Below the pieces are notes generated by a model that ran no database searches, was not told the DNA's origin, and was given only the letters and a program-made list of their open reading frames with translations. From the NCBI GenBank assembly GCA_029571025.1, contig JAKPTJ010000044.1, positions 1 through 64,000 of the forward strand: a DNA stretch of 64,000 nucleotides, in the 5' to 3' direction. The position numbers and the translations under genes were made by a program. Each line of letters opens with the position of its first letter. Position 1 is the stretch's first letter. This stretch comes from Deltaproteobacteria bacterium. GTDB taxonomy: Bacteria; Myxococcota_A; Polyangia; Polyangiales; Polyangiaceae. Shown here piece after piece: positions 1-64,000 of the stretch.

Positions 1-385
1 TTCCATCTTTTTGCCGCCACTGTCGCAACGTGTTGCTTTTCGAGGTCCCTTGGGTTGGAGGAGCGTTTGGACTGATTGCAATTCTTTCTCGTCGCCATGG
101 TGGATGTAACACGCGAGGCCTCGAATGGATTCCAGCTTTCCGAGAGGAGCGGAGAGAACGATTTTCGTCAAGTCCAGTAAAACCAGTGAAATATGAGGGG
201 ATCTTTCAGCATGATGAGGATACGAATGGGGAAATTGGCCGTGCCGCCATGTCATATCGCCTGCCCGCGCCATACGATAGGCCATCCCTTATGGCATTGT
301 CGTTTCGGTTCTCTGCGTCCGCATGCAAACCCGGACTGCCTCGCGTGCGTGGATACCCGCCCGCCCCGTCGAGTACACTACCCAC

Positions 386-2536
386 ATGAAACGCTCATCG
401 GCTCCCTATCGCATCGCCATCGCAGCGACGTTGTTCGCTCACTCCGCCCACCCCCAATCCGTGGTCTTTGCTCCCACGGGAACACAAGCCGATTTGCAAG
501 CCGCCATCGAAGCCGTCGAATCACCGGCCGTGATCGTGATCCCCCCTGGCAAATGGCAAGTCGTGGGGAGCATCAATCTCACGAAGGACGCCATCACCAT
601 CATTGGCGCGGGGATGGATAAAACCAGATTGCATAGAGATGCCCCTCCCCCCAACGCCGACGTCGCCACGCTCACCCAATACCGAGCCCCTTTCTTCCGC
701 TCGAAAGCCACCAGTTCGGTTCGTCTTTCTTCGTTTGGGATCACGAGTTGGCAGGCCGCCAGCCTCGAAGACCGAGAGGTCGGCATTTCTTTTTCGAATG
801 TATCGGACTTTCGCGTGGATCAATGCTCCTTCCGTTTCACGGGAAATAGCGGCGTCATGGTTGGGGGCGAGTCCCGGGGCGTAATCAACAATTGTACATT
901 TCGGGATATATACGAAGCCAGCATCGGCAACTATGGCTATGGGGTTTCCGTCTATGGAACCGTTCATACGGGAGAACCTTACGGCACCGAGCGCGCCACC
1001 TTCATCGAAGACAGCCTCTTCGAAGGCTGCAGACACGCGGTCGCCTCGAACCGTGGCGCGCGTTACGTATTCCGGCACAACACCGTGAAACACAACACCG
1101 TGTCCCACGCCATCGATACCCACGGCGCTGAATACCCTCCCAGTCCCAAACCCACCTGTAACCCATGCTATGATCCGGATCCGGATAATCCGGGAACCGA
1201 ATGGGCCATCGTTCACGACAATGTCATTGACGACCCCGACTACAGCGGCTCGGCCATTACCCTGCGCGGCGGCAAGGGACTCGTCTATCAAAATACGATC
1301 CGCGGCTACACCAGGGCCATTCAACTCTCGAAACAGACGCCACAGGCCACGGGACCCATTCATATCTGGGACAACGACATCATCGATCCCACGCAATTGG
1401 TCACCGGCGTTGGAACATGCTGCGGAAGTGGACCGACTTGGGAGCTGACCAAACCGAGTACGTACAATCCCTATCCGTATCCTCACCCTCTCACGGACCA
1501 TCTGGTCGCTCACGCTGGACCGGATCAACGTGTCATGCCTCCCCCCCAGTCCAAGGTCGCTCAGGTATTCGTCGATGCCTCCGCCTCCAAAGCAAAAAAA
1601 GGCAATATTCAAGGCTTTGGTTGGTTCACCTCTCCTCAACCGAGTTCATCGTGCTCCCGCGACTTGCTCGAACTCCCCATCGGATCCCATGTCGTCTTGC
1701 TCGCGGTCCGCGGCCCAACCGGTTCCATCGAAGTGGATACTTTCACGGTCGACGTCCTGCCTCCGGGCCCGCTCGCATCCTCGAGTCAATGGAACAACCT
1801 TTTCTTTCCGCCGTTTCCAAAACAGGGAACCATCGTTTTCGATCTGGTTGCTCATAGCAACAACCTCGATGCCTACGTTGGGCTCACAGGACGAATCCCT
1901 GTCCAATCCCACGGGGACCACGCCATGCAACTTCGGCTCAATAGCCAAGGAACCTTCGACGTTCGAAACGCGGAGGTCTACGAAGCCCTCGCTCCCATCC
2001 CCTACGAAAGCGGAAAAACTTATCATATTGCGATCGACTTCGATGTCGCCACACGGCGTTACGATGTGAGCGTGGATGGTAAGCCCATCGCCACACAATT
2101 CTCATTTCGAACTCCACAAGCCCTGATTGGACAGATCACGGCTTGGCATGTCGATGGTTCGGCCGGGGTCGAAATCAAGGATCTGGCTTACTCGGGACAA
2201 CAATTGGGCCCCGATCCCGCTTGCCAGGACCCCGTGGATGCGGGCGTGGACGCCACGATTCCCGATGCACAACTACCATCCGACGCCGAACGAGACGTGG
2301 CCAAGGATGGTGTTTCGGATCATGCGGTCGAAGCCACCACACCCATGCCCAACGATGCGGCAACCCCGCCAAGCGCCGATAGCCAGGAGGGCTGTGGTTG
2401 TCGCGTGCCCCAATCTCATAACCAACCGTATTCATTATGGTTAATCGTGTTTGGCGCCTTGTGCGGGTGCCGGGGCTTACGCCGGAACACCCATCGCAAA
2501 ACAGACGATCATGGATGGTTCGAACCAACCCCATGA
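386..2536 (+). CDS. Secreted right-handed beta-helix (pectate-lyase-like) protein with a C-terminal MYXO-CTERM-type sorting tail
   Basis: ATG at 386 gives the signal peptide MKRSSAPYRIAIAATLFAHSAHPQ. Repeated N-x-[VIT]-x-D/N beta-helix rungs are present (IINNCTFRDIY, VIDDPDYSGSAI, IWDNDII). The C-terminus GCGCRVPQ + hydrophobic LWLIVFGALCGC + basic RGLRR matches the Myxococcales GCGC-TM-Arg sorting motif. The upstream part of ORF 323..2536 has no signal peptide. Confidence 0.7.
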   Translation: MKRSSAPYRIAIAATLFAHSAHPQSVVFAPTGTQADLQAAIEAVESPAVIVIPPGKWQVVGSINLTKDAITIIGAGMDKTRLHRDAPPPNADVATLTQYRAPFFRSKATSSVRLSSFGITSWQAASLEDREVGISFSNVSDFRVDQCSFRFTGNSGVMVGGESRGVINNCTFRDIYEASIGNYGYGVSVYGTVHTGEPYGTERATFIEDSLFEGCRHAVASNRGARYVFRHNTVKHNTVSHAIDTHGAEYPPSPKPTCNPCYDPDPDNPGTEWAIVHDNVIDDPDYSGSAITLRGGKGLVYQNTIRGYTRAIQLSKQTPQATGPIHIWDNDIIDPTQLVTGVGTCCGSGPTWELTKPSTYNPYPYPHPLTDHLVAHAGPDQRVMPPPQSKVAQVFVDASASKAKKGNIQGFGWFTSPQPSSSCSRDLLELPIGSHVVLLAVRGPTGSIEVDTFTVDVLPPGPLASSSQWNNLFFPPFPKQGTIVFDLVAHSNNLDAYVGLTGRIPVQSHGDHAMQLRLNSQGTFDVRNAEVYEALAPIPYESGKTYHIAIDFDVATRRYDVSVDGKPIATQFSFRTPQALIGQITAWHVDGSAGVEIKDLAYSGQQLGPDPACQDPVDAGVDATIPDAQLPSDAERDVAKDGVSDHAVEATTPMPNDAATPPSADSQEGCGCRVPQSHNQPYSLWLIVFGALCGCRGLRRNTHRKTDDHGWFEPTP

Positions 2537-2848
2537 ACTCACCTCAGCCGACCGGATCGCCGTAAAGGGCATGCTCGTAAACGTGCTCGCAACTATCCAG
2601 ATACGGATATGCATCGGGGCAATGATCGGATGCCTTGGCATGGTTGCCATGCGGCAGACAGAACAAAGAGTCGGGTCATGCCATGGTTCAGCACGAATCC
2701 CGGACGCGGTGACTCCAACCGGCAACACGTCTGTGGCGCCTTCACACCACTGTGGTCTGTCCACAGCGCCACTTTTTCCGTTGAAAAGCGCAATGCCACG
2801 AAAAACGAGTTCATCTTCGCTGGCACAACCATTGCTCGTCATTGGGGC

Positions 2849-3688
2849 ATGAAGACGCTCATCCCTTTCGTTTGCCTCACCAGTATGTTGTCGTTTTCCG
2901 CCTGTTCCATCGATTTGGAAAGCGAACCGGAGGGCCCCACGGCCAAAGATGCGCAGCAGGCTTGGCCTACCAAGCCCACCGTAGAACCCATCAGTCTCGA
3001 GTCGATAACCCGTGCGTGCATTGCCTACACCGCATGCGATGCGGACAATGCCCTCGGCCTCATGCAAGTAGAAATCTGTTTGACAGACCTGGCTTGGTCC
3101 GCTGAACGAGCCATCCCCATCTCCACGTCAAACCTTTTGTTTTCCGTGTTGGGTGACACCAACGAACGAGCAGAATTCTTCGTGGATTGCGTAGAAAAAT
3201 CCAAGGATTGCGGCGAAATCAAAGGATGCATCACCTCACGGGAAGCGGACTTCTCATGCGAAGAAGATGGCTGCAAAGCCAATACAACATACTCCGTGTC
3301 CTGCGATGGAACCGTCGCCGTCATGACAACCGACAACTCCACCATCCGTCGTGATTGCGCCCGCGTCTTCGGTGAATGTGACTCGAAAAGCCCCACGGGT
3401 TGCACCGACCGACACTACACCGCGTCTCCCTCCTCTCCTCCTCAGCCCGACCGTTGCGATGGCGATGTCCGTCTCGGTTGTGACAGTCTCCAACAAGTCA
3501 GCTACCGCGATTGCTCGAGGCTGAACGGCGTGTGCAAGCAAACCGAGGATTCCGCCATCTGCCACTACGGCGACGCCATCTGTGAGAAAACAGTGCGATG
3601 CGAAGGAGAAACGTTACACGCTTGTCTCGATGGAGCATCAGCTACCGTCCAAGCCCCCCACTTGTGTCCGCCCCCGGACCAACCATAA
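2849..3688 (+). CDS. Cysteine-rich secreted lipoprotein (hypothetical)
   Basis: Internal ATG at 2849 yields MKTLIPFVCLTSMLSFSAC (signal peptide with a lipobox-like SAC). The mature part has about 30 Cys in regular spacing (CxxxxC, CDGDVRLGCD), suggesting a disulfide-rich extracellular domain. No recognisable catalytic motif. Confidence 0.5.
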   Translation: MKTLIPFVCLTSMLSFSACSIDLESEPEGPTAKDAQQAWPTKPTVEPISLESITRACIAYTACDADNALGLMQVEICLTDLAWSAERAIPISTSNLLFSVLGDTNERAEFFVDCVEKSKDCGEIKGCITSREADFSCEEDGCKANTTYSVSCDGTVAVMTTDNSTIRRDCARVFGECDSKSPTGCTDRHYTASPSSPPQPDRCDGDVRLGCDSLQQVSYRDCSRLNGVCKQTEDSAICHYGDAICEKTVRCEGETLHACLDGASATVQAPHLCPPPDQP

Positions 3689-3691
3689 GCC

Positions 3692-5119
3692 TTACCAAAG
3701 ACCACTCCACCCAACGCCCATCACCGGAGCATACGTACCGTCCGCTCGTAAGCTTTGTCCGATCACCCCCGCCATGGGATGAGTCAAAGGCGCGTCGGCG
3801 CTTTTTTCTTCACTCGCCGCTGTCATCCAAAACGCTGCCAATCCCCCCGCCACAGCGCCAGACATCGTCACCAACACCCACGCACGTTGCCGCCCTTCGG
3901 TCGAATCACCGATGAGAAGCGGGCTTCCCACAGCCGCAAAAGACAGCGCCCCAAGCCCAGCACCCACGTCCACCATCATGATGCGCGAAGGCGATTCCTG
4001 CACCCAACGTCCCCATATTCCACCGACCGCAACGCCCCCCAGAGCACCGTATCCAAGGCCTTCGTAGGGAGTCACATCGGCCTTGCCACGAATCGCCATC
4101 TCCACGCCAGCCCCCAAACCCGTACCGATAAATCCACCAGAATGCGCCACCGCCGCGCCACCTGTGCCCATGCCGGCAAAGCTCAGGGATATCGACGCCA
4201 ACGACACGCCGGCCAGGCCACTTCCCACGGCCCACGCATAGCGATCCAATTCAGGCTGCACGTCGCGCCCCTTCGCCAACATCATTCCCCCGAAGACCGG
4301 CCAAACCGCCCCCGCGGACATATACCACGCGTCCCCAAGGCCCACGTCCCACTCCTCCGCAATGATCAGCGCACCCCCAAAACCCACGCCCGTTCCAAGC
4401 GCCATCAACGGATACGTCAGCCTCGCATCGTCCGATCCACTCGATTTTTGAAGAGAATATCCAACGAATCCGCCCAGCGCCGCCGCATGCATCACAAGCA
4501 CCGCCCTTCCCTCGGAGCGACGTTGTTCCGGTCTCATCGGACGTAGATCTCCTTCGAATCCAGAACCCCGATCGTCGTAGGAAGGCCTTGCCCCACGCAC
4601 AAGGTCGCGAAACATCACGACGGCTCGAACCTGGAAGTCCTCCGATGATACCGTCTCGGTGCGAACCAAAACGTGCTCCCCTCTCGGTGGCACCAAAAGC
4701 AAACGAAGGACGATATCCGAACCTTCGAATTCGAGGCGTGGTGATAACTGCCACGAAACGGAACGGGAAGCGCGGGCGAGCAATTCCCGCTCCGACACAA
4801 TGACATCGGAGGTGCGAGGCTCCGACAAGTCGACGACAAACCCAAGGTCTTGCGCCGTGTCGTGCAGCAGATTGTCCAACTCCCGCGCCTTGGTCCAAAG
4901 AAGACCATTTTGCAATTCGGGACGCCCCAGGGCCTTATCCGTAGGCACTTCACCCGTGGGCGTCAGGGTCGGAAGAATGACAATCCTGACCTCTTGCGCA
5001 ACGGAAGAGGATGAGTCCTGGGCGTGAGCGCGCGGCGACACGCCCGCCACAAAGCACGCAAGGCCGAGCCATGATGCTTTTGCGAAACGCCTCAGAACAT
5101 CACAACGCCATTGAGCCAC
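3692..5119 (-). CDS. Membrane protein with N-terminal periplasmic domain and Gly/Ala-rich transmembrane segments (hypothetical)
   Basis: N-terminal signal-like segment (WLGLACFVAGVSPRAHAQD) and a soluble domain of about 200 aa. The C-terminal half has repeated GxxxG/GAxxG-rich hydrophobic stretches (glycine-zipper-like). The high-GC context makes shadow ORFs common, so confidence is moderate. Confidence 0.45.
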   Translation of the reverse strand: MAQWRCDVLRRFAKASWLGLACFVAGVSPRAHAQDSSSSVAQEVRIVILPTLTPTGEVPTDKALGRPELQNGLLWTKARELDNLLHDTAQDLGFVVDLSEPRTSDVIVSERELLARASRSVSWQLSPRLEFEGSDIVLRLLLVPPRGEHVLVRTETVSSEDFQVRAVVMFRDLVRGARPSYDDRGSGFEGDLRPMRPEQRRSEGRAVLVMHAAALGGFVGYSLQKSSGSDDARLTYPLMALGTGVGFGGALIIAEEWDVGLGDAWYMSAGAVWPVFGGMMLAKGRDVQPELDRYAWAVGSGLAGVSLASISLSFAGMGTGGAAVAHSGGFIGTGLGAGVEMAIRGKADVTPYEGLGYGALGGVAVGGIWGRWVQESPSRIMMVDVGAGLGALSFAAVGSPLLIGDSTEGRQRAWVLVTMSGAVAGGLAAFWMTAASEEKSADAPLTHPMAGVIGQSLRADGTYAPVMGVGWSGLW

Positions 5120-6657
5120 AGGTCCACCACGCTGACATCGTCAACCTTGAACCGTTGCCCAACCTGGTTGATCGACGGTCGATAGTTGGGATTCGGAATA
5201 CCGGTCGCGCTGAACGTGGAAGTATCCCCCACCCGAGACACGTTTCGGCAAGGGCCCGCCTTCGACATGTCTTTTTTGAAGTCCGGGTTACACGGCTGGT
5301 CCATCGTGATGAAGTGCGGCTGCACATACATATATCCCACGCCGAGTTGGAACTTCACATACTCGCCCGCCTGCCACGTCACGCTACCCGAAGCCCGAAA
5401 CTTGCCATGGGCCTGCACATCCGTAAGCCCTGTGAAGTACACCTTCTGCGATGATGGATTGACCACGGAAGGATAGGTTTGCGCCGTCGCAGGATCGGGA
5501 TTGCGCTGGTACGAAGCGTAGTTGGGACGACGCAAAGACATCGCGTCGCTGGAGCCCAGGGCATCAAAAAGCTCACTATAATCGCGGCCTTCCGAACGAT
5601 AGGCCCCTTCGACGCGCGCATCGAAGGTGAGCCGTTGGAACTGCTCCCGATTCTCCCAAGGAATGACCATCATCCCCATGACCATCCATCCTTCCAACGG
5701 CGGATGGTTGACCAACGATCCCTCCAGATCCATCAAACCATAATCGCTCTTGTCCGTGGGAAACTCGAATAGTGCCCGGAAACCACCGTACGGCTCCAGA
5801 TACTTGATACGTCGCGAGACCAACGTATGCACTTCGATACCGGTGGTGCCACGACTCACCCCCGCGGACCGCTCCCCCGCTTTCGTTCCCTCGAGTTGAT
5901 ACGTCTGCCCAGTATGATCCGTATACGCGTAATTACCCGCCGTCCCATCGCGATTGACGTCGGATGGATCTGCACAGGAAACCTGCTTGTTGCCTTGATT
6001 GCCCCCCCCCGCACCACAGGCATGCATCGGCTCACTGAGACTGAACCTTCCCTCGAAACCAAACAACCACGTGGGTTTCGTGGCATCCCGTGCCTGGTTC
6101 ATGATGTTCACATCAAACCCTAGCGCGAGATACTCGATACCCGATCGGTCCGGAGATTCGAAGGGCAGACGAAACAACTGCTCTCCCGGCATCCCCGCAA
6201 GCACGACGCTCTGCACCCGATCGCTTCCATCAAGACCCGACAACTTGCTCGAGTCATTCAAGATGATCGGCATGCGAAGGTAAAGCGCGACATCCTTGTA
6301 CAACCCCACATCCACCCGCGTGTTGAGCCTCGAAGTCGAGCCGGAATACTTCGCCACGTTCATCGTGTCCGCCACGTATCCGCCCGACGACAATGAGCCT
6401 TGGTCAATCGAGGTTTCACGCACGATGTTGGCGTTCTTCCACATATGTTGATAGCCAAGGGTGAGGTGCAAATCGAAAAGGTCGTCGTCGTCGAAAGCGT
6501 CGACTACGGCCGTCACCTCACCAGGCTCGTTGAGTACGGGCCGTTCCGTTGCCTTATACGGCTCGTCCGCATAACCGGGCGAAACACCAAAAAGCATCGC
6601 GAACGCAACGAGGGCCCCACATCCCACCGGCACCGAATAGAGCGATTTCGTGGCCAT
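5092..6657 (-). CDS. Outer-membrane beta-barrel protein (hypothetical)
   Basis: Signal peptide MATKSLYSVPVGCGALVAFAMLFGVSPGYADEP. Alternating amphipathic beta-strand-like sequence throughout. C-terminal ...LNGVVMF ends in Phe, as in OMP85-dependent barrel signals. Confidence 0.55.
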   Translation of the reverse strand: MATKSLYSVPVGCGALVAFAMLFGVSPGYADEPYKATERPVLNEPGEVTAVVDAFDDDDLFDLHLTLGYQHMWKNANIVRETSIDQGSLSSGGYVADTMNVAKYSGSTSRLNTRVDVGLYKDVALYLRMPIILNDSSKLSGLDGSDRVQSVVLAGMPGEQLFRLPFESPDRSGIEYLALGFDVNIMNQARDATKPTWLFGFEGRFSLSEPMHACGAGGGNQGNKQVSCADPSDVNRDGTAGNYAYTDHTGQTYQLEGTKAGERSAGVSRGTTGIEVHTLVSRRIKYLEPYGGFRALFEFPTDKSDYGLMDLEGSLVNHPPLEGWMVMGMMVIPWENREQFQRLTFDARVEGAYRSEGRDYSELFDALGSSDAMSLRRPNYASYQRNPDPATAQTYPSVVNPSSQKVYFTGLTDVQAHGKFRASGSVTWQAGEYVKFQLGVGYMYVQPHFITMDQPCNPDFKKDMSKAGPCRNVSRVGDTSTFSATGIPNPNYRPSINQVGQRFKVDDVSVVDLWLNGVVMF

Positions 6658-6841
6658 TAAGCACATGTCCGTGTCGCGGACGGTAATGGCCTGGGTGATG
6701 GGATGTCAATGAATTACTCCCCGACGGGCCGATCCTTGGGTTTCCCCGAACGTCCGACGCTGGATTTCATGGCTTTGGATTCGAGGCTTGCCGAAGGGAA
6801 AAAGCGCGGTCGAACCTTTGGGGCAAGGGAGCGAGTCCCTT

Positions 6842-8215
6842 TCATTCCCTATCTCGGTTGATCGTATTCGGAATGGTGGGACGAGAATGAATGTCCTGCT
6901 CCTCCGCCGACACGGTGTCTTCGGACTGTTCATCGCGAAAAATATCCGCGGTGATGTCCTCGATTTCCATTTCCTCCCGCGCCGTTCGCAAGTCTTTCGT
7001 GGTCCGATCCAACCGGTCGGCCAGAACACCGAGAAATTGCCAGAGCAATTTGACGGCCATCTCGTGCTCTTTTCGTAAAATATCAAAGAAATCCGTACGG
7101 TTAATCGCAATGATCTCGCTTTTGGTTTCGGCCATGACATCCGCGCTTCGGGGCTGGCTTCGAATCAACGCCATCTCCCCAAAATGCTCCCCCTGTCCCA
7201 AGGTCGACAATTCTGCATCGCCCTTGAACACTTTGACCTGACCCGACAGCATGATGAAAAGCTCATCACCTCGATCCCCGTCCCGAATCACTTGTTGTCC
7301 TGGCTCGTAGGTTCGCACCTCCGCCACTTGCATCACTCGCATCAATTCACGCTCGGATAGCTTGCCGAACAACGGCATGCGCATCAACACCTCGCGCTTG
7401 AGCGCCAAACGCTGAGCACGCTGCGCTTCCATCGCCGTGCCCTCGCCCACCACCCGCACCAACACCACCGTGATATTGTCTTTTCCCCCTTTTTCATTGG
7501 CCATCGCGATGAGCGCTCGAGCCGCCTGCCCCTCCGGCATCGCAAGAGGTGCCTCGAGTTCTTGCATGCTATCGAGGTAGCCATGCAGCCCATCCGAACA
7601 CAATACGAGCTGGTCGCCCGGCAGCAATTCGAACGATAGCGTGTCCACCTCTACCTGTTCGTAAACCCCCAACGCTCGCGTGATCGCATGTTTCTGCGCA
7701 ACCTTCTCGATTTGATCCCGCGACAACTTACCCCGTTTGACCAGTTCGTTGAAAACCGTATGGTCTTCCGTGATCTGACGCCCCTTGCCGTTTCGTACGA
7801 GATAGATCCGCGAATCGCCCACGTGAGCAATGAAACCCCGGTTCCCACACACCAAAAGAAGCGACAACGTCGTGCCCATTCCCCGTTTGGCCACATCCAC
7901 TTGGGCCGCTTCATAGATGTGCTTGCACGCCTGCTGAACCGAATACTCCAGCAGGTTCAACACCCCCTTGACCGTCACCCGCGAAGCCCCTGAAGCTCCC
8001 GACAGAAAGTCGTCGAGCAACGTTCGCTCGCCTTTTATCTTCTCGTGAATCGTCCGAACCGCCAGCGCACTCGCTATCTCACCCGCCGCATGCCCCCCCA
8101 TCCCGTCTGCCACCATGAACAACGATAATCCCTTGTCAACAAGGAAGTTGTCTTCATTGTGGTCGCGTTTGCGTCCAACGTCCGTCTCGGCGTGAAACAG
8201 GATGTTCGTCCCCAT
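6842..8215 (-). CDS. PP2C-family (PPM) Ser/Thr phosphatase fused to a C-terminal cyclic-nucleotide-binding (cNMP/CAP) domain
   Basis: N-terminus [19 protein letters not shown]...[17 protein letters not shown]...VCSDGL carries PPM metal-binding motifs. C-terminus [50 protein letters not shown]...[10 protein letters not shown] is a typical cNMP-binding beta-roll (FGE(L/M)AL). Confidence 0.8.
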
Positions 8216-8309
8216 GCCTCGTTCCGTCGTGTGATTGATAACCGACCATACTCAATCGCCATGGTCGATGCGAGCCCTGGCGCACGTTGGCCCAACCCAT
8301 CCGTGTCGC

Positions 8310-9320
8310 TCAAGCATCCATCCGCGGATTCGCCGACAGTCCAGACCGCTCCGGTTTGACGTTTCCAGTCGGTACGGCCCCTGGTCGACGCCCCGCCGCC
8401 AACGCTCGGAACTCTCGAAGTTCCTTGAGCAATGTCTCAATATTGACCTCGTTCTTCAAATTCACTTTGAAGTCCGTCTCCGCTTCCTTTCGATCCTTGG
8501 CTGCCTGTCGGTTCTGGCTCATCACGATGAGCGGCCCTTGCAACGCCACCAATACCGCAAGCAATAAATTGAAAAATTGATAGGGATATTCGTCGGGCGC
8601 GTGCGAAAACACCACTCCAGGAATGTTGATGAGCACCCATCCTACCGTCAACCCCGATAGGATAAGGATGAACGACCAACTGCCATTCAACTCCGCCACC
8701 CGATCGGCCAGACGATCCGCCCAGCCCATCCCCTTTTCAAACTCCTCGATCACATTGCGTGCCGCTCGCTCGCTCAACATCGCGTTGGTCTGACGCAACC
8801 TTTCGGACATTGTTCGTAAAATGGCCATCGCCGCCCGCGGACGACGTTCCAAGTACGATGTCAACACGGTTCTTCCCAACTCCAAAAGCACCGTATCGGT
8901 CATGGCTTGGGCACTTGCACTCCGCGGCTTGTCGTCGAATAGCGCGACTTCCCCAAATACTTTTCCCACGGTCAAGTCCGCCAACGACACGCGCGTCGTT
9001 GGATCGCCCGGCAGATGAATATTCACCGTGCCCTCGGCGACAAGGTACATCGTATCGCCCGCCTCCCCTGCTTCGAATACGACCTGGCCCGCCGAATAGC
9101 GTCGTTCCACGAGTTCCGCGGCGAGGTCCTCGACGTCCTGATCATCGAGCCCCTCGAACATCGGAATGCTTCGGAGCAGGTCAGCGGGGTTTTTCACGAC
9201 CCGCTCAGTGTGGCGCGCCTTTCCCTCACTTGCAATACTTGCGATGGCGGAAGGCGACTCTCCCTTTCGTTCCTTGCCCAATGTGCTAGACGACGCGCGT
9301 GAACGAAGCCATTGCAGCAC
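8310..9320 (-). CDS. Cyclic-nucleotide-binding domain protein with C-terminal DUF1003-like membrane domain
   Basis: MFEGLDDQDVEDLAAELVERRYSAGQVVFEAGEAGDTMYLVAEGTVNI...FGEVALFDDKPRSASAQA is a cNMP-binding domain. C-terminal WSFILILSGLTVGWVLIN...FFNLLLAVLVALQGPLIVMSQNRQAAKDR resembles DUF1003 two-TM proteins. The true start may be the internal Met (MFEGL), because the 5' end overlaps the divergent HD gene. Confidence 0.7.
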   Translation of the reverse strand: MLQWLRSRASSSTLGKERKGESPSAIASIASEGKARHTERVVKNPADLLRSIPMFEGLDDQDVEDLAAELVERRYSAGQVVFEAGEAGDTMYLVAEGTVNIHLPGDPTTRVSLADLTVGKVFGEVALFDDKPRSASAQAMTDTVLLELGRTVLTSYLERRPRAAMAILRTMSERLRQTNAMLSERAARNVIEEFEKGMGWADRLADRVAELNGSWSFILILSGLTVGWVLINIPGVVFSHAPDEYPYQFFNLLLAVLVALQGPLIVMSQNRQAAKDRKEAETDFKVNLKNEVNIETLLKELREFRALAAGRRPGAVPTGNVKPERSGLSANPRMDA

Positions 9321-10228
9321 AATGCGACGCTGCCTTTCTCATTCTCGACCATGCCGTCGCACGCGCCGAAGGGGCGCCCACCACCGCCCCCAACCTCCGC
9401 GTCACACCAGATTTTCCACTCGCTACACGCACCGCTCCTCAACAAGTGCGCCTCAGACTCGACCGCACGCTCATGGCCCCCGACCCGGAAAGCGGCCTCG
9501 ATGCTCTGCTCGATTACGGTGTGCTCGACGCCCTGCTTCCGGAAGTCTCTGCCTTGGTCGGATTCGGGGATGGCGAATGGCGTCATAAAGACGTTTGGAA
9601 ACATACGAAACAAGTCGTTCGACAAGCAGAAGCTCGCCTGTCCGTGCGCTGGGCTGCCCTTTTGCACGATGTGGGGAAAGTCAAAACACGAAGCATCAGC
9701 GCCGACGGCCAAGTTCATTTCTTTGGGCATGCGGAGTTGGGCGCACGCATGTTCGACCGCATTGGAAAACGATTGGGATTTTTTGAGCCCCCCCTGCACC
9801 GAAGCATCCGCTTTCTCATCTTGCACCACCTTCGCGCCAACCAATACGAAAAGGATTGGACCGATAGCGCGGTGCGCAGATTCGCACGGGAAATCGGCGC
9901 CGAACTCGATGACCTGTTGTGCCTCTCGCGCGCTGATATCACCACCAAACGCCCGGAGAAAAAACGCCGCGGGCTGCAGCAGATCGCAGAACTTTCTGAA
10001 CGAATTCGCGAACTTGCCGTTCTCGACGCCCGCGTGCCTCCCCTGCCCTCCGGCGTCGGCAACGAAATCATGGACGCCTTCGGCATCCCCCCTTCACGCC
10101 TCATCGGCCAAATCAAACAAGCCCTGGAACAAGCCATCGAAGAAGGCGAACTGCCGGGTCACGAACCCTCCGCCTTCTACGTCGCCTTCCTCAAAGAAAA
10201 CCGAACCCGATTCGGCCTGCCCGAATGA
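9299..10228 (+). CDS. HD-domain phosphohydrolase (CCA-adding-enzyme/poly(A)-polymerase C-terminal-like, no nucleotidyltransferase head)
   Basis: RWAALLHDVGKVKT...HFFGHAELGARMF and ...ILHHLRANQY...CLSRADITTK are HD-motif segments, typical of the HD/tRNA-NT C-terminal region. No GGxVRD polymerase-beta head is present in this ORF. Confidence 0.6.
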   Translation: MNEAIAAQCDAAFLILDHAVARAEGAPTTAPNLRVTPDFPLATRTAPQQVRLRLDRTLMAPDPESGLDALLDYGVLDALLPEVSALVGFGDGEWRHKDVWKHTKQVVRQAEARLSVRWAALLHDVGKVKTRSISADGQVHFFGHAELGARMFDRIGKRLGFFEPPLHRSIRFLILHHLRANQYEKDWTDSAVRRFAREIGAELDDLLCLSRADITTKRPEKKRRGLQQIAELSERIRELAVLDARVPPLPSGVGNEIMDAFGIPPSRLIGQIKQALEQAIEEGELPGHEPSAFYVAFLKENRTRFGLPE

Positions 10229-10237
10229 CCCGACGCA

Positions 10238-10834
10238 TCATTCCGTCACGGTTATCGTGATCTCATCCCAAGCGCGTTCCCGATGCTGCTGGTCGTAGCC
10301 CACGAGCCGAAGCGAATGAAAACCAGGCTCTGAAATCCACAAACGCCCCGACTTCGTCAACACAGGCTCCCACAACTCCGTCAAAGGAATCGAATCCGAA
10401 AAAATTTGTACGTAATCCACGTGACGAGCGCCAATCTCGAAAAAGAGGGGATTCGATAGCGCCGCCCCCTCCGACGGTTGGATGAAAAACACTTTGCTTT
10501 CCAAGGGTTCCATCGTGGAGGGCATGGCATCCTCCGCGTCGGCTTCCCCCTCGACAACACCCCCCTCCTGCCTTTCTTGGGCTTCCTCCTCGCCTCGCCC
10601 CGCATCCTGGAACGGCCATGGGGATGACGGCGCTTCCGCTTCGACCGAGTCTTGAGAAGGCTGCGGTTCAGAAGCCGTGGCCGCCTCAGAGGAAGGTTCA
10701 TCAGTCATTTCAGGTTGATGACCGTCCGGAAATGAAACGAAAACCGGATCCGAACATCCCAAACCCAAGATCAACAACCCGCCTAGCACCATGGGGATAA
10801 TCATCTTGCCCATGCCCAAGGAACTACAGCACAT
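10238..10834 (-). CDS. Acidic secreted lipoprotein (hypothetical)
   Basis: MGKMIIPMVLGGLLILGLGCSDPVF signal with Cys. Glu/Asp-rich low-complexity middle section. No catalytic motifs. Confidence 0.45.
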   Translation of the reverse strand: MCCSSLGMGKMIIPMVLGGLLILGLGCSDPVFVSFPDGHQPEMTDEPSSEAATASEPQPSQDSVEAEAPSSPWPFQDAGRGEEEAQERQEGGVVEGEADAEDAMPSTMEPLESKVFFIQPSEGAALSNPLFFEIGARHVDYVQIFSDSIPLTELWEPVLTKSGRLWISEPGFHSLRLVGYDQQHRERAWDEITITVTE

Positions 10835-10963
10835 ATACCTATATTGCCAGATATAAAAATACGATTAGCTACATTGTAGCAATACTGCGTTTGTCCGCTA
10901 TGTTCAAACACCCCCGTGGCAAAGGACACCATTTCCTCGCCTCCCCGCCTGAAAAAGGCATTG
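10835..10963. promoter_or_regulatory. AT-rich intergenic island (candidate promoter for the minus-strand lipoprotein gene)
   Basis: atatacctatattgccagatataaaaatacgattagctacattgtagcaatactg is far below the local GC content and lies directly upstream of the 10834 start. Confidence 0.3.
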
Positions 10964-11566
10964 TCATGGGGGGCGAAGTTCCACCTTTTTGACCACCATC
11001 ACCTCGCAGGAACCAGCCCCCGAGTCCTGCCGTGATAGCGACGAGCGCCATCTCCACCCGTCGCTCCCCCGAATTTCCACAAGATAGCCTTCGAGACGCA
11101 CGATATCGTGTCTGCACACGGCTGCCAGCGCGGATTTCACGTCCCCATTGGCGGGAATAACGTGCATATTGCCGCTGTGCCGAATAATTTCATCCACGGG
11201 GATCGGAGGTCCTTTGGCGTCCCAACGATAATGATACCAACGGCCATATTGCTCGATTTCCAGTTTTCCATAGATGGCTGAATCGCTCATCGCCCCCCAG
11301 CCAAGCGCCAGGTCGTAGGGTGCCAATTCCGATTCACGACCAAACCAATAGCGCTCCTTACCAAGCACCCGCGCTTCGAGCTTCAGGGTCGCAAGCGCTT
11401 CGAACTCGTAATCTCCCAACTTTTCCATCTTGGGAGCCGGTAACGAAACCTGCACCGGATCGTTGGGCGCTTGCACGCCCGGCTCGGGAAGGCCGCCTTC
11501 ACAGGCCATCGCGGCCAATCCAGCCGAAATAAGCCATCCGCCCGCCACGCAATCGCTGGTTCGCAT
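10964..11566 (-). CDS. Secreted hypothetical protein
   Basis: N-terminal signal with Cys (WLISAGLAAMACEGG). Trp/Tyr-rich mature domain. No known motif recognised. Confidence 0.45.
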   Translation of the reverse strand: MRTSDCVAGGWLISAGLAAMACEGGLPEPGVQAPNDPVQVSLPAPKMEKLGDYEFEALATLKLEARVLGKERYWFGRESELAPYDLALGWGAMSDSAIYGKLEIEQYGRWYHYRWDAKGPPIPVDEIIRHSGNMHVIPANGDVKSALAAVCRHDIVRLEGYLVEIRGSDGWRWRSSLSRQDSGAGSCEVMVVKKVELRPP

Positions 11567-11595
11567 GCCATGGCCCGATCGAATTCGCCTGCCGG

Positions 11596-12096
11596 CTATT
11601 CACCCATCGCAGGACCGCTGGCTTCCCAATTCTCTGCCGACGTCGTCACCACCGCTGTCGTCCTGCGGTATTCCTTGTCGATGGGTCGCCCATAACACGG
11701 CAACGGATCGGAGCTTTCTGGGCTCTTTTCCGGGGTTGGGCTCTCTTTCGACAGCCCGGCTTCGCCCACAGAACGCACGATGATATAAGAAGGAATGGCC
11801 TGATCGGTGGGAAACCACCATGGATTCCAAACCGGGTCTTGCGCTTGTTTCAGCAACTGTACGGAAAGAATATCCACCCAAACTTCACTGACATTCAACG
11901 CGTTGACTTGCGCCAAAATATCTTCGAGGTCCCTATCGAGGCATAAACAAGCTTGACGAACCGCATCATCGGCGTGTTGCGCTTGAACCACTTTCGCAGC
12001 GGGAAATGTCGCTCGATACGGCATGCAACTGATCCGTGTGTAACGCAAAACCAGCTCGACTCTGAAGTACCGAACGTTTTCGGGCTGATGCTTCAC
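11596..12096 (-). CDS. Hypothetical protein
   Basis: ORF only. The GTG start overlaps the fxsA stop (GTGA), consistent with coupling but not proof. Confidence 0.3.
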   Translation of the reverse strand: MKHQPENVRYFRVELVLRYTRISCMPYRATFPAAKVVQAQHADDAVRQACLCLDRDLEDILAQVNALNVSEVWVDILSVQLLKQAQDPVWNPWWFPTDQAIPSYIIVRSVGEAGLSKESPTPEKSPESSDPLPCYGRPIDKEYRRTTAVVTTSAENWEASGPAMGE

Positions 12097-12656
12097 GGTT
12101 CTTCGTCCTCCCGGATACTGTCGTCCGAACTACCCGGACCCAACAGCAATCCTTCTTGAATTTCGACACCTTCCGTATCCACGACCTCGCCATGCCCGCT
12201 TTTTGAAAAAAACTCCGCCGCGCCAGGCATCCAGCCGTGCTGTTCGGGGGCTTGTTCCCATCCTTGCGGATCGAGGGCAACGACCTGCATGACGCCTTGT
12301 CGAGCTTTTTTCTCCATGACCGCGCGCAGACGCTCTGCAACCATGCACCGAAAACGCGGAACGAGCAAAAGAAGACCGAAAAGGTCCGTCAAAAAACCCG
12401 GAAGAAGCAAGAAAACCCCGGCTGCGAGAATGAGAAATCCGCTCAGAATACCATCGCTCGGGAGCTGACCTTCGGATAACGACTGCCGCACCAGGCTCCA
12501 GACCCGAATTCCCCCCCGCTTGACCAGCACGCCACCCAGCACGCCGGTGACGAGCATGAGGCCCAAGGTTTTCCAGACGCCAATCCACGATCCAACTGCC
12601 GACAGCACGAATACTTCGAGGACAAAAGCCAGCAGCAGAAAGGCAAAATAGCGCAC
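12093..12656 (-). CDS. fxsA: FxsA-family inner-membrane protein (UPF0716)
   Basis: MRYFAFLLLAFVLEVFVLSAVGSWIGVWKTLGLMLVTGVLGGVLVKRGG...GFLILAAGVFLLLPGFLTDLFGLLLLVPRFR matches the conserved FxsA architecture (N-terminal TM, LPGF(L/I)TD motif). It has an acidic/Pro-rich C-tail. Confidence 0.7.
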   Translation of the reverse strand: MRYFAFLLLAFVLEVFVLSAVGSWIGVWKTLGLMLVTGVLGGVLVKRGGIRVWSLVRQSLSEGQLPSDGILSGFLILAAGVFLLLPGFLTDLFGLLLLVPRFRCMVAERLRAVMEKKARQGVMQVVALDPQGWEQAPEQHGWMPGAAEFFSKSGHGEVVDTEGVEIQEGLLLGPGSSDDSIREDEEP

Positions 12657-12840
12657 GCCCCTACCCTAGCCACGACAAGGTCGAGTTCCAAAGTAGAACG
12701 ACACCAGGGGGGAGAAGATTTTCGTTTCGCTTATAAGTAATTATATTTATTGTGCTTTTTGGGGTTCTTCGAAGTCGATCCCCCCGCGAATCCCACGGCT
12801 ATCCCCCAACCGCCCGTCGACCACGAGCCGCCGAAATCCA
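12657..12840. promoter_or_regulatory. AT-rich intergenic region upstream of fxsA
   Basis: cgcttataagtaattatatttattgtgctttttgg is strongly AT-biased relative to the surrounding sequence. Confidence 0.3.
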
Positions 12841-14391
12841 TCAGTCGGGTGAAGAGACCGCGGTCGGATCACGCTGGAAATAGCTCACGAAGGCCATGAT
12901 TTCCCGAAAGACGTCCTGGGCTTCCATGTCTTGCATCATCTCGTGACCGCTATGTTCGAACCAAACCATTTCCCGAATCGGTGAACTGACTTTTTCGTAA
13001 ATGATATTGGCCGATTCCGGCGCAATGATTTGATCCTTTTTCGACTGGAGAATGCGGATGGGGACATGGACTTCCGGCAAACGCTCGGCAATTCGCCGCG
13101 AATAATCGTAAAGGGAAGCGAAAGAGTCCGTGGCGAACATCGGATAGTTGGTGCAACGCTTCGCCAAGGTCGGGTCGTTGAAAGACTCGGGCGACGGCCA
13201 GTACCGGACCCCTTTGGAAAGCAGAGACGTAAACATGGCGAGCGGGTCTTTGAACTTGAGCGCCGCCGCCACCGTGACCAAACCCGCGATTTTGTCGGGA
13301 TGACGCATGGCAAGCTCGAGCCCCACCAATCCTCCCATGCTCAGACCGACCACCACCACCCGATCCACGCGATTCCACAATTGAAGAAGCGCGCGGTCCG
13401 CATCCACATACCAGTCCCGCGCCGTGACCCCCCGCATGTCCTGATACCGCGTGCCGTGACCGCGCAGAATCGGCCGCTCATAGTCGATCCCCTGCTTTTC
13501 GAGAAATGGTAGCAGCCCATCGACCGTGTCCGTCGAGGACGTGAATCCATGCAATAGCAGCACACCAACCTTTTCGTAGGCGGGCGGCGCGGGAATGGGC
13601 ACCTCGATGGGAGCGTAATTGCTGCGGTGATCGACGAGTTCGGAGATGCGACGCATCAACTCATCGGTGAGTTCCCTCAGCACTTCCTTATCGACTTCTT
13701 GGCCGTGGTATTGGGAATAATCGATGGGCTCGCCGAACCGAATACGGATAGGAGAGGCGCCAGGCATGCGCAAAACCTCGAGCCGTGGATAGATTTCCGG
13801 AGGAAGCGCCCGCCCCGTGCCCGACACCCCCACCGGGACAATGGGAACACCTGCGCTGATGGCCAGTCGCACCGCGCCCGTCTTGCCCCTTAGCAAACCC
13901 GTCGACCGATCGACTGCACGACGCGGTATGTCTTCTTCTCCGGGGATCGTCCCTTCTGGGTAAATGGCCACCACCTTGCCCGAGCGAAGCGCTTCCTCAA
14001 TATTATGCAGCGCTTCCGCATCGCCTCCACGGTTGACAAAGACGGATTCGGATAGCTCGATGAGATGACGCAACACCGGCCAGCTCTTGAACTCCATCTT
14101 CGCTACAAAATGAACACGACGCGGGCAAGAAGCCGTCAATACTTGAACATCCAGCCAGCTCTGGTGGTTCGATGCCATGACCAATCCACCGCTCGCCGGA
14201 ACGTTTTCGGCTCCCTCGATGGCCAATTCATTGAGCCACTCAAACTGCGTGCGCATCATCCCGCCGAACGTGTTGTACGCAGCACTGGAAATACGGTCGA
14301 ATACCTCGCGCTGCCGAATCGTCTGAAGCAGGCGGTCGAGTACCCAATCGGCTGGAGTCAAGACGGCGTTCGCAATCTTCTGTCGATTCAT
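12841..14391 (-). CDS. Bifunctional fusion: N-terminal PlsC-type lysophospholipid acyltransferase + C-terminal alpha/beta-hydrolase (lipase/esterase)
   Basis: N-half carries NHQSWLDVQVL (HxxxxD acyltransferase motif) and the FVAKMEF/PEGT block. C-half carries GLSMGG (GxSxG nucleophile elbow), with downstream Asp/His candidates. 516 aa single ORF. Confidence 0.8.
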   Translation of the reverse strand: MNRQKIANAVLTPADWVLDRLLQTIRQREVFDRISSAAYNTFGGMMRTQFEWLNELAIEGAENVPASGGLVMASNHQSWLDVQVLTASCPRRVHFVAKMEFKSWPVLRHLIELSESVFVNRGGDAEALHNIEEALRSGKVVAIYPEGTIPGEEDIPRRAVDRSTGLLRGKTGAVRLAISAGVPIVPVGVSGTGRALPPEIYPRLEVLRMPGASPIRIRFGEPIDYSQYHGQEVDKEVLRELTDELMRRISELVDHRSNYAPIEVPIPAPPAYEKVGVLLLHGFTSSTDTVDGLLPFLEKQGIDYERPILRGHGTRYQDMRGVTARDWYVDADRALLQLWNRVDRVVVVGLSMGGLVGLELAMRHPDKIAGLVTVAAALKFKDPLAMFTSLLSKGVRYWPSPESFNDPTLAKRCTNYPMFATDSFASLYDYSRRIAERLPEVHVPIRILQSKKDQIIAPESANIIYEKVSSPIREMVWFEHSGHEMMQDMEAQDVFREIMAFVSYFQRDPTAVSSPD

Positions 14392-14638
14392 TCCTTAAAC
14401 CTCGAAATGGGGGCAGATTGCCGCAATCAACGCGGCGCGTTATCCATAGCATGAACTCGACCCGACGCGTCATCGATTTTTCCACCGAAAGCGTGATGAG
14501 CCTTCGTGAAAATAAGGCATTCGAGAACGATAGGGCGCCGCCCGCCTCGCTCGTATCCGCGTTGAAGTTCTTGCCCAACCCCCCCATGCTGAGGCAAGCC
14601 GAGGTAGAGCCCGTCGAACCCGCGCAAACGGATAGGCA

Positions 14639-15598
14639 ATGATCTTCGAGGACCAGAACGAACTCAAGGCCCGTATCGAACAAGTCACGCCGCGACGAGC
14701 CGCCAAGACCGTGGTCGTACATACGGATACCACGGCCTATATGGGAATCGAAGGCGGTCATGTCCTTCGCCTGCAAGGCAACGATTACTTCGTGCTCGGC
14801 GATGCCCAGGAAGGACGCTTCGGTATCGATGATCAGCCGAAATTTTGGGTCAAATACGCCGTGGACCTCACCACCGCCGAGCACAAAATCATCAAACTCG
14901 TCTTCCACGAACAGTTTTCCACCAACGTCGGCATGGTGCGCGTTCGCTGCATCCGAAGCCCCCAAAAAGAATCGCGAGTGCTCGACCTCGTGTCCGGCCA
15001 CGACCGATTCATGCAAGGCAAAACCGTCGTCGACCCCGCAGGAAATCCCGTCCGAATCGTCGACTTCATCCGAGGAAAAAGCCTATACGCGGTCCTCGAA
15101 GCTTCCGATATGCCCCATGAACGTTATTGGAACGAAGTGCTGCCAGGCATCATGCAGCAGTTGCTCACATGCATGGAAGCCATGGCTTGGCTGCATAGCA
15201 TGGGCGAACATCACGGCGATATTCGCAACGACCATATCCTCATCGAACGCGAAACCGGACGCTTCACATGGATCGACTTCGATTATGAGGTGAACTTCTC
15301 CGACTACGATGTGTGGAGCATGGGCAATGTGCTTACGTATGTGGTGGGGCAAGGCATGCATACGTTTTCACAAGTGCAAAAAAGCCCAGCTTCCTATCCT
15401 TACGCCCAGCCGCTGCAAGAAGAAGACGCCCTCGTCTTGTACAAGCATCGAATTGCCAATTTGCGCAAGCTCTTCCCTTATATCCCCATCGAACTCAACG
15501 AGATACTAATGCGCTTTTCCCTTGGCACCACCGAGCCCTACGAGGATCTCGATAGCCAGGTACGCGACTTGCGATCGATCTTCGGTCGTCTGTGCTGA
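14639..15598 (+). CDS. Divergent protein-kinase-like domain protein (possible pseudokinase)
   Basis: HHGDIRNDHILIER resembles the HRDxKxxN catalytic loop. IDFD resembles DFG. DVWSMGNVL resembles the eukaryotic-like kinase subdomain IX 'DVWSxG'. There is no clear GxGxxG loop. Confidence 0.5.
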   Translation: MIFEDQNELKARIEQVTPRRAAKTVVVHTDTTAYMGIEGGHVLRLQGNDYFVLGDAQEGRFGIDDQPKFWVKYAVDLTTAEHKIIKLVFHEQFSTNVGMVRVRCIRSPQKESRVLDLVSGHDRFMQGKTVVDPAGNPVRIVDFIRGKSLYAVLEASDMPHERYWNEVLPGIMQQLLTCMEAMAWLHSMGEHHGDIRNDHILIERETGRFTWIDFDYEVNFSDYDVWSMGNVLTYVVGQGMHTFSQVQKSPASYPYAQPLQEEDALVLYKHRIANLRKLFPYIPIELNEILMRFSLGTTEPYEDLDSQVRDLRSIFGRLC

Positions 15599-15703
15599 AG
15601 TGATTCTCACGAACCGAGAGGGACAGATGGCCATCAGCATGGGGCAAACGAGTTATGCGTCATGTTCCGAATTCGGGCTGGGGCTCGGACGCTCTGCAAC
15701 GAA

Positions 15704-16495
15704 TCACATTGGGCTGTCGCGTTTGACGACCAGCAAGGGCAATTCTTCCGCCAACGCCGAAGGCAAGACCCGCAGGAGCCACGTCTCGGGCCCCAGGCTT
15801 GTCGCATCATGAAACGCCTGTTCGTTGACCGCCACGACTTGTCCGCTCAGCGGCATCGCCACGCCGTGGGCATCGCCCTCTTCATTCGATAGCACCAGCC
15901 CCACGAATCCCTGCTCGATCAACTCGATTTCCTGCGGTGGGGTGATGGCCAAAATGGCCCCCGTGGCTTTCAGAAAGCTCTCTTCCACACCCACCGCGAA
16001 GGTACCTTCTTGTTCGTAACGGGCCCAGGAGTGGTGCGGAAGAAAAACGGTCATTCCGGGCACGAGAGATTGAGGATGCACCACGCCTTCGCTCTCGTGA
16101 ATGGCTTGATCCTCGATGCGCAACGCCCGTTTGACCGGACTCAATAGTTCTTTTCGCGTGAAAGGCTTGGCCACGTAATCGACCGCACCCAGTCGCATGG
16201 CCTGGACGGCAGTGCGTATGGTCGGATAGCCCGTCACCATTAGAACAGGGGTCGTATTGCCCCGCGCACGCAGCTCTTGAAGCAACTCGATGCCGTTCAT
16301 CTGCGGCATCATCAGGTCCGTGATGATCAAGTCGAACGAGTCGGTTTGGAGCCGCGCAAGACCTTCCCGAGCCGATAAGACTCCGTCCACCCCAAAGCCC
16401 AGACGAGACAAGACCTTCCTCATGCTCGCATGGACGACGTCCTCGTCATCGATGACCAAAACCCTGCGGTTGGCAGCGTCGTGATTTTGGGTCAT
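15704..16495 (-). CDS. Response regulator (CheY-like receiver + uncharacterised C-terminal domain)
   Basis: Start at ATG 16495 (MTQNHDAANRRVLVIDDEDVV...DLIITDLMMPQMNGIELL...VLMVTGY). The start overlaps the kinase stop (ATGA). Confidence 0.8.
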   Translation of the reverse strand: MTQNHDAANRRVLVIDDEDVVHASMRKVLSRLGFGVDGVLSAREGLARLQTDSFDLIITDLMMPQMNGIELLQELRARGNTTPVLMVTGYPTIRTAVQAMRLGAVDYVAKPFTRKELLSPVKRALRIEDQAIHESEGVVHPQSLVPGMTVFLPHHSWARYEQEGTFAVGVEESFLKATGAILAITPPQEIELIEQGFVGLVLSNEEGDAHGVAMPLSGQVVAVNEQAFHDATSLGPETWLLRVLPSALAEELPLLVVKRDSPM

Positions 16496-18378
16496 GAATA
16501 GCTCCCCTCGTGTTTCCTGGCTTCTTCCGTGGAAGAACCCCGTCTTCCCTCCCCGGCAGCGGGAAGGACGACACGAAATACAGTACCTTTTCCCATCGTG
16601 GATTGCACGGTGATGCGTCCGGCGTGTTGATCGACGATGCTTCTGACGGCTGCAAGGCCCAAGCCGTTTCCCTGGGCTCCTTTGGTGGTAAAAAACGGCT
16701 CGAATACCCGTGCCCAATGCTCTTCGGGGATGCCCACACCCTCGTCTTTGACATCCAATACCACCATTCCTGCTTCATCGACCCCTACCCAGCAGTCGAT
16801 GGCCCCTTTTCCTCCCATCGCATCGCGCGCGTTGATGATGAGGTTGAGAATCGCTTGTTGAAGCTGGTTCGCATCCGCGAGCACTTCTGGCGTGTTGGGC
16901 TCGACATGCACACGAAAGACGATGTCGTGAAAAGACGCTTGTTTTTCCACGAGCTTGAGCGCTTGGCGCAAGACGGATTCAGGACGAAGACGCTGTCGAT
17001 CGGGTTTGGTTTGACGAGAAAAATCGAGCAAATCCCGTACGATTTGCCGACAACGCAGCGTCTCGCGAACCACGAAATCCAGGTCTTCCCGCGCGGTGGA
17101 ATCAGGCTCCGCATCGTCGCGCAATTCCTCCGCGAACGTGAGAATCCCCGTCAGAGGATTGTTGATTTCATGGGCTACACCCGCCGCAAGCTTGCCCACG
17201 GCCGCATGTTTTTCCGTCAGCAATAGCTCGTGCTGCAAGCGTCGCGAATCGGTAACGTCCCGCGACACATTGCAGATCGCCACGATCTCGTTTTTGTAAT
17301 CGCGCAGCAAAATCCGCTCCGAAATCAGGATTTTCTCCACACCCCCAAGAACCAACACTTCCTCATCACTGCGATGCCCCCCACTTCGCACGATGGCCGC
17401 ATCGTTGCGTTCCATGACACTCGCAATGGCCGGAGAAAAAAGCTGTCGCGCCGTTTTGCCCAAAAATGCTTCGGTGGGAATGCCAAAAAAACGAGAGGCA
17501 CTCGGATTCGCCAATTGATACCGGCCATCCAACCCCTTGATGGTGATGATGCCTCGCACGGTCGCCATGATTTGATCGAAACGATGAGCCGCTTCCTTCG
17601 TTTCCCGCGTGAGCAAGATCTGCTCGGTGACCTCTCGGGAGGTGATGACCACCCGTCGCTTTCCCGAAGGCGAACCGATGGGATTCGCGGTCACCTCGTA
17701 ATACGCCTCCCGATCGCCGTTATGCGCGCCAATGCATGCATGCTGGCGAATGACAGTCAGCGGTTCACCGCTGGCAAGTACCTGAATTCGCGGACAATCC
17801 GGCACCACCACGCCGCGAGAACAATCCTCGTGCGGACAACAAACCGCCGCACAATACTGCCCCTGGATTTGCCCGTGATGAAGCGAGGTCAACGTTTCGA
17901 AACGACGATTGACGCGCTCGATACGGCCCTGCTCATCGACCACCATGACGGCATCCGGCAAAGAATCGAGAATGTCCTGCAAGTTGCGACGATCCTGCTG
18001 GATTTCTGCTTCCAGCTTGGTTTTCTCATCGAGTTGACCGCGAAGGTTCTGGGCCACTTCGTCGAGATCCCAAAACACGCGAGCCATGGTGTGATCCATT
18101 ACGCGCACACCGGCGGGAGCCCGACGCACGATCTCGTCGCGAACGATATCGATGCCAGTAACCTCGATGATCAATTCGAGGTCGGGCAATCGGATGGCTT
18201 CGGCCAGATCGGTAAAGGTTCGCCATCCATTTTCGCGAGCCAAAACCATGGCCGGCGCATCGGGGTCCAGGTCGACAACGCCAAGGATTTGCAGGCTGAG
18301 TGTAGCCAGCCGGCGCTGGATCACGAGTTCCAGCACAGCGCGACAGCCTCGTCCGCCACCGACGAATACCGTTCTCAT
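16492..18378 (-). CDS. Cytoplasmic sensor histidine kinase (Rossmann-like N-domain, PAS domains, HisKA, HATPase_c)
   Basis: HisKA H-box TEKHAAVGKLAAGVAHEINNPLTGI. C-terminal G-boxes (DEGVGIP..., GNGLGLA). PAS region with CAAVCCPHEDCSRGVVVPDCPRIQ Cys cluster. N-terminus VFVGGGRGCRAVLE...ILGVVDLD resembles an NAD(P)-binding fold. No TM segments seen. Confidence 0.85.
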   Translation of the reverse strand: MRTVFVGGGRGCRAVLELVIQRRLATLSLQILGVVDLDPDAPAMVLARENGWRTFTDLAEAIRLPDLELIIEVTGIDIVRDEIVRRAPAGVRVMDHTMARVFWDLDEVAQNLRGQLDEKTKLEAEIQQDRRNLQDILDSLPDAVMVVDEQGRIERVNRRFETLTSLHHGQIQGQYCAAVCCPHEDCSRGVVVPDCPRIQVLASGEPLTVIRQHACIGAHNGDREAYYEVTANPIGSPSGKRRVVITSREVTEQILLTRETKEAAHRFDQIMATVRGIITIKGLDGRYQLANPSASRFFGIPTEAFLGKTARQLFSPAIASVMERNDAAIVRSGGHRSDEEVLVLGGVEKILISERILLRDYKNEIVAICNVSRDVTDSRRLQHELLLTEKHAAVGKLAAGVAHEINNPLTGILTFAEELRDDAEPDSTAREDLDFVVRETLRCRQIVRDLLDFSRQTKPDRQRLRPESVLRQALKLVEKQASFHDIVFRVHVEPNTPEVLADANQLQQAILNLIINARDAMGGKGAIDCWVGVDEAGMVVLDVKDEGVGIPEEHWARVFEPFFTTKGAQGNGLGLAAVRSIVDQHAGRITVQSTMGKGTVFRVVLPAAGEGRRGSSTEEARKHEGSYS

Positions 18379-18556
18379 CGTCTGGACTCCGTGTTGTTAG
18401 GGGGCTTAGACAAGGGTAACACGAAGGCCGCGGATGGGAGCCGCGGAACTCGTGGCGCATGAGTCAGGGCGAAAACATGGCTTGTTGCCACCTGCTCGCG
18501 ACCATGGCGATACGACTTCGAAAATTGCTTCGATAGGGCCGAGGCCGCTGGGGGAT

Positions 18557-19642
18557 TCAACCCGCCGCTTCCATCACCGCCCGCGCCACCCGCTGCTGCT
18601 CATCCTCGCCCAAGTACGGATGCATCGGCAGGCTCAGCACTCGTTGCGCCAGGGCGTCTCCCACCGGCAGACTGACCTTCGCATCCGCCACGGCCGGTTG
18701 TTGATTCAACGGCATGGGATAATGCACGGCAGTAGGAATTCCTTTTTCTTTCAAATAGTTACACACTTTCCGACGATCGGATACCTGCAGGGTGTACTGC
18801 GCCCAGGCGCTGGTATTGTGGGGCGCGACGACGGGAAGGGTTACGGGGCAAGACGCCAACCACGCAGCATAACGCCCGGCCACTTGTTGTCGTAGCGCCA
18901 ATTCTTCTTCGAAAATCGATAGCTTGGGTAAAAGTACCGCGGCTTGAAGGGTATCCAAACGGCTGTTGATACCCACGCGCACGTGGTGATAACGGCTCTG
19001 TTGTCCGTGACGGGCGATCTGGCGCATGAGCTGGGCCAGCGTTTCGTCACTCGTGAAGATGGCGCCGCCATCGCCATAACAGCCGAGAGGCTTGCTCGGG
19101 AAAAAGCTCGTGCAAGCGATGGTGCTGAGGTTACCGCTTTTTCGTCCCTTGTAGCTGGCACCAAAGCTCTGGGCTCCATCTTCGATCACCGGGATGCCAT
19201 GCCGCGCGGCGATCGCGTTGATGGCGTCCATGTCCGCGCATTGGCCGTAGAGGCTGACAGCGATGATGGCTTTGGTCCGTGGGGTGATGGCCTCTTCGAG
19301 CCGAGCGGGGTCGAGGTTATAGGAGCAAGGGTCGACGTCGACGAAGACGGGTTTGGCACCGAGCAGGGCCACGGTTTCGGCGGTGGCGATGAAAGTGAAA
19401 GCGGGAGTGATGACCTCGTCGCCGGGGCCGATATCGAGGGCCATTTGAGCGATTTGCAGGGCATCGGTGCCGTTGGCGACGCTGATGCAAAAGCGGGCGC
19501 CGGTATAGACGGCAAGTTTTTCTTCCAGTTCGGCCACTTCCGGTCCGAGGATGAACTGACCGTGGTCCAACACCTTCTGGATGTTGGTGTCGATTTGCGC
19601 TTTTACCCGTTGGTATTGGGCTTTCAGATCCACGAATTGCAT
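18557..19642 (-). CDS. DegT/DnrJ/EryC1/StrS-family PLP-dependent sugar aminotransferase
   Basis: MQFVDLKAQYQRVKAQIDTNIQKVLDHGQFILGPEVAELEEKLAVYTGARFCISVANGTDAL...SFFPSKPLGCYGDGGA carries the conserved family motifs, including the Lys-containing SxxPxK region. Confidence 0.9.
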   Translation of the reverse strand: MQFVDLKAQYQRVKAQIDTNIQKVLDHGQFILGPEVAELEEKLAVYTGARFCISVANGTDALQIAQMALDIGPGDEVITPAFTFIATAETVALLGAKPVFVDVDPCSYNLDPARLEEAITPRTKAIIAVSLYGQCADMDAINAIAARHGIPVIEDGAQSFGASYKGRKSGNLSTIACTSFFPSKPLGCYGDGGAIFTSDETLAQLMRQIARHGQQSRYHHVRVGINSRLDTLQAAVLLPKLSIFEEELALRQQVAGRYAAWLASCPVTLPVVAPHNTSAWAQYTLQVSDRRKVCNYLKEKGIPTAVHYPMPLNQQPAVADAKVSLPVGDALAQRVLSLPMHPYLGEDEQQRVARAVMEAAG

Positions 19643-19648
19643 GGGTCC

Positions 19649-29258: not shown

Positions 29259-30101
29259 TCAGCGAAGGCTCGTCGAAGGGGCGGGAGGATTTCCACGTTC
29301 CGGCATGGCACGAGTCTCGCCCGCGTCCACCGCCCCTACGGGTTTCGGCTCTCCCTGCGCGGAACTTGCCCCAGACGCCTGCGCATCACCCAATCTCATG
29401 GAATCGAGCATGTGGACAAACCCTTCCCTCGAAGAATGCACCGTATCCCGCGGACCGAGCAGCTTGAAATAAAATGGTCCGACCGGCGCCACGACAATCG
29501 CGCCAATCAACGCCCACGATGAATGACTTCGAGGTTCCACGCCCGGCTCGAGCCCCATCTCCGACTCTCGATACGTTCCCGATACCTCCACGATATACAC
29601 CGGCATCGAGCCAACCTGTCGACGGGAACGCGTGGTTTGCTGCCCTTCGAAAGAGGATGCCCAGCGATCGAGCGTCTCATCCACTCGCAACGCCGAAGGC
29701 CCAAGATGAAAAATAGATAGCTCCGCAGGCTCACCACCCGGCTTCGATGAGTCCACCCGATACTCCGACAATCGCATCGGACTCGATACCGGCACTTGTA
29801 CCCAATCCGACGGAACATCCCACGTAACCGATGCCTCGCCCTGCATCGCGACCGGTGGTTCTTTTTCGCGCAGCAACGATGAATCCACGGGCGTTGGCAC
29901 ACCGTTCACAAACACCACGGTGAGGTTGCGCGAACCATTGGGACGCTGCGCCGCTGGATCATCGAAACGTGAATCGACGGACGCTGCATGGTTGCAAGCG
30001 ATCGACGCTACCGTGACGATGACCGACGAACCAATCGATCTAAGCAAGAATCGGCAAAGCGACGAGCTGAACATGCAATACCTCGTCGTGGAACGCTCCA
30101 A
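29259..30101 (-). CDS. Secreted/lipoprotein-like hypothetical protein between serA and the MVP gene
   Basis: Hydrophobic N-terminus with Cys (LLRSIGSSVIVTVASIACNHAAS). No recognisable domain. The 5' end overlaps the serA 3' end, so the true start is probably internal. Confidence 0.4.
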   Translation of the reverse strand: MERSTTRYCMFSSSLCRFLLRSIGSSVIVTVASIACNHAASVDSRFDDPAAQRPNGSRNLTVVFVNGVPTPVDSSLLREKEPPVAMQGEASVTWDVPSDWVQVPVSSPMRLSEYRVDSSKPGGEPAELSIFHLGPSALRVDETLDRWASSFEGQQTTRSRRQVGSMPVYIVEVSGTYRESEMGLEPGVEPRSHSSWALIGAIVVAPVGPFYFKLLGPRDTVHSSREGFVHMLDSMRLGDAQASGASSAQGEPKPVGAVDAGETRAMPERGNPPAPSTSLR

Positions 30102-31254
30102 TTTCTTGCAAGCAATGCTCGGTCGGACGCGCCACCACGTTGATCCGTGTGCAAGCGGCAGAGGAATGATCGAATACGTTGGTTTTGAGTTCTTCCACGT
30201 TGATTCCGTGCCTTTTTAGCACATTGAGCGTATTGGCTAGCGCGCCGATTTTGTCGTAATGGCGAACGACAATCTGGTATCTGGCGCTGTGAACGGTTCG
30301 TACATTGACCGCGTTGGGGACAGAGCCTTCCACGAGAAATCCGCGGACGATACGGACGGTTTCAGCGGCCACGGCCCGCTTGGCTTGTTGGGTCTGAGAG
30401 CCGATGTGCGGAGTACCGTACCAGATGACCTCGGGAGCAAAAGCTGGAGGAGCAAACGTTGTCATGGGCACATGGGGAAAGTCTGCGTAGACATCCAGTC
30501 CCACCCGCAAGTTTTTGGCAGGAGCGATTTCGAGCAACGCCTCGTAATCGACAAGCTCGCTTCGAGCCGCGTTGATGAACGTAGCGCCATGAGGAAGCGC
30601 CTCGAGCACGTCCCTGGAAACAATGCCCCGCGTGCGTTCGCTGGCCGCAAGATGAACCGTGAGAACGTCCACTTTCGAAGCAAGATCTTTGGGCGATTTG
30701 ACGCACGTAAGGTCGAACTCTCTCGCACGCGATGCCGTCAGCCCCCGCGACCACGCATACGGGATCATGCCGAACGCTTTCGCACGGCTCAACACCTCGC
30801 GCCCAACCGTCCCCAACCCCATGATGCCGATGCGCTTGCCCTTCAACCCCGACGCTTCCGAAAAGCCGCCTTTTTCCCAGCGCCCAGCACGAACCGATTC
30901 CACCGCATCCGGGATCCGACGATCCAACGACAAGATCAGCCCCATCGTGAGTTCCGCCACGGCCACCGCATTCATGCCCTTGCACGAGGCAACATAAATG
31001 CCCCTCGTCGAAGCTGCTTCGACATCGATGTTGCCAACCCCATGACCCGCTCGCACGATGAGATTGAGTTGGTTGGATGCATCAATGGTTTTTGCGGTGA
31101 CCCTTTTGGATCGAACGACAAGGATGCCAACGTTGTGAATGGCATCGGGTAAGGTTTCACTATCGATCTCGGGTTCGTAGATCACCTCGGCTCCAAGGTG
31201 TCTCAATTCCTCGATCCCAAGAGGATGAAGGGTATCAGCAATGAGAAGACGCAT
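30040..31254 (-). CDS. serA: D-3-phosphoglycerate dehydrogenase (D-isomer 2-hydroxyacid dehydrogenase + C-terminal ACT domain)
   Basis: MRLLIADTLHPLGIEEL... NAD-binding GIMGLGTVG. Catalytic Arg/Glu/His region (RSELVDY...PHIGSQT). About 80-aa C-terminal ACT-like domain (YQIVVRHYDKIGALANTLNVLKRHGINV). Confidence 0.85.
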   Translation of the reverse strand: MRLLIADTLHPLGIEELRHLGAEVIYEPEIDSETLPDAIHNVGILVVRSKRVTAKTIDASNQLNLIVRAGHGVGNIDVEAASTRGIYVASCKGMNAVAVAELTMGLILSLDRRIPDAVESVRAGRWEKGGFSEASGLKGKRIGIMGLGTVGREVLSRAKAFGMIPYAWSRGLTASRAREFDLTCVKSPKDLASKVDVLTVHLAASERTRGIVSRDVLEALPHGATFINAARSELVDYEALLEIAPAKNLRVGLDVYADFPHVPMTTFAPPAFAPEVIWYGTPHIGSQTQQAKRAVAAETVRIVRGFLVEGSVPNAVNVRTVHSARYQIVVRHYDKIGALANTLNVLKRHGINVEELKTNVFDHSSAACTRINVVARPTEHCLQEIGAFHDEVLHVQLVALPILA

Positions 31255-31454
31255 GATGGCAGACCGTCAAGGTATCACAGGCCATGAACGTTTCCCATGC
31301 CGCCGATCAAGCGCTCATGGATTTACCCTTACCGTATCCTTGTCCGCGAAAAGCTAGCTGTCATTTCTCACAACCACCATCTTGACCCTTGCCGATGCGC
31401 GGGCTTGGCAAGGTGGTTTCGTGGTCACCGCCCGGAACATCGCACGCCGGTGGT

Positions 31455-32810
31455 CTATTTTTTTCGCGCAATGAGATCACTCAACAAAAGCTGATACGCA
31501 ATCGACAAGGCTCGATCCCCTCGCCCCACCGGATTGCTCGGCACATGCCTCGGAATCATGATCTCACTGGTCGTCGCAGTAGAAGGCGAGGAAACTCGCG
31601 GCGCCGCGTTCGGTGAAGCAAGATGTCCCTCGATATCTTGCTCACGAACAATGGGAAAACCATCTCCCGAGCCCGGTTGCTGCACGGCTACGCCCGGCGT
31701 TATCCCCTCCGCCTGAATCGTTCTGCCCAGCGGCGTGTAGTACAACGTTGTCGTAAGCTTGAGCGCCGCCCCCTCCGGCAACTCCACAATGCTTTGCACG
31801 GACCCTTTTCCAAATGTCTTCGCTCCCACGATGATCCCTCTGCCGTGATCTTGTATAGCCCCGGCCACAAGCTCCGCCGCACTCGCCGTCAATTCGTTGA
31901 CCAACACCGCTAGCGGAAGACGACTCGCCGCACCACCCAATGACGCCGTCACCTCGTCCAACACTCGACCACGAGCGCGCGTCGTAAAGATGATACCCCC
32001 ATCGAGCAACTCATCCGCCACCTGCGCCGATTCGTGAACAAGACCTCCGGGATTGGCGCGCAAGTCCAAAATCATGCCTTCAAGAGGCTCGTCTCGCTGC
32101 AAACGCAAGTCCCCAAGCACCTGCAAAAACTCCTGATGAGTGCCCCGTTGAAACTGCTTGATGCCCACATACGCCACGTTGCCCTCGAGACGTTTCCCGA
32201 TCACACTTCGCACGTGGACCTGCGCGCGCACAATGCGCACACGAAGCGGTTGCGCCACCCCAGGACGACGAAGCAGAAGCGATACGGGTGTTCCTTGCTG
32301 ACCACGAATGCGTCGCACGACTTGGTCGAGCGGCTTGGCTTGGGTAGGCCAATCATCGATGGCAATCACTTGATCACCCGGACGCAAACCGGCACGCTCC
32401 GCAGGCGATCCTTCCATGGGACGAATCACAGTGATGAGCCCATCGCGTGCATCCACTTCCACACCGATCCCTACGAAATGCCCCTCGGTGTCATTTCGAA
32501 ACTCTTCATATTCTTTCGGCGAAAGATAGGAAGAATGCGGATCAAGTTCAGCCACCATCCCCTTGACCGCGCCCTCCACCATCCTCGCTCGATCGACAGG
32601 TTGGACATAGTGATTCTCAACCAACACCAAAACGCGAGCCAATTGCTCGACCAGATGAAAGGGACTCTGCGACTGGGATTGCGCCCGCAGGGGGCCCGCT
32701 CCCAAAAATACGAAAAGAAAAGATATAAGAGAAACAATTCTTCCCCGCCTCTTCGCCCTTCCCCGAGCGCACAATTGCTCAAATTCGCTACACAAACTCA
32801 AATTTTTCAT
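31455..32810 (-). CDS. ctpA: Carboxyl-terminal processing protease (S41A, PDZ-containing)
   Basis: Signal peptide. PDZ region (GLRPGDQVIAIDD). S41 catalytic block LDLRANPGGLV ... TASAAELVAGAIQDHGRGIIVGAKTFGKGSVQ (Ser/Lys dyad context). Confidence 0.85.
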   Translation of the reverse strand: MKNLSLCSEFEQLCARGRAKRRGRIVSLISFLFVFLGAGPLRAQSQSQSPFHLVEQLARVLVLVENHYVQPVDRARMVEGAVKGMVAELDPHSSYLSPKEYEEFRNDTEGHFVGIGVEVDARDGLITVIRPMEGSPAERAGLRPGDQVIAIDDWPTQAKPLDQVVRRIRGQQGTPVSLLLRRPGVAQPLRVRIVRAQVHVRSVIGKRLEGNVAYVGIKQFQRGTHQEFLQVLGDLRLQRDEPLEGMILDLRANPGGLVHESAQVADELLDGGIIFTTRARGRVLDEVTASLGGAASRLPLAVLVNELTASAAELVAGAIQDHGRGIIVGAKTFGKGSVQSIVELPEGAALKLTTTLYYTPLGRTIQAEGITPGVAVQQPGSGDGFPIVREQDIEGHLASPNAAPRVSSPSTATTSEIMIPRHVPSNPVGRGDRALSIAYQLLLSDLIARKK

Positions 32811-32880
32811 GGGGGCAGCCTACGCCAATCCGCGCCCGATGCACGCGCCCTTTGATCTTCTATCGTAGCAGAGGTACTTT

Positions 32881-33156
32881 GTGCCCTGCCGATGTGGCGC
32901 TGGCTACGACATGTATGACGGAGGTCCCCGTTCGATGGGCGATAAGGAAAATCTCAAATACGAAGCTTCGAAGACAGACAAACGCAAGCAGAGCCTCTAC
33001 TTCCCAGAGGCCATGCTTCAAGAGATCAAGGAAGAGGCAGCCCGTCTCGACCGATCTCTTTCTTGGATCGTTCAACGAGCATGGAAAATTGCGCGCCCCG
33101 ATCTTCGCAAACTTCCAAGCGTCAATGAAATCCCCGACGACGAAACGGACGGCTGA
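32881..33156 (+). CDS. Small ribbon-helix-helix-like (CopG/Arc-type) protein
   Basis: KRKQSLYFPEAMLQEIKEEAARLDRSLSWIVQRAW has the beta-strand + two-helix pattern of RHH DNA-binding proteins. The start is likely the internal MGDKENL. Confidence 0.45.
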   Translation: MPCRCGAGYDMYDGGPRSMGDKENLKYEASKTDKRKQSLYFPEAMLQEIKEEAARLDRSLSWIVQRAWKIARPDLRKLPSVNEIPDDETDG

Positions 33157-33194
33157 TTGTTTGATCGCTCGAACGCAAAAATGAACCTCGTGAG

Positions 33195-33662
33195 GTGATG
33201 CCAAGACATCATGCGCGGTTCGACGTTTGCCTCGATTGGCCCCCGAAGAAATTGGCTTTCCCCATGGAGATGAGAACCATCAAAACGTGGTTGGACTCCT
33301 TCGGATGGCAATTTCTCACGATGGATGAAACGACCCTTCGTATCTTTCGCAACGAAAACGATGATGTCGATTTCTTTCTTCGCAACACCTCCCACTGGAT
33401 CCTGTTGAAGATCGTCCCCGCAATCCCCCCCACCCTCACCAAACCAAGCGATATCACCCGTCGATTGCTTGCCGTCAATCGCGACATGCGGCTCGCCAAG
33501 CATACCCTCACCAAAGAGGGTGATATCGCATTGGCTGTCGAACTACCCAAAGATTCTCTCGAACCCGCCGTGCTTCGAGATGCCATCGAACGAATGCACC
33601 GGTATATCAGCCATTACCGATCCTACTTGTCCATCGTTCCACCACCGTGGTTCCACTCCTAA
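33195..33662 (+). CDS. YbjN-like (putative sensory-transduction regulator/T3SS-chaperone-like) protein
   Basis: IKTWLDSFGWQF...FRNENDDVDFFLR...WILLKIV...LLAVNRDMRLAKHTLTKEGDIALAVELP follows the YbjN-domain pattern (tandem alpha/beta, two pseudo-repeats). The start is likely the internal MEMRT. Confidence 0.45.
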   Translation: MMPRHHARFDVCLDWPPKKLAFPMEMRTIKTWLDSFGWQFLTMDETTLRIFRNENDDVDFFLRNTSHWILLKIVPAIPPTLTKPSDITRRLLAVNRDMRLAKHTLTKEGDIALAVELPKDSLEPAVLRDAIERMHRYISHYRSYLSIVPPPWFHS

Positions 33663-33678
33663 CCACACCTATTCGAAT

Positions 33679-34977
33679 TCATCGCTGCTCGATCACGATT
33701 CGCCCTTGATCGCGATGAACGATGAGACCTTCTTCCCCAATACAACCCCAACAACTACTCCAAGTCAGACGATTTTTCACCCAGCCGTTGAATCCAAGCA
33801 CGATCGGCCCTGGATCGTTTTTGAGCACGAACGTCGATGCTATCCGATAACGGTCATCGGGCAGACGATGGAACGCCGCGATGAACGACGATCCAGACGC
33901 TCCCAAACCCGCCATGACCAACAGCTCTTCGCCGAGTGCCGGGCTCCACAACAAGGGGCTGGTCGTCAGTGTATTGCCTTGCCTTCCCGCGTCGCCGCGA
34001 GCCACCACTCGGTTGACATCGTCGGGCTCTTGAAAAAACTTCACCTCACCAAGATCCGCAAGCTGTGGAACCGTCCTGAGCATGCTCGCTACCTGGGAAG
34101 CATCGAGCTTGGCTCTGCGAAACGTCGGCAGCGTGGGAGGCTTCGAGACACGCGCCGCATTGGCCGCACCTCCACAACAACGAAACCCCAGATCCATCCC
34201 CTGGGCTTGCGCATCCGCAAGCTCCCTTCGCGCACAACGATGCTCCGTATCCGCTACACCCTTCCTTCCTCCACGCAACACCGCCGAGGTCTTGCTCTCA
34301 CCATCGCCCACATCCCAATCACTCGAGGTCCATTCGCGAATCGTTCCCATGCCCACCACATCGAATCCGCTCGCACACGCCTGCGGCTGTTTTTCGCACG
34401 CCCCATCCCATCCTTGACCCGTGGAATAGGCATTCTCTTCCGGCCCCTTACACGCTCGCTCCCACTCCAATTCCGTACACAACCGCTGCTTGCGCTCCGC
34501 ACATAACTGCTCGGCCTCACGTCGTGTCACCCCCGTGCGAGGTTCCATCGACGGATCATTGGGATATGGTAGCCGATCGATCGAATAGGCCCCAAGTTCC
34601 ACCTTGACCAACGCGGGCTCCAAGGAAGCGTCTCTGCCTCGATCCCCAGGCGTGCTTCCAGACAAAAACGCTCCACTCGGTATGTCGACCTTTTGCCCCA
34701 CCTCGAGTTTCTTGTTCACCGGACGATGCGTTCCCGCTGCCTCAGATTGCTCCGGCGCCGCCGACAAAACCACCGTCGAAGACGGCCGAATCTCCGTACT
34801 TTGCTCCTGCGGCGAGTCGGAAGATGCCCCCTTCGACTTGCAACTCCCAAGCACGAGCAACCATAACGCGATCGCTCCCAGGCACATTCGGTCCATATCG
34901 TATCGCTTCATTCGCACTGCCATCCCTATGCCTCGACCCATGCGTTTCGTCAAAGACCGAGCTAGACTTTCCCCCAA
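33679..34977 (-). CDS. Lipoprotein with formylglycine-generating-enzyme (SUMF1/EgtB/PvdO) family domain
   Basis: Lipoprotein signal (LLVLGSCKS). RREAEQLCAERKQRLCTELEWERACKGPE...GTIREWTSSDWD...LRGG matches the FGE-sulfatase motifs (EAEWExA, WEWT). Confidence 0.65.
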   Translation of the reverse strand: MGESLARSLTKRMGRGIGMAVRMKRYDMDRMCLGAIALWLLVLGSCKSKGASSDSPQEQSTEIRPSSTVVLSAAPEQSEAAGTHRPVNKKLEVGQKVDIPSGAFLSGSTPGDRGRDASLEPALVKVELGAYSIDRLPYPNDPSMEPRTGVTRREAEQLCAERKQRLCTELEWERACKGPEENAYSTGQGWDGACEKQPQACASGFDVVGMGTIREWTSSDWDVGDGESKTSAVLRGGRKGVADTEHRCARRELADAQAQGMDLGFRCCGGAANAARVSKPPTLPTFRRAKLDASQVASMLRTVPQLADLGEVKFFQEPDDVNRVVARGDAGRQGNTLTTSPLLWSPALGEELLVMAGLGASGSSFIAAFHRLPDDRYRIASTFVLKNDPGPIVLGFNGWVKNRLTWSSCWGCIGEEGLIVHRDQGRIVIEQR

Positions 34978-35233
34978 TGCCTCACCTCATGGCTTCCCAA
35001 ATGGCTCAACTGCTCGTCGATAGCGATCTCGACGAGTTGCAAGAGATCGTTGCGCGTTGGATCCAAGACGCCCCCTCGGATTCTTTCCGTCTTCGCTATC
35101 AGCAGTTCGGAACCCATCTATTGCAACTCAAACGCCAGCTCATGAGCTTGCCCGAACCTCCCCAACGAGAAGATCTCGAAACCGCACTGCAGATGATGCT
35201 GGAGTTCGCCGCACAACAAAAAGAGCCGCGAGG

Positions 35234-36604
35234 CTAAATCGTTCGTCTTCGAGCAGAGACTCGAGTTCCCATATCCCTCTTTCCATCATCGCGTTTCGCA
35301 CGCCGAAATCGGGATGCCGATCCCATGAGCAGCAGCATACCCAACCCAAACCACCCGGCAGAATGAGATACGGGCGCGTAGGCACATCCACCAGACTCCG
35401 GTGGGCTATACACCGACCCCGCGCTCTTCTCCTTGAAACATACTCCTACCTCCGGCGCGCAGGAAAACCCGACCGGACACTCCCCCTGCAGACCACAGAG
35501 CGGCGAGCAGTAATTCTTGCCATCGTTCACACAACGAAGCCCCTCCGCACAATCCTCGGGTGCCGAGCACGGCTCGTTCATAAAACAATAGCCACTGCCC
35601 GCTCCCACGTCCCCGCACGTTTGTCCCGAAGCACAATTCGGCGCTGCCAGATCACACGACCGCGTGCAATACTGACCATGAAATCCCTGCACACACGTCA
35701 ACCCCTCGGGACATACCCCATCGTTGCATAACTCCAGCCTCGGCGTCCCATCGTATTGCTTCCCCTCCTCGCTCGTATACGTGGTTCCAGCGAGACGCAC
35801 GGCTTCATCGATCAATGCCTTGAACCGATCCGTGCGCGTCCAGATGTTGTCATCCCCCATACAGTTCAACCCCCGAGAGGTCACCCCTATCACCGCATGA
35901 TTCGCCGAAATCGCTGGTCCTCCCGAGTCTCCCTGGCAAATCGACTGCGTTCCCGTAAAATCCGCGTCCCCGGTACCCATGACGAACCGCAATACTTTCA
36001 CGCCATCCCGACGATATCGCACGCCCGAACTGTTCATATCCTTCGGGTCCGTCAAACCATAGCCCACCGCCGTGAATACCTCGCCAATCTCCGGTCCCTT
36101 GTTCACACGCACCCGCAGCGGAACGATCGGAATCTGAGACTGCGTCTCGCCCGTCACGTCATCCTTGTCCAACACAATCAAAGCCAAATCATGTCCACAC
36201 AAACTCGTCGAACCGTCGTGAACGATATGCTTACCTTTCGCCAACTTTCCTTGTGGATTGTGAGCAGCATCATACCCCCGCATGATCAACAGCGTCTGCG
36301 GATCCAAATCCGATATCACGTCTTGATAACAATCCACGTATTCCGTGGTCTTGGATACGCAGTGCCGGGCGGTCAGAACAACGTTCGGCGCGATGAGGGC
36401 GCCAGTACATAACCCCCCTCCAAAAATGCTCGTCCCGGCGTAGATCATCACCACGGCATCGTTTTCCTGTGGCGTATCCACAACGCCCCCCACAATCGGT
36501 TGCACCTGCTGCGCGACAGGCTCCAGTGACGGCTCGGAGGAACCACAGGCAAAACAAGCAACAGCATAAGACCCGAAACCCAAATATTTTACAAACCAAC
36601 GCAT
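35234..36604 (-). CDS. Secreted trypsin-like (S1) serine protease with Cys-rich spacer and C-terminal MYXO-CTERM-like tail
   Basis: Start ATG 36604 (MRWFVKYLGFGSYAVACFACGSS). LTARHCV (His), D, and CQGDSGGPA (Ser) catalytic triad motifs. Cys-rich EGF-like region. C-terminal GGCAYAP...WFGLGMLLLMGSASRFRRAKR sorting-signal-like tail. Confidence 0.8.
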   Translation of the reverse strand: MRWFVKYLGFGSYAVACFACGSSEPSLEPVAQQVQPIVGGVVDTPQENDAVVMIYAGTSIFGGGLCTGALIAPNVVLTARHCVSKTTEYVDCYQDVISDLDPQTLLIMRGYDAAHNPQGKLAKGKHIVHDGSTSLCGHDLALIVLDKDDVTGETQSQIPIVPLRVRVNKGPEIGEVFTAVGYGLTDPKDMNSSGVRYRRDGVKVLRFVMGTGDADFTGTQSICQGDSGGPAISANHAVIGVTSRGLNCMGDDNIWTRTDRFKALIDEAVRLAGTTYTSEEGKQYDGTPRLELCNDGVCPEGLTCVQGFHGQYCTRSCDLAAPNCASGQTCGDVGAGSGYCFMNEPCSAPEDCAEGLRCVNDGKNYCSPLCGLQGECPVGFSCAPEVGVCFKEKSAGSVYSPPESGGCAYAPVSHSAGWFGLGMLLLMGSASRFRRAKRDDGKRDMGTRVSARRRTI

Positions 36605-37071
36605 GCTCGACAGCCTAGTCGCACGTCGATACGGTGGCCACCACAACACCCATTATTCCTGGCAAATACCACCGTGATCGGTGCAATCCCTGCGCCCGTG
36701 CCATGCCACCAAACCCTTCGCGAAAATGTCGAATAGTCTCCCCCTTTTTCGTCCGCATGCACCAGCCCGTCATGCATCGGTACACGGATGCACCCGAGCG
36801 CCCACTCTCCTGTCGCAAGGCCGTGACTGCCCCGAGAGGTATGCGTCAAATGGCCGTAAAACCCAATACTGTCGTAGAAATCGGTCGCGCAACCCCGGGC
36901 CCGCAAAACGTCGCGTGAAAGATGGAGACGACAACCGAAAAATATCTCGTCCTGAACCTGATAAGGCCTGCCTCCCTGCAAGGACAGCATGCCTCCAAGC
37001 CTGATACAAGTTCGAGACGCCTCTCGAGTGTGCCCGTAATATCGATCCGTAATACAATCAAGCCCCGCCAC
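36589..37071 (-). CDS. Possible L,D-transpeptidase (YkuD) catalytic-domain protein or remnant
   Basis: FYGHLTHTSRGSHGLATGEWALGCIRVPMHD resembles the YkuD H-G-(T/S)...S-H-G-C-[IV]-R motif. Short ORF in an otherwise ORF-poor 650-nt gap. Low confidence. Confidence 0.3.
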   Translation of the reverse strand: MAGLDCITDRYYGHTREASRTCIRLGGMLSLQGGRPYQVQDEIFFGCRLHLSRDVLRARGCATDFYDSIGFYGHLTHTSRGSHGLATGEWALGCIRVPMHDGLVHADEKGGDYSTFSRRVWWHGTGAGIAPITVVFARNNGCCGGHRIDVRLGCRACVGL

Positions 37072-37243
37072 AGCGATAGCTTGAATGGCCTAATCACCCA
37101 TCTGGGTCCTCGATGCGGAATCCCGTTCTCAGTCCAATTCAATACGTTAGACAAACGGCCCCCTCGGCCTTCTCCAACCTCCCGCCAGCGTTCTCGCTTC
37201 TCCAAGCAGCTTCTCCCACCCAATTCCCGATACCGGAGGGAAA

Positions 37244-38572
37244 TCACACCCCGGAAAACTGCACTTCATGGAACCGCATCGAAGGGGTCCGTGCCCCACG
37301 ATACGGGTATGGATCCGAACCAAGCTCCGCCAAGGCTTGCCAGAACGTGAGGTGGTTGCCCGCAAGATTCATTTCGGCCACGGGTTTGACGATACGCCCG
37401 GACTCCACCCAATGCCCCCGGATGCCAATCGAAAAATCACCCGTCGCTGCATTGGAATTGCCCCCGGAAAACCCCGTGACGAGGATTCCTCTTCCCATCG
37501 TGCGCAACAATCCCGCAAGATCTTGTTTTCCTTTGGGAAATACTAGATTGCTCGTCTCCCCGACCGTCGGCTCCCACCCCAATTTGGAAGCGTAATAGGT
37601 ATCCAACAAATACGTTCGCAAAACTCCTTTTTCGAAAATCGGACGACGTCGGGTGCTCATCCCTTCGTAATCATACGTTCGAGAAGCCGCCCCCTTTGGC
37701 AGCAGAGGGTCATCGTCGATGTGAAGGAGGATCGACCCCACCTTTTCTCCGAGTTTACCCGACATATACGAGCGTTTTTGCTGCAAGGAGTTGCCCCCCA
37801 ACGGCCCCAATAGCCCCCCGAGCAAACGATCCGCCACCCGGTTCTCAATGATACAAGGATACTTACCACTCTTCCAAGGGGTTTCTCCAATCCCCGCCAA
37901 CGCCCTTCGCACCGCTTCTTTGCCCATGAGGTCCATCGAAGGAAGTTCGGCATAATGATGAGTAGCAGCGTAGTCTCCCCCGGAAGGTTTTCGATCCCCT
38001 TCGCCTCGAACCGTAGCGGAAGCCGAGCGAGCGAAAACCGAAGATTCCCGCTCGCCTTTCGTGCCCTGACTATCCCTCATCGCGCTCATCGTGTGGTAGA
38101 CACGCATCGCTCCCGTAGCCGAAAGGATGAGATCCGCGCCCTCGGCCTGCCGCATCGCTCGTTCCAGCTCCATCGCCTGCTTTTTTTGCGCCGCACCGTC
38201 GATGACACCAAGATTGTCCCTGTCCAACAGCAGAAGATCGCCCTCAAACCTCTCTTGGCAGCGCTCCAAAGGGGGAAGCTTGCGATGGGGATCCGGCTGA
38301 AGCACCTTGGTCATCGCCACCGACTCGGCCACGAAAAGCTCCATGGCTTCCGGACGCAAATCGCTTGTCGTGTGGGAAGAATAACGCCCATCGACAAATA
38401 AGGAGATGGAAAGGCCCTTGTGGACAGACTCACGCAAGCGGTCGAGCTTCCCATCGCGCCACTCCACACCACTTTCCCGCATGCGCCATACGCTTGCCCG
38501 CGCCGCCGCTGCGCCCTGCCGTTTCGCCAAAATAAGCGCATTTTCAACAAGTTGCATAAGCGTCGCGTTCAT
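37244..38572 (-). CDS. pmbA: PmbA/TldE-family protein (peptidase U62 partner subunit)
   Basis: Start ATG 38572 overlaps the tldD stop (ATGA). MNATLMQLVENALILAKRQGA...VEWRDGKLDRL... is a typical TldE/PmbA N-terminus. The C-terminal domain is conserved. It lacks HExxxH and has no signal peptide. Confidence 0.8.
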   Translation of the reverse strand: MNATLMQLVENALILAKRQGAAAARASVWRMRESGVEWRDGKLDRLRESVHKGLSISLFVDGRYSSHTTSDLRPEAMELFVAESVAMTKVLQPDPHRKLPPLERCQERFEGDLLLLDRDNLGVIDGAAQKKQAMELERAMRQAEGADLILSATGAMRVYHTMSAMRDSQGTKGERESSVFARSASATVRGEGDRKPSGGDYAATHHYAELPSMDLMGKEAVRRALAGIGETPWKSGKYPCIIENRVADRLLGGLLGPLGGNSLQQKRSYMSGKLGEKVGSILLHIDDDPLLPKGAASRTYDYEGMSTRRRPIFEKGVLRTYLLDTYYASKLGWEPTVGETSNLVFPKGKQDLAGLLRTMGRGILVTGFSGGNSNAATGDFSIGIRGHWVESGRIVKPVAEMNLAGNHLTFWQALAELGSDPYPYRGARTPSMRFHEVQFSGV

Positions 38573-40143
38573 GCTCCCCTCCCACCCACGGAAATACCAC
38601 TCACTTTTAAGGTCGGTAATCCAAAACCCACCGGAACGCCCTGCCCATCCTTGCCACAATAGCCAGCCCCGGTGATATGCTTCAAATCGTTGCCGATCAT
38701 CGCCACCTTCTCGAGAACGTTTGGGCCATTGCCGATGAGGTTCGCATCCTTGATCACATGGGTCAGTTTCCCATCTTCGATGAGCCTTCCGTGTTTCAAA
38801 TAGAAGGTAAAATCCCCGGCACCAATCATCACCTGTCCGTTGGTGAAGATCTCGGCGTAAATCCCCTTTTTGACGGAAGCGATGATCTCCTCCGGGCTTT
38901 CTTTCCCCGCAAGCATATAAGTGTTGCGCATTCGCGGCACCGGTGGATAACAATAGGATTCACGACGTCCCGAGCCTGTACGGGGCGCCTTGAAGTGCTG
39001 CGCTGAAATACGGTCGTGCAAATAGGTGCGTAATACGCCGTTTTCCACCAATACCGTCTCCTCGGTGGGATGCCCTTCATCGTCGATGTTGAGCGAACCA
39101 CGCTGTCGTCCAGTGCCCCCATCCACGATGGTCACACCCTCCGGAGCGATTCTTTTTCCAATCCGGTTCGCATAAATCGAAATCCCCTTGCGATTGAAAT
39201 CCGCTTCCATCCCGTGCCCAATGGCCTCGTGCAAGAGCAGTCCTGGATTTCCTGGCCCAAGGACGACCGGCATGTCTCCCACCGGCGGAGACACGGCTTC
39301 AAAAAGCAACACCGTATTGCGCGCTGCCGTGGTTCCCGTGTCGTCGATATGAGCTGGCGTGAGAAAACGAATCCCATCGCGCTGGGCGAAGGTCCAGTAC
39401 CCCGTCTCAGTTTTTCCCTTGTTTTCTCCTACACAGGACACGGAAAGGACGCCCATGGGCCGCTCGTCGGCGACCAGCAGCCCCTCGGAATTGGCGATCA
39501 GGATGTGGGAGGTCTCATCTTGAAGAGCCACCGTCACCTTGATGATTCGCGTATCATGATTTCGCGCCGCTTTTTCCGCCCGCTGAACGATCGGAAGCTT
39601 GCGGTCGATGCCGACTTCGGTCCACGGCGTTTCCACGGTGTAGCGAGACACGACGATACGAGGCGTGAGGGTTATCGAACGCGGGCTGGAAGGGCCATCG
39701 GCCACCGCGGAAGCCATGTCCGCGGCTTCGAGCAAGGCCCCGGGCGTCAGGTCCTCCGTAAATGAAAATCCGGTCGTATCCCCTTGAATCACGCGAATGC
39801 CCGCGCCAAGACCCACCTCGGAATAGGCCCTATTGACCTCGCCATCTTCCATACCCACCCAATGCGATACCCTGTGCTGCAAAAATATTTCCGAAAAAGA
39901 AGCCCCCCGCGACAACGCCCGGGATAATACCTTGCGTATCAATCCCTCATCGACACCGAAAGCATCAAAATGACTCACGCTCACCGCTCCCGAATCCTTG
40001 CCCGGTTCCTGCAAACTCGGTGACTTGGAAGTCAAACGCTGGATTTCCGTGCGACCACAACCCGCCACGAAAGGCAGCGATACGGTAGCCGCACCGTAGC
40101 CCATGACTTGCAATAAGTCCCTGCGATCCAGAGAAGTGGACAT
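38569..40143 (-). CDS. tldD: TldD-family metalloprotease with Tat-type lipoprotein signal
   Basis: N-terminus MSTSLDRRDLLQVMGYGAATVSLPFVAGCG has a twin-Arg motif (RRDLL), an h-region and lipobox VAGC. HEAIGHGMEADFN is the TldD HExxxH metal site. C-terminal GxC...G core. Confidence 0.85.
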   Translation of the reverse strand: MSTSLDRRDLLQVMGYGAATVSLPFVAGCGRTEIQRLTSKSPSLQEPGKDSGAVSVSHFDAFGVDEGLIRKVLSRALSRGASFSEIFLQHRVSHWVGMEDGEVNRAYSEVGLGAGIRVIQGDTTGFSFTEDLTPGALLEAADMASAVADGPSSPRSITLTPRIVVSRYTVETPWTEVGIDRKLPIVQRAEKAARNHDTRIIKVTVALQDETSHILIANSEGLLVADERPMGVLSVSCVGENKGKTETGYWTFAQRDGIRFLTPAHIDDTGTTAARNTVLLFEAVSPPVGDMPVVLGPGNPGLLLHEAIGHGMEADFNRKGISIYANRIGKRIAPEGVTIVDGGTGRQRGSLNIDDEGHPTEETVLVENGVLRTYLHDRISAQHFKAPRTGSGRRESYCYPPVPRMRNTYMLAGKESPEEIIASVKKGIYAEIFTNGQVMIGAGDFTFYLKHGRLIEDGKLTHVIKDANLIGNGPNVLEKVAMIGNDLKHITGAGYCGKDGQGVPVGFGLPTLKVSGISVGGRGA

Positions 40144-40759
40144 GGATTTGCCTCATTTTCCAAGGGTTTTCCCTGGTCTACCGGAGAACCTTCGAAGACG
40201 CCAACGGAAAAAGTCTCCACCCGTCATCTTGGCCGATCCCGCCGGGACTTCCATGCTTTTTCGAGCATGTGCCCTGCCAACGCAACACCCCCTTGACGCG
40301 TTCCCATGGTGGTTGACTACACCCAAAACGACCGCTGCAGCCCCAAGCGCCCACCACGTCGATACTGCATCATAACGAGTTCACCGCATTGACATACTTC
40401 CTTGTTGAGCCTTTTCGACAGGTTGGATCTCGACCAGGGCGGGCTCGTGTTGCGCCATCACGACTCTGTCGGCGATGCCGAGGTTTTTCCCCGCAGCGGC
40501 GTCGATAGCCGGATACTCCCACGCCACAAGACTCCCGAGCCATGGACGAGCACAGATTCATATTCATCAATTATTTCCATTGCTTACACATTAATCACCC
40601 ATGCCGATGCGTTCAACCTTGCGGAAACGAAAGCCTGTCCCGCTCATTCGCTTTGAAACCGCGTCATCGGGTTGTCTTGCAACCAGATAGTCGCCGGAAC
40701 TCTCCACTCCCGCACAACTCGACCTTGCTCCCATCACCGCATCACTGTATCCTTGGAGA

Positions 40760-42253
40760 ATGAAACGCGCGCTTTGCCTCGCGGCGCTCGTCATTGTCCC
40801 ACCCGCTTGCGCCGCGGACCGCGAGAGCCACGTTTCCGCCGGAGCGACCAATCCTGTGCTCGACGCCAGCATCGACCCGGATGATGTTTCTGATTCCTAT
40901 ATTCCATGGGATGGTTCGCCCGAAGAGCCCACCCCAGTCGATGCTTCCGATGAAATCGGCGGGGATTCATCGATCGACTCGTCTAAGGATGCCGGGGAGG
41001 AAAGCGCCATCGAGCCGTTCATCCCGGCCGAATTGCGGGTGGGGCTGATCCACACCGGACCTTCCCCCCAGACGACACCTGCCACATGGAATGCCCACCT
41101 GCCGAAAATCGTGGGCGACGGCGCATTCTGGTATGCGGTCCATACCCATTATCCCCCCTCCGTAGCGGATCGTTATGCGGCAATCATGAGACGCGAGGCC
41201 GGAAGCGCCCTCCATGCTTGGGTGGAAGTTGCGCGTATCGCTTATCCGCATCAGTCCCCTGGGATCGTGATGGACATATCGCAGCGGCTGCACCTCATCT
41301 TCGATTGTATGCGCCCCGCCACGCAAGATGTGCTCTGTTTTCCAGGAGGAGCGGGGACGACGGGAAGAAACTCGCGATTCTACCACCTGATCTTCTCCAC
41401 GCGGGATGGCAGCGGCGCGCTCCGTTTCGATACCTACAGCAACCATGACGAATGGACCGCGGAGTCCAACGGCTACCAGGGAATCGCAACCACCACCGAC
41501 GGGGTGACAGTATGGGCACTGGCCGACTCTGCCTGGGGACGTGTGGTACAGTGGTGGTACAGCGGTGCGCAATACGGCACCATCGGCACGTTGACAGCCG
41601 CCCCCGCATACCTGCTTTATCCAATCTTGACCGGACACCCGTCCCTCGGTTCTTCACAACTCATCCTTTACGCCGGGGAGTTCGACCCCGCGGGGGGCAA
41701 TAACGCAAGCTACCTCGCTTCCACCGCCTACGTTGGAAATACGTCGTCGCTGAGCCAATTATTCCGTCGTGCGCCAGCGCAACCCGTTCCAGGCATAGTC
41801 AGCGCCTATCCCTCGGACCTCGAACACGACGCGCAGGGCACGTTGTACGCGCTCTCCTATTTACCGAAAAGTGAAAAACAATGCACGGAACTCCTTCGCT
41901 TCGACAGCGAGCTCGCGCAGCCGCCCACGATCGTGCCAGTGGGATGCGTAAGCAACTACGCCAAGCTCAAATTCGCTAGCCATGGAGCGCTATACCTGCT
42001 CGACGCCGGCCCCGGCGCGACTATATCCCTTGGCGTGAGCATGGACCGGGGCGATAGCTGGACATGGCATTCGGTTCCCATCACGGGATTGCCATCCAAC
42101 GGTGATATTCGCTACGTGGGATATACGCCGGTTAAGCCCTACACCTCGCCACTTACGTACGAACCAAATCGATGGGTGGTGTTTTTCTCCGGACTCGATG
42201 AGTCGAACGGATCGGTGCATAGCTACGTCGGCGAGATGGATCTGGCGCCGTAA
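40760..42253 (+). CDS. Secreted hypothetical protein
   Basis: Signal peptide MKRALCLAALVIVPPACAA. Acidic Asp/Ser-rich linker, then a Trp/Tyr/Gly-rich domain (probable beta-propeller or sialidase-like fold, not confirmed). Confidence 0.5.
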   Translation: MKRALCLAALVIVPPACAADRESHVSAGATNPVLDASIDPDDVSDSYIPWDGSPEEPTPVDASDEIGGDSSIDSSKDAGEESAIEPFIPAELRVGLIHTGPSPQTTPATWNAHLPKIVGDGAFWYAVHTHYPPSVADRYAAIMRREAGSALHAWVEVARIAYPHQSPGIVMDISQRLHLIFDCMRPATQDVLCFPGGAGTTGRNSRFYHLIFSTRDGSGALRFDTYSNHDEWTAESNGYQGIATTTDGVTVWALADSAWGRVVQWWYSGAQYGTIGTLTAAPAYLLYPILTGHPSLGSSQLILYAGEFDPAGGNNASYLASTAYVGNTSSLSQLFRRAPAQPVPGIVSAYPSDLEHDAQGTLYALSYLPKSEKQCTELLRFDSELAQPPTIVPVGCVSNYAKLKFASHGALYLLDAGPGATISLGVSMDRGDSWTWHSVPITGLPSNGDIRYVGYTPVKPYTSPLTYEPNRWVVFFSGLDESNGSVHSYVGEMDLAP

Positions 42254-42610
42254 TGCCCGGGCCGCGAACGGAAGCGTCGCGAGATGGCCACCCCCTCGAC
42301 AGCAAGACCGCTGCCAAGCTCCAAAGCGCGAAGATTCATCCCATGATTTCCAAGGCAAGCCGCTCGTTTTTCAACATCCTCCTCAAGGCTCCCCCCAATA
42401 TCCACCGCACTATCGCATAGACTACGATCCATGAAAGCTCGTCTCCCCCGCGCACGAGCAGCCGGGATGTGACAAATCTGTCGTATCTCGCTCATTCCAA
42501 TGTCCTTATCGGGACTGCTTCGCAGACCTCCCTGTCGAAAAACGTCCACCCGCGGTGCCATTATCACAGGACCATAGCAGGAAAGATCGCTGGAACTTAC
42601 CCGCGTTGGC

Positions 42611-45600
42611 CTAGATACCGTACTCAGCGCGCTCGATCAGCTCGAGCTGCATCTGCTTGTTCAGCGTGACGAAATAGGCATTATACCCGGAAATCCGCAC
42701 GAGCAAATTGCGATAGTTCTCCGGATGAACCATCGCGTCGCGAAGGGTATCGGACGTGACTGCGTTGAGCTGCATTTGCATGCCCCCCAGCGAAAAATAG
42801 GACTTCACGTACGCGGCCATCGTGTCGACCGTCCGCTCCCGCGACTCATGGGCCGATGGCACCACCTTCACATTGAAGGCAATATTGTTCGGCATATTGG
42901 CCGGATCCAACCTGGCCACATCACGGATATTGTCCAATAGGTTCGGCGATGCCCCCGGTGTGGGAGTCAGACCTGGCGTAAATGGCTTGCCCGCCAACCG
43001 CCCCGACGGCAAAGCTCCAGCCAGCGTGCCGTAAGATACATGCGTAGACATCGACCAGAACCCAGCCGCATAACGGCCTCCCCGGTAGTTGGTATACCGA
43101 TCATACAGCGACTGCACCATCTTGGTAATGCGGTTGCCCATCGCCACGGCGTCTTCGTTGCCCGAGCCAAAAAGCGCTACTTTGTGGGATACCTGCGCCA
43201 ATAACAGCGGATCGTTGGCGAAATTCGTGTCCACTGCCCGCTTGAGGTCAGCGAATGACACAACTCGTTGCTCGAATACGAGCTTCTGGATCACCAACAT
43301 CGAATCGATGACGTCAACCAGCCCGATGCACGCAGCCCCAGAACTGTTGTACCTGGCTCCCCCATACGTAACATCCTTTCCCGATGCAATGGTGCCCTCG
43401 ATCAGGCTGGACAGCAGTGGCGTCGGACGAAGCTGCTGATGCGCCTTACCCAACATCTCGTTGTACTCGATCGATCGGTCGACCAGAAAAGCCACCTGCT
43501 GCCGGTAAGCCTCGAAAAACTGGTCGAAATTCGCAAAATCGCCAGCCTCGATCGAACCGGTAGATGGTCCCACCTTCCAATCCATCAGCGGATGCCAGCC
43601 GTCGTTCAACGCCATCTCCAGCGCCGCCACCAGACTGAGCATCTGGAAATTGGTATGGCCGATATGCTTTCCCGACAGCGTCGGCTCCACACACCCGGTC
43701 GCCGCCCAATCACGCACGTCACGTACCTCATAGCCATAGCGGCTCAAGGCCTTCCCCACGACCTCGTCGTTATGCAACGACGGAGTCGCCGCCGTGATCA
43801 GATTGACCTCGCAAAGACGCTTCAGGTACGCTTGGCTGTTTTTGCCCAGATGGAATCTAGCGTTCACATTTGGGTCGCGAAGACTAAGGATTTCAGTGAC
43901 TTTCAAGAATATATACGTCATATCGCAGACCGCGTCTTCGCCTTCGGGGGTCACCCCGCCCAGCGTGATCGCTTGATCCGAGGAACTGCCACCAAAGTAG
44001 TAGTTGGCCACGTCGGGAGTCAGCGGCAAGTGGTCCGTGCAGCGCAGCATCAAGTCACCCACCAGTTCAATCGCACGTTTGGTGTAGGCCCGCCGCTGCT
44101 CCAAAGTCTCCAACTTGCCCATATCGGCCTCGAAATATGGCTGCAGCCACTGGTCCAACCGGCCCATCGACAGCCCGGCATTGGTGCTTTCCATATGCAG
44201 CCCCACCCACGTGATCCACACCGAATTCACCGCCTCATCGAGCGTGCGGGCTGGCCCCACGACCACCTGGCTACAGATCTCGGCCAGTCGGCGCAACTCA
44301 GCCGCCCGACTGGGGTCGCTTTCCCGCTCCGCCTCATACGCCGCTTGCGCCGCCAAATGCCGAGAATAGGTGCCCAACCCCTCCAGCGCGAGAATGAATG
44401 CCCGCCGGGTGGTATTACGCTCCTCATCCGAGTCGGCAGCCATCGCTTCCTCGATCTCGGCGATGATGCCGGACGTTCCCAGCCGCAACATCTTGGGGAA
44501 ATCCGGGATCGTGTGTGAGATGGTTGCGGTTTTCCAGTCGAAATAGACCGCAAATCGGTCGTCGATACGCTGGCCCAAAGGCGAACGGTAGTGGTCTCGC
44601 ACCCATTCCTTGAAGTTGCGACGGCTCCAATAGGGGAATACATCCTTATGCAGCAATTCTCGGGTCTCCTCCGAGACACCGTAAGGATTCAGAGGTCGAT
44701 GCGGCACCGTCAGCAGCTCGCCCCAGATCATCGTCCCATGCCCCTCCGGATAGACAACCACACCGGTTTCCTTGGTAGTTGTCGTGCCGGCAATGAGGTC
44801 GTTGGCATGGATGATCGGCCGACGATTCTCCATCACATATTGATAGGCCAGGGCTTTGCGCAGCACCGGGTGCCAGGGCTTGCCCTTCGAATCTCGCTCG
44901 AAACCGTGTTTTCGATGCCATTCGGTCAATAGTTTCGGCAATTCTGGGCATACCTCGGCGTCATGGTCGAGGTGCCGGTTCAAAAACTTAGCTAGCCGCG
45001 GGAAATCCTTCAAACTGAAATCACGCAAGTAGGGGTCCTCGAGATATTTCACACCCGGATCGACTTGCGAAGTCGCAATGCGGTAGTCCGCACGCTCGCG
45101 CATCTGCCGGGCCAGATCAGGATTCGTGGCACCGGCTTGTGTGCGACGATCAGCGTTATCGTTACGAAGATCTTTCGCCAGATTCTTGATTTGCTGGCGG
45201 AAAAGGAGTCGGGAAATCAGATATACGAACAGGTTTAGCGATGATGTATTGCCATCGACGTAAAAGTCGTTGCGCAACGTCATGAGGACCTGCTCGGTTG
45301 GCGTGGCCGTGAGGAATTTCGTAACTTCAGCGTCGGATTTGAATACCAGCACGACATCGACGGCCTCGGGAATGCGGCCCATCGCCTTTGCTTTGCCATC
45401 TCGAAACCGGATTCCGGTGCGCACGGAGCCAGAGCGGGTGCGAATGCCGACCACAAGATCGATCCAACCGTCCTTGATACGCAATTCGTCACGCAACCTG
45501 GGGTGCCAGGTGTAGAGCTTGGCCATGAGACCGAGCAGCCCACGCACGATCAATTGTTGCGGACTGTGGCGCGCCGCATCGCTCACCGCCGGGTCCGGAT

Positions 45601-45718
45601 GAAATGGGCGCATGTCCAGCGGGTCCACCGGGGGCAGCTTCACAGCGGTCGGTTCGGCCATGGTCATGGCATGCTCGGTTCCGGAAGAAGTGGACGAAGA
45701 GGTGTTGGGGAACGTCAT
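42611..45718 (-). CDS. Glycyl radical enzyme (PFL-like superfamily) with Cys-x-Glu active-site loop and about 250-aa N-terminal extension; substrate unknown
   Basis: C-terminal glycyl radical motif VRISGYNAYFV (RVSGY-type). Thiyl loop WAATGCVEPTLSGKH (Cys-Val-Glu as in dehydratase/lyase-type GREs; PFL has Cys-Cys). 1035 aa. The ATG overlaps the activase stop (ATGA). Confidence 0.9.
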   Translation of the reverse strand: MTFPNTSSSTSSGTEHAMTMAEPTAVKLPPVDPLDMRPFHPDPAVSDAARHSPQQLIVRGLLGLMAKLYTWHPRLRDELRIKDGWIDLVVGIRTRSGSVRTGIRFRDGKAKAMGRIPEAVDVVLVFKSDAEVTKFLTATPTEQVLMTLRNDFYVDGNTSSLNLFVYLISRLLFRQQIKNLAKDLRNDNADRRTQAGATNPDLARQMRERADYRIATSQVDPGVKYLEDPYLRDFSLKDFPRLAKFLNRHLDHDAEVCPELPKLLTEWHRKHGFERDSKGKPWHPVLRKALAYQYVMENRRPIIHANDLIAGTTTTKETGVVVYPEGHGTMIWGELLTVPHRPLNPYGVSEETRELLHKDVFPYWSRRNFKEWVRDHYRSPLGQRIDDRFAVYFDWKTATISHTIPDFPKMLRLGTSGIIAEIEEAMAADSDEERNTTRRAFILALEGLGTYSRHLAAQAAYEAERESDPSRAAELRRLAEICSQVVVGPARTLDEAVNSVWITWVGLHMESTNAGLSMGRLDQWLQPYFEADMGKLETLEQRRAYTKRAIELVGDLMLRCTDHLPLTPDVANYYFGGSSSDQAITLGGVTPEGEDAVCDMTYIFLKVTEILSLRDPNVNARFHLGKNSQAYLKRLCEVNLITAATPSLHNDEVVGKALSRYGYEVRDVRDWAATGCVEPTLSGKHIGHTNFQMLSLVAALEMALNDGWHPLMDWKVGPSTGSIEAGDFANFDQFFEAYRQQVAFLVDRSIEYNEMLGKAHQQLRPTPLLSSLIEGTIASGKDVTYGGARYNSSGAACIGLVDVIDSMLVIQKLVFEQRVVSFADLKRAVDTNFANDPLLLAQVSHKVALFGSGNEDAVAMGNRITKMVQSLYDRYTNYRGGRYAAGFWSMSTHVSYGTLAGALPSGRLAGKPFTPGLTPTPGASPNLLDNIRDVARLDPANMPNNIAFNVKVVPSAHESRERTVDTMAAYVKSYFSLGGMQMQLNAVTSDTLRDAMVHPENYRNLLVRISGYNAYFVTLNKQMQLELIERAEYGI

Positions 45719-46647
45719 ATCGCCTCCAGGCCGAGATCAACGAGATGTTGGCGCAGTCGGGCTGCCAGGCCGCGGGGCAGCCATGTCCGCATAATATCTA
45801 ACTCAGTGAATTTGTTAGCAATTCCCAATTGAGGACCCTTGTCTACCCAGGTTGGATTGTAATCCAGCAACCGGACTTGACGAACCCCCACATCGAGCAG
45901 AAATCGGCCGATCGCCGTCAGGTTTTCTTCCGTCGCGGTGATATCCGGGACCAGCGGAATGCGCGGCTGCAGATCGAACGTCCCGGCACGGGATAGCTCC
46001 ACCAACCGCTTGAAATTGGCCAGGATCCGCTCGTTCGGCACCCCGCAATACGCACGGTGGTCCTCGGAATCCATGAGTTTCAGGTCATAATAGATGGCGT
46101 TCAGATGCGGCAGCACCCCTCGTTCGAACGGCTCCCACCGAAAGTATCCGGCAGTCTCTAAAAGGGTGTGTATACCTTCGGCACGACAGGCCGCGGCAAG
46201 TTCCCCAAGCAGCTCCATCGCTAGAGTCGGCTCTCCCCCGGAAAAGGTGACGCCGCCTCCGGAGGCTTCATAAAAGGGCTTATCCGCGCGAAGCTTGGCC
46301 ATCAACTCGGCGACGTTGGCTGGCTTACCCACCTGGCGCAAAGCCCCCGATGGACAGACCGGTACGCAGTCGAAGCATCTGGTGCAGGCCCAACGATTGA
46401 TGCCGACACCAGGCATGATGGCGTCCTCGGGGCAGTGGCCACGACATCGGGTACAGCCGGAAATACAATCCGCAACATTAAATGACAACTCAGCGTTTTG
46501 ACTCAAACTTTCCGGGTTATGACACCATCGGCACGACAGCTTACAGCCCTTGAAAAAAACCACCGAGCGAATGCCCGGACCGTCGTCAAGCGCGTTGCCT
46601 TTCACCTCGAGCAGCAACGGTTCGTGCTTCGTCAGAATGGCCGTCAT
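45715..46647 (-). CDS. Glycyl-radical-enzyme activating enzyme (radical SAM, with two auxiliary ferredoxin-like [4Fe-4S] motifs)
   Basis: CKLSCRWCHNPE is the Cx3Cx2C radical-SAM cluster. CISGCTRCRGHCP and CTRCFDCVPVCP are ferredoxin-type Cys motifs. A glycine-rich SAM motif (SGGEP) is present. Confidence 0.9.
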   Translation of the reverse strand: MTAILTKHEPLLLEVKGNALDDGPGIRSVVFFKGCKLSCRWCHNPESLSQNAELSFNVADCISGCTRCRGHCPEDAIMPGVGINRWACTRCFDCVPVCPSGALRQVGKPANVAELMAKLRADKPFYEASGGGVTFSGGEPTLAMELLGELAAACRAEGIHTLLETAGYFRWEPFERGVLPHLNAIYYDLKLMDSEDHRAYCGVPNERILANFKRLVELSRAGTFDLQPRIPLVPDITATEENLTAIGRFLLDVGVRQVRLLDYNPTWVDKGPQLGIANKFTELDIMRTWLPRGLAARLRQHLVDLGLEAI

Positions 46648-46662
46648 CGCTGCTATCCCTCC

Positions 46663-47343
46663 TCACTGCAGGGTTGGCTGCTCACGCGCAGCGGTGGGGT
46701 TCAGAGCGAGAATCTCATGGACAACGCTATTTTTGATCCGTGTGATCATGCGCTCTTTCAGAGAAGCCGGGTCAGGATGCATGTAGTCGATGAGGTGGTT
46801 GTGGATGCCTGCGATATAACCATGTAACTGCGTCCACAGGCGAACCGTGATGAAGTACAGGTCATCCCTTGCTGGCGGCGTGCCGGTGCAGGCAGCGATG
46901 GTAGTGGCAGTCAGGCGGAGACTGTCGAGCGCCGTCTCGAGTTCGACCCGAGCCGTGTTCTCCATCGCCGTGCCCACGTAGTCGTCATACTTGGGCACAT
47001 GCCAGGTGAACATCAACCCGTATAGGTGTGTATTGTCGAAGGCAAACGTCACGTAGGCATCGATCAGCGCGTCGAGCCGTTCGAATGGGTTGGTATGGGG
47101 TTCGGCCGCTTTGGCAAGAGCCTGACCGAGGCTATGAAAGCCGCGGGTGAGCAGACCGAGGTACAATTCGTCTTGGGAGGCGAAGTAGTTGTAGACCGTT
47201 TTCGCGGCGATGCCCAGGCGAGCGCCGAGTTTGCGCATGGAAAAACCTTGCCAACCTGCCTCCACGAACAAGTTCAATGCCTCGTCCAAGATCTGGTTTC
47301 GCACGGCTTCGACCTCGTTTTCCGAACGACGGCGTCTTGGCAT
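46663..47343 (-). CDS. TetR/AcrR-family transcriptional regulator
   Basis: N-terminal HTH ILDEALNLFVEAGWQGFSMRKLGARLGIAAKTVYNYFASQDEL. 15 nt upstream of the activase gene on the same strand. Confidence 0.85.
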   Translation of the reverse strand: MPRRRRSENEVEAVRNQILDEALNLFVEAGWQGFSMRKLGARLGIAAKTVYNYFASQDELYLGLLTRGFHSLGQALAKAAEPHTNPFERLDALIDAYVTFAFDNTHLYGLMFTWHVPKYDDYVGTAMENTARVELETALDSLRLTATTIAACTGTPPARDDLYFITVRLWTQLHGYIAGIHNHLIDYMHPDPASLKERMITRIKNSVVHEILALNPTAAREQPTLQ

Positions 47344-47857
47344 GGGGGCTCCTTCCGGTGCGGTTCGTGGATGTAATGCTGTTACAATAACACCGTTACC
47401 TTAACGTCGCAACCGACTGATCGGCATGTATTTCGGCTCTGAGCACGATTTTGGGAAGCCCCCTAACGCCGCGACTGTGCAAGCGCCGACTGCACGGGGC
47501 TGCCGCGTCTGCTACAACCCATATTATGCTGAATCGACGAACGTAAGCCGTGCGCGCCTTGGTTCGATGCGTTGGTGATTCGCCATCGCGTGAGCAGGGA
47601 AGCTGGAAGGACGGTTTTCCGCTGGAGGTGAGCGAGTGTTGATCTGATTTATCCGCTACGTGGCCCATCCCCCGCGGAACCACCTCCCCACAACCCATGG
47701 CCCTTCGAATCACCCCGATAGACCAACGTCAATACCACCCAATACACCGCCCTAAGCGTGTATATTGTTGTATTTATTATAGTTTATCAATACCCCGACG
47801 TTCGATGGAAACGACACGGTCACCGGAGCGGATTCTCTTGCTCTCTATTGATCGGAA

Positions 47858-48793
47858 TCAACTTCCGAACGCAATGAGTTCGCTTTTACGAGCTTTGCGG
47901 GAACGTCCGTCCTGGTCCACGATGAGCACTCCTTTGGCATCGATACTCTGCACCCGGTACAACTCCCACACCGACCCTTTTCTCGGACGAGCCAGAACCA
48001 TTTGCCCCGGTTGCACATCCTGCGGCTTTTTCGGTTTCGGCGTGACCTCACGCGCTTCCCGGATCGAAAGCGGTGACTTATCGTCCCACGAAACATGCAC
48101 GTTCGTGGGCGTGATGCGGCGAATCCTTCCTCCACGCCAGGAGCCGTCTTCGTGTCTTGCCACCACTTCATCGCCTGGTTTTGGCTCCCATCCCGGCGGT
48201 TGATACGGTCGTGTTTGCTGGTTCATGGCCGCGAAAAAATCTCTATGTTCGGACAATTCCTTGTGTTTTTGACCGATCCGCCGCCGCGTCTCCTCCCGTA
48301 GCCCCACCACATCGCCCTCCGCTAGGTCATACGTCTTGCCCTGCGCATCTTCCACCTCTACCCGTCCCGAAGCGACCTGCTTGATGAGACAGCCCACCCA
48401 GGTATCCGGGGCAGTTTTGCACGCCGCAAAATCGTTGATGGTTACCGCGGCCGCACGAGAACCCAGCCCATACACCCGGTCGTCGGAAACCCTGATCTTC
48501 GTTTTTCGGCCGCCATATTCCACCGTGATCGGGTCGCCGTCCTTGACCACACGGCCTTGCACAAACTGCCCATCTTCTTTTTCCACCAACACATTCTCGC
48601 CCATTGACGGTCTCGAAGGTTGTTGCACCGGAGCAGGCGCCGACACCGTCGACGACGCCGAGGCTACCCCTTGGTCGGATGGTTCACGATGGGAGCACCC
48701 CATCGAAGGAAGGAATGCCCAACCTAGCAAGAAACCAACCGCGAAACGCCACGCCATGGGCGCCGACGATAGTGCAGGTTGCCCCAGAGGCAA
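47858..48793 (-). CDS. Lipoprotein with three Tudor/SH3-like beta-barrel repeats (hypothetical)
   Basis: Signal + lipobox (FLPSMGCSH). Three repeats of about 60 aa, each with the G(D/Q)xVxAR...W pattern (GDEVVARHEDGSWRGGRIRRI; GQMVLARPRKGSVWELYRVQSI). Confidence 0.5.
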   Translation of the reverse strand: MPLGQPALSSAPMAWRFAVGFLLGWAFLPSMGCSHREPSDQGVASASSTVSAPAPVQQPSRPSMGENVLVEKEDGQFVQGRVVKDGDPITVEYGGRKTKIRVSDDRVYGLGSRAAAVTINDFAACKTAPDTWVGCLIKQVASGRVEVEDAQGKTYDLAEGDVVGLREETRRRIGQKHKELSEHRDFFAAMNQQTRPYQPPGWEPKPGDEVVARHEDGSWRGGRIRRITPTNVHVSWDDKSPLSIREAREVTPKPKKPQDVQPGQMVLARPRKGSVWELYRVQSIDAKGVLIVDQDGRSRKARKSELIAFGS

Positions 48794-48799
48794 GGACCG

Positions 48800-51508
48800 T
48801 CAGTGGGCGTCGGCCCAGCTTGGTCCAACCCCGACATCGACGAGCAACGGCACATCCAGATCCATCACCGACTCCATGGCCTGACGAACGCGGTTTTCGG
48901 CTTCCTCCACATGGTTTTCGGGTACTTCGAAGATCAATTCATCGTGAACCGTCAAAATCATTCTGGCCCCTGGCACGACAGGAGCCGCCAAACGAACCAT
49001 TGCAAGTTTCAATAGATCGGCGGCGCTCCCTTGAATTGGCGTATTTCCCGCTATTCGCTCCGCTTGGGCGCGCAGGACACGGTTTGAGCTACGCAAATCC
49101 GGCAAATACCGACGTCGACCTAGAATGGTTTCCACGGCCTGCCCTTGACGTGCCGCTTCCAACGTCGAATCCATGAACCTTCGCACGCCTTCGTACCGCG
49201 AAAAATACCGATCGATGAATTGTCGAGCCTCCCCCCGCTCGATCCCTAGTTTCTTCGATAGCGCCACTTCTCCCATTCCATAAATCACACCAAAGTTGAT
49301 CGTCTTGGCTTGACGACGTTGCTCGGCCGTTACCTGTTGCGACGATACGCCAAAGATTTCCATCGCGGTGCGCGAATGAATATCTTCATGATTTCTGAAG
49401 GCATCGATGAGCACTGGATCTTTCGATAGATGCGCCAGGACCCGCAATTCGATCTGCGAATAGTCGGCGCTCAACAACGTATAGCCTTGTGGAGCAATGA
49501 AAGCGCGACGAATGGCCAGGCCTTCTTGCGTTCGCACCGGGATATTTTGCAAGTTCGGATCGCTGGAGGAAAGCCTACCCGTGGCGGCCACACTTTGATT
49601 GAACCGTGTATGAATACGCCCCGTGGTCGGATGAACCAACTTCGGCAGGGTTTCGACATAGGTGCTTTGCAGCTTCGAAAGCTGACGAAGGGCAAGAATC
49701 GTCCCAACCAACGGATGCATGTCCACCAACGCTTCCAGCACACTGGCATCGGTGCTGCGCGCGCTTTTGGTCCGCTTTTTCACAGGAAGCCCAAGCTCAT
49801 CGAAGAGAATCGTTTCGAGCTGTCGGGGGGAACCCACGTTGAAGTCGCGTCCCGCCTGCTGTTTCGCTGTAGCTTCCAACTCTTTCATCCGCTCTTGCAG
49901 CATCGATCCTAGCTGCTCGAGCTGAATGACATCGATCAGCACGCCAGCGCTCTCCATATCTATCAGCACGGAAATCAACGGGATTTCGACTTGCGTGAGA
50001 AGATCGCTCATCCCTTGTCGTTCGATTCGATCTCGCTGCAGGTGGTGAAGCTGCAAAGACAGATCCGCATCCGCGCACGCATAACGAGACGCTCGTTCGA
50101 GTGGCACCTTATCGAATGTGACTGCCTTCGAACCTTTGCCTCCCACCACCTGCTCGTAGGTCATCATCTCCACGTGAAGTTCGCGTTTCGCAACCTCCTT
50201 CAGTCCATGGGAAGCTTCAGGGTCCAACAGATAACTCTCGATCATCGTATCGGAGGCCACGGCTTGCATCGGACCGAAGCCGTGGCGGCGCAACACGGTT
50301 TCGTCGAACTTCACATGGTGCCCCACCTTGCGAACTTCACTCGAAATCAGCAGTGGATTGAGAATTTCCCGAACGCGGTCGATGTCCAATTGCGAAGGAA
50401 CGCCAAGGTAAGCATGCCCGACCGGGATGTACCACCCCTCATGGGGACGACAGGATAGAGAGATTCCCACGAGGCGAGCTCGCATGGCGTCGGTGGAATC
50501 CGTTTCCGTATCCAGGCCCATCAGGCCAGCCTCATGACAGGCTTGCACGGCCGAACGAAGATCCGCCTCCTCAAGCACCAAGCGATAATCGTCTGCCTGG
50601 GGCTGATCGAAGTCGATCTCCATTTGTGGACGCATCGCTTCGAGCATGCGCGAGAACCCAAGCTCGACATACGCGGCCTCCAAGCCTTTCCAATCCGTTC
50701 GAGCATGAAAATCCAAGGCCGATCGCTCGAACGAAACGTCCAAGTCGTCGCGCAAGGTCACGAGCAAACGTGCAAGTTCCGCAGAGGCGCGATGCTCGAC
50801 AAGGTTCTCCCGAAGCTTGCCTTTGATCTCGTCGATTCCTTCGTACACCCCTTCGATGGATCCGTATTGATCCAGCAGCTTGGCCGCCGTTTTCGGTCCG
50901 ACCGAGGGAATGCCCATCACATTGTCGGAACTATCTCCCGTCATGGCGAGAAGATCCCTCATTTTATCAGGAAAAACCCCAAATTTTTCTCGCACTTCCG
51001 CGGGCCCGTACACCTTGTTGCGCATCGTGTCCCACATAACCACAGATGCACCAACCAACTGCATGAGGTCCTTGTCCGCGCTGATGATCACCACGCGAAG
51101 ACCTTCCGAGCAGGCTCGTTTCACCCCACTGGCGATCAAGTCATCCGCTTCGAAACCATCTTGTTTCCAGACGGTAAGACCAAGCAAGGACACGAGCCCG
51201 CGAACGCGTTGCATTTGAATCGAAAGGTCTTCGGGAGGAGGCGGGCGATTCGCTTTGTAGGCATTGTCGATTTGCTTTCGAAACGACGGACCTTTCGAAT
51301 CCATGGCCACCGCCATCAGCGTCGGCTTTCGCTCATCGATCAGTCGGTTGAGCATCGTGATAGTGCCGTAGGTGGCATGCGACGGCTCGCCGGTCGGAGA
51401 GGAAAGCGGAGCAATCGCGTGGTATGCGCGAAACACGTAGCCAGACAGATCAACGATATACAGGGCATCGGTGGCCCCAACCGGAGGAAGCGTCGTCATG
51501 GGAGCCAT
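48800..51508 (-). CDS. polA: DNA polymerase I
   Basis: 5'-3' exonuclease N-domain (ALYIVDLSGYVFRAYHA). 3'-5' exo motifs. Polymerase motifs A (DYSQIELR), B (RRQAKTINFGVIYG) and C (VHDE). Confidence 0.95.
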   Translation of the reverse strand: MAPMTTLPPVGATDALYIVDLSGYVFRAYHAIAPLSSPTGEPSHATYGTITMLNRLIDERKPTLMAVAMDSKGPSFRKQIDNAYKANRPPPPEDLSIQMQRVRGLVSLLGLTVWKQDGFEADDLIASGVKRACSEGLRVVIISADKDLMQLVGASVVMWDTMRNKVYGPAEVREKFGVFPDKMRDLLAMTGDSSDNVMGIPSVGPKTAAKLLDQYGSIEGVYEGIDEIKGKLRENLVEHRASAELARLLVTLRDDLDVSFERSALDFHARTDWKGLEAAYVELGFSRMLEAMRPQMEIDFDQPQADDYRLVLEEADLRSAVQACHEAGLMGLDTETDSTDAMRARLVGISLSCRPHEGWYIPVGHAYLGVPSQLDIDRVREILNPLLISSEVRKVGHHVKFDETVLRRHGFGPMQAVASDTMIESYLLDPEASHGLKEVAKRELHVEMMTYEQVVGGKGSKAVTFDKVPLERASRYACADADLSLQLHHLQRDRIERQGMSDLLTQVEIPLISVLIDMESAGVLIDVIQLEQLGSMLQERMKELEATAKQQAGRDFNVGSPRQLETILFDELGLPVKKRTKSARSTDASVLEALVDMHPLVGTILALRQLSKLQSTYVETLPKLVHPTTGRIHTRFNQSVAATGRLSSSDPNLQNIPVRTQEGLAIRRAFIAPQGYTLLSADYSQIELRVLAHLSKDPVLIDAFRNHEDIHSRTAMEIFGVSSQQVTAEQRRQAKTINFGVIYGMGEVALSKKLGIERGEARQFIDRYFSRYEGVRRFMDSTLEAARQGQAVETILGRRRYLPDLRSSNRVLRAQAERIAGNTPIQGSAADLLKLAMVRLAAPVVPGARMILTVHDELIFEVPENHVEEAENRVRQAMESVMDLDVPLLVDVGVGPSWADAH

Positions 51509-51594
51509 GCGTAGCGCACATTGAGCAAGGATAGAATGCTTACGGTTGGCGACCGCACCAAGGAAAAGGTAGTCTAGGGGCGGCGAACGAAACG

Positions 51595-52956
51595 ATGAAC
51601 GACGCAGCAGACGCTCCGAACAGCGAATGGATAGCCGGCAAGTACCGATTGATACGCATGATCGGACAAGGGGGAATGGGCACGGTCTGGGAGGGGCAAC
51701 ACATTACGTTGGGAACGAAGGTCGCGATCAAGATGATCGAACACGACCTGGCCGAAAACCACGAAGCACGGAATCGATTCGACAAGGAAGCCCGCGCCGC
51801 GGCAACGCTTTCCTCTCGTTATGTCGTCACCGTCTTCGACCATGGAGTGATGCCCGATGGTCGTCCTTTCATCGTCATGGAATACCTTCGGGGGCAAACG
51901 CTCGAAGAGCGTGCCGCTACCAATCACCGTCTGCCTCTTGTCGAAGTGGCACGGATCATCGACCAGGTCGCTCGCGGCCTGTCCAAAGCGCACGAGCATG
52001 GCATCGTGCATCGTGATCTCAAACCAGAGAATATCTTCCTGACCGAGTCTCCCGATGAAGACGAAACCGTGGCGAAGATCGTCGATTTCGGCATTGCCAA
52101 ATTCATCGAAGGCACCCCGCTGTCTCAGCCATCGTCGACGCGTTCCGGTACGATTTTAGGAACGCCCGTGTATATGAGTCCAGAACAGGCTCGCGGCCTT
52201 CGGGATATCGACCATAGGAGCGACCTTTGGGCCCTGGGCGTCATCGCTTACCGCTGCGCCGTCGGCACCCTACCGTTCCAAGGCGAAGCCGTCGGCGATA
52301 TCGTTGTCAATATCTGCACCAAAGATCCCGTGCTCCCCAGCACACTCGTTCCTTCCCTTCCTAAGGCTTTCGACGATTGGTTCCGTCGTTGCGTGGCCCG
52401 GGACCGCGAGATGCGCTTTGACTCTGCCAAAGAACTCGCCTCATCGTTATGGGCGGCGTCGGGTTCATCGCCCCCTCAGTCCTTCGCCACCGACCTTCTC
52501 AACCCGCACCTGGTCGAAAGCCGCACAAATGCTTCTCATTCATCGATCGAGAGTGCCACGACACAAGTCGCGACCACGAATCCGCCAGGGCGCAGCCGAA
52601 TGTCCAGGGGTGTGTTGGGAGGAACACTCGTGCTGTTGGGAGCTTGCGCATCGCTGCTGGTGGGCTGGTGGTATTCGTCGGCTTCCCTTTCCGAACCGAT
52701 GGCCGCCGAGGCGTCCCATCCTTATTTTCCTGAGGAAATACAAATAGTTAACATGATTGCGCCCGCAGCGAACTCGGAAGAGGAAGCCTCAATTTCCTTG
52801 CCTGAATCGATGGCCTCGAATGCTGCCGCCTCGGATGCGCCATCGTCATCACGCCCAAAAATACGCCCACCCCAGGCATCGGCTGTCCAAACCGCAAGCC
52901 GGGGACCAAGTCGAACGTTACCGCCCTCGACGACAACCATTGACCTAGGGTATTGA
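51595..52956 (+). CDS. Eukaryotic-like Ser/Thr protein kinase with C-terminal TM segment and Ser/Pro-rich tail
   Basis: GQGGMGTVWEG (G-loop), VAIKMI (Lys), HRDLKPENIFL, DFG, TPVYMSPEQ, DLWALGVIAY. Hydrophobic segment LGGTLVLLGACASLLVGWWY. Confidence 0.9.
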   Translation: MNDAADAPNSEWIAGKYRLIRMIGQGGMGTVWEGQHITLGTKVAIKMIEHDLAENHEARNRFDKEARAAATLSSRYVVTVFDHGVMPDGRPFIVMEYLRGQTLEERAATNHRLPLVEVARIIDQVARGLSKAHEHGIVHRDLKPENIFLTESPDEDETVAKIVDFGIAKFIEGTPLSQPSSTRSGTILGTPVYMSPEQARGLRDIDHRSDLWALGVIAYRCAVGTLPFQGEAVGDIVVNICTKDPVLPSTLVPSLPKAFDDWFRRCVARDREMRFDSAKELASSLWAASGSSPPQSFATDLLNPHLVESRTNASHSSIESATTQVATTNPPGRSRMSRGVLGGTLVLLGACASLLVGWWYSSASLSEPMAAEASHPYFPEEIQIVNMIAPAANSEEEASISLPESMASNAAASDAPSSSRPKIRPPQASAVQTASRGPSRTLPPSTTTIDLGY

Positions 52957-52995
52957 GACTGCAAACCTGCCAAGCGACGCTCCGCCTGTTGACCA

Positions 52996-53355
52996 ATGCC
53001 TCGCAAAGATCCAGGGTCATACGGCTCAGCCCAAGGCGAGTACCATGATGGAGAAATGATGACGGACACTAGAATTTTATGGGACTTCGATGTGCGCGTT
53101 CGAGACCGGAACTTGAAAACCGGTCGTCTGAAGAAAGACGAAGTGGATAGGTACTACGACAACCTCGTGGACGTGACCAACAACGTCGATGCGATGGAGG
53201 CGCGTCAACCCACATTGCCGACCGCGGAAGACAAGCACGAGGAAGAGCCTTCGGCAGTCCAAGGGTCACCGTCGATGGGATACGCCCCCGCGGCTCCCGG
53301 ACTACCGATGATGCAGCCTATCATTCCTCACGCCAAGAACGAGGACGATTACTGA
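52996..53355 (+). CDS. Small hypothetical protein
   Basis: ORF only. Acidic. Lies between the kinase and the DUF1844 gene on the same strand. Confidence 0.3.
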   Translation: MPRKDPGSYGSAQGEYHDGEMMTDTRILWDFDVRVRDRNLKTGRLKKDEVDRYYDNLVDVTNNVDAMEARQPTLPTAEDKHEEEPSAVQGSPSMGYAPAAPGLPMMQPIIPHAKNEDDY

Positions 53356-53380
53356 GTTACGGGCCCTATGGGAGGCGAGC

Positions 53381-53668
53381 ATGGCGGACGAAAAGGCACA
53401 ACAAGCCACTGAACTTCCAAAGACGGATTTTTCCACGTTCGTGTTGTCGTTGAGTCATTCCGCGCTCGTGCATCTCGGGGACGCGCCATCCCCCGACGGG
53501 GTTGCGCGAACGCCCAATCTCGTTTTGGCCCGACAAACCATTGATTTGCTCGAGATTCTTTCGGAAAAAACCAAGGGCAACCTCACGGGAGAAGAAGAAC
53601 GTCTGCTCGAGCATATTTTATATGAACTGCGGATGCGTTTCGTCGAGGTCGCCAAGGAGAAGTCGTGA
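53381..53668 (+). CDS. DUF1844-like small protein
   Basis: FSTFVLSLSHSALVHLG...LARQTIDLLEILSEKTKGNLTGEEERLLEHILYELRMRFVE matches the conserved DUF1844 pattern. Its stop overlaps the htrA GTG start (GTGA). Confidence 0.5.
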   Translation: MADEKAQQATELPKTDFSTFVLSLSHSALVHLGDAPSPDGVARTPNLVLARQTIDLLEILSEKTKGNLTGEEERLLEHILYELRMRFVEVAKEKS

Positions 53669-54846
53669 ACGGCTGGATGCGCGCTTGGAGGGCAGCGTCG
53701 CTGACGATCAGTTTGCTCACGCTGCTTTTGCCGGTATCGTGTGGCAAAGGGCATTCTTCGCCGACGGCGGAGCAGACGGAAAGCGCGGTTCCTGCTGTCC
53801 AGGCGGCATCCGTGACGCCCCCCACGACCGCGGCGGCGCCGACGCCGACCATGATGCCGATGGGGGCACCCATGTCGTTTGCATCCTTGGCAAAAACCGC
53901 AGATCCCGGCGTGGTGACGATCCAAAGCCGTGTAGAACGAACGTTTGGAAGCGGTCGACGTCGCGTGCTTTCCGAAGGACTTGGAACGGGATTCGTGTAC
54001 GACAAAGCCGGTCTCGTGCTCACCAACAACCATGTGATTGAGGGGGCCACGGCGGTGGTGGTTCAATTCGCGAGCGGGCGTTCGGTGCAAGCGGAGGTGA
54101 AGGGACGGGACCGTCATACGGACGTGGCGGTTTTGCAGTTGGAGAAAGCCGAAGGGCTACATGCGTTGCCGCTGGGTGACTCCGATGGGATTGAGGTAGG
54201 TGATTGGGTGGTAGCGATTGGCAATCCTTTTGGGCTGGCTCACACCGTTTCGGCGGGGATATTGTCTGGAAAAGGGCGAACGAAGGACGATGTCAAGGGC
54301 CTGGACCCGAGCGGGTATTTCAATTTTCTTCAGACGGATGCGGCGATCAACCAGGGCAATTCCGGCGGGCCTTTGTTGAATTTGCGTGGGGAAGTGGTGG
54401 GAATCAACACGGCCATCCGCGCGAATGCCAACAACATCGGTTTCGCGATTCCGATCAACATGGTCAAAGAGCTGCTGCCGATTTTGGTCAAGGATGGGAA
54501 GATCACGCGTAGCGCGCTGGGTATCAGTGTCCGGGAGTTGGATTCCACCGAGTCGGAACGATTGAAAAGGCCGGACACGAAGGGAGCGTGGGTGGTGGAT
54601 ATTGCTCCGGGCTCCGGAGCCGACCGCGCGGGAATTCGTCCAGATGACGTAATTTTAGGATTTGACGGTAAACAAGTTCTGGATCCGAATATGCTTCGGT
54701 GGTGGGCGAGCATTGCGGGTGTGGGCAAGACGGTGGATGTGAAGGTGGGAAGAGGAACGAGGACGTTCGATGTAAAAGTTACCTTAGGGGAGTTACCGGA
54801 ACAACCGGAACCACCGTCTCCGGGATTTCCGCCTGGATTTCCGTGA
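53665..54846 (+). CDS. HtrA/DegP-family periplasmic serine protease (S1C) with PDZ domain
   Basis: Signal peptide. GTGFVYDKAGLVLTNNHV (His). D. GNSGGPLLN (Ser). One PDZ (GIRPDDVILGFDGKQV). Confidence 0.9.
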   Translation: MNGWMRAWRAASLTISLLTLLLPVSCGKGHSSPTAEQTESAVPAVQAASVTPPTTAAAPTPTMMPMGAPMSFASLAKTADPGVVTIQSRVERTFGSGRRRVLSEGLGTGFVYDKAGLVLTNNHVIEGATAVVVQFASGRSVQAEVKGRDRHTDVAVLQLEKAEGLHALPLGDSDGIEVGDWVVAIGNPFGLAHTVSAGILSGKGRTKDDVKGLDPSGYFNFLQTDAAINQGNSGGPLLNLRGEVVGINTAIRANANNIGFAIPINMVKELLPILVKDGKITRSALGISVRELDSTESERLKRPDTKGAWVVDIAPGSGADRAGIRPDDVILGFDGKQVLDPNMLRWWASIAGVGKTVDVKVGRGTRTFDVKVTLGELPEQPEPPSPGFPPGFP

Positions 54847-55604
54847 TGGACGATAATATCCGCCATGAGGAAGGCTCTGCTGGGAGCGTAGGAGGGGAGC
54901 AAGCTACGACCGTGGTGAATACCCAATCGGTGGTTGCGTCCAACCGTGAGCAACGAAGGGCGGAAGCCGAGGAAGATCGTGTACTCATCGAAGCAGCGCA
55001 GAAAGGTGACGTGGCCGCATTTCGAGCCCTGGTGGAAAAGCACCAGCGGCGAGTATTCTCGATTGCCCTTGGCATCGTGCGTGACGAAAACGACGCGCGA
55101 GAAATTTCTCAAGAAGCCTTTATTCGGGTGTACCGCGGATTGGACCGGTTCCAGGGCGGGTCGAGCTTTTTTACCTGGCTTTATCGAATTGTCACCAACT
55201 TATCCATTGACCTCATTCGTCGGCCCGGCAGGCGCGACGCGGAGCTTGTGGAAGATCGAAAGGTGTATGACGTCGCGGATGGGAGTCTCGAACCTTTCGT
55301 GGCCCGCCTGGAGGGGGAAGACCCTCTGCGAGTCGTGCGTCGCCGAGAAATTGCCGAACGTTTGCAGGAGGCGCTTGACGCATTGCCGCCCTACCACTTG
55401 GGCGTCATTCTGATGAGAGAGGTTGAAGGCATGTCGTACGAAGAAATGGCCGAGGCAATGGGCGTGTCCAAGGGCACGATCATGAGCCGTCTATTTCACG
55501 CACGACAGAAACTCCAGCGAGCACTTCGGGATTGCTATGAAGAGGAAATCGAATCCATCGACGAGCCGATGAGCGCGTCGGGAAAGCATGAGGCTCAACC
55601 GTGA
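54846..55604 (+). CDS. ECF (sigma-70 group 4) RNA polymerase sigma factor
   Basis: The ATG at 54846 shares its A with the htrA TGA. Region 2 FRALVEKHQRRVFSIALGIVRDENDAREISQEAFIRVYRGLDRFQG...FFTWLYRIVTNLSIDLIRR. Region 4 HTH MSYEEMAEAMGVSKGTIMSRLFHARQKL. Confidence 0.85.
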   Translation: MDDNIRHEEGSAGSVGGEQATTVVNTQSVVASNREQRRAEAEEDRVLIEAAQKGDVAAFRALVEKHQRRVFSIALGIVRDENDAREISQEAFIRVYRGLDRFQGGSSFFTWLYRIVTNLSIDLIRRPGRRDAELVEDRKVYDVADGSLEPFVARLEGEDPLRVVRRREIAERLQEALDALPPYHLGVILMREVEGMSYEEMAEAMGVSKGTIMSRLFHARQKLQRALRDCYEEEIESIDEPMSASGKHEAQP

Positions 55605-56236
55605 ACAACCGCGCCAACAATAGCGATGGCCGTGGGGAACTGTCTTCGGATAGCGTGACTTCCCACGATTTGATGATGTTCGCGGACGGGGAGTTGGATG
55701 CGCAGCGTGAGGCTGCCGTAGCCTCGTATCTCCGGGAGAATGAGACTGGCCGTGCGGTTGTGTCCACGGTGTGGGAGATGGGGGCGAGGATACGGGAACT
55801 GCAGGATCGCAAGGCGATCGACGCCGGTGCGGACGGGATTGCTTCTTTGGTGATGGCTCGCATCGAGCAGGAGGCGTCTGCACCGCGGAAAGAAAATGTC
55901 GTCCCGTTGGTAACGTCGGAGCGTCGTGCCGTGGGGTTTGGCCCTGTGGTGGTGGGGGGATTGGCGTTGGCGGCTGGGGTGGCGTTGTTGGTGTGGCGGC
56001 TGGTGGGGATGGATTTGACACAGCCTATCCCTGAGAAAACGGCCGGGGCTTTGAGCAGTGAGAAGCCGGTATCGGTTTCCGCCTTGTCGACGGAAGACGA
56101 TCCGGAGCCTGGGGTGTCGGTGGATTCGATTGATTTCGGTGCTCGAACGGGCACAATTTTCTATGTTCCTAACGGTGCAGGTTCTACGACGACGGTCGTT
56201 TGGCTCACGGATGATGAGGTCGGAGGCAACCCATGA
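55601..56236 (+). CDS. Anti-sigma factor (single TM, N-terminal sigma-binding region)
   Basis: GTG start overlapping the sigma stop (GTGA). N-terminal LMMFADGELD...ASYL pattern as in RseA/ChrR-like anti-sigma N-domains. TM VVVGGLALAAGVALLVW. Confidence 0.6.
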   Translation: MNNRANNSDGRGELSSDSVTSHDLMMFADGELDAQREAAVASYLRENETGRAVVSTVWEMGARIRELQDRKAIDAGADGIASLVMARIEQEASAPRKENVVPLVTSERRAVGFGPVVVGGLALAAGVALLVWRLVGMDLTQPIPEKTAGALSSEKPVSVSALSTEDDPEPGVSVDSIDFGARTGTIFYVPNGAGSTTTVVWLTDDEVGGNP

Positions 56237-56826
56237 CCCGAAGCGGATACACTGTATTTGGACTCGCCCCTCGGTGGATCGCGCTGTGTGGGGTGGGATT
56301 GATGGTTTCGGCCAGTTGGTGGGCTCACGCGCAGCAGCAACCAGCTTCTGAACCGCCAGTGGCTGAGCCGATGCAGGCCGATGGGGGGACCGCACCGCAA
56401 CCGCAGGTTCCTTCCGAGATTCTTGTATTGCATGCCACCAACACGGGCGGCGGAATCGATCCCGAACTGCAGCATCTCAAACAGCTACAAAAACCGCCAT
56501 TTTCCGCCTACGACACGTATCGTTTGCTGCATCGGCATTCGATTGTGTTGCGGTTGCAGCAACCAGATTCCACGCAACTTCCCAATGGCAGAACGCTGCG
56601 AACCGTGTTGAAAGCGGTATTGCCGGAAGAACGATACCGGGTAGCGGCGAGCATCAGTCGACCACCGCAAGACAAGGATGGCGGATACTTACCTTTGCTC
56701 GAGGTAACGGCGAAAAGTGGGGAGCCATTTTTCGTAGCGGGGCAGAGCTATCGGGGGGGGATTCTCGTGGTGGGCATCCAGGTGGGAAAAGCTACGAAAA
56801 AAGACAAGCCTCCGGCGGATAAGTGA
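56233..56826 (+). CDS. Periplasmic hypothetical protein, last gene of the sigma/anti-sigma operon
   Basis: ATG overlaps the anti-sigma stop (ATGA). Signal peptide LMVSASWWAHAQQQ. No known motif. Confidence 0.5.
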   Translation: MTRSGYTVFGLAPRWIALCGVGLMVSASWWAHAQQQPASEPPVAEPMQADGGTAPQPQVPSEILVLHATNTGGGIDPELQHLKQLQKPPFSAYDTYRLLHRHSIVLRLQQPDSTQLPNGRTLRTVLKAVLPEERYRVAASISRPPQDKDGGYLPLLEVTAKSGEPFFVAGQSYRGGILVVGIQVGKATKKDKPPADK

Positions 56827-56879
56827 ACGTAAGGGCTTCGTATTCGGACAGCGCTCGTGCTAGACAGTTGCCTCTTCGA

Positions 56880-56956
56880 GCGCCCGTAGCTCAGTTGGAT
56901 AGAGCAGCGGCCTTCTAAGCCGCGGGTCACTGGTTCGAATCCAGTCGGGCGTGCCA
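56880..56956 (+). tRNA. tRNA-Arg (anticodon TCT), CCA encoded
   Basis: GCGCCCGTAGCTCAGTTGGATAGAGCAGCGGCCTTCTAAGCCGCGGGTCACTGGTTCGAATCCAGTCGGGCGTGCCA. The acceptor stem pairs (G1-U72 wobble). Anticodon loop CTTCTAA. T-loop TTCGAAT. Confidence 0.85.
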
Positions 56957-57372
56957 CGGTCATTCCATCATCAAGAGCGTGACGACGATGGCGAGCCTGT
57001 GGGGTTGCGTCACAAGGGCCAGCGCAACAATGTCCTAGCGAGCCGTACGTTGGGCGACGGCTTCCATGATGACGTGCTTCGTTGGTTCCACCGATCGAAC
57101 GCGCCCCTCGATGACCGACGCAACAGGCAGCGTCGATGGCGCTTCTCTTGGCGCTCACCCACAGTGGCAAAAAAACTTTATATTACTCATAGTTACACAG
57201 ATCACGGTCGAGACCATCGACGACGATTCTGTATGACAAACACCACGGGCGGAGGCGGCAGCCCAGGGGTTTTCTCGATGCAGCCGGTGGCGGAAGGCCC
57301 TCGACTTGGGCGAAGGCATAGGGAGCACGGACGAAGCGAGAGCCTGGTTTTGCCGTTCTTTCGTTCGAGACC

Positions 57373-58635
57373 TCAGGCATTGGTCAATACGTATCGCGCG
57401 GCTGCCGTGCCAGCTTCGACTCCCGTGGCGATGGAGGCCAATGAGGCCGCGGGTCGTTTCAGCGCCAATTCGCCTGCGACAAAAAGGCCCGCGAGTGGAT
57501 TATTCGAGGCATCGAGGACCTGGACGCCATCGCGGAGCACATTGATCCTATCCATCCACCAAACGCCGTGGTCGTCGCGCGGCCAGGCGAGTCGTTCGAG
57601 ATTGAACCCATGAAGGGATGCGACCGTTTCGGAGATTCGACCATCGACCGTAAGGACCAAGGGCCCGCGATACGAAAGGGAAAATGGATGGGCTGGTGAA
57701 AACGACTGCTCGTTGCCCTCCTGGGGCTCACCAGAAGTGAGGATGATTCCACCTCCCGCGATACCGCCCGTCGCGACCACGACAGCCTTGGCCTGGTACG
57801 GGCGCTTCGACTGGGAAACATGCACATTCCAATCGCCATCGACCTGCTCGAGCCGCTGCACGCGATCTTGGATCCGCGTGATCCGTTGTTGGGTCAGCCA
57901 CCGATTCGCGGCATGCTCCCACCGGGCTCCGGCGGTACTTCCAAGCCCCGCGCAAGCTTCTCCGATTTGTATCCCTATATGGTTAGTCAGGATCGAAGCA
58001 ACGGGCGTATCGATGCCCAACCACGGTCCCAGCAATACAGATTTTCCGCCTCCATGCCGCTGGACCTCCGCGCTCAGATGCTCACCGAATTTCGTACGAC
58101 CCTCCGGACTATCAAGGTGAAAGGCGATTTCCGTATCGGAACCAAAACGCATTCGATCGTCGTCGAGTGACGAGGCATCGAAGCTTTCGAAACGAAGACC
58201 TTGCTCACGGCACCAGAGATCTTCCGACCATGATCGGGCGAGGAAATCAGCATCCCAATTCGGTCTATCGATACGAGGCACAAGAATCGTTTCGTTTTTG
58301 TGAGAGGCCAGATTGAGCAGGGCGCGGTCCGCGGCATCGGCGGTTCGAACGACTCCGGCGAGAGTGGCAACTCGTGTTTTTTCGGGATCAACACACCATA
58401 TATCGATGGCGTCGATGAATTCTTTTTGTCGTTCGTCCAGCGATGAACTCCTGGGATGCAGGTTCCAGACGCCATGGTCCAAACAACCGGAATACAGCGT
58501 AGTGGCGCCATTTCCGAGGGAAATGAGCAGCGGCCGCACCCCCAGGCGAAGCGATGCATGAGCCGCGGCAACTCCCGCCGCGCCATCGCCAAGGATGATC
58601 ACATCTTCGTGATGATTCACGGTTCTTGTCCCCAT
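57373..58635 (-). CDS. glpB: Anaerobic glycerol-3-phosphate dehydrogenase subunit B-like FAD protein
   Basis: Start probably ATG 58635 (MGTRTVNHHEDVIILGDGAAGVAAAHASLRLGVRPLLISLGNGATTLYSGCLD), a Rossmann FAD motif followed by the GlpB-like SG(S/C)LD segment. The longer ORF to 58770 overlaps glpA by 150 nt. Confidence 0.6.
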   Translation of the reverse strand: MGTRTVNHHEDVIILGDGAAGVAAAHASLRLGVRPLLISLGNGATTLYSGCLDHGVWNLHPRSSSLDERQKEFIDAIDIWCVDPEKTRVATLAGVVRTADAADRALLNLASHKNETILVPRIDRPNWDADFLARSWSEDLWCREQGLRFESFDASSLDDDRMRFGSDTEIAFHLDSPEGRTKFGEHLSAEVQRHGGGKSVLLGPWLGIDTPVASILTNHIGIQIGEACAGLGSTAGARWEHAANRWLTQQRITRIQDRVQRLEQVDGDWNVHVSQSKRPYQAKAVVVATGGIAGGGIILTSGEPQEGNEQSFSPAHPFSLSYRGPLVLTVDGRISETVASLHGFNLERLAWPRDDHGVWWMDRINVLRDGVQVLDASNNPLAGLFVAGELALKRPAASLASIATGVEAGTAAARYVLTNA

Positions 58636-60302
58636 CCGACTTGTGCTCGAATCGCGGCTCTCAACAATGCTTCTTGCCGTGCCTGAGCGCTTCCCAGAGC
58701 GACCGCGCGCGTAAACGAAGACGAAAGCAAAAGGCGAAGGGCCTGCGAGCGCCCCTGCGATGGCGTCCACCCCAGTTCATCCGCCACGATGGCACCCGCA
58801 CGAAGGACGCAATGCAGCCCCGCGCATGGTCCAAGCCCCAAACGAGTACGTCGAGACAAATCCTCGAAGCATCGAACGAATTCATGTCGAACGACGAATC
58901 GGATTTCTTCTTCCGTGATGGCTTCGCAAGAGCAGATGAAGCGAGGCGTACGTTTTGACTCGACGATTTGTTCTGCAATGAGACGCGCGCGACTTCCATG
59001 CCGGTAGATGAGTCGTCGCGCTGCCACCGGGTCGATTCCGCAGATCTTGGCGAGTTCCCCGGCATCGAGGGATTCATCGCCGCCTGGCAAAGGCAGAAGA
59101 TGTGTTTGGGAGGGCTGATGACAATCGAGGCGAGCGGCTACGATGTCGGTCATCTGTTGTGCGAAGATCCGGTAGCTTGCAAGCTTTCCACCGATCATCG
59201 AGTAGATGCCGTCTTTGCCATGGCTGGCGTGATCGATGATCTCGTGTTCACGGGACAATTTGTCAGGAATGGGTCCATAAGCGTACAAGGTGGGTCGCAC
59301 ACCCGCGAAGGTGTGAATGGCTCGTGCGTTTTGGATGGACGGGAATACGCGGCGAATCGCCTCGATGAGATAGCGGACCTCATCACTGGTGGCGGTCACC
59401 TGATCGAGATCGCCGTAGTAGTCGGTGTCGGTAGTGCCCAAAATGCTGACATTTTGCCAAGGTTCGAGAAAGATCTGCCGATTGTCGATGGCCTGAGCCA
59501 CCACGGCGTAGTTGGAAAGGCGTCGGTCGAAAACGACATGGATGCCTTTTCCTGGACGAACGGCCGCGACGGAGGGCGGCATATCCGCGAGGGATGCGGT
59601 CAGGGGGGCCCAAGCGCCGGAAGCGTTGACGACGACGCGCGTCGATACGGAGCCTGATTGATTGGTGATTCGATCCCGCCAGCGAACGGCCATGCGGGCT
59701 GGGGAAGAGGAAAGCAGTTCAAGCCCTTCGACCGTGGTATGCGTGCGAACGTGGGCTCCGCGTTGGTGAGCATCGACGGCATTGGCGGTGCATAGTCGTG
59801 CGCCGTCGATTCCCCATTCATCGAAGGTGACGGCACCAACGATGTCGCCGGACAGGCCTGGCTCGAGAATTCTGGCTTGCTCTGGTGTGAGGCGCGTATG
59901 GGGGCGTCCTCGTTTGAGCGGTTGAAAGCTGTCATAGGCGCCGAAGAAGGCATCCACGAGTTGGAGAAAAATCCGAGAGCCGATGCTGCGATGGATCGGC
60001 ATGATAAACGGGATACGAAAGAGCAAGTGGGGGGCGATTCGTTGAATATAGCCGGAATCTAGGCATGACAATCGGGTGACCTTCGGACTGGAAGTGAGGT
60101 AGCGAACCCCACCGTGGATCATGCCACTGGAGTTGCCGCTAGCGCCGAAGGCCAGGTCATTTCGCTCGAACAAACACGCGGACAACCCTCGGATCGCGCA
60201 ATCTCTGAGCACTCCCGTGCCATTGACACCACCTCCAATCACAACGACATCGTAGTCCGTGTTCGGGTGAGCCAAAGAAAGTGGCGATGGCGCCTCGGTC
60301 AT
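58617..60302 (-). CDS. glpA: FAD-dependent glycerol-3-phosphate dehydrogenase, GlpA-type with C-terminal BFD-like [2Fe-2S] domain
   Basis: DYDVVVIGGGVNGTGVLRDCAIRGL...GGVRYL is the GlpA/GlpD FAD fold. C-terminal CSCEAITEEEIRFV...GLGPCAGLHC is the BFD-like 2Fe-2S motif characteristic of GlpA. Confidence 0.85.
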   Translation of the reverse strand: MTEAPSPLSLAHPNTDYDVVVIGGGVNGTGVLRDCAIRGLSACLFERNDLAFGASGNSSGMIHGGVRYLTSSPKVTRLSCLDSGYIQRIAPHLLFRIPFIMPIHRSIGSRIFLQLVDAFFGAYDSFQPLKRGRPHTRLTPEQARILEPGLSGDIVGAVTFDEWGIDGARLCTANAVDAHQRGAHVRTHTTVEGLELLSSSPARMAVRWRDRITNQSGSVSTRVVVNASGAWAPLTASLADMPPSVAAVRPGKGIHVVFDRRLSNYAVVAQAIDNRQIFLEPWQNVSILGTTDTDYYGDLDQVTATSDEVRYLIEAIRRVFPSIQNARAIHTFAGVRPTLYAYGPIPDKLSREHEIIDHASHGKDGIYSMIGGKLASYRIFAQQMTDIVAARLDCHQPSQTHLLPLPGGDESLDAGELAKICGIDPVAARRLIYRHGSRARLIAEQIVESKRTPRFICSCEAITEEEIRFVVRHEFVRCFEDLSRRTRLGLGPCAGLHCVLRAGAIVADELGWTPSQGRSQALRLLLSSSFTRAVALGSAQARQEALLRAAIRAQVGWGQEP

Positions 60303-60498
60303 GTCGAAAGGTTACCCTTTCCTTCGTCGGTTTTCCGCAATGATGCGACCTTCGCGCAGAAGGTTCAGCTTTCCACGCTAGCGTCTGCCCAGTCGAGAAG
60401 ATCAATCAATAATCAAGAAACAACATAGATTTACAGCATTTCGACTCTTGCTAGGCGATAAGCTCGTCGAACGACGAAGCACTCGTCCCACCGGTTCA

Positions 60499-61566
60499 TC
60501 AAGGTCTGTCGAACCGGTCCAGCACCTCGTCAAGCTTCTCGAAAAGCATTCGATTGCCGTCTTGGTGGTGGTTGCCAAGAGCATCGAAGTACCGGTCTTC
60601 TTGCTGGAGAAACCAAGATAAAACGTCGAACTCGATCTTCGAGGCTCCCAGGCCATAGCCTAATTTTTCGAGGTAGCGCGCGTTCATTTCCTGTTCGAAT
60701 TGGTGGCGGATGGGCACGCTGAAGACGGGTTTTCGCAAGTAGATGGCTTCGTGAATCAGCGACAAGCCGCCATTGGATACGACCGCGCGAGCCGATGACA
60801 GGTCACGGATGAACTGATCTTCGCTGAAGTCTTTGATGATGCAATTGCCTTGCACCTCGTTTCGTCGCAGGCCGTAGATGATGAATTGGTGGTCGGAAAG
60901 GCGACGGAGGGTTGGGATGAGCGACGTATCCGAGACGGAGGTTTGGTAAACGAGGATGTGTTTTGCGCGTGATGATGAAGCGTTGAGGATTTCCGGGCGA
61001 AGGATAGGCGGAACCAGGGTGGTATTTTTCGCGTGCTTCCCTCGGATCTTGGGGAAAAAGAAGGATGTAATGAAGTAGTGATCACAGCCTGGCAGCTTTG
61101 CTTTGACGAAAGCTTTGGTGGAGAAAAAATCGAAGTCGACGCCTTTTCGAATGTCTTCCTCGTGCTCGCAGCGGTGGATGATTTGTTGATTGTCGATGGA
61201 TATGACGGGCGTGGCATGAGCTTTGGCGTAAAGGTAAGCAAAGGAGTCGAAGTCGCTGATGACGAGTTGCGGTGCGAAGTCCACGACTCGTTCGAAGTAC
61301 GCCGCGGCGTTGCCAACGACAATGGCTGGCGAGCGCATCATGTTATCGAGCACGGACCGGTCACGGTCCATGGCTCCATCGTCGTAAGTAATGGAAAGTC
61401 CTTGTATTTCTACGACATCGTCGAAGTGTTTTTTCAAGAAGTGGTAAGCGCGCCCGGACACGACGATGCGAACGCGATGATTGTTTTCCAGAAGGTGGGC
61501 GATGACCACTTTGGATCGCGTGGCATGCCCCATGCCTTCGCCAACGACACCGTATAAAACACGCAT
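60499..61566 (-). CDS. GT-B glycosyltransferase (GT1/GT28-like, MurG/MGT-type)
   Basis: MRVLYGVVGEGMGHATRSKVVIAHL (N-terminal Gly-rich acceptor-domain motif). C-terminal donor domain (VVSNGGLSLIHEAIYLRKPVFSVP). Confidence 0.75.
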   Translation of the reverse strand: MRVLYGVVGEGMGHATRSKVVIAHLLENNHRVRIVVSGRAYHFLKKHFDDVVEIQGLSITYDDGAMDRDRSVLDNMMRSPAIVVGNAAAYFERVVDFAPQLVISDFDSFAYLYAKAHATPVISIDNQQIIHRCEHEEDIRKGVDFDFFSTKAFVKAKLPGCDHYFITSFFFPKIRGKHAKNTTLVPPILRPEILNASSSRAKHILVYQTSVSDTSLIPTLRRLSDHQFIIYGLRRNEVQGNCIIKDFSEDQFIRDLSSARAVVSNGGLSLIHEAIYLRKPVFSVPIRHQFEQEMNARYLEKLGYGLGASKIEFDVLSWFLQQEDRYFDALGNHHQDGNRMLFEKLDEVLDRFDRP

Positions 61567-61592
61567 GGCTTTTCCGGATTCGATGTGAAACG

Positions 61593-63146
61593 TCAGAACG
61601 AGTGAGAAGCTCCAAACGATAGCGCATTGATGACGGAACGATTGGAACCGCCATTGACTGGATAGTCTGTGCGATACGTGGGGGCAGCGCCAGCCAGGCC
61701 TTGGGTTTTGCCGTCCCCTTGGTTGTCGAGGCCTTGATAAAAGACGTGCGCATAAGCCACCATCAGGTCGAGGGCTCCAAACCGGACGGTTCCCCCCACA
61801 TGCAGACCGAACTTGCGAGAGGGGACGTAATCGACGTTCAGGTATTTGGGGTCTTGCGCTTCGGAATCGAAGAAGGCGCCGGCACGTGCGGCCAGTCTAT
61901 TGGGCAACATGACGTAGTCGCCGCCGAGACGAAAACCGAAGGAGTCTTTCCAATGGTGTGGGACGCGCGCATCGGTCGGCATGGCGAAGGCGACACTGGA
62001 ATTCGGATTGGGATCCGCGGGGTTATGCACTTCGAGAAAGACGCCGTCGGGCATGGTGGCGTCGAGATATTTGAAGTGCGAGTTGTTGGCCCACGTCATA
62101 TCGAGTTCGATATCCCAAACGTCGTTGGCGATGGGATCCCGCATTTTCGAATGGATTCCGTCTCTAGGTTGGTGCCATCGAAAACCAACTCGGGCCTGCA
62201 TCGGCCATGGCGCAACGACCTGCACGCTGTCTTTGGGAGCACGCACGGAGTTTCGTGAGCTTGGGCGTTGATGGGGCGGGTCTCCGTAGACACTTCCTTC
62301 GACAGCCATATCTCCTTTGGCGCGGATATCGTCCATCCAGTGGTACCAAGCAGCCACGTCAATGTTTGGCGAGGGCGACCATAACGTGCCGACGGTGAAT
62401 CCCGGAACGAACAGGTCTTTGACATCGATATCGGCTTGGAAATCGAGGTATTGTTCCGCGAGGTATGGGTAGTTTTGAATGGTTTCGCCGGCGGATCGTC
62501 CGGCAGCGAGGATGGAGAACTTCAGCCGAGCGATGCCCCAGATCAACGAAGCACCGAAGCGCAAATCATCGATGGGTTCCCAACCGATACCGATTTGGGG
62601 CCATATGAACAATAGTTCGTCGCTTTGCAGCAGATAGCGTTGGGGGCTCGGGACTTCTCGTTCGACTCCACCGACTCGAGAGCCCGTGACATGGGATGGG
62701 AACGTGAATTGGCCGCGGGTCGAGGGGCCGAGGACGGCGAGGCCCAAGCCAAGACGGTCGGACAATCGTAGGACTCCCGCGAGTTGCGGGTTAGGGAAAG
62801 GGGTACCGCTATCGTCGTTGCAGACTTCGTTGGGGTATTGATAGGCGCCACCATTTCCCAGACGAACGGGGTTGCCGTCGGGGTAGGTGCGTTTCAGACA
62901 ATTTTTTTGCCAGATCAAGGAAGAATTGAGCAGCAGGCTGGAAGGCTGGCCGGCGAGGCCGGCGGGATTGAAAAACGTGGCGAGAGAGTTGGAAGCGCGC
63001 GCGGTCCACGCGCCGGCACGGCCAAGCTGTTCGGTTCCGTTTTCGGGGAATTCGTAGCCCGTCGAAGCATCCGTACGACTCGAAACAAGCGCGAGAGATA
63101 ACGCAGCAGCGATGCAAACCACCGAAGGACATCGAGTCACCTGCAT
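61593..63146 (-). CDS. FadL/OmpP1/TodX-family outer-membrane hydrophobic-compound transporter
   Basis: Signal peptide. N-terminal hatch motif GYEFPENGTEQLGRAGAWTARASNSLATFFNPAGLA (FadL-family NPA-type). C-terminal ...ALSFGASHSF ends in Phe. Confidence 0.75.
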   Translation of the reverse strand: MQVTRCPSVVCIAAALSLALVSSRTDASTGYEFPENGTEQLGRAGAWTARASNSLATFFNPAGLAGQPSSLLLNSSLIWQKNCLKRTYPDGNPVRLGNGGAYQYPNEVCNDDSGTPFPNPQLAGVLRLSDRLGLGLAVLGPSTRGQFTFPSHVTGSRVGGVEREVPSPQRYLLQSDELLFIWPQIGIGWEPIDDLRFGASLIWGIARLKFSILAAGRSAGETIQNYPYLAEQYLDFQADIDVKDLFVPGFTVGTLWSPSPNIDVAAWYHWMDDIRAKGDMAVEGSVYGDPPHQRPSSRNSVRAPKDSVQVVAPWPMQARVGFRWHQPRDGIHSKMRDPIANDVWDIELDMTWANNSHFKYLDATMPDGVFLEVHNPADPNPNSSVAFAMPTDARVPHHWKDSFGFRLGGDYVMLPNRLAARAGAFFDSEAQDPKYLNVDYVPSRKFGLHVGGTVRFGALDLMVAYAHVFYQGLDNQGDGKTQGLAGAAPTYRTDYPVNGGSNRSVINALSFGASHSF

Positions 63147-63176
63147 GGGGACACTCCTTTGGGGAGCCAGGGTTGC

Positions 63177-63971
63177 TTATCGAACGGGGCTAGCTTTGAG
63201 GGCAGCCCTCCCATCCTTGACGTAGACCGTGAATTTGACGCGTTTACACTTGGTTTTGGCAATGAGTTGCTCTCGATTTTTTCGGAGCGTGACCTGAAAC
63301 TTTTCGAAGGTCAGCCCGGAGGTGGGCTCTCCACATTGTTTTTTGGTTCGGAGGAATTCCTCGAAGGTGTTGTGCCATTCGGCGATCTCACCGGCTTCTT
63401 CCACCGCGGCATGGGCACCGGTCGCGGAGGCTTCGAGGATTTCGGGAGGGACCGCGGAAACGACGGTAGCATCGTCATCATCCTCGGAGGGGGCTAGGTT
63501 GGGAGTCATCGCGTCGGCCGGTTTTGGCGCAGGCATTTTCGGTGAGTCTGGCTTTGGAGCCGGCATTTGGGGCTTGCTGTCCGGTGATGGTTTGGGAGCA
63601 GGCATTTGCACGGGCATTTTTGGGGCCGATTCACGGAGCGGAGGCACACGAAGAGGCCCAGATGTGGACGGGGAAGCGCCATCGACCGGGAATGAAAACG
63701 CACTCATTTCGGGCTGAGCTGGGATGGGTCCAAGCACCGATTCGAGGTCGGCGGCTTTTCGTGGGACACCGCCTTTGGCCGCCACCTTGTCTGTCCCATC
63801 ATTCAGGTCGCTTGCGATTTTTCGGTACAATCCTCTGAATTTGCTGACTTGAAGCATGTCGATCTCGCCCTTGGCCAGGCGTTCGGCTTCAGCCTTGAGA
63901 ATTCGAAGAGGCCGAGTGTGTTCGAAAAGAGAGAAAACGAGACCGAGTCCAGCCCCCAGCACGACAATCAA
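63177..63971 (-). CDS. Pro-rich membrane-anchored hypothetical protein (N-terminus may lie beyond the window)
   Basis: N-terminal TM (IVVLGAGLGLVFSLF). Tandem MPAPKP(S/D) repeats. Conserved-looking C-terminal about 80 aa. The ORF is open to the window end. Confidence 0.4.
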   Translation of the reverse strand: MIVVLGAGLGLVFSLFEHTRPLRILKAEAERLAKGEIDMLQVSKFRGLYRKIASDLNDGTDKVAAKGGVPRKAADLESVLGPIPAQPEMSAFSFPVDGASPSTSGPLRVPPLRESAPKMPVQMPAPKPSPDSKPQMPAPKPDSPKMPAPKPADAMTPNLAPSEDDDDATVVSAVPPEILEASATGAHAAVEEAGEIAEWHNTFEEFLRTKKQCGEPTSGLTFEKFQVTLRKNREQLIAKTKCKRVKFTVYVKDGRAALKASPVR

Positions 63972-64000
63972 AGCGATGATCCACCAAGGCTGGCTCTTTT

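Follow-up and report, generated by a model that had tools for sequence, protein, structure and literature searches.

Myxobacteria possess very large repertoires of Ser/Thr kinases alongside few phosphatases, and the control of the latter is poorly understood. Direct control of a PP2C phosphatase by a cyclic nucleotide would join Ser/Thr phosphorylation to cNMP signalling. Proteins combining a PP2C domain with a C-terminal cNMP-binding (CNB) domain have been described in myxobacteria (Mxan4398, sce2855, and sce6950; Treuner-Lange 2010, PMC2887360), and their activity was predicted to be regulated by cAMP or cGMP (PMC2887360); no experimental work on MXAN_4398, sce2855, sce6950, or Pph3 was found in the literature. 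Other relatives of the catalytic domain, such as Stp1/IreP, PstP, and tPphA, have no CNB domain and either have a cognate Hanks kinase gene as partner or are anchored in the membrane. In plants, the PP2C-CNB-CNB-kinase proteins (Arabidopsis PP2C19 and rice PKG) start with a PP2C domain, continue with a pair of CNB domains, and end in a kinase. Phosphatase activity of the rice protein is reportedly inhibited by cGMP (PMC11775391), which is an experimental precedent for regulating a PP2C through a fused cNMP-binding domain. For phototropism in Arabidopsis, the PP2C domain was sufficient on its own.

Among membrane proteins with a CNB domain, MloK1 and SthK combine a six-helix channel body and a K+ selectivity filter with a C-terminal CNB domain, and PycTM is described as a receptor for cNMPs that makes a pore across the membrane (PMC11224242). 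DUF1003 (PF06210) occurs widely as a membrane domain without known function, and its family comprises 3776 clusters at 50% identity, most of them stand-alone proteins of ~160-200 aa. The only clues to the function of the family come from SAN_2180 of GBS, which is CiaR-regulated and has a homologue in L. lactis with a link to acid and multistress tolerance (PMC4839699). The CNB-fused members of the family (~280-340 aa; PF00027 and PF06210 present in 7/7 tested) provide a handle on this domain in the form of a likely ligand.

Neither of the two architectures analysed here is new, since PP2C-CNB proteins were described in myxobacteria in 2010 and CNB-DUF1003 proteins are populous and annotated. 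What the present locus adds is a clade-specific juxtaposition of the two and clean sequence evidence of two intact sensors; the predictions themselves are not new.

Organization of the Locus

The window, by which is meant the whole 64-kb stretch of DNA analysed, contains two adjacent same-strand genes, A and B, each encoding a CAP-family CNB domain. Open reading frames and Pfam matches bear out the initial annotation on this point. The two genes and their neighbours are as follows.

Gene A, 6842..8215, minus strand: 457 aa, PP2C (PPM) Ser/Thr phosphatase with a C-terminal CNB domain (Pfam, NCBIfam)
Gene B, 8310..9320, minus strand: longest ORF 336 aa, CNB domain at the N-terminus, fused to DUF1003, a membrane domain of two helices (Pfam)
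HD/HDIG gene, 9299..10228, plus strand: divergent from B (Pfam HD, 6.8e-10)
u524, 5092..6666, minus strand: uncharacterised outer-membrane beta-barrel protein, downstream of A
u475, 3692..5119, minus strand: signal peptide and Gly-rich multi-pass membrane protein (from sequence), after u524

A search of the six-frame translation with a custom HMM showed that A and B contain the sole two CNB domains of the window. The only Hanks kinase among the matches listed for the window lies 43 kb away from A, and no nucleotide cyclase appears among the best 25 of the 53 Pfam families listed. No significant Pfam match was found for u475.

The divergent HD gene proposed as a neighbour of the pair does encode an HD domain, although its association with A and B is confined to one sub-clade (see below). 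The reported overlap between this gene and the start of B is obtained with the longest ORF of B, which begins at GTG 9320, and disappears with either of two shorter starts. The public call of the identical B protein begins at TTG 9281 (323 aa) and does not overlap the HD gene, while the N-termini of B homologues begin at about 'M-x-N-x-x-DLLRSIPMFEGL', which corresponds to GTG 9197 (295 aa) and leaves ~100 nt between B and the HD gene; in relatives this gap measures 100-145 nt. Judging from these sequences, the true start is likely to be TTG 9281 or GTG 9197, and the overlap is a start-codon artefact of choosing the longest ORF.

The HD protein is similar to class II CCA/A-adding enzymes in their C-terminal half but has no nucleotidyltransferase head, matching positions 206-452 of 466 in TIGR02692 and residues 318-497 of 3wfo. 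A role as a cNMP phosphodiesterase was considered and set aside, in view of this likeness to a CCA/A-adding C-terminal body and of the fact that the gene is unlinked to A and B outside the sub-clade.

A PP2C Phosphatase Fused to a CNB Domain

The domain content of A was determined directly from profile searches, structural alignments, and the translation.

PP2C catalytic domain of A, 7451..8185, minus strand: residues 11-255, aligned to solved structures
CNB domain of A, 7016..7390, minus strand: residues ~276-400, with a highly conserved C-helix after it (PF00027)
Phosphate-binding cassette of A, 7142..7180, minus strand: E347 and R356 (translation)

Pfam identified PP2C_2 (1.5e-16; 61 bits against a cutoff of 24) and PP2C (9.5e-11), together with cNMP_binding (PF00027) at residues 301-382 (3e-22; 78.8 bits against a gathering cutoff of 27.5). 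The NCBIfam model for Stp1/IreP PP2C phosphatases (NF033484) was matched by residues 11-253 over profile positions 2-231 of 232, with a score exceeding the cutoff by a narrow margin (231.9 against 230 bits), and a protein in NCBI that is 100% identical to A (P0001) is named 'Stp1/IreP family PP2C-type Ser/Thr phosphatase [Polyangiaceae bacterium]'. The catalytic domain can be aligned end to end with those of Stp1 (2pk0), tPphA (2j82), and PstP (1txo), with E-values of ~1e-33 to 1e-35 and identical metal-ligand residues. In particular, R17, D22, D37/G38, D134, D208, and D246 of A correspond to R13, D18, D34/G35, D119, D193, and D231 of tPphA, so that the metal-binding residues and the phosphate-binding Arg are complete. 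These residues are invariant in an alignment of 13 homologues (A1), which, like the corresponding alignment of 14 homologues of B (A2), was built from proteins at 60-88% identity. On the basis of these residues, A is predicted to be a catalytically competent Mn/Mg-dependent PP2C.

The closest solved structures to the CNB domain of A are the CNB domains of PKG and PKA, and the C-helix that follows it is likewise invariant in A1. In architecture and phylum, A resembles Mxan4398, sce2855, and sce6950, a likeness drawn from the published descriptions of those genes, and it shares 65% identity with a Sorangium orthologue (P0115) over the full length (residues 1-439). What sets A apart from these proteins is its origin in an uncultured Polyangiaceae lineage, where the gene immediately upstream encodes a CNB-DUF1003 protein. 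The order of an N-terminal PP2C followed by CNB is also that of the plant fusions, which, unlike A, are eukaryotic and carry a second CNB domain and a kinase.

A Membrane Protein with CNB and DUF1003 Domains

The features of B were located in the same way.

CNB domain of B with C-helix, 8769..9182, minus strand: residues 47-184
Phosphate-binding cassette of B, GEVALFDDKPRSA, 8916..8954, minus strand: E124 and R133 (translation)
DUF1003 domain of B, 8403..8684, minus strand: TM1, short acidic loop, TM2, and the conserved cytoplasmic motif MSQNRQxxKDRxxAExDFKVNLKNEVNIE

Pfam matched cNMP_binding at residues 72-159 (6.1e-20; 71.4 bits against a cutoff of 27.5) and DUF1003 at residues 213-306 (2.9e-27; 95.3 bits against a gathering cutoff of 27.4), and the DUF1003 region searched by itself scored 5.2e-28 (97.7 bits). 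With the cNMP_binding match in A, these results confirm both the PP2C::CNB and the CNB::DUF1003 fusions of the initial annotation. For the isolated DUF1003 region, no second family was found in Pfam or NCBIfam at E-values up to 10, and a PDB sequence search of B gave no match to this region. B shares the two-helix DUF1003 domain and its SQNRQ...KDR...AE.DF motif with SAN_2180 and with SMU_1307c of S. mutans.

Two hydrophobic stretches in the translation, WSFILILSGLTVGWVLINI and FFNLLLAVLVALQGPLIVM, constitute the predicted TM helices, and the acidic loop between them together with a K/R-rich flank after TM2 fits an N-in/C-in topology. In the structure model (P0121 numbering), the CNB domain is followed by a helix at 148-198, a TM helix at 202-219, and a TM plus cytoplasmic helix at 233-278; the DUF1003 part was modelled with low confidence (pLDDT 50-78). 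The family survey also revealed single chains with 2-4 DUF1003 copies, which point to an oligomeric working unit.

MloK1 and SthK are membrane proteins whose cytoplasmic CNB domains are comparable in sequence, and they offer a conceptual model of a cNMP-controlled membrane domain. B, however, has its CNB domain at the N-terminus and a two-helix hairpin only, and neither Ion_trans nor any other channel family was matched in Pfam even at E-values up to 10.

PycTM likewise combines CNB with TM helices, and its membrane action is triggered by ligand. B could accordingly be imagined as a PycTM-like antiphage effector of the Pycsar type, whose CNB domain would bind a cyclic pyrimidine made during infection, causing the TM helices to form a lethal pore. 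Apart from the shared architecture, PADLOC matched the CNB region of B to PycTIR/effector models (4.9e-13 and 3.6e-12); these matches are limited to the CNB domain, and A gives the same ones. No PycC cyclase adjoins B here, in Minicystis, or in three relative contigs with gene calls, nor was any cyclase found among the called genes around B at these loci. B is well conserved (48-80% identity) and syntenic with the housekeeping gene serS in many genomes, in contrast to the contents of a variable defence island, and DUF1003 is a broad and mostly stand-alone family. The effector reading was therefore rejected as extremely improbable, with no PycC among the called genes around B, a similarity confined to CNB, and no defence-island context.

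Ligand-Binding Cassettes and the Candidate Ligand

The initial annotation had named in advance the loss of the cassette Arg and Glu as the observation that would speak against it. Both residues are intact in both proteins (E347/R356 in A and E124/R133 in B) and invariant among homologues, which removes that objection. The two cassettes fit the consensus G-E-x-A-L-(x)4-P-R-[ST]-A; the invariant columns of A1 include G346 E347 ... P355 R356 S357 A358, and GEVALFDDKPRSA is invariant throughout A2. Given the intact cassettes and the complete PP2C metal residues, the direct cNMP-to-phosphatase link that had been proposed is a reasonable prediction. The CNB domains of A and B are only 29% identical and of different subtypes (PKA/PKG-like and CRP-like, respectively), indicating that they did not arise by recent duplication.

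It is conceivable that one or both domains sense another small ligand, or none, rather than cAMP or cGMP, in which case the proteins would not be second-messenger effectors. It is generally known that the CNB fold binds haem, 2-oxoglutarate, chlorophenols, and other compounds in CRP/FNR relatives; the nearest solved relative of the B domain (2pqq) is an uncharacterised CRP-like domain; and the search for a cyclase in the window was negative as described above. On the other hand, members of the CRP/FNR fold that do not bind cNMPs typically lack the cassette Arg and Glu, which are present and invariant in both families here, and this alternative is considered distinctly unlikely. We infer that the ligand is most likely cAMP; its assignment from the 'R-S-A' cassette follows a weak rule of thumb.

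Proposed Mode of Action

In A, the PKA/PKG-like CNB domain and the invariant C-helix may serve as an allosteric switch on PP2C. Ligand bound at the cassette (E347/R356) would reposition the hinge/lid helix and thereby alter either the accessibility or the geometry of the PP2C active site, and dephosphorylation of Hanks-kinase substrates would be raised or lowered as a result.

B is predicted to lie in the inner membrane with its N- and C-terminus both cytoplasmic. Its CRP-like CNB domain would extend via a long, probably dimeric helix straight into the first of the two TM helices. Ligand binding would be transmitted along this helix to the DUF1003 hairpin, which we infer to be oligomeric and which would then alter a membrane property; the leading guess is ion/proton permeability or an envelope-stress output.

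Conservation of Gene Order and Transcription

The phylogenetic pattern of gene order was determined directly. For A, neighbours within 10 kb were checked in 44 genomes, each representing a species and encoding the complete PP2C-CNB fusion; a DUF1003 or HD gene was present at 0/44 loci. Among 80 metagenomic B loci, A lies beside B at a single one, which is that of the closest relative, and the HD gene likewise adjoins B at 1/80. In Sorangium and Minicystis, the A and B genes are unlinked. The order HD | B-A-u524-u475 is found in only one Polyangiaceae sub-clade, in which A is ~68% identical or more, and is kept in four further relatives (A at 68-73% identity); the B-A order, on the same strand and with gaps of 74-94 nt, extends to relatives at ~68% (A) and ~71% (B) identity. 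The compact second-messenger output module envisaged by the initial annotation is only partly borne out, since this neighbourhood comparison lends no support to a conserved pair. Being adjacent only in one sub-group, A and B are probably not an obligate two-gene module, although the persistence of the B-A order among relatives means that they may be co-transcribed or share a role within the sub-clade.

Possible signals for transcription lie in the short region between the two genes.

B-A intergenic spacer, 8216..8309, minus strand: 94 nt, with a -10-like TATGGT ~30 nt before the A start and GGAACGAGG as ribosome-binding site

A TATNNT box upstream of A is common to orthologues without B, so the -10-like element directly upstream of A is kept with or without B; more distant A orthologues carry TTGAC-N17-TGATAC upstream. 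A consensus promoter/terminator scan of positions 3400-10400 yielded sites no more often than shuffled sequence and is uninformative on operon structure; in the spacer it reported neither a promoter nor a terminator-like site, and the TATGGT box went undetected.

These data bear on the possibility of a true operon and functional unit within the sub-clade, made up of B and A and perhaps also u524 and u475, in which one cNMP signal would at once switch a membrane effector and a phosphatase acting on the same envelope process. Their shared strand, the 94-nt gap without a terminator-like hairpin, the retention of the gene order in the four relatives, and their status as the only CNB genes in 64 kb are all consistent with such a unit. 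A loose hint that DUF1003 may be connected with Ser/Thr phosphorylation comes from experimental evolution of S. mutans, in which a DUF1003 gene and pknB, a Hanks kinase gene, were both repeatedly mutated (PMC9163064). However, the pair is missing at 44/44 other species-level A genomes and 79/80 B loci, A has its own promoter-like element in the spacer, and common descent by itself would be enough to produce synteny within one clade. A functional unit is thus regarded as unlikely, albeit less so than the other alternatives. The explanation favoured here, with moderate confidence, is that A and B are two separate cytoplasm-facing cNMP receptors, acting as independent effectors whose adjacency in one sub-clade is incidental.

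A bolder proposal treats DUF1003 as a membrane element operated by ligand, such as a small oligomeric cation or proton conduit, that in this Polyangiaceae clade would have been recruited beside the cNMP-regulated PP2C and its outer-membrane-barrel and inner-membrane partners, so that one cAMP signal would reset both envelope permeability and Ser/Thr phosphorylation. If true, DUF1003 would gain its first known function and bacteria their first cNMP-controlled PP2C pathway, but the proposal is judged very unlikely.

Conservation next to A is broader for u524 and u475, two uncharacterised envelope proteins encoded downstream that are co-conserved in Sorangium and at 6 representative A loci. Outside the sub-clade, B usually precedes serS, and a thioredoxin-like gene is also a conserved neighbour. 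These two neighbours offered no functional clue, and ORF clustering around the 80 B loci returned mostly wrong-frame ORFs of high-GC DNA.

The 44 full-length loci place A orthologues in Polyangiaceae, Haliangiales, Kofleriaceae, Nannocystaceae, and Myxococcaceae. In addition, full-length PP2C-CNB fusions occur in MAGs labelled Bradymonadia, Persicimonas, and Bacteriovoracaceae, which makes the 2010 statement that such proteins are 'not found outside Myxococcales' too narrow.

Gene content and domain architecture

Two adjacent genes on the same strand, A and B, each encode a cNMP-binding (CNB) domain, fused to a PP2C phosphatase in A and to DUF1003 in B; Pfam confirmed this arrangement, which the initial annotation had described. 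They and their neighbours are as follows:

3692-5119, minus strand: u475, uncharacterised envelope-protein gene downstream of A, after u524
5092-6666, minus strand: u524, uncharacterised envelope-protein gene directly downstream of A
6842-8215, minus strand: A, PP2C-CNB fusion, ORF of 457 aa
8310-9320, minus strand: B, CNB-DUF1003 fusion, longest ORF of 336 aa
9299-10228, plus strand: HD gene, divergent ORF with a Pfam HD domain

In A, Pfam assigns the N-terminal part to PP2C_2 and PP2C and residues 301-382 to cNMP_binding (3e-22); the catalytic part falls into the Stp1/IreP PP2C family of NCBIfam by a narrow margin (231.9 bits against a cutoff of 230). B contains cNMP_binding at residues 72-159 (6e-20) and DUF1003 at residues 213-306 (2.9e-27). 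A search of the six-frame translation with a CNB profile derived from the two families revealed no CNB domains in the 64-kb window other than these two. A is identical to a public protein (P0001) named by NCBI as a Stp1/IreP PP2C phosphatase of a Polyangiaceae MAG, and B to a 323-aa JGI gene call (P0121) present on 26 contigs, 23 of which were read. JGI metagenome contigs also match the window, Ga0116253_10000558 among them.

The initial annotation also noted a divergent overlap between B and the HD gene, which formally holds with the GTG start at 9320 and only with that start. The public call begins at TTG 9281, and alignment shows that B homologues are conserved only from approximately N-x-x-DLLRSIPMFEGL, several of them starting one or two residues ahead. 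This conserved N-terminus corresponds to GTG 9197 in the window, which leaves about 100 nt between the two genes, as in relatives (100-145 nt); the overlap is an artefact of choosing the longest ORF. By its matches to TIGR02692 (positions 206-452) and 3wfo (residues 318-497), the HD protein is equivalent to the C-terminal half of class II CCA/A-adding enzymes; having no nucleotidyltransferase head, it represents a stand-alone "body plus HD" protein.

Conservation of ligand-binding and catalytic residues

Loss of the phosphate-binding cassettes had been named as the observation that would speak against nucleotide sensing; both cassettes are retained. In translation, A keeps E347 and R356, and B reads GEVALFDDKPRSA (E124, R133); the cassette positions are invariant in 13 aligned homologues of A (63-82% identity) and 14 of B (60-84%). 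The cassettes of CAP, PKA and MloK1 share the consensus G-E-x-A-L...P-R-[ST]-A, which both A and B fit. A ligand other than a cNMP for these domains is accordingly unlikely, given that both cassettes are intact. The residue following the cassette Arg is Ser in CAP and MloK1 and Thr in PKG; by this rule of thumb, the Ser found in A and B leans towards cAMP.

The PP2C domain of A aligns over its full length with Stp1, tPphA and PstP. Its residues R17, D22, D37/G38, D134, D208 and D246, equivalent to R13, D18, D34/G35, D119, D193 and D231 of tPphA, are invariant in the 13 homologues. Because these metal- and phosphate-binding residues are kept, A is predicted to be an active phosphatase.

Genomic distribution and gene order

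The initial annotation regarded A and B as a compact second-messenger output module, a proposal that conservation of gene order does not bear out. When GTDB representatives (one genome per species) were scanned using the A alignment, 80 loci were recovered, 44 of which encode the full PP2C-CNB fusion, in Polyangiaceae, Haliangiales, Kofleriaceae, Nannocystaceae and Myxococcaceae as well as in MAGs labelled Bradymonadia, Persicimonas and Bacteriovoracaceae. None of these 44 loci, 42 of them with at least 1.5 kb of upstream flank, has a DUF1003 or HD gene within 10 kb of A. The reciprocal scan of metagenomes, made with the alignment of B, yielded 80 loci (48-77% identity; downstream flank of at least 1.5 kb at about 36), and A lies beside B at a single one, the nearest relative (L163, 77%), which also carries the HD gene, u524 and u475. 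A and B occupy unrelated neighbourhoods in the cultured Sorangium sp. So ce1078 and Minicystis rosea, and the genes that typically come after B outside the sub-clade are a thioredoxin-like gene and serS.

The order HD(-), B, A, u524, u475 recurs in the window, L163 and three further contigs, whose A proteins are 68-73% identical to that of the window; the B-A gap, legible in four cases, measures 74-94 nt. The juxtaposition is thus real and stable in one uncultured Polyangiaceae sub-clade and is not general to either gene; the HD neighbour likewise holds for the window and this sub-clade but is missing at all 44 other A loci.

A genuine operon or functional unit specific to this clade would fit the stable order, yet it is judged rather improbable. 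In the window, a -10-like TATNNT box is located 20-35 nt ahead of the A start, and such a box also occurs upstream of A orthologues without B. More distant orthologues carry a textbook TTGAC-N17-TGATAC at the same position, so that A probably retains its own promoter. A generic promoter/terminator scan was uninformative on operon structure. Furthermore, the two CNB domains share 29% identity and differ in their closest solved relatives (PKG/PKA domains for A, the CRP-type sensor 2pqq for B), which indicates that they did not arise by recent duplication. In distant orthologues (e.g., L024, L029, L030, L033 and L037), no more than about 10-15 nt separate the near-consensus promoter from the start codon, which would imply that transcripts are very short or leaderless; in Polyangiaceae orthologues, the TATNNT box alone is kept.

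Downstream of A, u524 and u475 are kept in Sorangium and occur at 10 and 6, respectively, of 35 representative A loci with enough flank; most of these are in Polyangiaceae, with a single Polyangia MAG and a single Myxococcaceae MAG besides. No Pfam family matches u524, which has a signal peptide, a C-terminal Phe and more than 1500 "hypothetical" homologues; u475 is a Gly-rich multi-pass membrane protein with a signal peptide and no significant family match.

The DUF1003 protein

The structural model of B (pLDDT 65.6) is good for the CNB part and poor to moderate elsewhere. In it, the CNB C-helix is extended to form a long helix (148-198) that leads to TM1 (202-219), followed by a short acidic loop, TM2 with a cytoplasmic helix (233-278) and a final helix (281-297). 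The acidic loop and the K/R-rich invariant motif after TM2 (MSQNRQxxKDRxxAExDFKVNLKNEVNIE) fit an N-in/C-in topology, which would place the sensor in the cytoplasm. Structure and family searches found no solved DUF1003 structure and no second matching family. According to an exhaustive profile-free search, DUF1003 comprises 3776 clusters at 50% identity, the majority being stand-alone proteins of ~160-200 aa, with a separate CNB-fused class of ~280-340 aa (all 7 members tested carry the fusion). Some chains, though few, contain 2-4 tandem copies (P0372, P0381 and P0428), suggesting that the hairpin works as an oligomer, normally a dimer or tetramer.

Two papers in the literature searched mention DUF1003 genes. 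The CiaR-regulated SAN_2180 of GBS is reported as a homologue of an L. lactis protein associated with acid and multistress tolerance (PMC4839699). In S. mutans, parallel evolved populations repeatedly acquired mutations in SMU_1307c and in pknB, a Hanks kinase gene (PMC9163064), a loose hint of a link to Ser/Thr phosphorylation. A Pycsar-like antiphage role for B was considered on the strength of a PADLOC match and rejected as highly implausible: the similarity is confined to the CNB domain and common to A, no partner cyclase appears among the called genes around B, and B is conserved and syntenic, unlike a defence-island gene.

Proposed mechanism

A would act as a cytoplasmic PP2C whose activity is governed by cNMP occupancy of its C-terminal CNB. 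In PKA, Epac and CRP, the hinge/lid C-helix shifts when the ligand binds; the invariant helix after the CNB beta-barrel of A, which we take to be this element, would be the obvious transmitter to the catalytic domain. A plant PP2C-CNB-kinase has been reported as cGMP-inhibited (PMC11775391). In B, the cytoplasmic CNB would be rigidly coupled through a helix to the two-helix membrane hairpin, and ligand binding would probably alter packing of an oligomeric DUF1003 assembly; in view of the stress-tolerance hints, our best guess is a role in ion/proton permeability or envelope stress. No nucleotide cyclase near A and B appeared among the matches listed for called genes and a window Pfam sweep (25 of 53 families), so the signal to which both respond would be cell-wide; the one Hanks kinase among the listed matches is 43 kb away.

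Relation to known proteins

A and B belong to two known, uncharacterised kinds. The architecture of A, with the same functional prediction, was noted in 2010 for the myxobacterial Mxan4398, sce2855 and sce6950 and stated to be absent outside Myxococcales (PMC2887360), and cNMP_binding is also among the domain arrangements of bacterial PP2C proteins surveyed in 2025 (PMC12088040). A literature search for experimental work on the genes named in 2010 found none. CNB-DUF1003 proteins are already numerous and routinely annotated. Contrary to the 2010 statement, the fusion is not strictly confined to Myxococcales, as it occurs in Bradymonadia, Persicimonas and Bacteriovoracaceae MAGs. Modestly new are the restriction of the B-A juxtaposition to one clade, the wider association of A with a pair made up of an outer-membrane barrel and an inner-membrane protein, the fusions in MAGs of Bradymonadia and Bacteriovoracaceae, and the tandem-DUF1003 chains hinting at oligomeric function. 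The full-length fusions at L027, L031, L041, L043, L044 and L049 lie on contigs labelled Bradymonadia, Persicimonas and Bacteriovoracaceae and on others labelled Verrucomicrobiales, Rickettsiales and Klebsiella pneumoniae, the latter probably mis-binned.

Other genes in the window

An 829-aa ORF at 26725-29214 (minus strand) matches MVP_shoulder at residues 515-625 (1.8e-27) and, weakly, a Vault_3 repeat (7e-06), and thus looks like a bacterial homologue of the eukaryotic major vault protein in a Polyangiaceae contig. The ORF at 42611-45718 (minus strand) encodes a glycyl-radical enzyme of 1035 aa, with matches to PFL-like (4.9e-154) and Gly_radical (1.1e-22), and the overlapping ORF at 45715-46647 (minus strand) may be its activase.

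Follow-up and report, generated by a model that had tools for sequence, protein, structure and literature searches.

The question raised by this locus is whether a TldD/TldE protease can operate outside the cytoplasm and, if so, how its two subunits would get there. To our knowledge, everything established about TldD/E function rests on cytoplasmic substrates, namely the leaders of microcin B17 and of further RiPPs, and CcdA, an antitoxin. The window, meaning the whole 64,000-nucleotide stretch of DNA that was analysed, contains a tldD gene whose product begins with MSTSLDRRDLLQVMGYGAATVSLPFVAGC and a tldE/pmbA gene that overlaps it. With some reservation, and on the basis of sequence, we favour the reading that these two genes form an operon for an extracytoplasmic TldD/TldE "pencil-sharpener" zinc metalloprotease. 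Positions of the relevant features are listed in Table 1. The operon lies on the minus strand, which the original prediction had not specified.

Table 1. Features of the tldD-tldE operon; coordinates are positions in the window.
Feature	Position	Strand	Description and basis
tldD	38569..40143	-	524 aa, catalytic subunit of TldD/TldE zinc metalloprotease (ORF list)
Shine-Dalgarno-like GAGG	40151..40154	-	Precedes the ATG of tldD (40143) by 7 nt; read from sequence
Predicted Tat/lipoprotein signal peptide, residues 1-28: MSTSLDRRDLLQVMGYGAATVSLPFVAG	40060..40143	-	Homology to orthologue N-termini
Twin-arginine codons R7 R8, CGC AGG	40120..40125	-	Invariant alignment columns
Lipobox V26-A27-G28-C29	40057..40068	-	Cys29 = predicted lipidated mature N-terminus; matches [LVI][ASTVI][GAS]C
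Linker/tether, residues 30-57	39973..40056	-	From lipidated Cys to folded domain; pLDDT <50, residues 1-55
HEAIGH, H305-H310	39214..39231	-	Predicted zinc-binding/catalytic motif; aligned to E. coli TldD HEAVGH
Cys496 in GYCGKDGQ	38656..38658	-	TldD GxC cysteine; aligned to E. coli TldD GVCGKEGQ
GGGAGG Shine-Dalgarno for tldE	38578..38583	-	Within the 3' end of tldD; read from sequence
ATGA start/stop overlap	38569..38572	-	tldE ATG 38572..38570, tldD TGA 38571..38569
tldE/pmbA	37244..38572	-	442 aa, non-catalytic partner subunit, without signal peptide

The gene pair and its products

The tldD product is placed in MEROPS family M103 (formerly U62). All three Pfam domains, PmbA_TldD_1st, 2nd and 3rd, are matched above gathering scores in both subunits, with values of 3.4e-61, 9.4e-16 and 7e-12 in TldD and 1.8e-58, 1.1e-5 and 9.8e-7 in TldE. 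Scores with NCBIfam models are 390 bits for TldD with the TldD model (equivalog cut-off 513) and 168 bits for TldE with its best model, PmbA (cut-off 438). As these scores remain below the cut-offs, both subunits are considered members of the family, and not of the subfamily of the E. coli proteins.

Residues 68-522 of TldD align to E. coli TldD (5NJ5_A, 1e-102), and the window protein is longer at the N-terminus by about 48 residues. In its AF2 model the fold begins at about residue 57, while residues 1-55 are non-globular, with pLDDT below 50. Catalytic residues were assessed in an alignment of 30 TldD sequences, in which orthologues share 52-68% identity. H305, E306 and H310 are invariant in this alignment, and so are C496-G497-K498-D499, comprising the GxC cysteine that matters for activity in the archaeal TldD Sso0660 (PMC3497727). 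The partner subunit carries no HExxxH, and reads LLGGLLGPLGG where TldD has LLHEAIGHG.

Similarity to E. coli TldD/TldE (PmbA; M103, PDB 5NJ5; PMC5810440) extends to the three-domain fold family in both subunits, to the combination of HExxxH and the GxCGK cysteine in TldD, and to the non-catalytic character of the partner. The E. coli pair has no signal peptide and acts on cytoplasmic substrates (the MccB17 leader, CcdA), whereas Tat motif, lipobox and tether are all found in the N-terminal extension of the window TldD.

The tldD/tldE junction reads gggaggggagcATGAacg. The two genes are adjacent and overlapping, unlike those of E. coli, which are unlinked. The original prediction had described an ATGA overlap and a tldE without a signal, and both the junction and the start were confirmed. 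The same -1 overlap is present in the eight closest loci (L001-L008), as well as in the JGI gene calls, and judged from the sequence it is consistent with translational coupling of tldE to tldD. In loci beyond the closest relatives the gaps between the genes measure up to about 130 nt. In every locus where tldE is readable (about 56 of about 60), it lies directly downstream of the Tat-type tldD.

The N-terminal signal and the start of tldD

A twin-arginine motif (DRRDLLQ), an h-region and a VAGC lipobox had been claimed for TldD, and all three are found in the sequence. The motif comprises residues 6-12, and the h-region, which extends over residues 10-28 (19 residues, mean Kyte-Doolittle hydropathy 1.32), leads into VAG-C. 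In comparison with the Tat consensus S/T-R-R-x-F-L-K, the window motif D-R-R-D-L-L-Q keeps the two arginines and has Leu for Phe and Gln for Lys; the window TldD is the sole protein with Leu at the Phe position among the 105 RR-bearing sequences listed. Pfam TAT_signal does not match the window TldD, and a scan of both 45-residue N-termini against NCBIfam (E ≤ 10) gave no match to any signal model.

Conservation of this segment was followed in close homologues of TldD. Of 121 sequences, namely the window protein and 120 among the matches listed, 105 have the N-terminal RR motif; most of those lacking it are gene calls cut short at the N-terminal end. RR-bearing homologues share a canonical Tat consensus, [N/S/T]-R-R-[D/E]-F-L-[K/R]. 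A cysteine follows RR in 98 of the 105 RR-bearing sequences listed, at a median distance of 22 residues. AAGC, LAGC and LSGC are the lipoboxes seen most often among the homologues listed, in which the linker is variable in length (median 21 aa). In the 30-sequence alignment R7 and R8 are invariant, Phe at position 10 is conserved in at least 90%, and G17 and P24 are conserved as well. Pfam TAT_signal matches 17 of the 30 aligned orthologues (best E-value 3.2e-6), and one orthologue bears the NCBI name [quoted passage not shown]. Given the invariance of the two arginines and the recurrence of both RR and Cys in these proportions, the signal of the window TldD is, judging from the sequences compared, not a chance feature.

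The survey of 80 genome loci, spanning Myxococcota, Bacteroidota, Ignavibacteria, Calditrichota, KSB1, Zixibacteria and Acidobacteriota, disclosed Tat-type TldD in about 60 of them, in at least seven phyla. In the sister lineages Ignavibacteria, Calditrichota, KSB1 and Zixibacteria the Tat signal is present and the cysteine is absent. Within this TldD/E subfamily a Tat signal seems to be the usual condition, with signal-less forms making up small clades nested in it. Export of TldD out of the cytoplasm is well supported by these comparisons.

The start codon bears directly on this conclusion. JGI gene call P0001 (511 aa), made for an identical protein, begins at M14, and if Met14 were the true start, the RR segment would be untranslated and the protein would not be a Tat substrate. 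However, GAGG precedes the ATG at 40143 by 7 nt, while reading of the sequence revealed no Shine-Dalgarno before M14. Orthologues mostly have V, I, A or W at position 14, where the window protein has Met, yet the RR segment upstream of this position is invariant, and initiation at Met14 would leave the signal without a charged n-region. The JGI call looks mis-started, and a start at Met14 is, in our estimate, very improbable. A downstream start conserved in orthologues and removing the RR segment, named beforehand as the observation that would speak against the signal, does not exist: Met14 is variable and the RR segment is the best-conserved part of the N-terminus. In the other direction, an in-frame TGA is located just 4 codons upstream of the ATG at 40143, and the tldD ORF therefore cannot extend further. 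The window and four JGI contigs match at 100% identity, so that the latter are uninformative on microdiversity in the signal region.

A genuine signal could also be used by Sec, or be retained as an uncleaved membrane anchor, and TldD would then cross the membrane unfolded and assemble (or not) outside. This would suit the off-consensus RRDLLQ of the window protein, which Pfam TAT_signal misses, and a lipobox would by itself be sufficient for Sec-dependent lipoprotein export. Sec signals, however, do not need two arginines, which are invariant here, and RR is followed by F-L-[KR], i.e. the Tat consensus, in more than 85% of homologues. Furthermore, the h-region is only mildly hydrophobic, and with export by Sec a signal-less TldE would have no route to TldD. 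AmiC of E. coli, which is accepted as a Tat substrate, has RRRLLQ, a motif very close to the deviating one of the window TldD. We consider the use of Sec or a permanent anchor improbable.

The signal-less partner and its route of export

If TldD is exported by Tat, the position of its partner has to be explained. The E. coli PmbA model, with its positions 13-425, matches residues 4-421 of TldE, and as the alignment begins at residue 4, there is no space for a signal peptide. In readable Tat-type loci, orthologous TldE proteins start within -4 to +3 residues of residue 1 of the window TldE, practically at the beginning of the folded domain. Exceptions are three or four loci, in which the automatic choice of start took an implausible upstream or downstream codon. 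The original prediction had proposed a check of whether orthologous TldE consistently lacks a signal, and this was observed in every readable Tat-type locus (about 56 of about 60).

Because the signal is conserved on TldD and, in dozens of related bacteria, never occurs on its obligate partner TldE, the pair is probably exported as a folded complex. We lean slightly towards TldE crossing as a passenger, within a TldD/TldE heterodimer assembled beforehand. The E. coli enzyme needs both of its subunits, and its heterodimer encloses the active site (PMC5810440); by analogy with this system the window subunits would also form a heterodimer.

The same distribution, with a signal on TldD only, would be expected if Tat exported TldD alone. 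TldD would then work outside as a monomer or homodimer, and TldE would stay in the cytoplasm, where it would either serve a paralogue of TldD as partner or cap TldD in the manner of a chaperone, holding it inactive up to its export. TldE-type proteins do crystallise as homodimers (PMC5810440), and the archaeal TldD Sso0660 is proteolytically active alone, as a dimer, without its TldE (PMC3497727), so that an exported TldD might not need TldE. Against this, tldE is found adjoining Tat-type tldD in at least seven phyla, the closest relatives show start/stop overlaps, and the pair has no other conserved gene next to it. In addition, TldE itself lacks a catalytic motif, E. coli needs both subunits, and the TldD/TldE heterocomplex is more stable than either homodimer (PMC5810440, PMC10885120). 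TldE partners of Tat-type TldD are also relatively poor in cysteine (mean 1.08 vs 2.0 in partners of signal-less TldD, p=0.009, phylogeny ignored), which may be a weak sign of TldE export. We regard export of TldD alone as unlikely.

Hydrogenase-2 HybO/HybC and DmsAB belong to the Tat hitch-hikers. A further precedent for Tat export of signal-less subunits is E. coli PaoABC, in which, as in the window pair, one subunit has a twin-arginine signal and the partner has none (PMC4273604); export of this kind is also described for heterodimeric substrates in general (PMC10924467). In PaoABC-type hitch-hikers, assembly of the complex has to take place in the cytoplasm, ahead of export. Known natural hitch-hikers are redox enzymes with complex cofactors, whereas the window pair, the co-export of which we infer, would be a zinc protease. 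Tat-dependent lipoproteins occur in Streptomyces, among others. In haloarchaea they combine a twin-arginine n-region with a lipobox cysteine at the cleavage site (PMC2945643), the same arrangement as in the window TldD. Such lipoproteins have been described mainly in archaea and Gram-positives, in contrast to the host of the window, which belongs to a diderm lineage near Myxococcota.

Operon structure, catalytic motifs, conservation of the Tat/lipobox segment and a TldE that consistently lacks a signal come from sequence and comparison. Starting from them, we infer a mechanism involving Tat dependence, lipidation, a heterodimer formed before export, co-export of TldE, a holding membrane and a substrate. 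TldD would be made with a Tat signal peptide ending in a lipobox, and would fold and bind zinc in the cytoplasm. There it would pair with TldE, translationally coupled to it and supplied in equal amounts. The folded heterodimer, of roughly 100 kDa, would pass through the inner membrane via the Tat translocase, with TldE hitch-hiking on the TldD signal. Lipidation of TldD at Cys29 would follow, with cleavage by signal peptidase II, leaving TldD/TldE on a tether of about 28 residues from a membrane and facing the periplasm. In this compartment the complex may trim unfolded peptides from one end, its likely role being general peptide turnover or nutrition rather than specific microcin processing.

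Genomic neighbourhood and implications

Clustering of flanking ORFs in the 80 loci and the window indicated no conserved neighbours beyond tldD, tldE and antisense shadow ORFs. Its neighbours in the window are a glycyl-radical enzyme operon and genes for a trypsin-like protease and for a secreted protein that lacks annotation, none of which recurs in related loci. No RiPP or microcin genes were found beside the operon, and with no other conserved neighbours either, the suggested role in microcin processing is unsupported. A promoter and terminator scan of positions 36600..40800 gave sites no more numerous than in shuffled sequence. ORFs of 524 aa and 475 aa at 3692..6666, considered as a second TldD/E pair, were rejected as unrelated; a tblastn search of the window finds one pair only.

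In the full-text literature we found no paper linking TldD/PmbA/U62 to Tat, the periplasm or lipoproteins; a mention in a 2022 review of TldD/E (10.1016/j.micres.2022.127186) is possible.

Should TldE indeed be co-exported, the pair would represent natural Tat hitch-hiking by a protease instead of a redox enzyme, and the Tat field would gain a widespread non-redox hitch-hiker pair with an easily assayed activity. Numerous gene calls in which the RR segment is cut off, like the JGI call discussed here, would be flagged as mis-started. Annotations such as "modulator of DNA gyrase" or "microcin-processing" should not be transferred to Tat-type TldD/E. If the proposed reading is true, a whole subfamily of TldD/E found in multiple phyla (Myxococcota, the FCB group and Acidobacteriota) would act in the cell envelope instead of the cytoplasm. 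Part of the TldD/E family would then have a different job in the envelope, for which the trimming of unfolded peptides in bacteria living by extracellular proteolysis is a candidate.

Gene pair and translation starts

The interval of the original prediction comprises two overlapping minus-strand genes, tldD and tldE (pmbA). The tldE ATG overlaps the tldD TGA in a classic ATGA, read directly in the sequence as had been proposed, and is preceded by a GGGAGG Shine-Dalgarno sequence. On inspection, GAGG was found 7 nt upstream of the tldD ATG at 40143, and a longer tldD reading frame is impossible because an in-frame TGA lies four codons 5' of this ATG. Four JGI metagenome samples carry the operon with 100% identity, and microdiversity is therefore uninformative.

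JGI gene calling places the start of the identical protein (P0001, 511 aa) at Met14, thus deleting the RR segment. This downstream start was checked for conservation. Met14 is not kept in orthologues, in which this position is usually V, I, A or W, no Shine-Dalgarno sequence was seen before it, and initiation there would give a signal without a charged n-region. For these reasons the JGI start is regarded as an annotation error. Several further database homologues look N-terminally truncated in the same manner.

Positions of tldD, tldE and surrounding features in the window
Feature	Position	Strand	Description
829-aa ORF	26725..29214	-	Pfam MVP_shoulder (1.8e-27), Vault_3, Band_7
S41 C-terminal processing peptidase	31455..32810	-	PDZ domain, CtpB-like
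Trypsin-like serine protease	35234..36649	-	secreted; 600 bp downstream of tldE
tldE/pmbA	37244..38572	-	442 aa; start at gggaggggagcATGAacg
tldD	38569..40143	-	524 aa; N-terminus MSTSLDRRDLLQVMGYGAATVSLPFVAGCGRTEIQ
TldD segment clipped in JGI call	40102..40143	-	JGI loci L081-L084, start at Met14
497-aa protein	40760..42253	+	signal-like N-terminus; no Pfam match; divergent from tldD
Glycyl-radical enzyme operon	42611..47343	-	1035-aa enzyme, PFL-like and Gly_radical
Radical-SAM activase	45715..46647		follows glycyl-radical enzyme
TetR regulator	46663..47343		in glycyl-radical enzyme operon

Three PmbA_TldD Pfam domains are present in TldD and TldE alike, and the pair clearly belongs to the TldD/TldE (M103) family. 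They differ from E. coli TldD/TldE in not being equivalogs, as scores with the best NCBIfam models (TldD for the tldD product, PmbA for the tldE product) are below the equivalog cut-offs. The motif HEAIGH (residues 305-310) and the GYCGKDGQ cysteine C496 are retained in the window TldD, are invariant among orthologues, and have aligned counterparts in E. coli TldD (PDB 5NJ5). TldE has LLGGLLGPLGG in place of the LLHEAIGHG of TldD, and is thus the non-catalytic subunit.

Predicted twin-arginine signal and lipobox of TldD

The alignment with E. coli TldD does not begin until residue 68 of the window protein, leaving an N-terminal extension of ~48 residues. The extension is composed of an n-region with R7-R8, a mildly hydrophobic h-region of 19 residues (mean Kyte-Doolittle 1.32), the lipobox V-A-G-C29, and a Ser-, Pro-, Gly- and Gln-rich linker of ~28 residues. 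AlphaFold2, run with 30 orthologues, gave a model that is confident from near residue 57 on (mean pLDDT 78.6), while residues 1-55 remain below 50, as would be expected for a signal peptide and tether.

Conservation was assessed on the window protein and its best 120 database homologues, which are 53-100% identical, almost all 510-535 aa long, and derived mostly from MAGs labelled Myxococcota, ‘Deltaproteobacteria’, Eisenbacteria and Riflebacteria. An RR motif lies within the first 32 residues in 105 of these 121 sequences; most of the others are N-terminally truncated gene calls. The consensus [N/S/T]-R-R-[D/E]-F-L-[K/R] reads as the textbook Tat motif, with RR in 105/105, Phe in 101/105 and Leu in 91/105 of the motif-bearing sequences. 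A Cys follows at a median of 22 residues past RR in 98 of the 105, preceded by AAG, LAG, LSG, ASG and similar residues. The alignment of 30 sequences shows no substitution at R7, R8, G17 or P24, at least 90% conservation of F10, and variation elsewhere in the segment. Pfam TAT_signal matches 17 of the 30 aligned orthologues (best 3.2e-6), and one orthologue is named ‘twin-arginine translocation signal domain-containing protein’ by NCBI. In some orthologues the signal has already been flagged by automated annotation.

The window TldD is the least canonical member, with the sole Leu at the Phe position among the 105 and Gln for Lys; it falls below the Pfam TAT_signal model and has no match to NCBIfam signal models. 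Leu is tolerated at the Phe position of Tat motifs, and AmiC, a Tat substrate of E. coli, carries RRRLLQ. The twin arginines and lipobox originally proposed for TldD are borne out, and at the sequence level a signal on TldD and none on TldE can be considered solid.

TldE partner and distribution of the signal

Scanning one genome per species yielded 80 loci, from Myxococcota, Eisenbacteria, Bradymonadia, Ignavibacteria/Chlorobiota, Calditrichota, KSB1, Zixibacteria, Cloacimonetes, Acidobacteriota and Bacteroidota (Carboxylicivirga, Marinilabiliaceae, Sphingobacteriia). TldD has a Tat-type N-terminus in ~60 of them. The signal ends in a lipobox Cys in Myxococcota and Bacteroidota, and is devoid of it in Ignavibacteria, Calditrichota, KSB1, Zixibacteria and Cloacimonetes (loci L009, L012, L016, L018, L021, L027-L030, L032, L040, L042, L052, L059, L062 and others). 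The Cys-less forms look like soluble periplasmic proteins cut by signal peptidase I, and the export design would accordingly exist in lipid-anchored and soluble versions. Of two Archangium MAGs, one (L049) carries the complete Tat/lipobox signal (MTRRDFVGYG...LLSGC), whereas that of the other (L043) is shortened and degenerate (MTRRDSAGDG...LLTGS), without Phe-Leu or Cys, and may be either decaying or an assembly error.

Immediately after tldD, and in the same orientation, comes tldE; the exceptions among the loci are five that are short contigs or contig ends, and L063, where ~1.4 kb separates the two genes. The ATGA overlap is common to the eight closest loci, and gaps of ~5-130 nt occur in the remaining ones. 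In every Tat-type locus with readable tldE, the TldE start is offset by -4 to +3 residues from residue 1 of window TldE, apart from a few loci where automatic start choice took an implausible codon. No upstream in-frame start yielding a signal-like peptide was found; in the window, the 29-residue upstream extension of the tldE frame is charged and falls within tldD. Orthologous TldE thus consistently lacks a signal. Tat-type TldD, adjoining tldE and a constant TldE start across the scan indicate a conserved multi-phylum architecture, and no peculiarity of the window contig.

In an unrooted neighbour-joining distance tree of mature TldD domains, the Tat form occupies most of the subfamily, and signal-less forms make up a few small nested clades (one Myxococcota/Bradymonadia, two Bacteroidales, one Desulfobacterales) and scattered singles (nested loci L017, L023, L034, L036, L038, L054, L077; L050, L058; L037, L060). 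The pattern suggests an ancient signal that was later lost several times, gains being also compatible with such a tree. The nested clades lack both signal and linker while tldE is still adjacent, which suggests that return to the cytoplasm took place repeatedly. That TldE remains attached to TldD with or without the signal favours the pair as the functional unit, whatever its location. TldE has on average 1.08 cysteines in partners of Tat-type TldD and 2.0 in those of signal-less TldD (Mann-Whitney p=0.009), a weak indication, from phylogenetically non-independent sequences, that would fit extracytoplasmic life.

Possible export route and function

Coupled translation of tldD and tldE, suggested by ATGA and the Shine-Dalgarno sequence, would be followed by folding of TldD, zinc binding and pairing with TldE in the cytoplasm, the latter proposed because the E. 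coli proteins form such a heterodimer and because the heterocomplex is reported to be the more stable form. TatBC would then recognise the RR signal, and Lgt and LspA would lipidate TldD and cleave it at Cys29 of the lipobox. The residue after Cys29 is Gly, which by E. coli sorting rules directs lipoproteins to the outer membrane; transfer of TldD there is suggested, although these rules may not be those of this lineage. Co-export of TldE as passenger in a folded complex of ~100 kDa, a size in the range that Tat is known to carry (e.g. PaoABC, PMC4273604), is plausible. Export of TldD alone is the main alternative, as one archaeal TldD is active without TldE (PMC3497727) and these genomes may encode a second, cytoplasmic TldD. 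Export of the pair would join two known ideas, Tat-dependent lipoproteins (e.g. PMC2945643) and Tat hitch-hiking (PMC4273604, PMC10924467), on a protease treated as cytoplasmic in the literature searched. Full-text searches found no paper linking TldD/PmbA with Tat, and the sole co-mention of ‘TldD’ and ‘twin-arginine’ was in unrelated passages.

No flanking gene other than tldD/tldE recurs in the 80 loci, and neither the trypsin-like protease, the 497-aa protein nor the glycyl-radical operon is conserved beside tldDE elsewhere among them. The trypsin-like protease has a long cysteine-rich C-terminal region with a possible C-terminal membrane or sorting segment, and the N-terminal ~250 residues of the glycyl-radical enzyme are outside Pfam coverage. 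Taken together, the S41 peptidase, the 497-aa protein and the trypsin-like enzyme make the region rich in envelope proteases. The 829-aa ORF represents a major-vault-protein-like protein on a bacterial contig.

The suggested role in microcin processing found no support, as no RiPP or microcin cluster surrounds tldD/tldE. In E. coli, TldD/E draws unfolded peptides into an enclosed chamber and cuts them without sequence preference (PMC5810440; PMC10885120). By analogy, the most economical guess, made with low confidence, is that the exported pair may act as a general trimmer of unfolded peptides in the periplasm, in lineages known for proteolysis outside the cell.

Follow-up and report, generated by a model that had tools for sequence, protein, structure and literature searches.

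An SCP2-fused glycyl radical enzyme encoded with a TetR-family repressor in a Polyangiaceae genome: a proposed eliminase of hydrophobic or amphiphilic substrates

The window analysed here, a 64,000-nucleotide stretch of a deltaproteobacterial contig, carries a three-gene unit belonging to an uncharacterised family that is widespread and tightly conserved. It encodes a TetR-family repressor, a glycyl-radical activating enzyme (activase) and a presumably oxygen-sensitive glycyl radical enzyme (GRE) fused to an SCP2-fold domain. With a probability of roughly 55%, we read this module as built around a glycyl-radical 1,2-eliminase of novel architecture, SCP2-fused and acting on a hydrophobic or amphiphilic substrate. 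As part of that reading, and with the same modest confidence, repressor, activase and GRE would together form a self-contained, substrate-inducible catabolic or modifying module.

Gene organisation and regulation

Three minus-strand ORFs were confirmed for TetR (226 aa; 46663..47343), the activase (310 aa; 45715..46647) and the GRE (1035 aa; 42611..45718), at the coordinates given in the original prediction. The tight coupling claimed there was also found, with a TetR-activase gap of 15 nt and an ATGA overlap of the activase stop and the GRE start, where GGAGG lies 4 nt upstream of the GRE ATG. Since a database protein of the same sequence has its annotated start at Met20 (1016 aa) and relatives begin near Met18, the first 19 residues of the GRE, and hence its ATGA coupling with the activase, are likely but not certain. 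Translation from Met18 or Met20 would give a protein of 1016-1018 aa. The GRE sequence is identical to a protein of a MAG labelled Polyangiaceae, which agrees with the earlier description of the genome as myxobacterial-type.

The activase scores 247 bits against TIGR02494 (cut-off 174). Its translation contains the radical-SAM cluster motif C35-x3-C39-x2-C42 and, as predicted, two extra ferredoxin-like cluster motifs (C61/65/68/72 and C88/91/94/98). Based on TIGR02494 and the CX3CX2C motif, the gene adjoining the GRE encodes its cognate radical-SAM activating enzyme. Related loci were clustered together with the window (80 + 1), and the activase is adjacent to the GRE in 50 of these 81 loci, with TetR orthologues adjoining it in 33.

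The repressor combines an N-terminal HTH (PF00440, 1.5e-11) with a ligand domain (TetR_C_33, 2.9e-11) and has a palindromic operator at its own promoter, as is typical of the TetR family. This putative operator (47374..47405, minus strand) takes the form of a tandem palindromic TAAC-N3-GTTA dyad. It is made up of the dyads TAACGGTGTTA (47388-47398, minus strand) and TAACAGCATTA (47374-47384, minus strand), with an inverted GTTA-N3-TAAC half-site reaching 47405. The motif has its sole match in the 64-kb window here, with 0 expected by chance. Of 33 related loci, 31 carry it at a distance of 40-57 nt ahead of the TetR gene (24 of them in tandem), against a background rate of 0.2 per kb. The operator overlaps the putative sigma-70 promoter of the operon (47384..47412, minus strand; -35 TTGCGA at 47407-47412, 17-nt spacer, -10 TATTGT at 47384-47389). 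This promoter scores below the threshold of the consensus scan and was placed by its position relative to a TTGACA that is well conserved among relatives, where it directly precedes the operator.

From this arrangement we infer repression, with induction, by TetR. The repressor would sit on the tandem operator overlapping the -10 element and shut down tetR, the activase gene and the GRE gene, until a hydrophobic effector releases it and the operon is induced. Its closest solved relatives are FasR of M. tuberculosis (6o6p, E 2.8e-9), KstR and Mce3R, and this likeness is weak and lies mostly within the DNA-binding domain. FasR, KstR and Mce3R are sensors of acyl-CoAs or steroid-CoAs. Of the earlier suggestion that TetR responds to a small-molecule substrate, the TetR control is backed by the conserved tandem operator over the promoter, and the SCP2 extension shifts the expected substrate to a hydrophobic or amphiphilic one.

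Protein-family scans of most ORFs of at least 90 aa between 23.8 and 63 kb gave no microcompartment shell domain, in line with the original prediction. A short shell gene is formally possible among the shorter ORFs left out of these scans, including 25254-26123, 29259-30101, 32860-33662, 36589-37071, 40103-40375, 52996-53668 and 54934-58592. A nearby substrate transporter was likewise not detected within about 10 kb of the unit, as was claimed, and a FadL/TodX-type outer-membrane channel gene is located at 61593-63146, 14 kb away. The GRE locus of the window itself contains no oxidoreductase, hydrolase or transporter gene and no diol-pathway or 1,3-propanediol-type pathway genes.

Catalytic core and active site

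The GRE core consists of a PFL-like barrel domain (residues 249-897; 43028..44974, minus strand; PF02901, 4.9e-154) and a glycine-radical domain (residues 913-1017; 42668..42982, minus strand; PF01228, 1.1e-22). Two hallmarks of the GRE superfamily are present here, an RVxG[FWY]-type motif in the Gly_radical domain and a ten-stranded barrel with a Cys loop, and the fold matches many GRE structures at a target-normalised Foldseek TM of about 0.9. The predicted RISGY motif is located at residues 1008-1012, with Gly1011 at 42686-42688; R1008, S1010, G1011 and Y1012 are invariant and residue 1009 is Ile in 117 of the 118 family sequences. The predicted thiyl loop was found as TGCVEP at residues 674-679, in which Cys676-Val-Glu678 (43685..43693, minus strand) is invariant (118/118) and Cys676 aligns with Cys433 of glycerol dehydratase (GD). 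His402 (44513..44515, minus strand), the candidate general acid, is equally invariant (118/118) and corresponds to GD His164 and propanediol dehydratase (PD) His166 in the HMMER alignment, and to HypD His160, placing the enzyme with the dehydratase subgroup. According to a 2026 GRE review (PMC13450708), all GRE eliminases and isomerases keep the Cys-x-Glu (CxE) motif, and Glu435 and His164 of glycerol dehydratase have the same roles as those proposed here for Glu678 and His402.

The best structural matches in Foldseek are glycerol dehydratase of C. butyricum (1r8w) and the 1,2-propanediol dehydratases (R. inulinivorans 5i2g; 9rco), which share the ten-stranded barrel (TM 0.89-0.91, target-normalised), the Gly-radical motif, CxE, the general-acid His and a three-cluster activase. 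The CxE motif, the GD His164 equivalent and these structural matches bear out the earlier assignment to the eliminase type instead of the pyruvate formate-lyase type. Pyruvate formate-lyase itself was rejected, as TGCVEP holds a single Cys and not two adjacent ones, and the TIGR01255 score of 108 falls short of the cut-off (994). Glycyl-radical decarboxylases likewise keep a Glu two residues past the Cys, and a relative of arylacetate decarboxylase acting on a hydrophobic carboxylic acid would also account for a hydrophobic substrate. However, the scores for indoleacetate decarboxylase (259 bits) and HPAD (173 bits) lie far below cut-offs above 1100, PDB 2y8n is matched at E 2.8e-31 and there is no small subunit, making such a decarboxylase extremely improbable.

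Judged from these residues, the reaction would be a 1,2-elimination of the diol-dehydratase type. Using a radical-SAM cluster and two auxiliary [4Fe-4S] clusters, the activase would generate the radical on Gly1011, from where it would pass to Cys676. The Cys676 thiyl radical would then take a hydrogen from the carbinol carbon of the substrate, and Glu678 would deprotonate that carbinol hydroxyl to give a ketyl radical. His402 would donate a proton to the adjacent leaving group, either a hydroxyl or the oxygen of an alkoxy/acyloxy group. Once this group has left, the product radical would regain the hydrogen from Cys676 to yield an aldehyde or ketone.

Around these catalytic residues, a near-invariant polar set was mapped, comprising N513-A514-G515, S578-S-S-D581-Q582, H685, H688-T689-N690, F887-W888, M890, S891 and H893. 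Each mapped position agrees in at least 111 of 118 sequences and most are invariant, which argues for a single defined head group. The original prediction held that an exact match to a characterised GRE subfamily would make this a known function; at the mappable positions, the specificity sets of glycerol dehydratase, propanediol dehydratase and CutC are not matched. HypD (NF043068, 356 vs 1100) and the sulfonate lyases/dehydratases HpsG, HpfG and IslA (NF048011, 340 vs 1000; NF048009, 338 vs 1000) were set aside by NCBIfam equivalog score. For these and the CutC model, the GRE reaches a third to half of the cut-offs.

The nearest structures and the polar, His/Ser-rich pocket, which could also accommodate a phosphorylated compound or a soluble polyol of small size, are what an ordinary small-molecule diol or polyol dehydratase would present. 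Its substrate would be a soluble metabolite like glycerol or 1,2-propanediol, and the SCP2 domain might tether the enzyme to the membrane, mediate oligomerisation or docking of the activase, or cover the channel as a lid. Some loci encode an APC-type permease, a PfkB kinase and a PIG-L deacetylase close to the GRE, which would fit such an enzyme. Identity to these dehydratases is 27-28%, and GD Phe333 is kept as Phe575. However, GD His281, Ser282, Tyr339 (PD Phe344), Asp447 and Tyr640 are replaced by Ala514, Gly515, Asp581, Asn690 and Trp888. The Ala-Gly pair in place of His281-Ser282 leaves less side-chain bulk beside the substrate. The TIGR01774 score of 500 stays below its cut-off (678), and the microcompartment and 1,3-propanediol-type pathway genes are missing. 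Together with the conserved SCP2 domain described below, these findings make a small-diol dehydratase rather unlikely. The GRE further differs from the two dehydratases in its control by a TetR and in the 250 additional residues of SCP2 domain and linker.

Also considered was a C-N lyase analogous to the choline TMA-lyase CutC, with an amphiphilic amino alcohol (such as a sphingoid base or ethanolamine-type lipid head) as its substrate and ammonia or an amine as the group released. CutC belongs to the same eliminase class with CxE, its Thr502 is kept as Thr689, its Q-T-G-L-S-L-G segment resembles N-A-G-L-S-M-G, and the invariant Asp581 stands where other eliminases pack an aromatic residue on the substrate (GD Tyr339, CutC Phe395). 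Four loci also have genes for a class III aminotransferase and an ACAD-like protein alongside the GRE. Against this, the choline-binding Asp216 of CutC is His402 here, as in the dehydratases, its Phe395 is Asp581, the TIGR04394 score of 367 is below the cut-off (1050) and the aminotransferase context occurs in a minority of loci, so that C-N cleavage appears improbable. Some CutC proteins do carry long N-terminal extensions (9f3w, 1150 aa), but these show no similarity to the extension described here, and the alignment starts only at query residue 269.

Among solved structures, the best sequence match is PFL2/PflD of A. fulgidus (2f3o, E 7e-111, 30% identity). PFL2 shares GCVE and the His, and has a small polar Q-A-T-N versus S-S-S-D where other eliminases have aromatics. 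It differs in its length (776 aa, without SCP2), in an Asp at the position of Asn690 and in a Q-A at the A-G. Its role is debated between glycerol dehydratase and alkylsuccinate synthase (PMC13450708), which raises the alternative of a hydrocarbon-activating, fumarate-adding enzyme, as proposed for PFL2, with SCP2 delivering alkanes or alkenes. The presence of the family in Smithella, Desulfatibacillum and Desulfosudis oleivorans MAGs would fit this, as would the hydrophobic ligands of SCP2 domains. However, the family retains the eliminase CxE and His, and similarity to MasD (185 bits) and BSS (157 bits) is low compared to the dehydratases (355-375 bits). The target-normalised Foldseek TM is 0.77-0.79 for BSS versus about 0.9 for the dehydratases, and neither small-subunit genes nor conserved small ORFs recur beside the GRE. 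With many lineages not linked to hydrocarbons, a fumarate-adding role is very improbable, and membership of the X-succinate synthases (BSS, MASS) was rejected on the low alpha-subunit similarity and the absence of beta/gamma small ORFs with the GRE.

The SCP2-fold extension and the expected substrate

As predicted, about 250 aa precede the PFL-like domain. What the original prediction missed is that this extension is an SCP2 lipid-binding fold (residues ~47-195; 45134..45580, minus strand) followed by a helical linker to the core (residues ~196-248; 44975..45133, minus strand), the latter delimited by secondary structure and bearing the invariant motif DFPRL...H...EVCPELP. The domain shows the alpha/beta architecture of SCP2, with a five-stranded sheet packed by helices. 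No match to Pfam PF02036 (SCP2) was obtained in the GRE at E <= 0.01, and just two of the proteins recovered by the domain profile give weak PF02036 matches (E 0.005-0.009). The domain is kept across phyla (34-74% identity to that of the window) and is found essentially only on this GRE, which argues for a tie to catalytic function.

SCP2 binds hydrophobic molecules, and SCP2 folds also fill non-carrier roles. We know of no studied GRE relative with a built-in SCP2 domain. Other SCP2-domain proteins, the SdsA1/YjcS-type alkylsulfatases and UbiJ, have no detectable sequence similarity to the domain described here and have catalytic partners unrelated to a GRE (a metallo-beta-lactamase-fold sulfatase and the ubiquinone synthesis complex, respectively). 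By its fold, the fused domain is probably a lipid-binding carrier, shifting the expected substrate from small and soluble to hydrophobic or amphiphilic. The domain would hold the hydrophobic tail of the substrate, or extract the substrate from a membrane or micelle, and feed its polar hydroxylated head into the barrel. The substrate is thus probably hydrophobic, fatty and poorly soluble, of a kind not known for any enzyme of the class; the proposed SCP2-fused eliminase might accept long-chain 1,2-diols, glycerols with a single alkyl or acyl chain, or lipid head groups of a similar kind.

A more specific and doubtful version would make this the first lipid-acting GRE, an anaerobic C-O lyase/dehydratase working on the free vicinal-diol or beta-hydroxy-ether head of ether lipids. 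Candidates would be monoalkylglycerols set free from the membranes of bacteria or archaea, alcohol-ethoxylate-type surfactants and long-chain 1,2-diols, with SCP2 extracting the alkyl chain. The anhydro-sugar-phosphate C-O lyases YbiW/PflD ('GRE isomerases'), which also have CxE, cleave an ether C-O beta to a hydroxyl via a ketyl radical (PMC13450708). This is the chemistry that an alkoxy-leaving-group version of the SCP2-fused GRE would use. YbiW/PflD differ in their lower similarity (246-318 bits), their soluble sugar-phosphate substrates and the lack of SCP2.

Distribution and significance

Family members share 52-84% full-length identity with the protein of the window and occur in at least six phyla and 358 species genomes. 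They are common in anaerobic digesters and sediments, e.g. in Smithellaceae and Desulfobacterales, and are also found in Spirochaetota, Leptospirales, Actinomycetota and Polyangiaceae, which are the lineages not linked to hydrocarbons. Beyond the three core genes, neighbourhoods are heterogeneous. In about 21 of 72 loci, the operon includes or adjoins a gene for an SDR, an OleD/HpnA-like extended SDR or a Zn-ADH, which in some cases separates activase and GRE. The NAD(P) oxidoreductase found next to the unit in many relatives would either act on the carbonyl product or supply the substrate. Other lipid-type neighbours are stand-alone SCP2, FabK-like genes, acyl-CoA synthetases and ACAD-like genes. 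One Smithellaceae locus has an amino-acid-type permease and an aminotransferase, which point to a small amine rather than a lipid.

To our knowledge, the GREs characterised so far outside hydrocarbon metabolism all have small soluble metabolites as substrates. A tightly conserved clade in which the GRE is fused to a lipid-carrier domain would widen the reach of this radical chemistry to include amphiphiles or lipids. How ether lipids, long-chain diols and surfactants are broken down in digesters and sediments is, as far as we know, poorly explained in terms of enzymes. If the ether-lipid version is true, the family would supply a missing oxygen-independent route for the breakdown of ether-linked lipids in sediments and digesters. 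The small size of the module, which comprises one enzyme, its activase and a repressor whose operator is defined, makes it directly testable, and TetR with its operator could act as a reporter for the inducer and so for the substrate. As the original prediction also held, an anaerobic or micro-oxic capability is a reasonable inference from the presence of a GRE, and the module would add evidence for anaerobic metabolism in some uncultured myxobacteria.

The three-gene unit and its predicted operator

The TetR, activase and GRE genes lie head to tail on the minus strand, and the window ORF calls bear out the coordinates originally predicted: the TetR regulator (46663-47343, 226 aa; PF00440 and TetR_C_33), the glycyl-radical activase (45715-46647, 310 aa; TIGR02494 with 247 bits against a cut-off of 174) and the glycyl radical enzyme, GRE (42611-45718, 1035 aa; PF02901 over residues 249-897 and PF01228 over 913-1017). 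The claimed 15-nt gap between TetR and activase and the ATGA overlap between activase and GRE were both recovered, and a GGAGG stands 4 nt ahead of the GRE ATG that overlaps the activase. The activase carries C35-x3-C39-x2-C42 and two ferredoxin-type motifs (C61/65/68/72 and C88/91/94/98), and the GRE carries TGCVEP, with Cys676 and Glu678, and RISGY, with Gly1011. Because the database entry of identical sequence begins at Met20 and the relatives start near Met18, the first 19 residues of the GRE are uncertain. The source is a MAG labelled Polyangiaceae. The flanking genes (PolA, a Ser/Thr kinase, TldD/PmbA, proteases) are housekeeping or without a Pfam domain, and, as had been claimed, the ORFs scanned within about 10 kb include no microcompartment shell gene or transporter. 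The window locus is a minimal three-gene form, and the promoter/terminator scan found no terminator after the GRE.

Several other genes of the window were recorded. Two adjoining TldD/PmbA-family metallopeptidase genes (37244-40143, minus strand) overlap by 385 nt as listed, so the true start of the downstream ORF (37244-38953, TTG) is probably further in. At 58617-63146 (minus strand), three genes stand in a row. One is of the FAD glycerol-3-phosphate dehydrogenase type (GlpA-like) and includes a BFD [2Fe-2S] domain; the others specify a glycosyltransferase (Glyco_trans_1_3) and an outer-membrane channel of the FadL/TodX type, which serves hydrophobic compounds. This channel, at a distance of 14 kb from the GRE, is the window's sole lipid-uptake-type gene. 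An 829-aa ORF (26725-29214, minus strand) has the shoulder domain of major vault protein (PF11978, 1.8e-27) together with a weak vault repeat, and could be a divergent vault-like protein of bacteria; it has no sequence match to any solved structure, eukaryotic MVP included.

For comparison, ORFs were called crudely in 80 related loci and the window, and then clustered. The activase adjoins the GRE in 50 loci and an orthologous TetR does so in 33, in the order TetR-activase-GRE or TetR-GRE-activase. Of the 42 loci with sufficient flanks, 27 have the activase within 4 kb and 21 contain a TetR or its operator; these adjacency counts are lower bounds, since antisense ORFs sometimes displaced the real gene. 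The inverted-repeat tool returned no repeat upstream of TetR; the predicted operator emerged from comparing upstream regions across loci. In their alignment, a conserved pair of TAAC-N3-GTTA dyads, separated by 3 nt, follows closely on a TTGACA -35 box, 40-57 nt ahead of the start codon. Of the 33 TetR upstream regions, 31 have at least one dyad core and 24 have the tandem; the background rate is 0.2 per kb. In the window, the predicted operator TAACGGTGTTATTGTAACAGCATTA (47374-47398, minus strand) is unique within the 64 kb, where chance would give no match, and thereby locates the TetR footprint envisaged by the original prediction. It overlaps an inferred TTGCGA-17-TATTGT promoter, which the consensus promoter scan did not flag. 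The nearest solved relatives of the TetR are FasR, KstR and Mce3R of M. tuberculosis, at weak similarity; these proteins are sensors of acyl-CoA or steroid-CoA.

The intergenic region upstream of TetR (47344-47857) is unusually long, at 514 nt, and has no RNA family match in Rfam. It includes an AT-rich stretch around 47750-47790, and a 105-aa ORF at 47396-47713 is probably spurious.

The fused SCP2 domain and the active site

In the full-length AF2 model of the GRE (pTM 0.86), the N-terminal SCP2 block is predicted with a pLDDT of 86-95, and a long helix and linker (residues 190-248) lead from it into the N-terminus typical of GREs. Proteins compared for this fold include SCP2 proteins of yeast and insects. 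Foldseek against the PDB gave a query-normalised TM of 0.69 and a target-normalised TM of about 0.9, meaning that no solved GRE covers the SCP2 domain. A profile of the domain had 261 matches among 1.84 billion representative proteins, and a PFL-like domain directly follows SCP2 in all seven longer matches examined. A few stand-alone proteins of about 150 aa also match (P0235, P0245 and P0257; E about 1e-9), on contigs of 1-1.7 kb that are too short for gene context. A microcompartment-targeting role of the extension was considered and rejected: the extension folds as a domain of 140 aa, unlike a short amphipathic peptide, and the ORFs scanned include no shell genes.

By sequence, every match to a solved structure is weak, and the matches differ little from one another: Archaeoglobus fulgidus PFL2 375 bits, glycerol dehydratase (GD) 356, propanediol dehydratase (PD) 355, choline TMA-lyase (CutC) 344, HypD 304, IslA 244, MasD 185, BSS 157 and PFL 94. 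A fumarate-adding hydrocarbon activator, as proposed for PFL2, the top match in this list, is very improbable; a 2026 superfamily review (PMC13450708) still calls PFL2 a GRE of unknown function. The GRE reaches a third to a half of the cut-offs of the NCBIfam equivalog models, and it fails the broad PFL2/glycerol-dehydratase subfamily model (500 vs 678). The closest structures are those of the propanediol and glycerol dehydratases, with 27-28% identity. A dehydratase of small molecules, with the SCP2 domain in some other role, is possible but rather unlikely; a decarboxylase is extremely improbable.

Active-site positions were mapped via HMMER alignments, and conservation was measured in 118 family sequences. 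Cys676, Glu678 and His402, that is, the radical machinery and the dehydratase acid/base pair, are invariant. His402 aligns with GD His164 and PD His166, whereas CutC has Asp216 there; a C-N lyase for lipid amino alcohols is improbable. The specificity positions are near-invariant, with at least 111 of the 118 sequences agreeing at each and most being invariant. They read N513-A514-G515 where GD has G-H281-S282, S578-S-S-D581-Q582 where GD has Y-P-M-Y339-Q (PD Phe344, CutC Phe395), H685 and H688-T689-N690 where GD has W-H-D447, and F887-W888-S-M-S-x-H893, with Tyr640 of GD at the Trp position. Since these positions differ from GD, PD and CutC and are so well conserved, the exact match to a characterised subfamily that would have made this a known function was not found at the mappable positions, and the site is single and well-defined.

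Four stretches of the model have a pLDDT below 50 (residues 390-400, 575-580, 913-921 and 1006-1014), with the surrounding barrel above 90. These loops (window about 42677-44551) adjoin the active site and include the FGGSSS loop and the glycine-radical loop; their low values could reflect mobility or a shallow alignment.

Distribution and gene neighbourhoods

Among 5.8 billion proteins searched there are hundreds of family members of about 1000 aa, with 93-98% query coverage including the N-terminus and uniformly generic database names. All traceable members come from metagenome bins. When a single genome was scanned for each species, 358 genomes proved to have relatives of the N-terminal region. 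The 80 best are MAGs without exception and belong to Desulfobacterales, Smithellaceae, Syntrophaceae, Desulfosudis, Desulfatibacillum, Spirochaetota, Leptospirales, anaerobic Actinomycetota, Acidobacteriota, Bacteriovoracaceae, Bradymonadales and Phycisphaerae. Full-length identity to the window GRE is 52-84%; over the N-terminal region it is 82% for L001, 74% for L002 and 52-63% for L003-L006. As the window GRE lies in a Polyangiaceae bin and the relatives nearest to it belong to bins of Actinomycetota and Vicinamibacteraceae rather than to myxobacteria, the sequences suggest that the module spread laterally across phyla.

Beyond the three core genes, there is no further universal neighbour and no convergence on one pathway. 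About 21 of 72 loci have an NAD(P) oxidoreductase within or next to the operon, and in at least three of them (L009, L029 and L071) it lies between activase and GRE; these enzymes comprise classical SDRs, extended SDRs (best models OleD, HpnA and SdmB) and Zn-ADHs. Less often, genes for acyl-CoA synthetases and alpha/beta hydrolases recur, as do FabK-like and ACAD-like genes, and one Smithellaceae locus has a stand-alone SCP2 (PF02036, 3e-5), a TPP enzyme, a class III aminotransferase and an APC permease. Oxidoreductase neighbours are consistent with a GRE that forms carbonyls, and the lipid-type neighbours with a hydrophobic substrate; since the neighbourhoods are heterogeneous, they are not proof.

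The richest neighbourhood seen is L012 (58-15730, a Smithellaceae chromosome), which may be a fuller version of the pathway. Its order is alpha/beta hydrolase, ACAD-like gene, small weak SCP2-like gene, TPP enzyme, Zn-ADH, class III aminotransferase, stand-alone SCP2, APC permease, SCP2-GRE, activase and FAD_binding_2 oxidoreductase; the stand-alone SCP2 adjoining the GRE has no detectable sequence relation to the fused domain. Three Actinomycetota bins (L044, L066 and L073) share another arrangement: upstream, each has a divergent ACAD-like gene together with a class III aminotransferase, and L066 and L073 have a PIG-L-family deacetylase, MgtC, a PfkB kinase and a ferredoxin-domain protein downstream. 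Tandem pairs of full-length SCP2-GRE genes occur in L044 (3908-9899, 990 and 989 aa; Geothermincolia) and, in a Syntrophaceae bin, in L060 (from 1865, both 1018 aa).

Novelty and proposed function

The sequences are not new, as databases already list them under "pyruvate formate lyase family". The literature search found no description of the SCP2-GRE architecture or of a function for the family, nor anything relevant linking glycyl radical enzymes to SCP2/sterol carrier protein, ether lipid or lipid binding; the reports it found on Hxd3 or Smithella GREs concern succinate synthases only. The review PMC13450708 lists no SCP2-fused or lipid-acting GRE. The original prediction is supported as a whole and importantly extended: this is a GRE with eliminase machinery, a fused putative lipid-carrier domain, a private active-site signature and a predicted TetR operator.

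Ala-Gly in place of His281-Ser282 of GD would leave room for a chain substituent beyond the reacting diol, which suggests substituted glycerols or long-chain diols as candidates; an ether lipid or long-chain diol as the specific substrate is nevertheless quite doubtful. The favoured reading, with a probability of roughly 0.55, is that the enzyme is a TetR-controlled glycyl-radical 1,2-eliminase, most likely a dehydratase or C-O lyase, in which the SCP2 domain would present an amphiphilic substrate to the GRE and the polar hydroxylated head would enter the conserved pocket rich in His, Ser and Asp.
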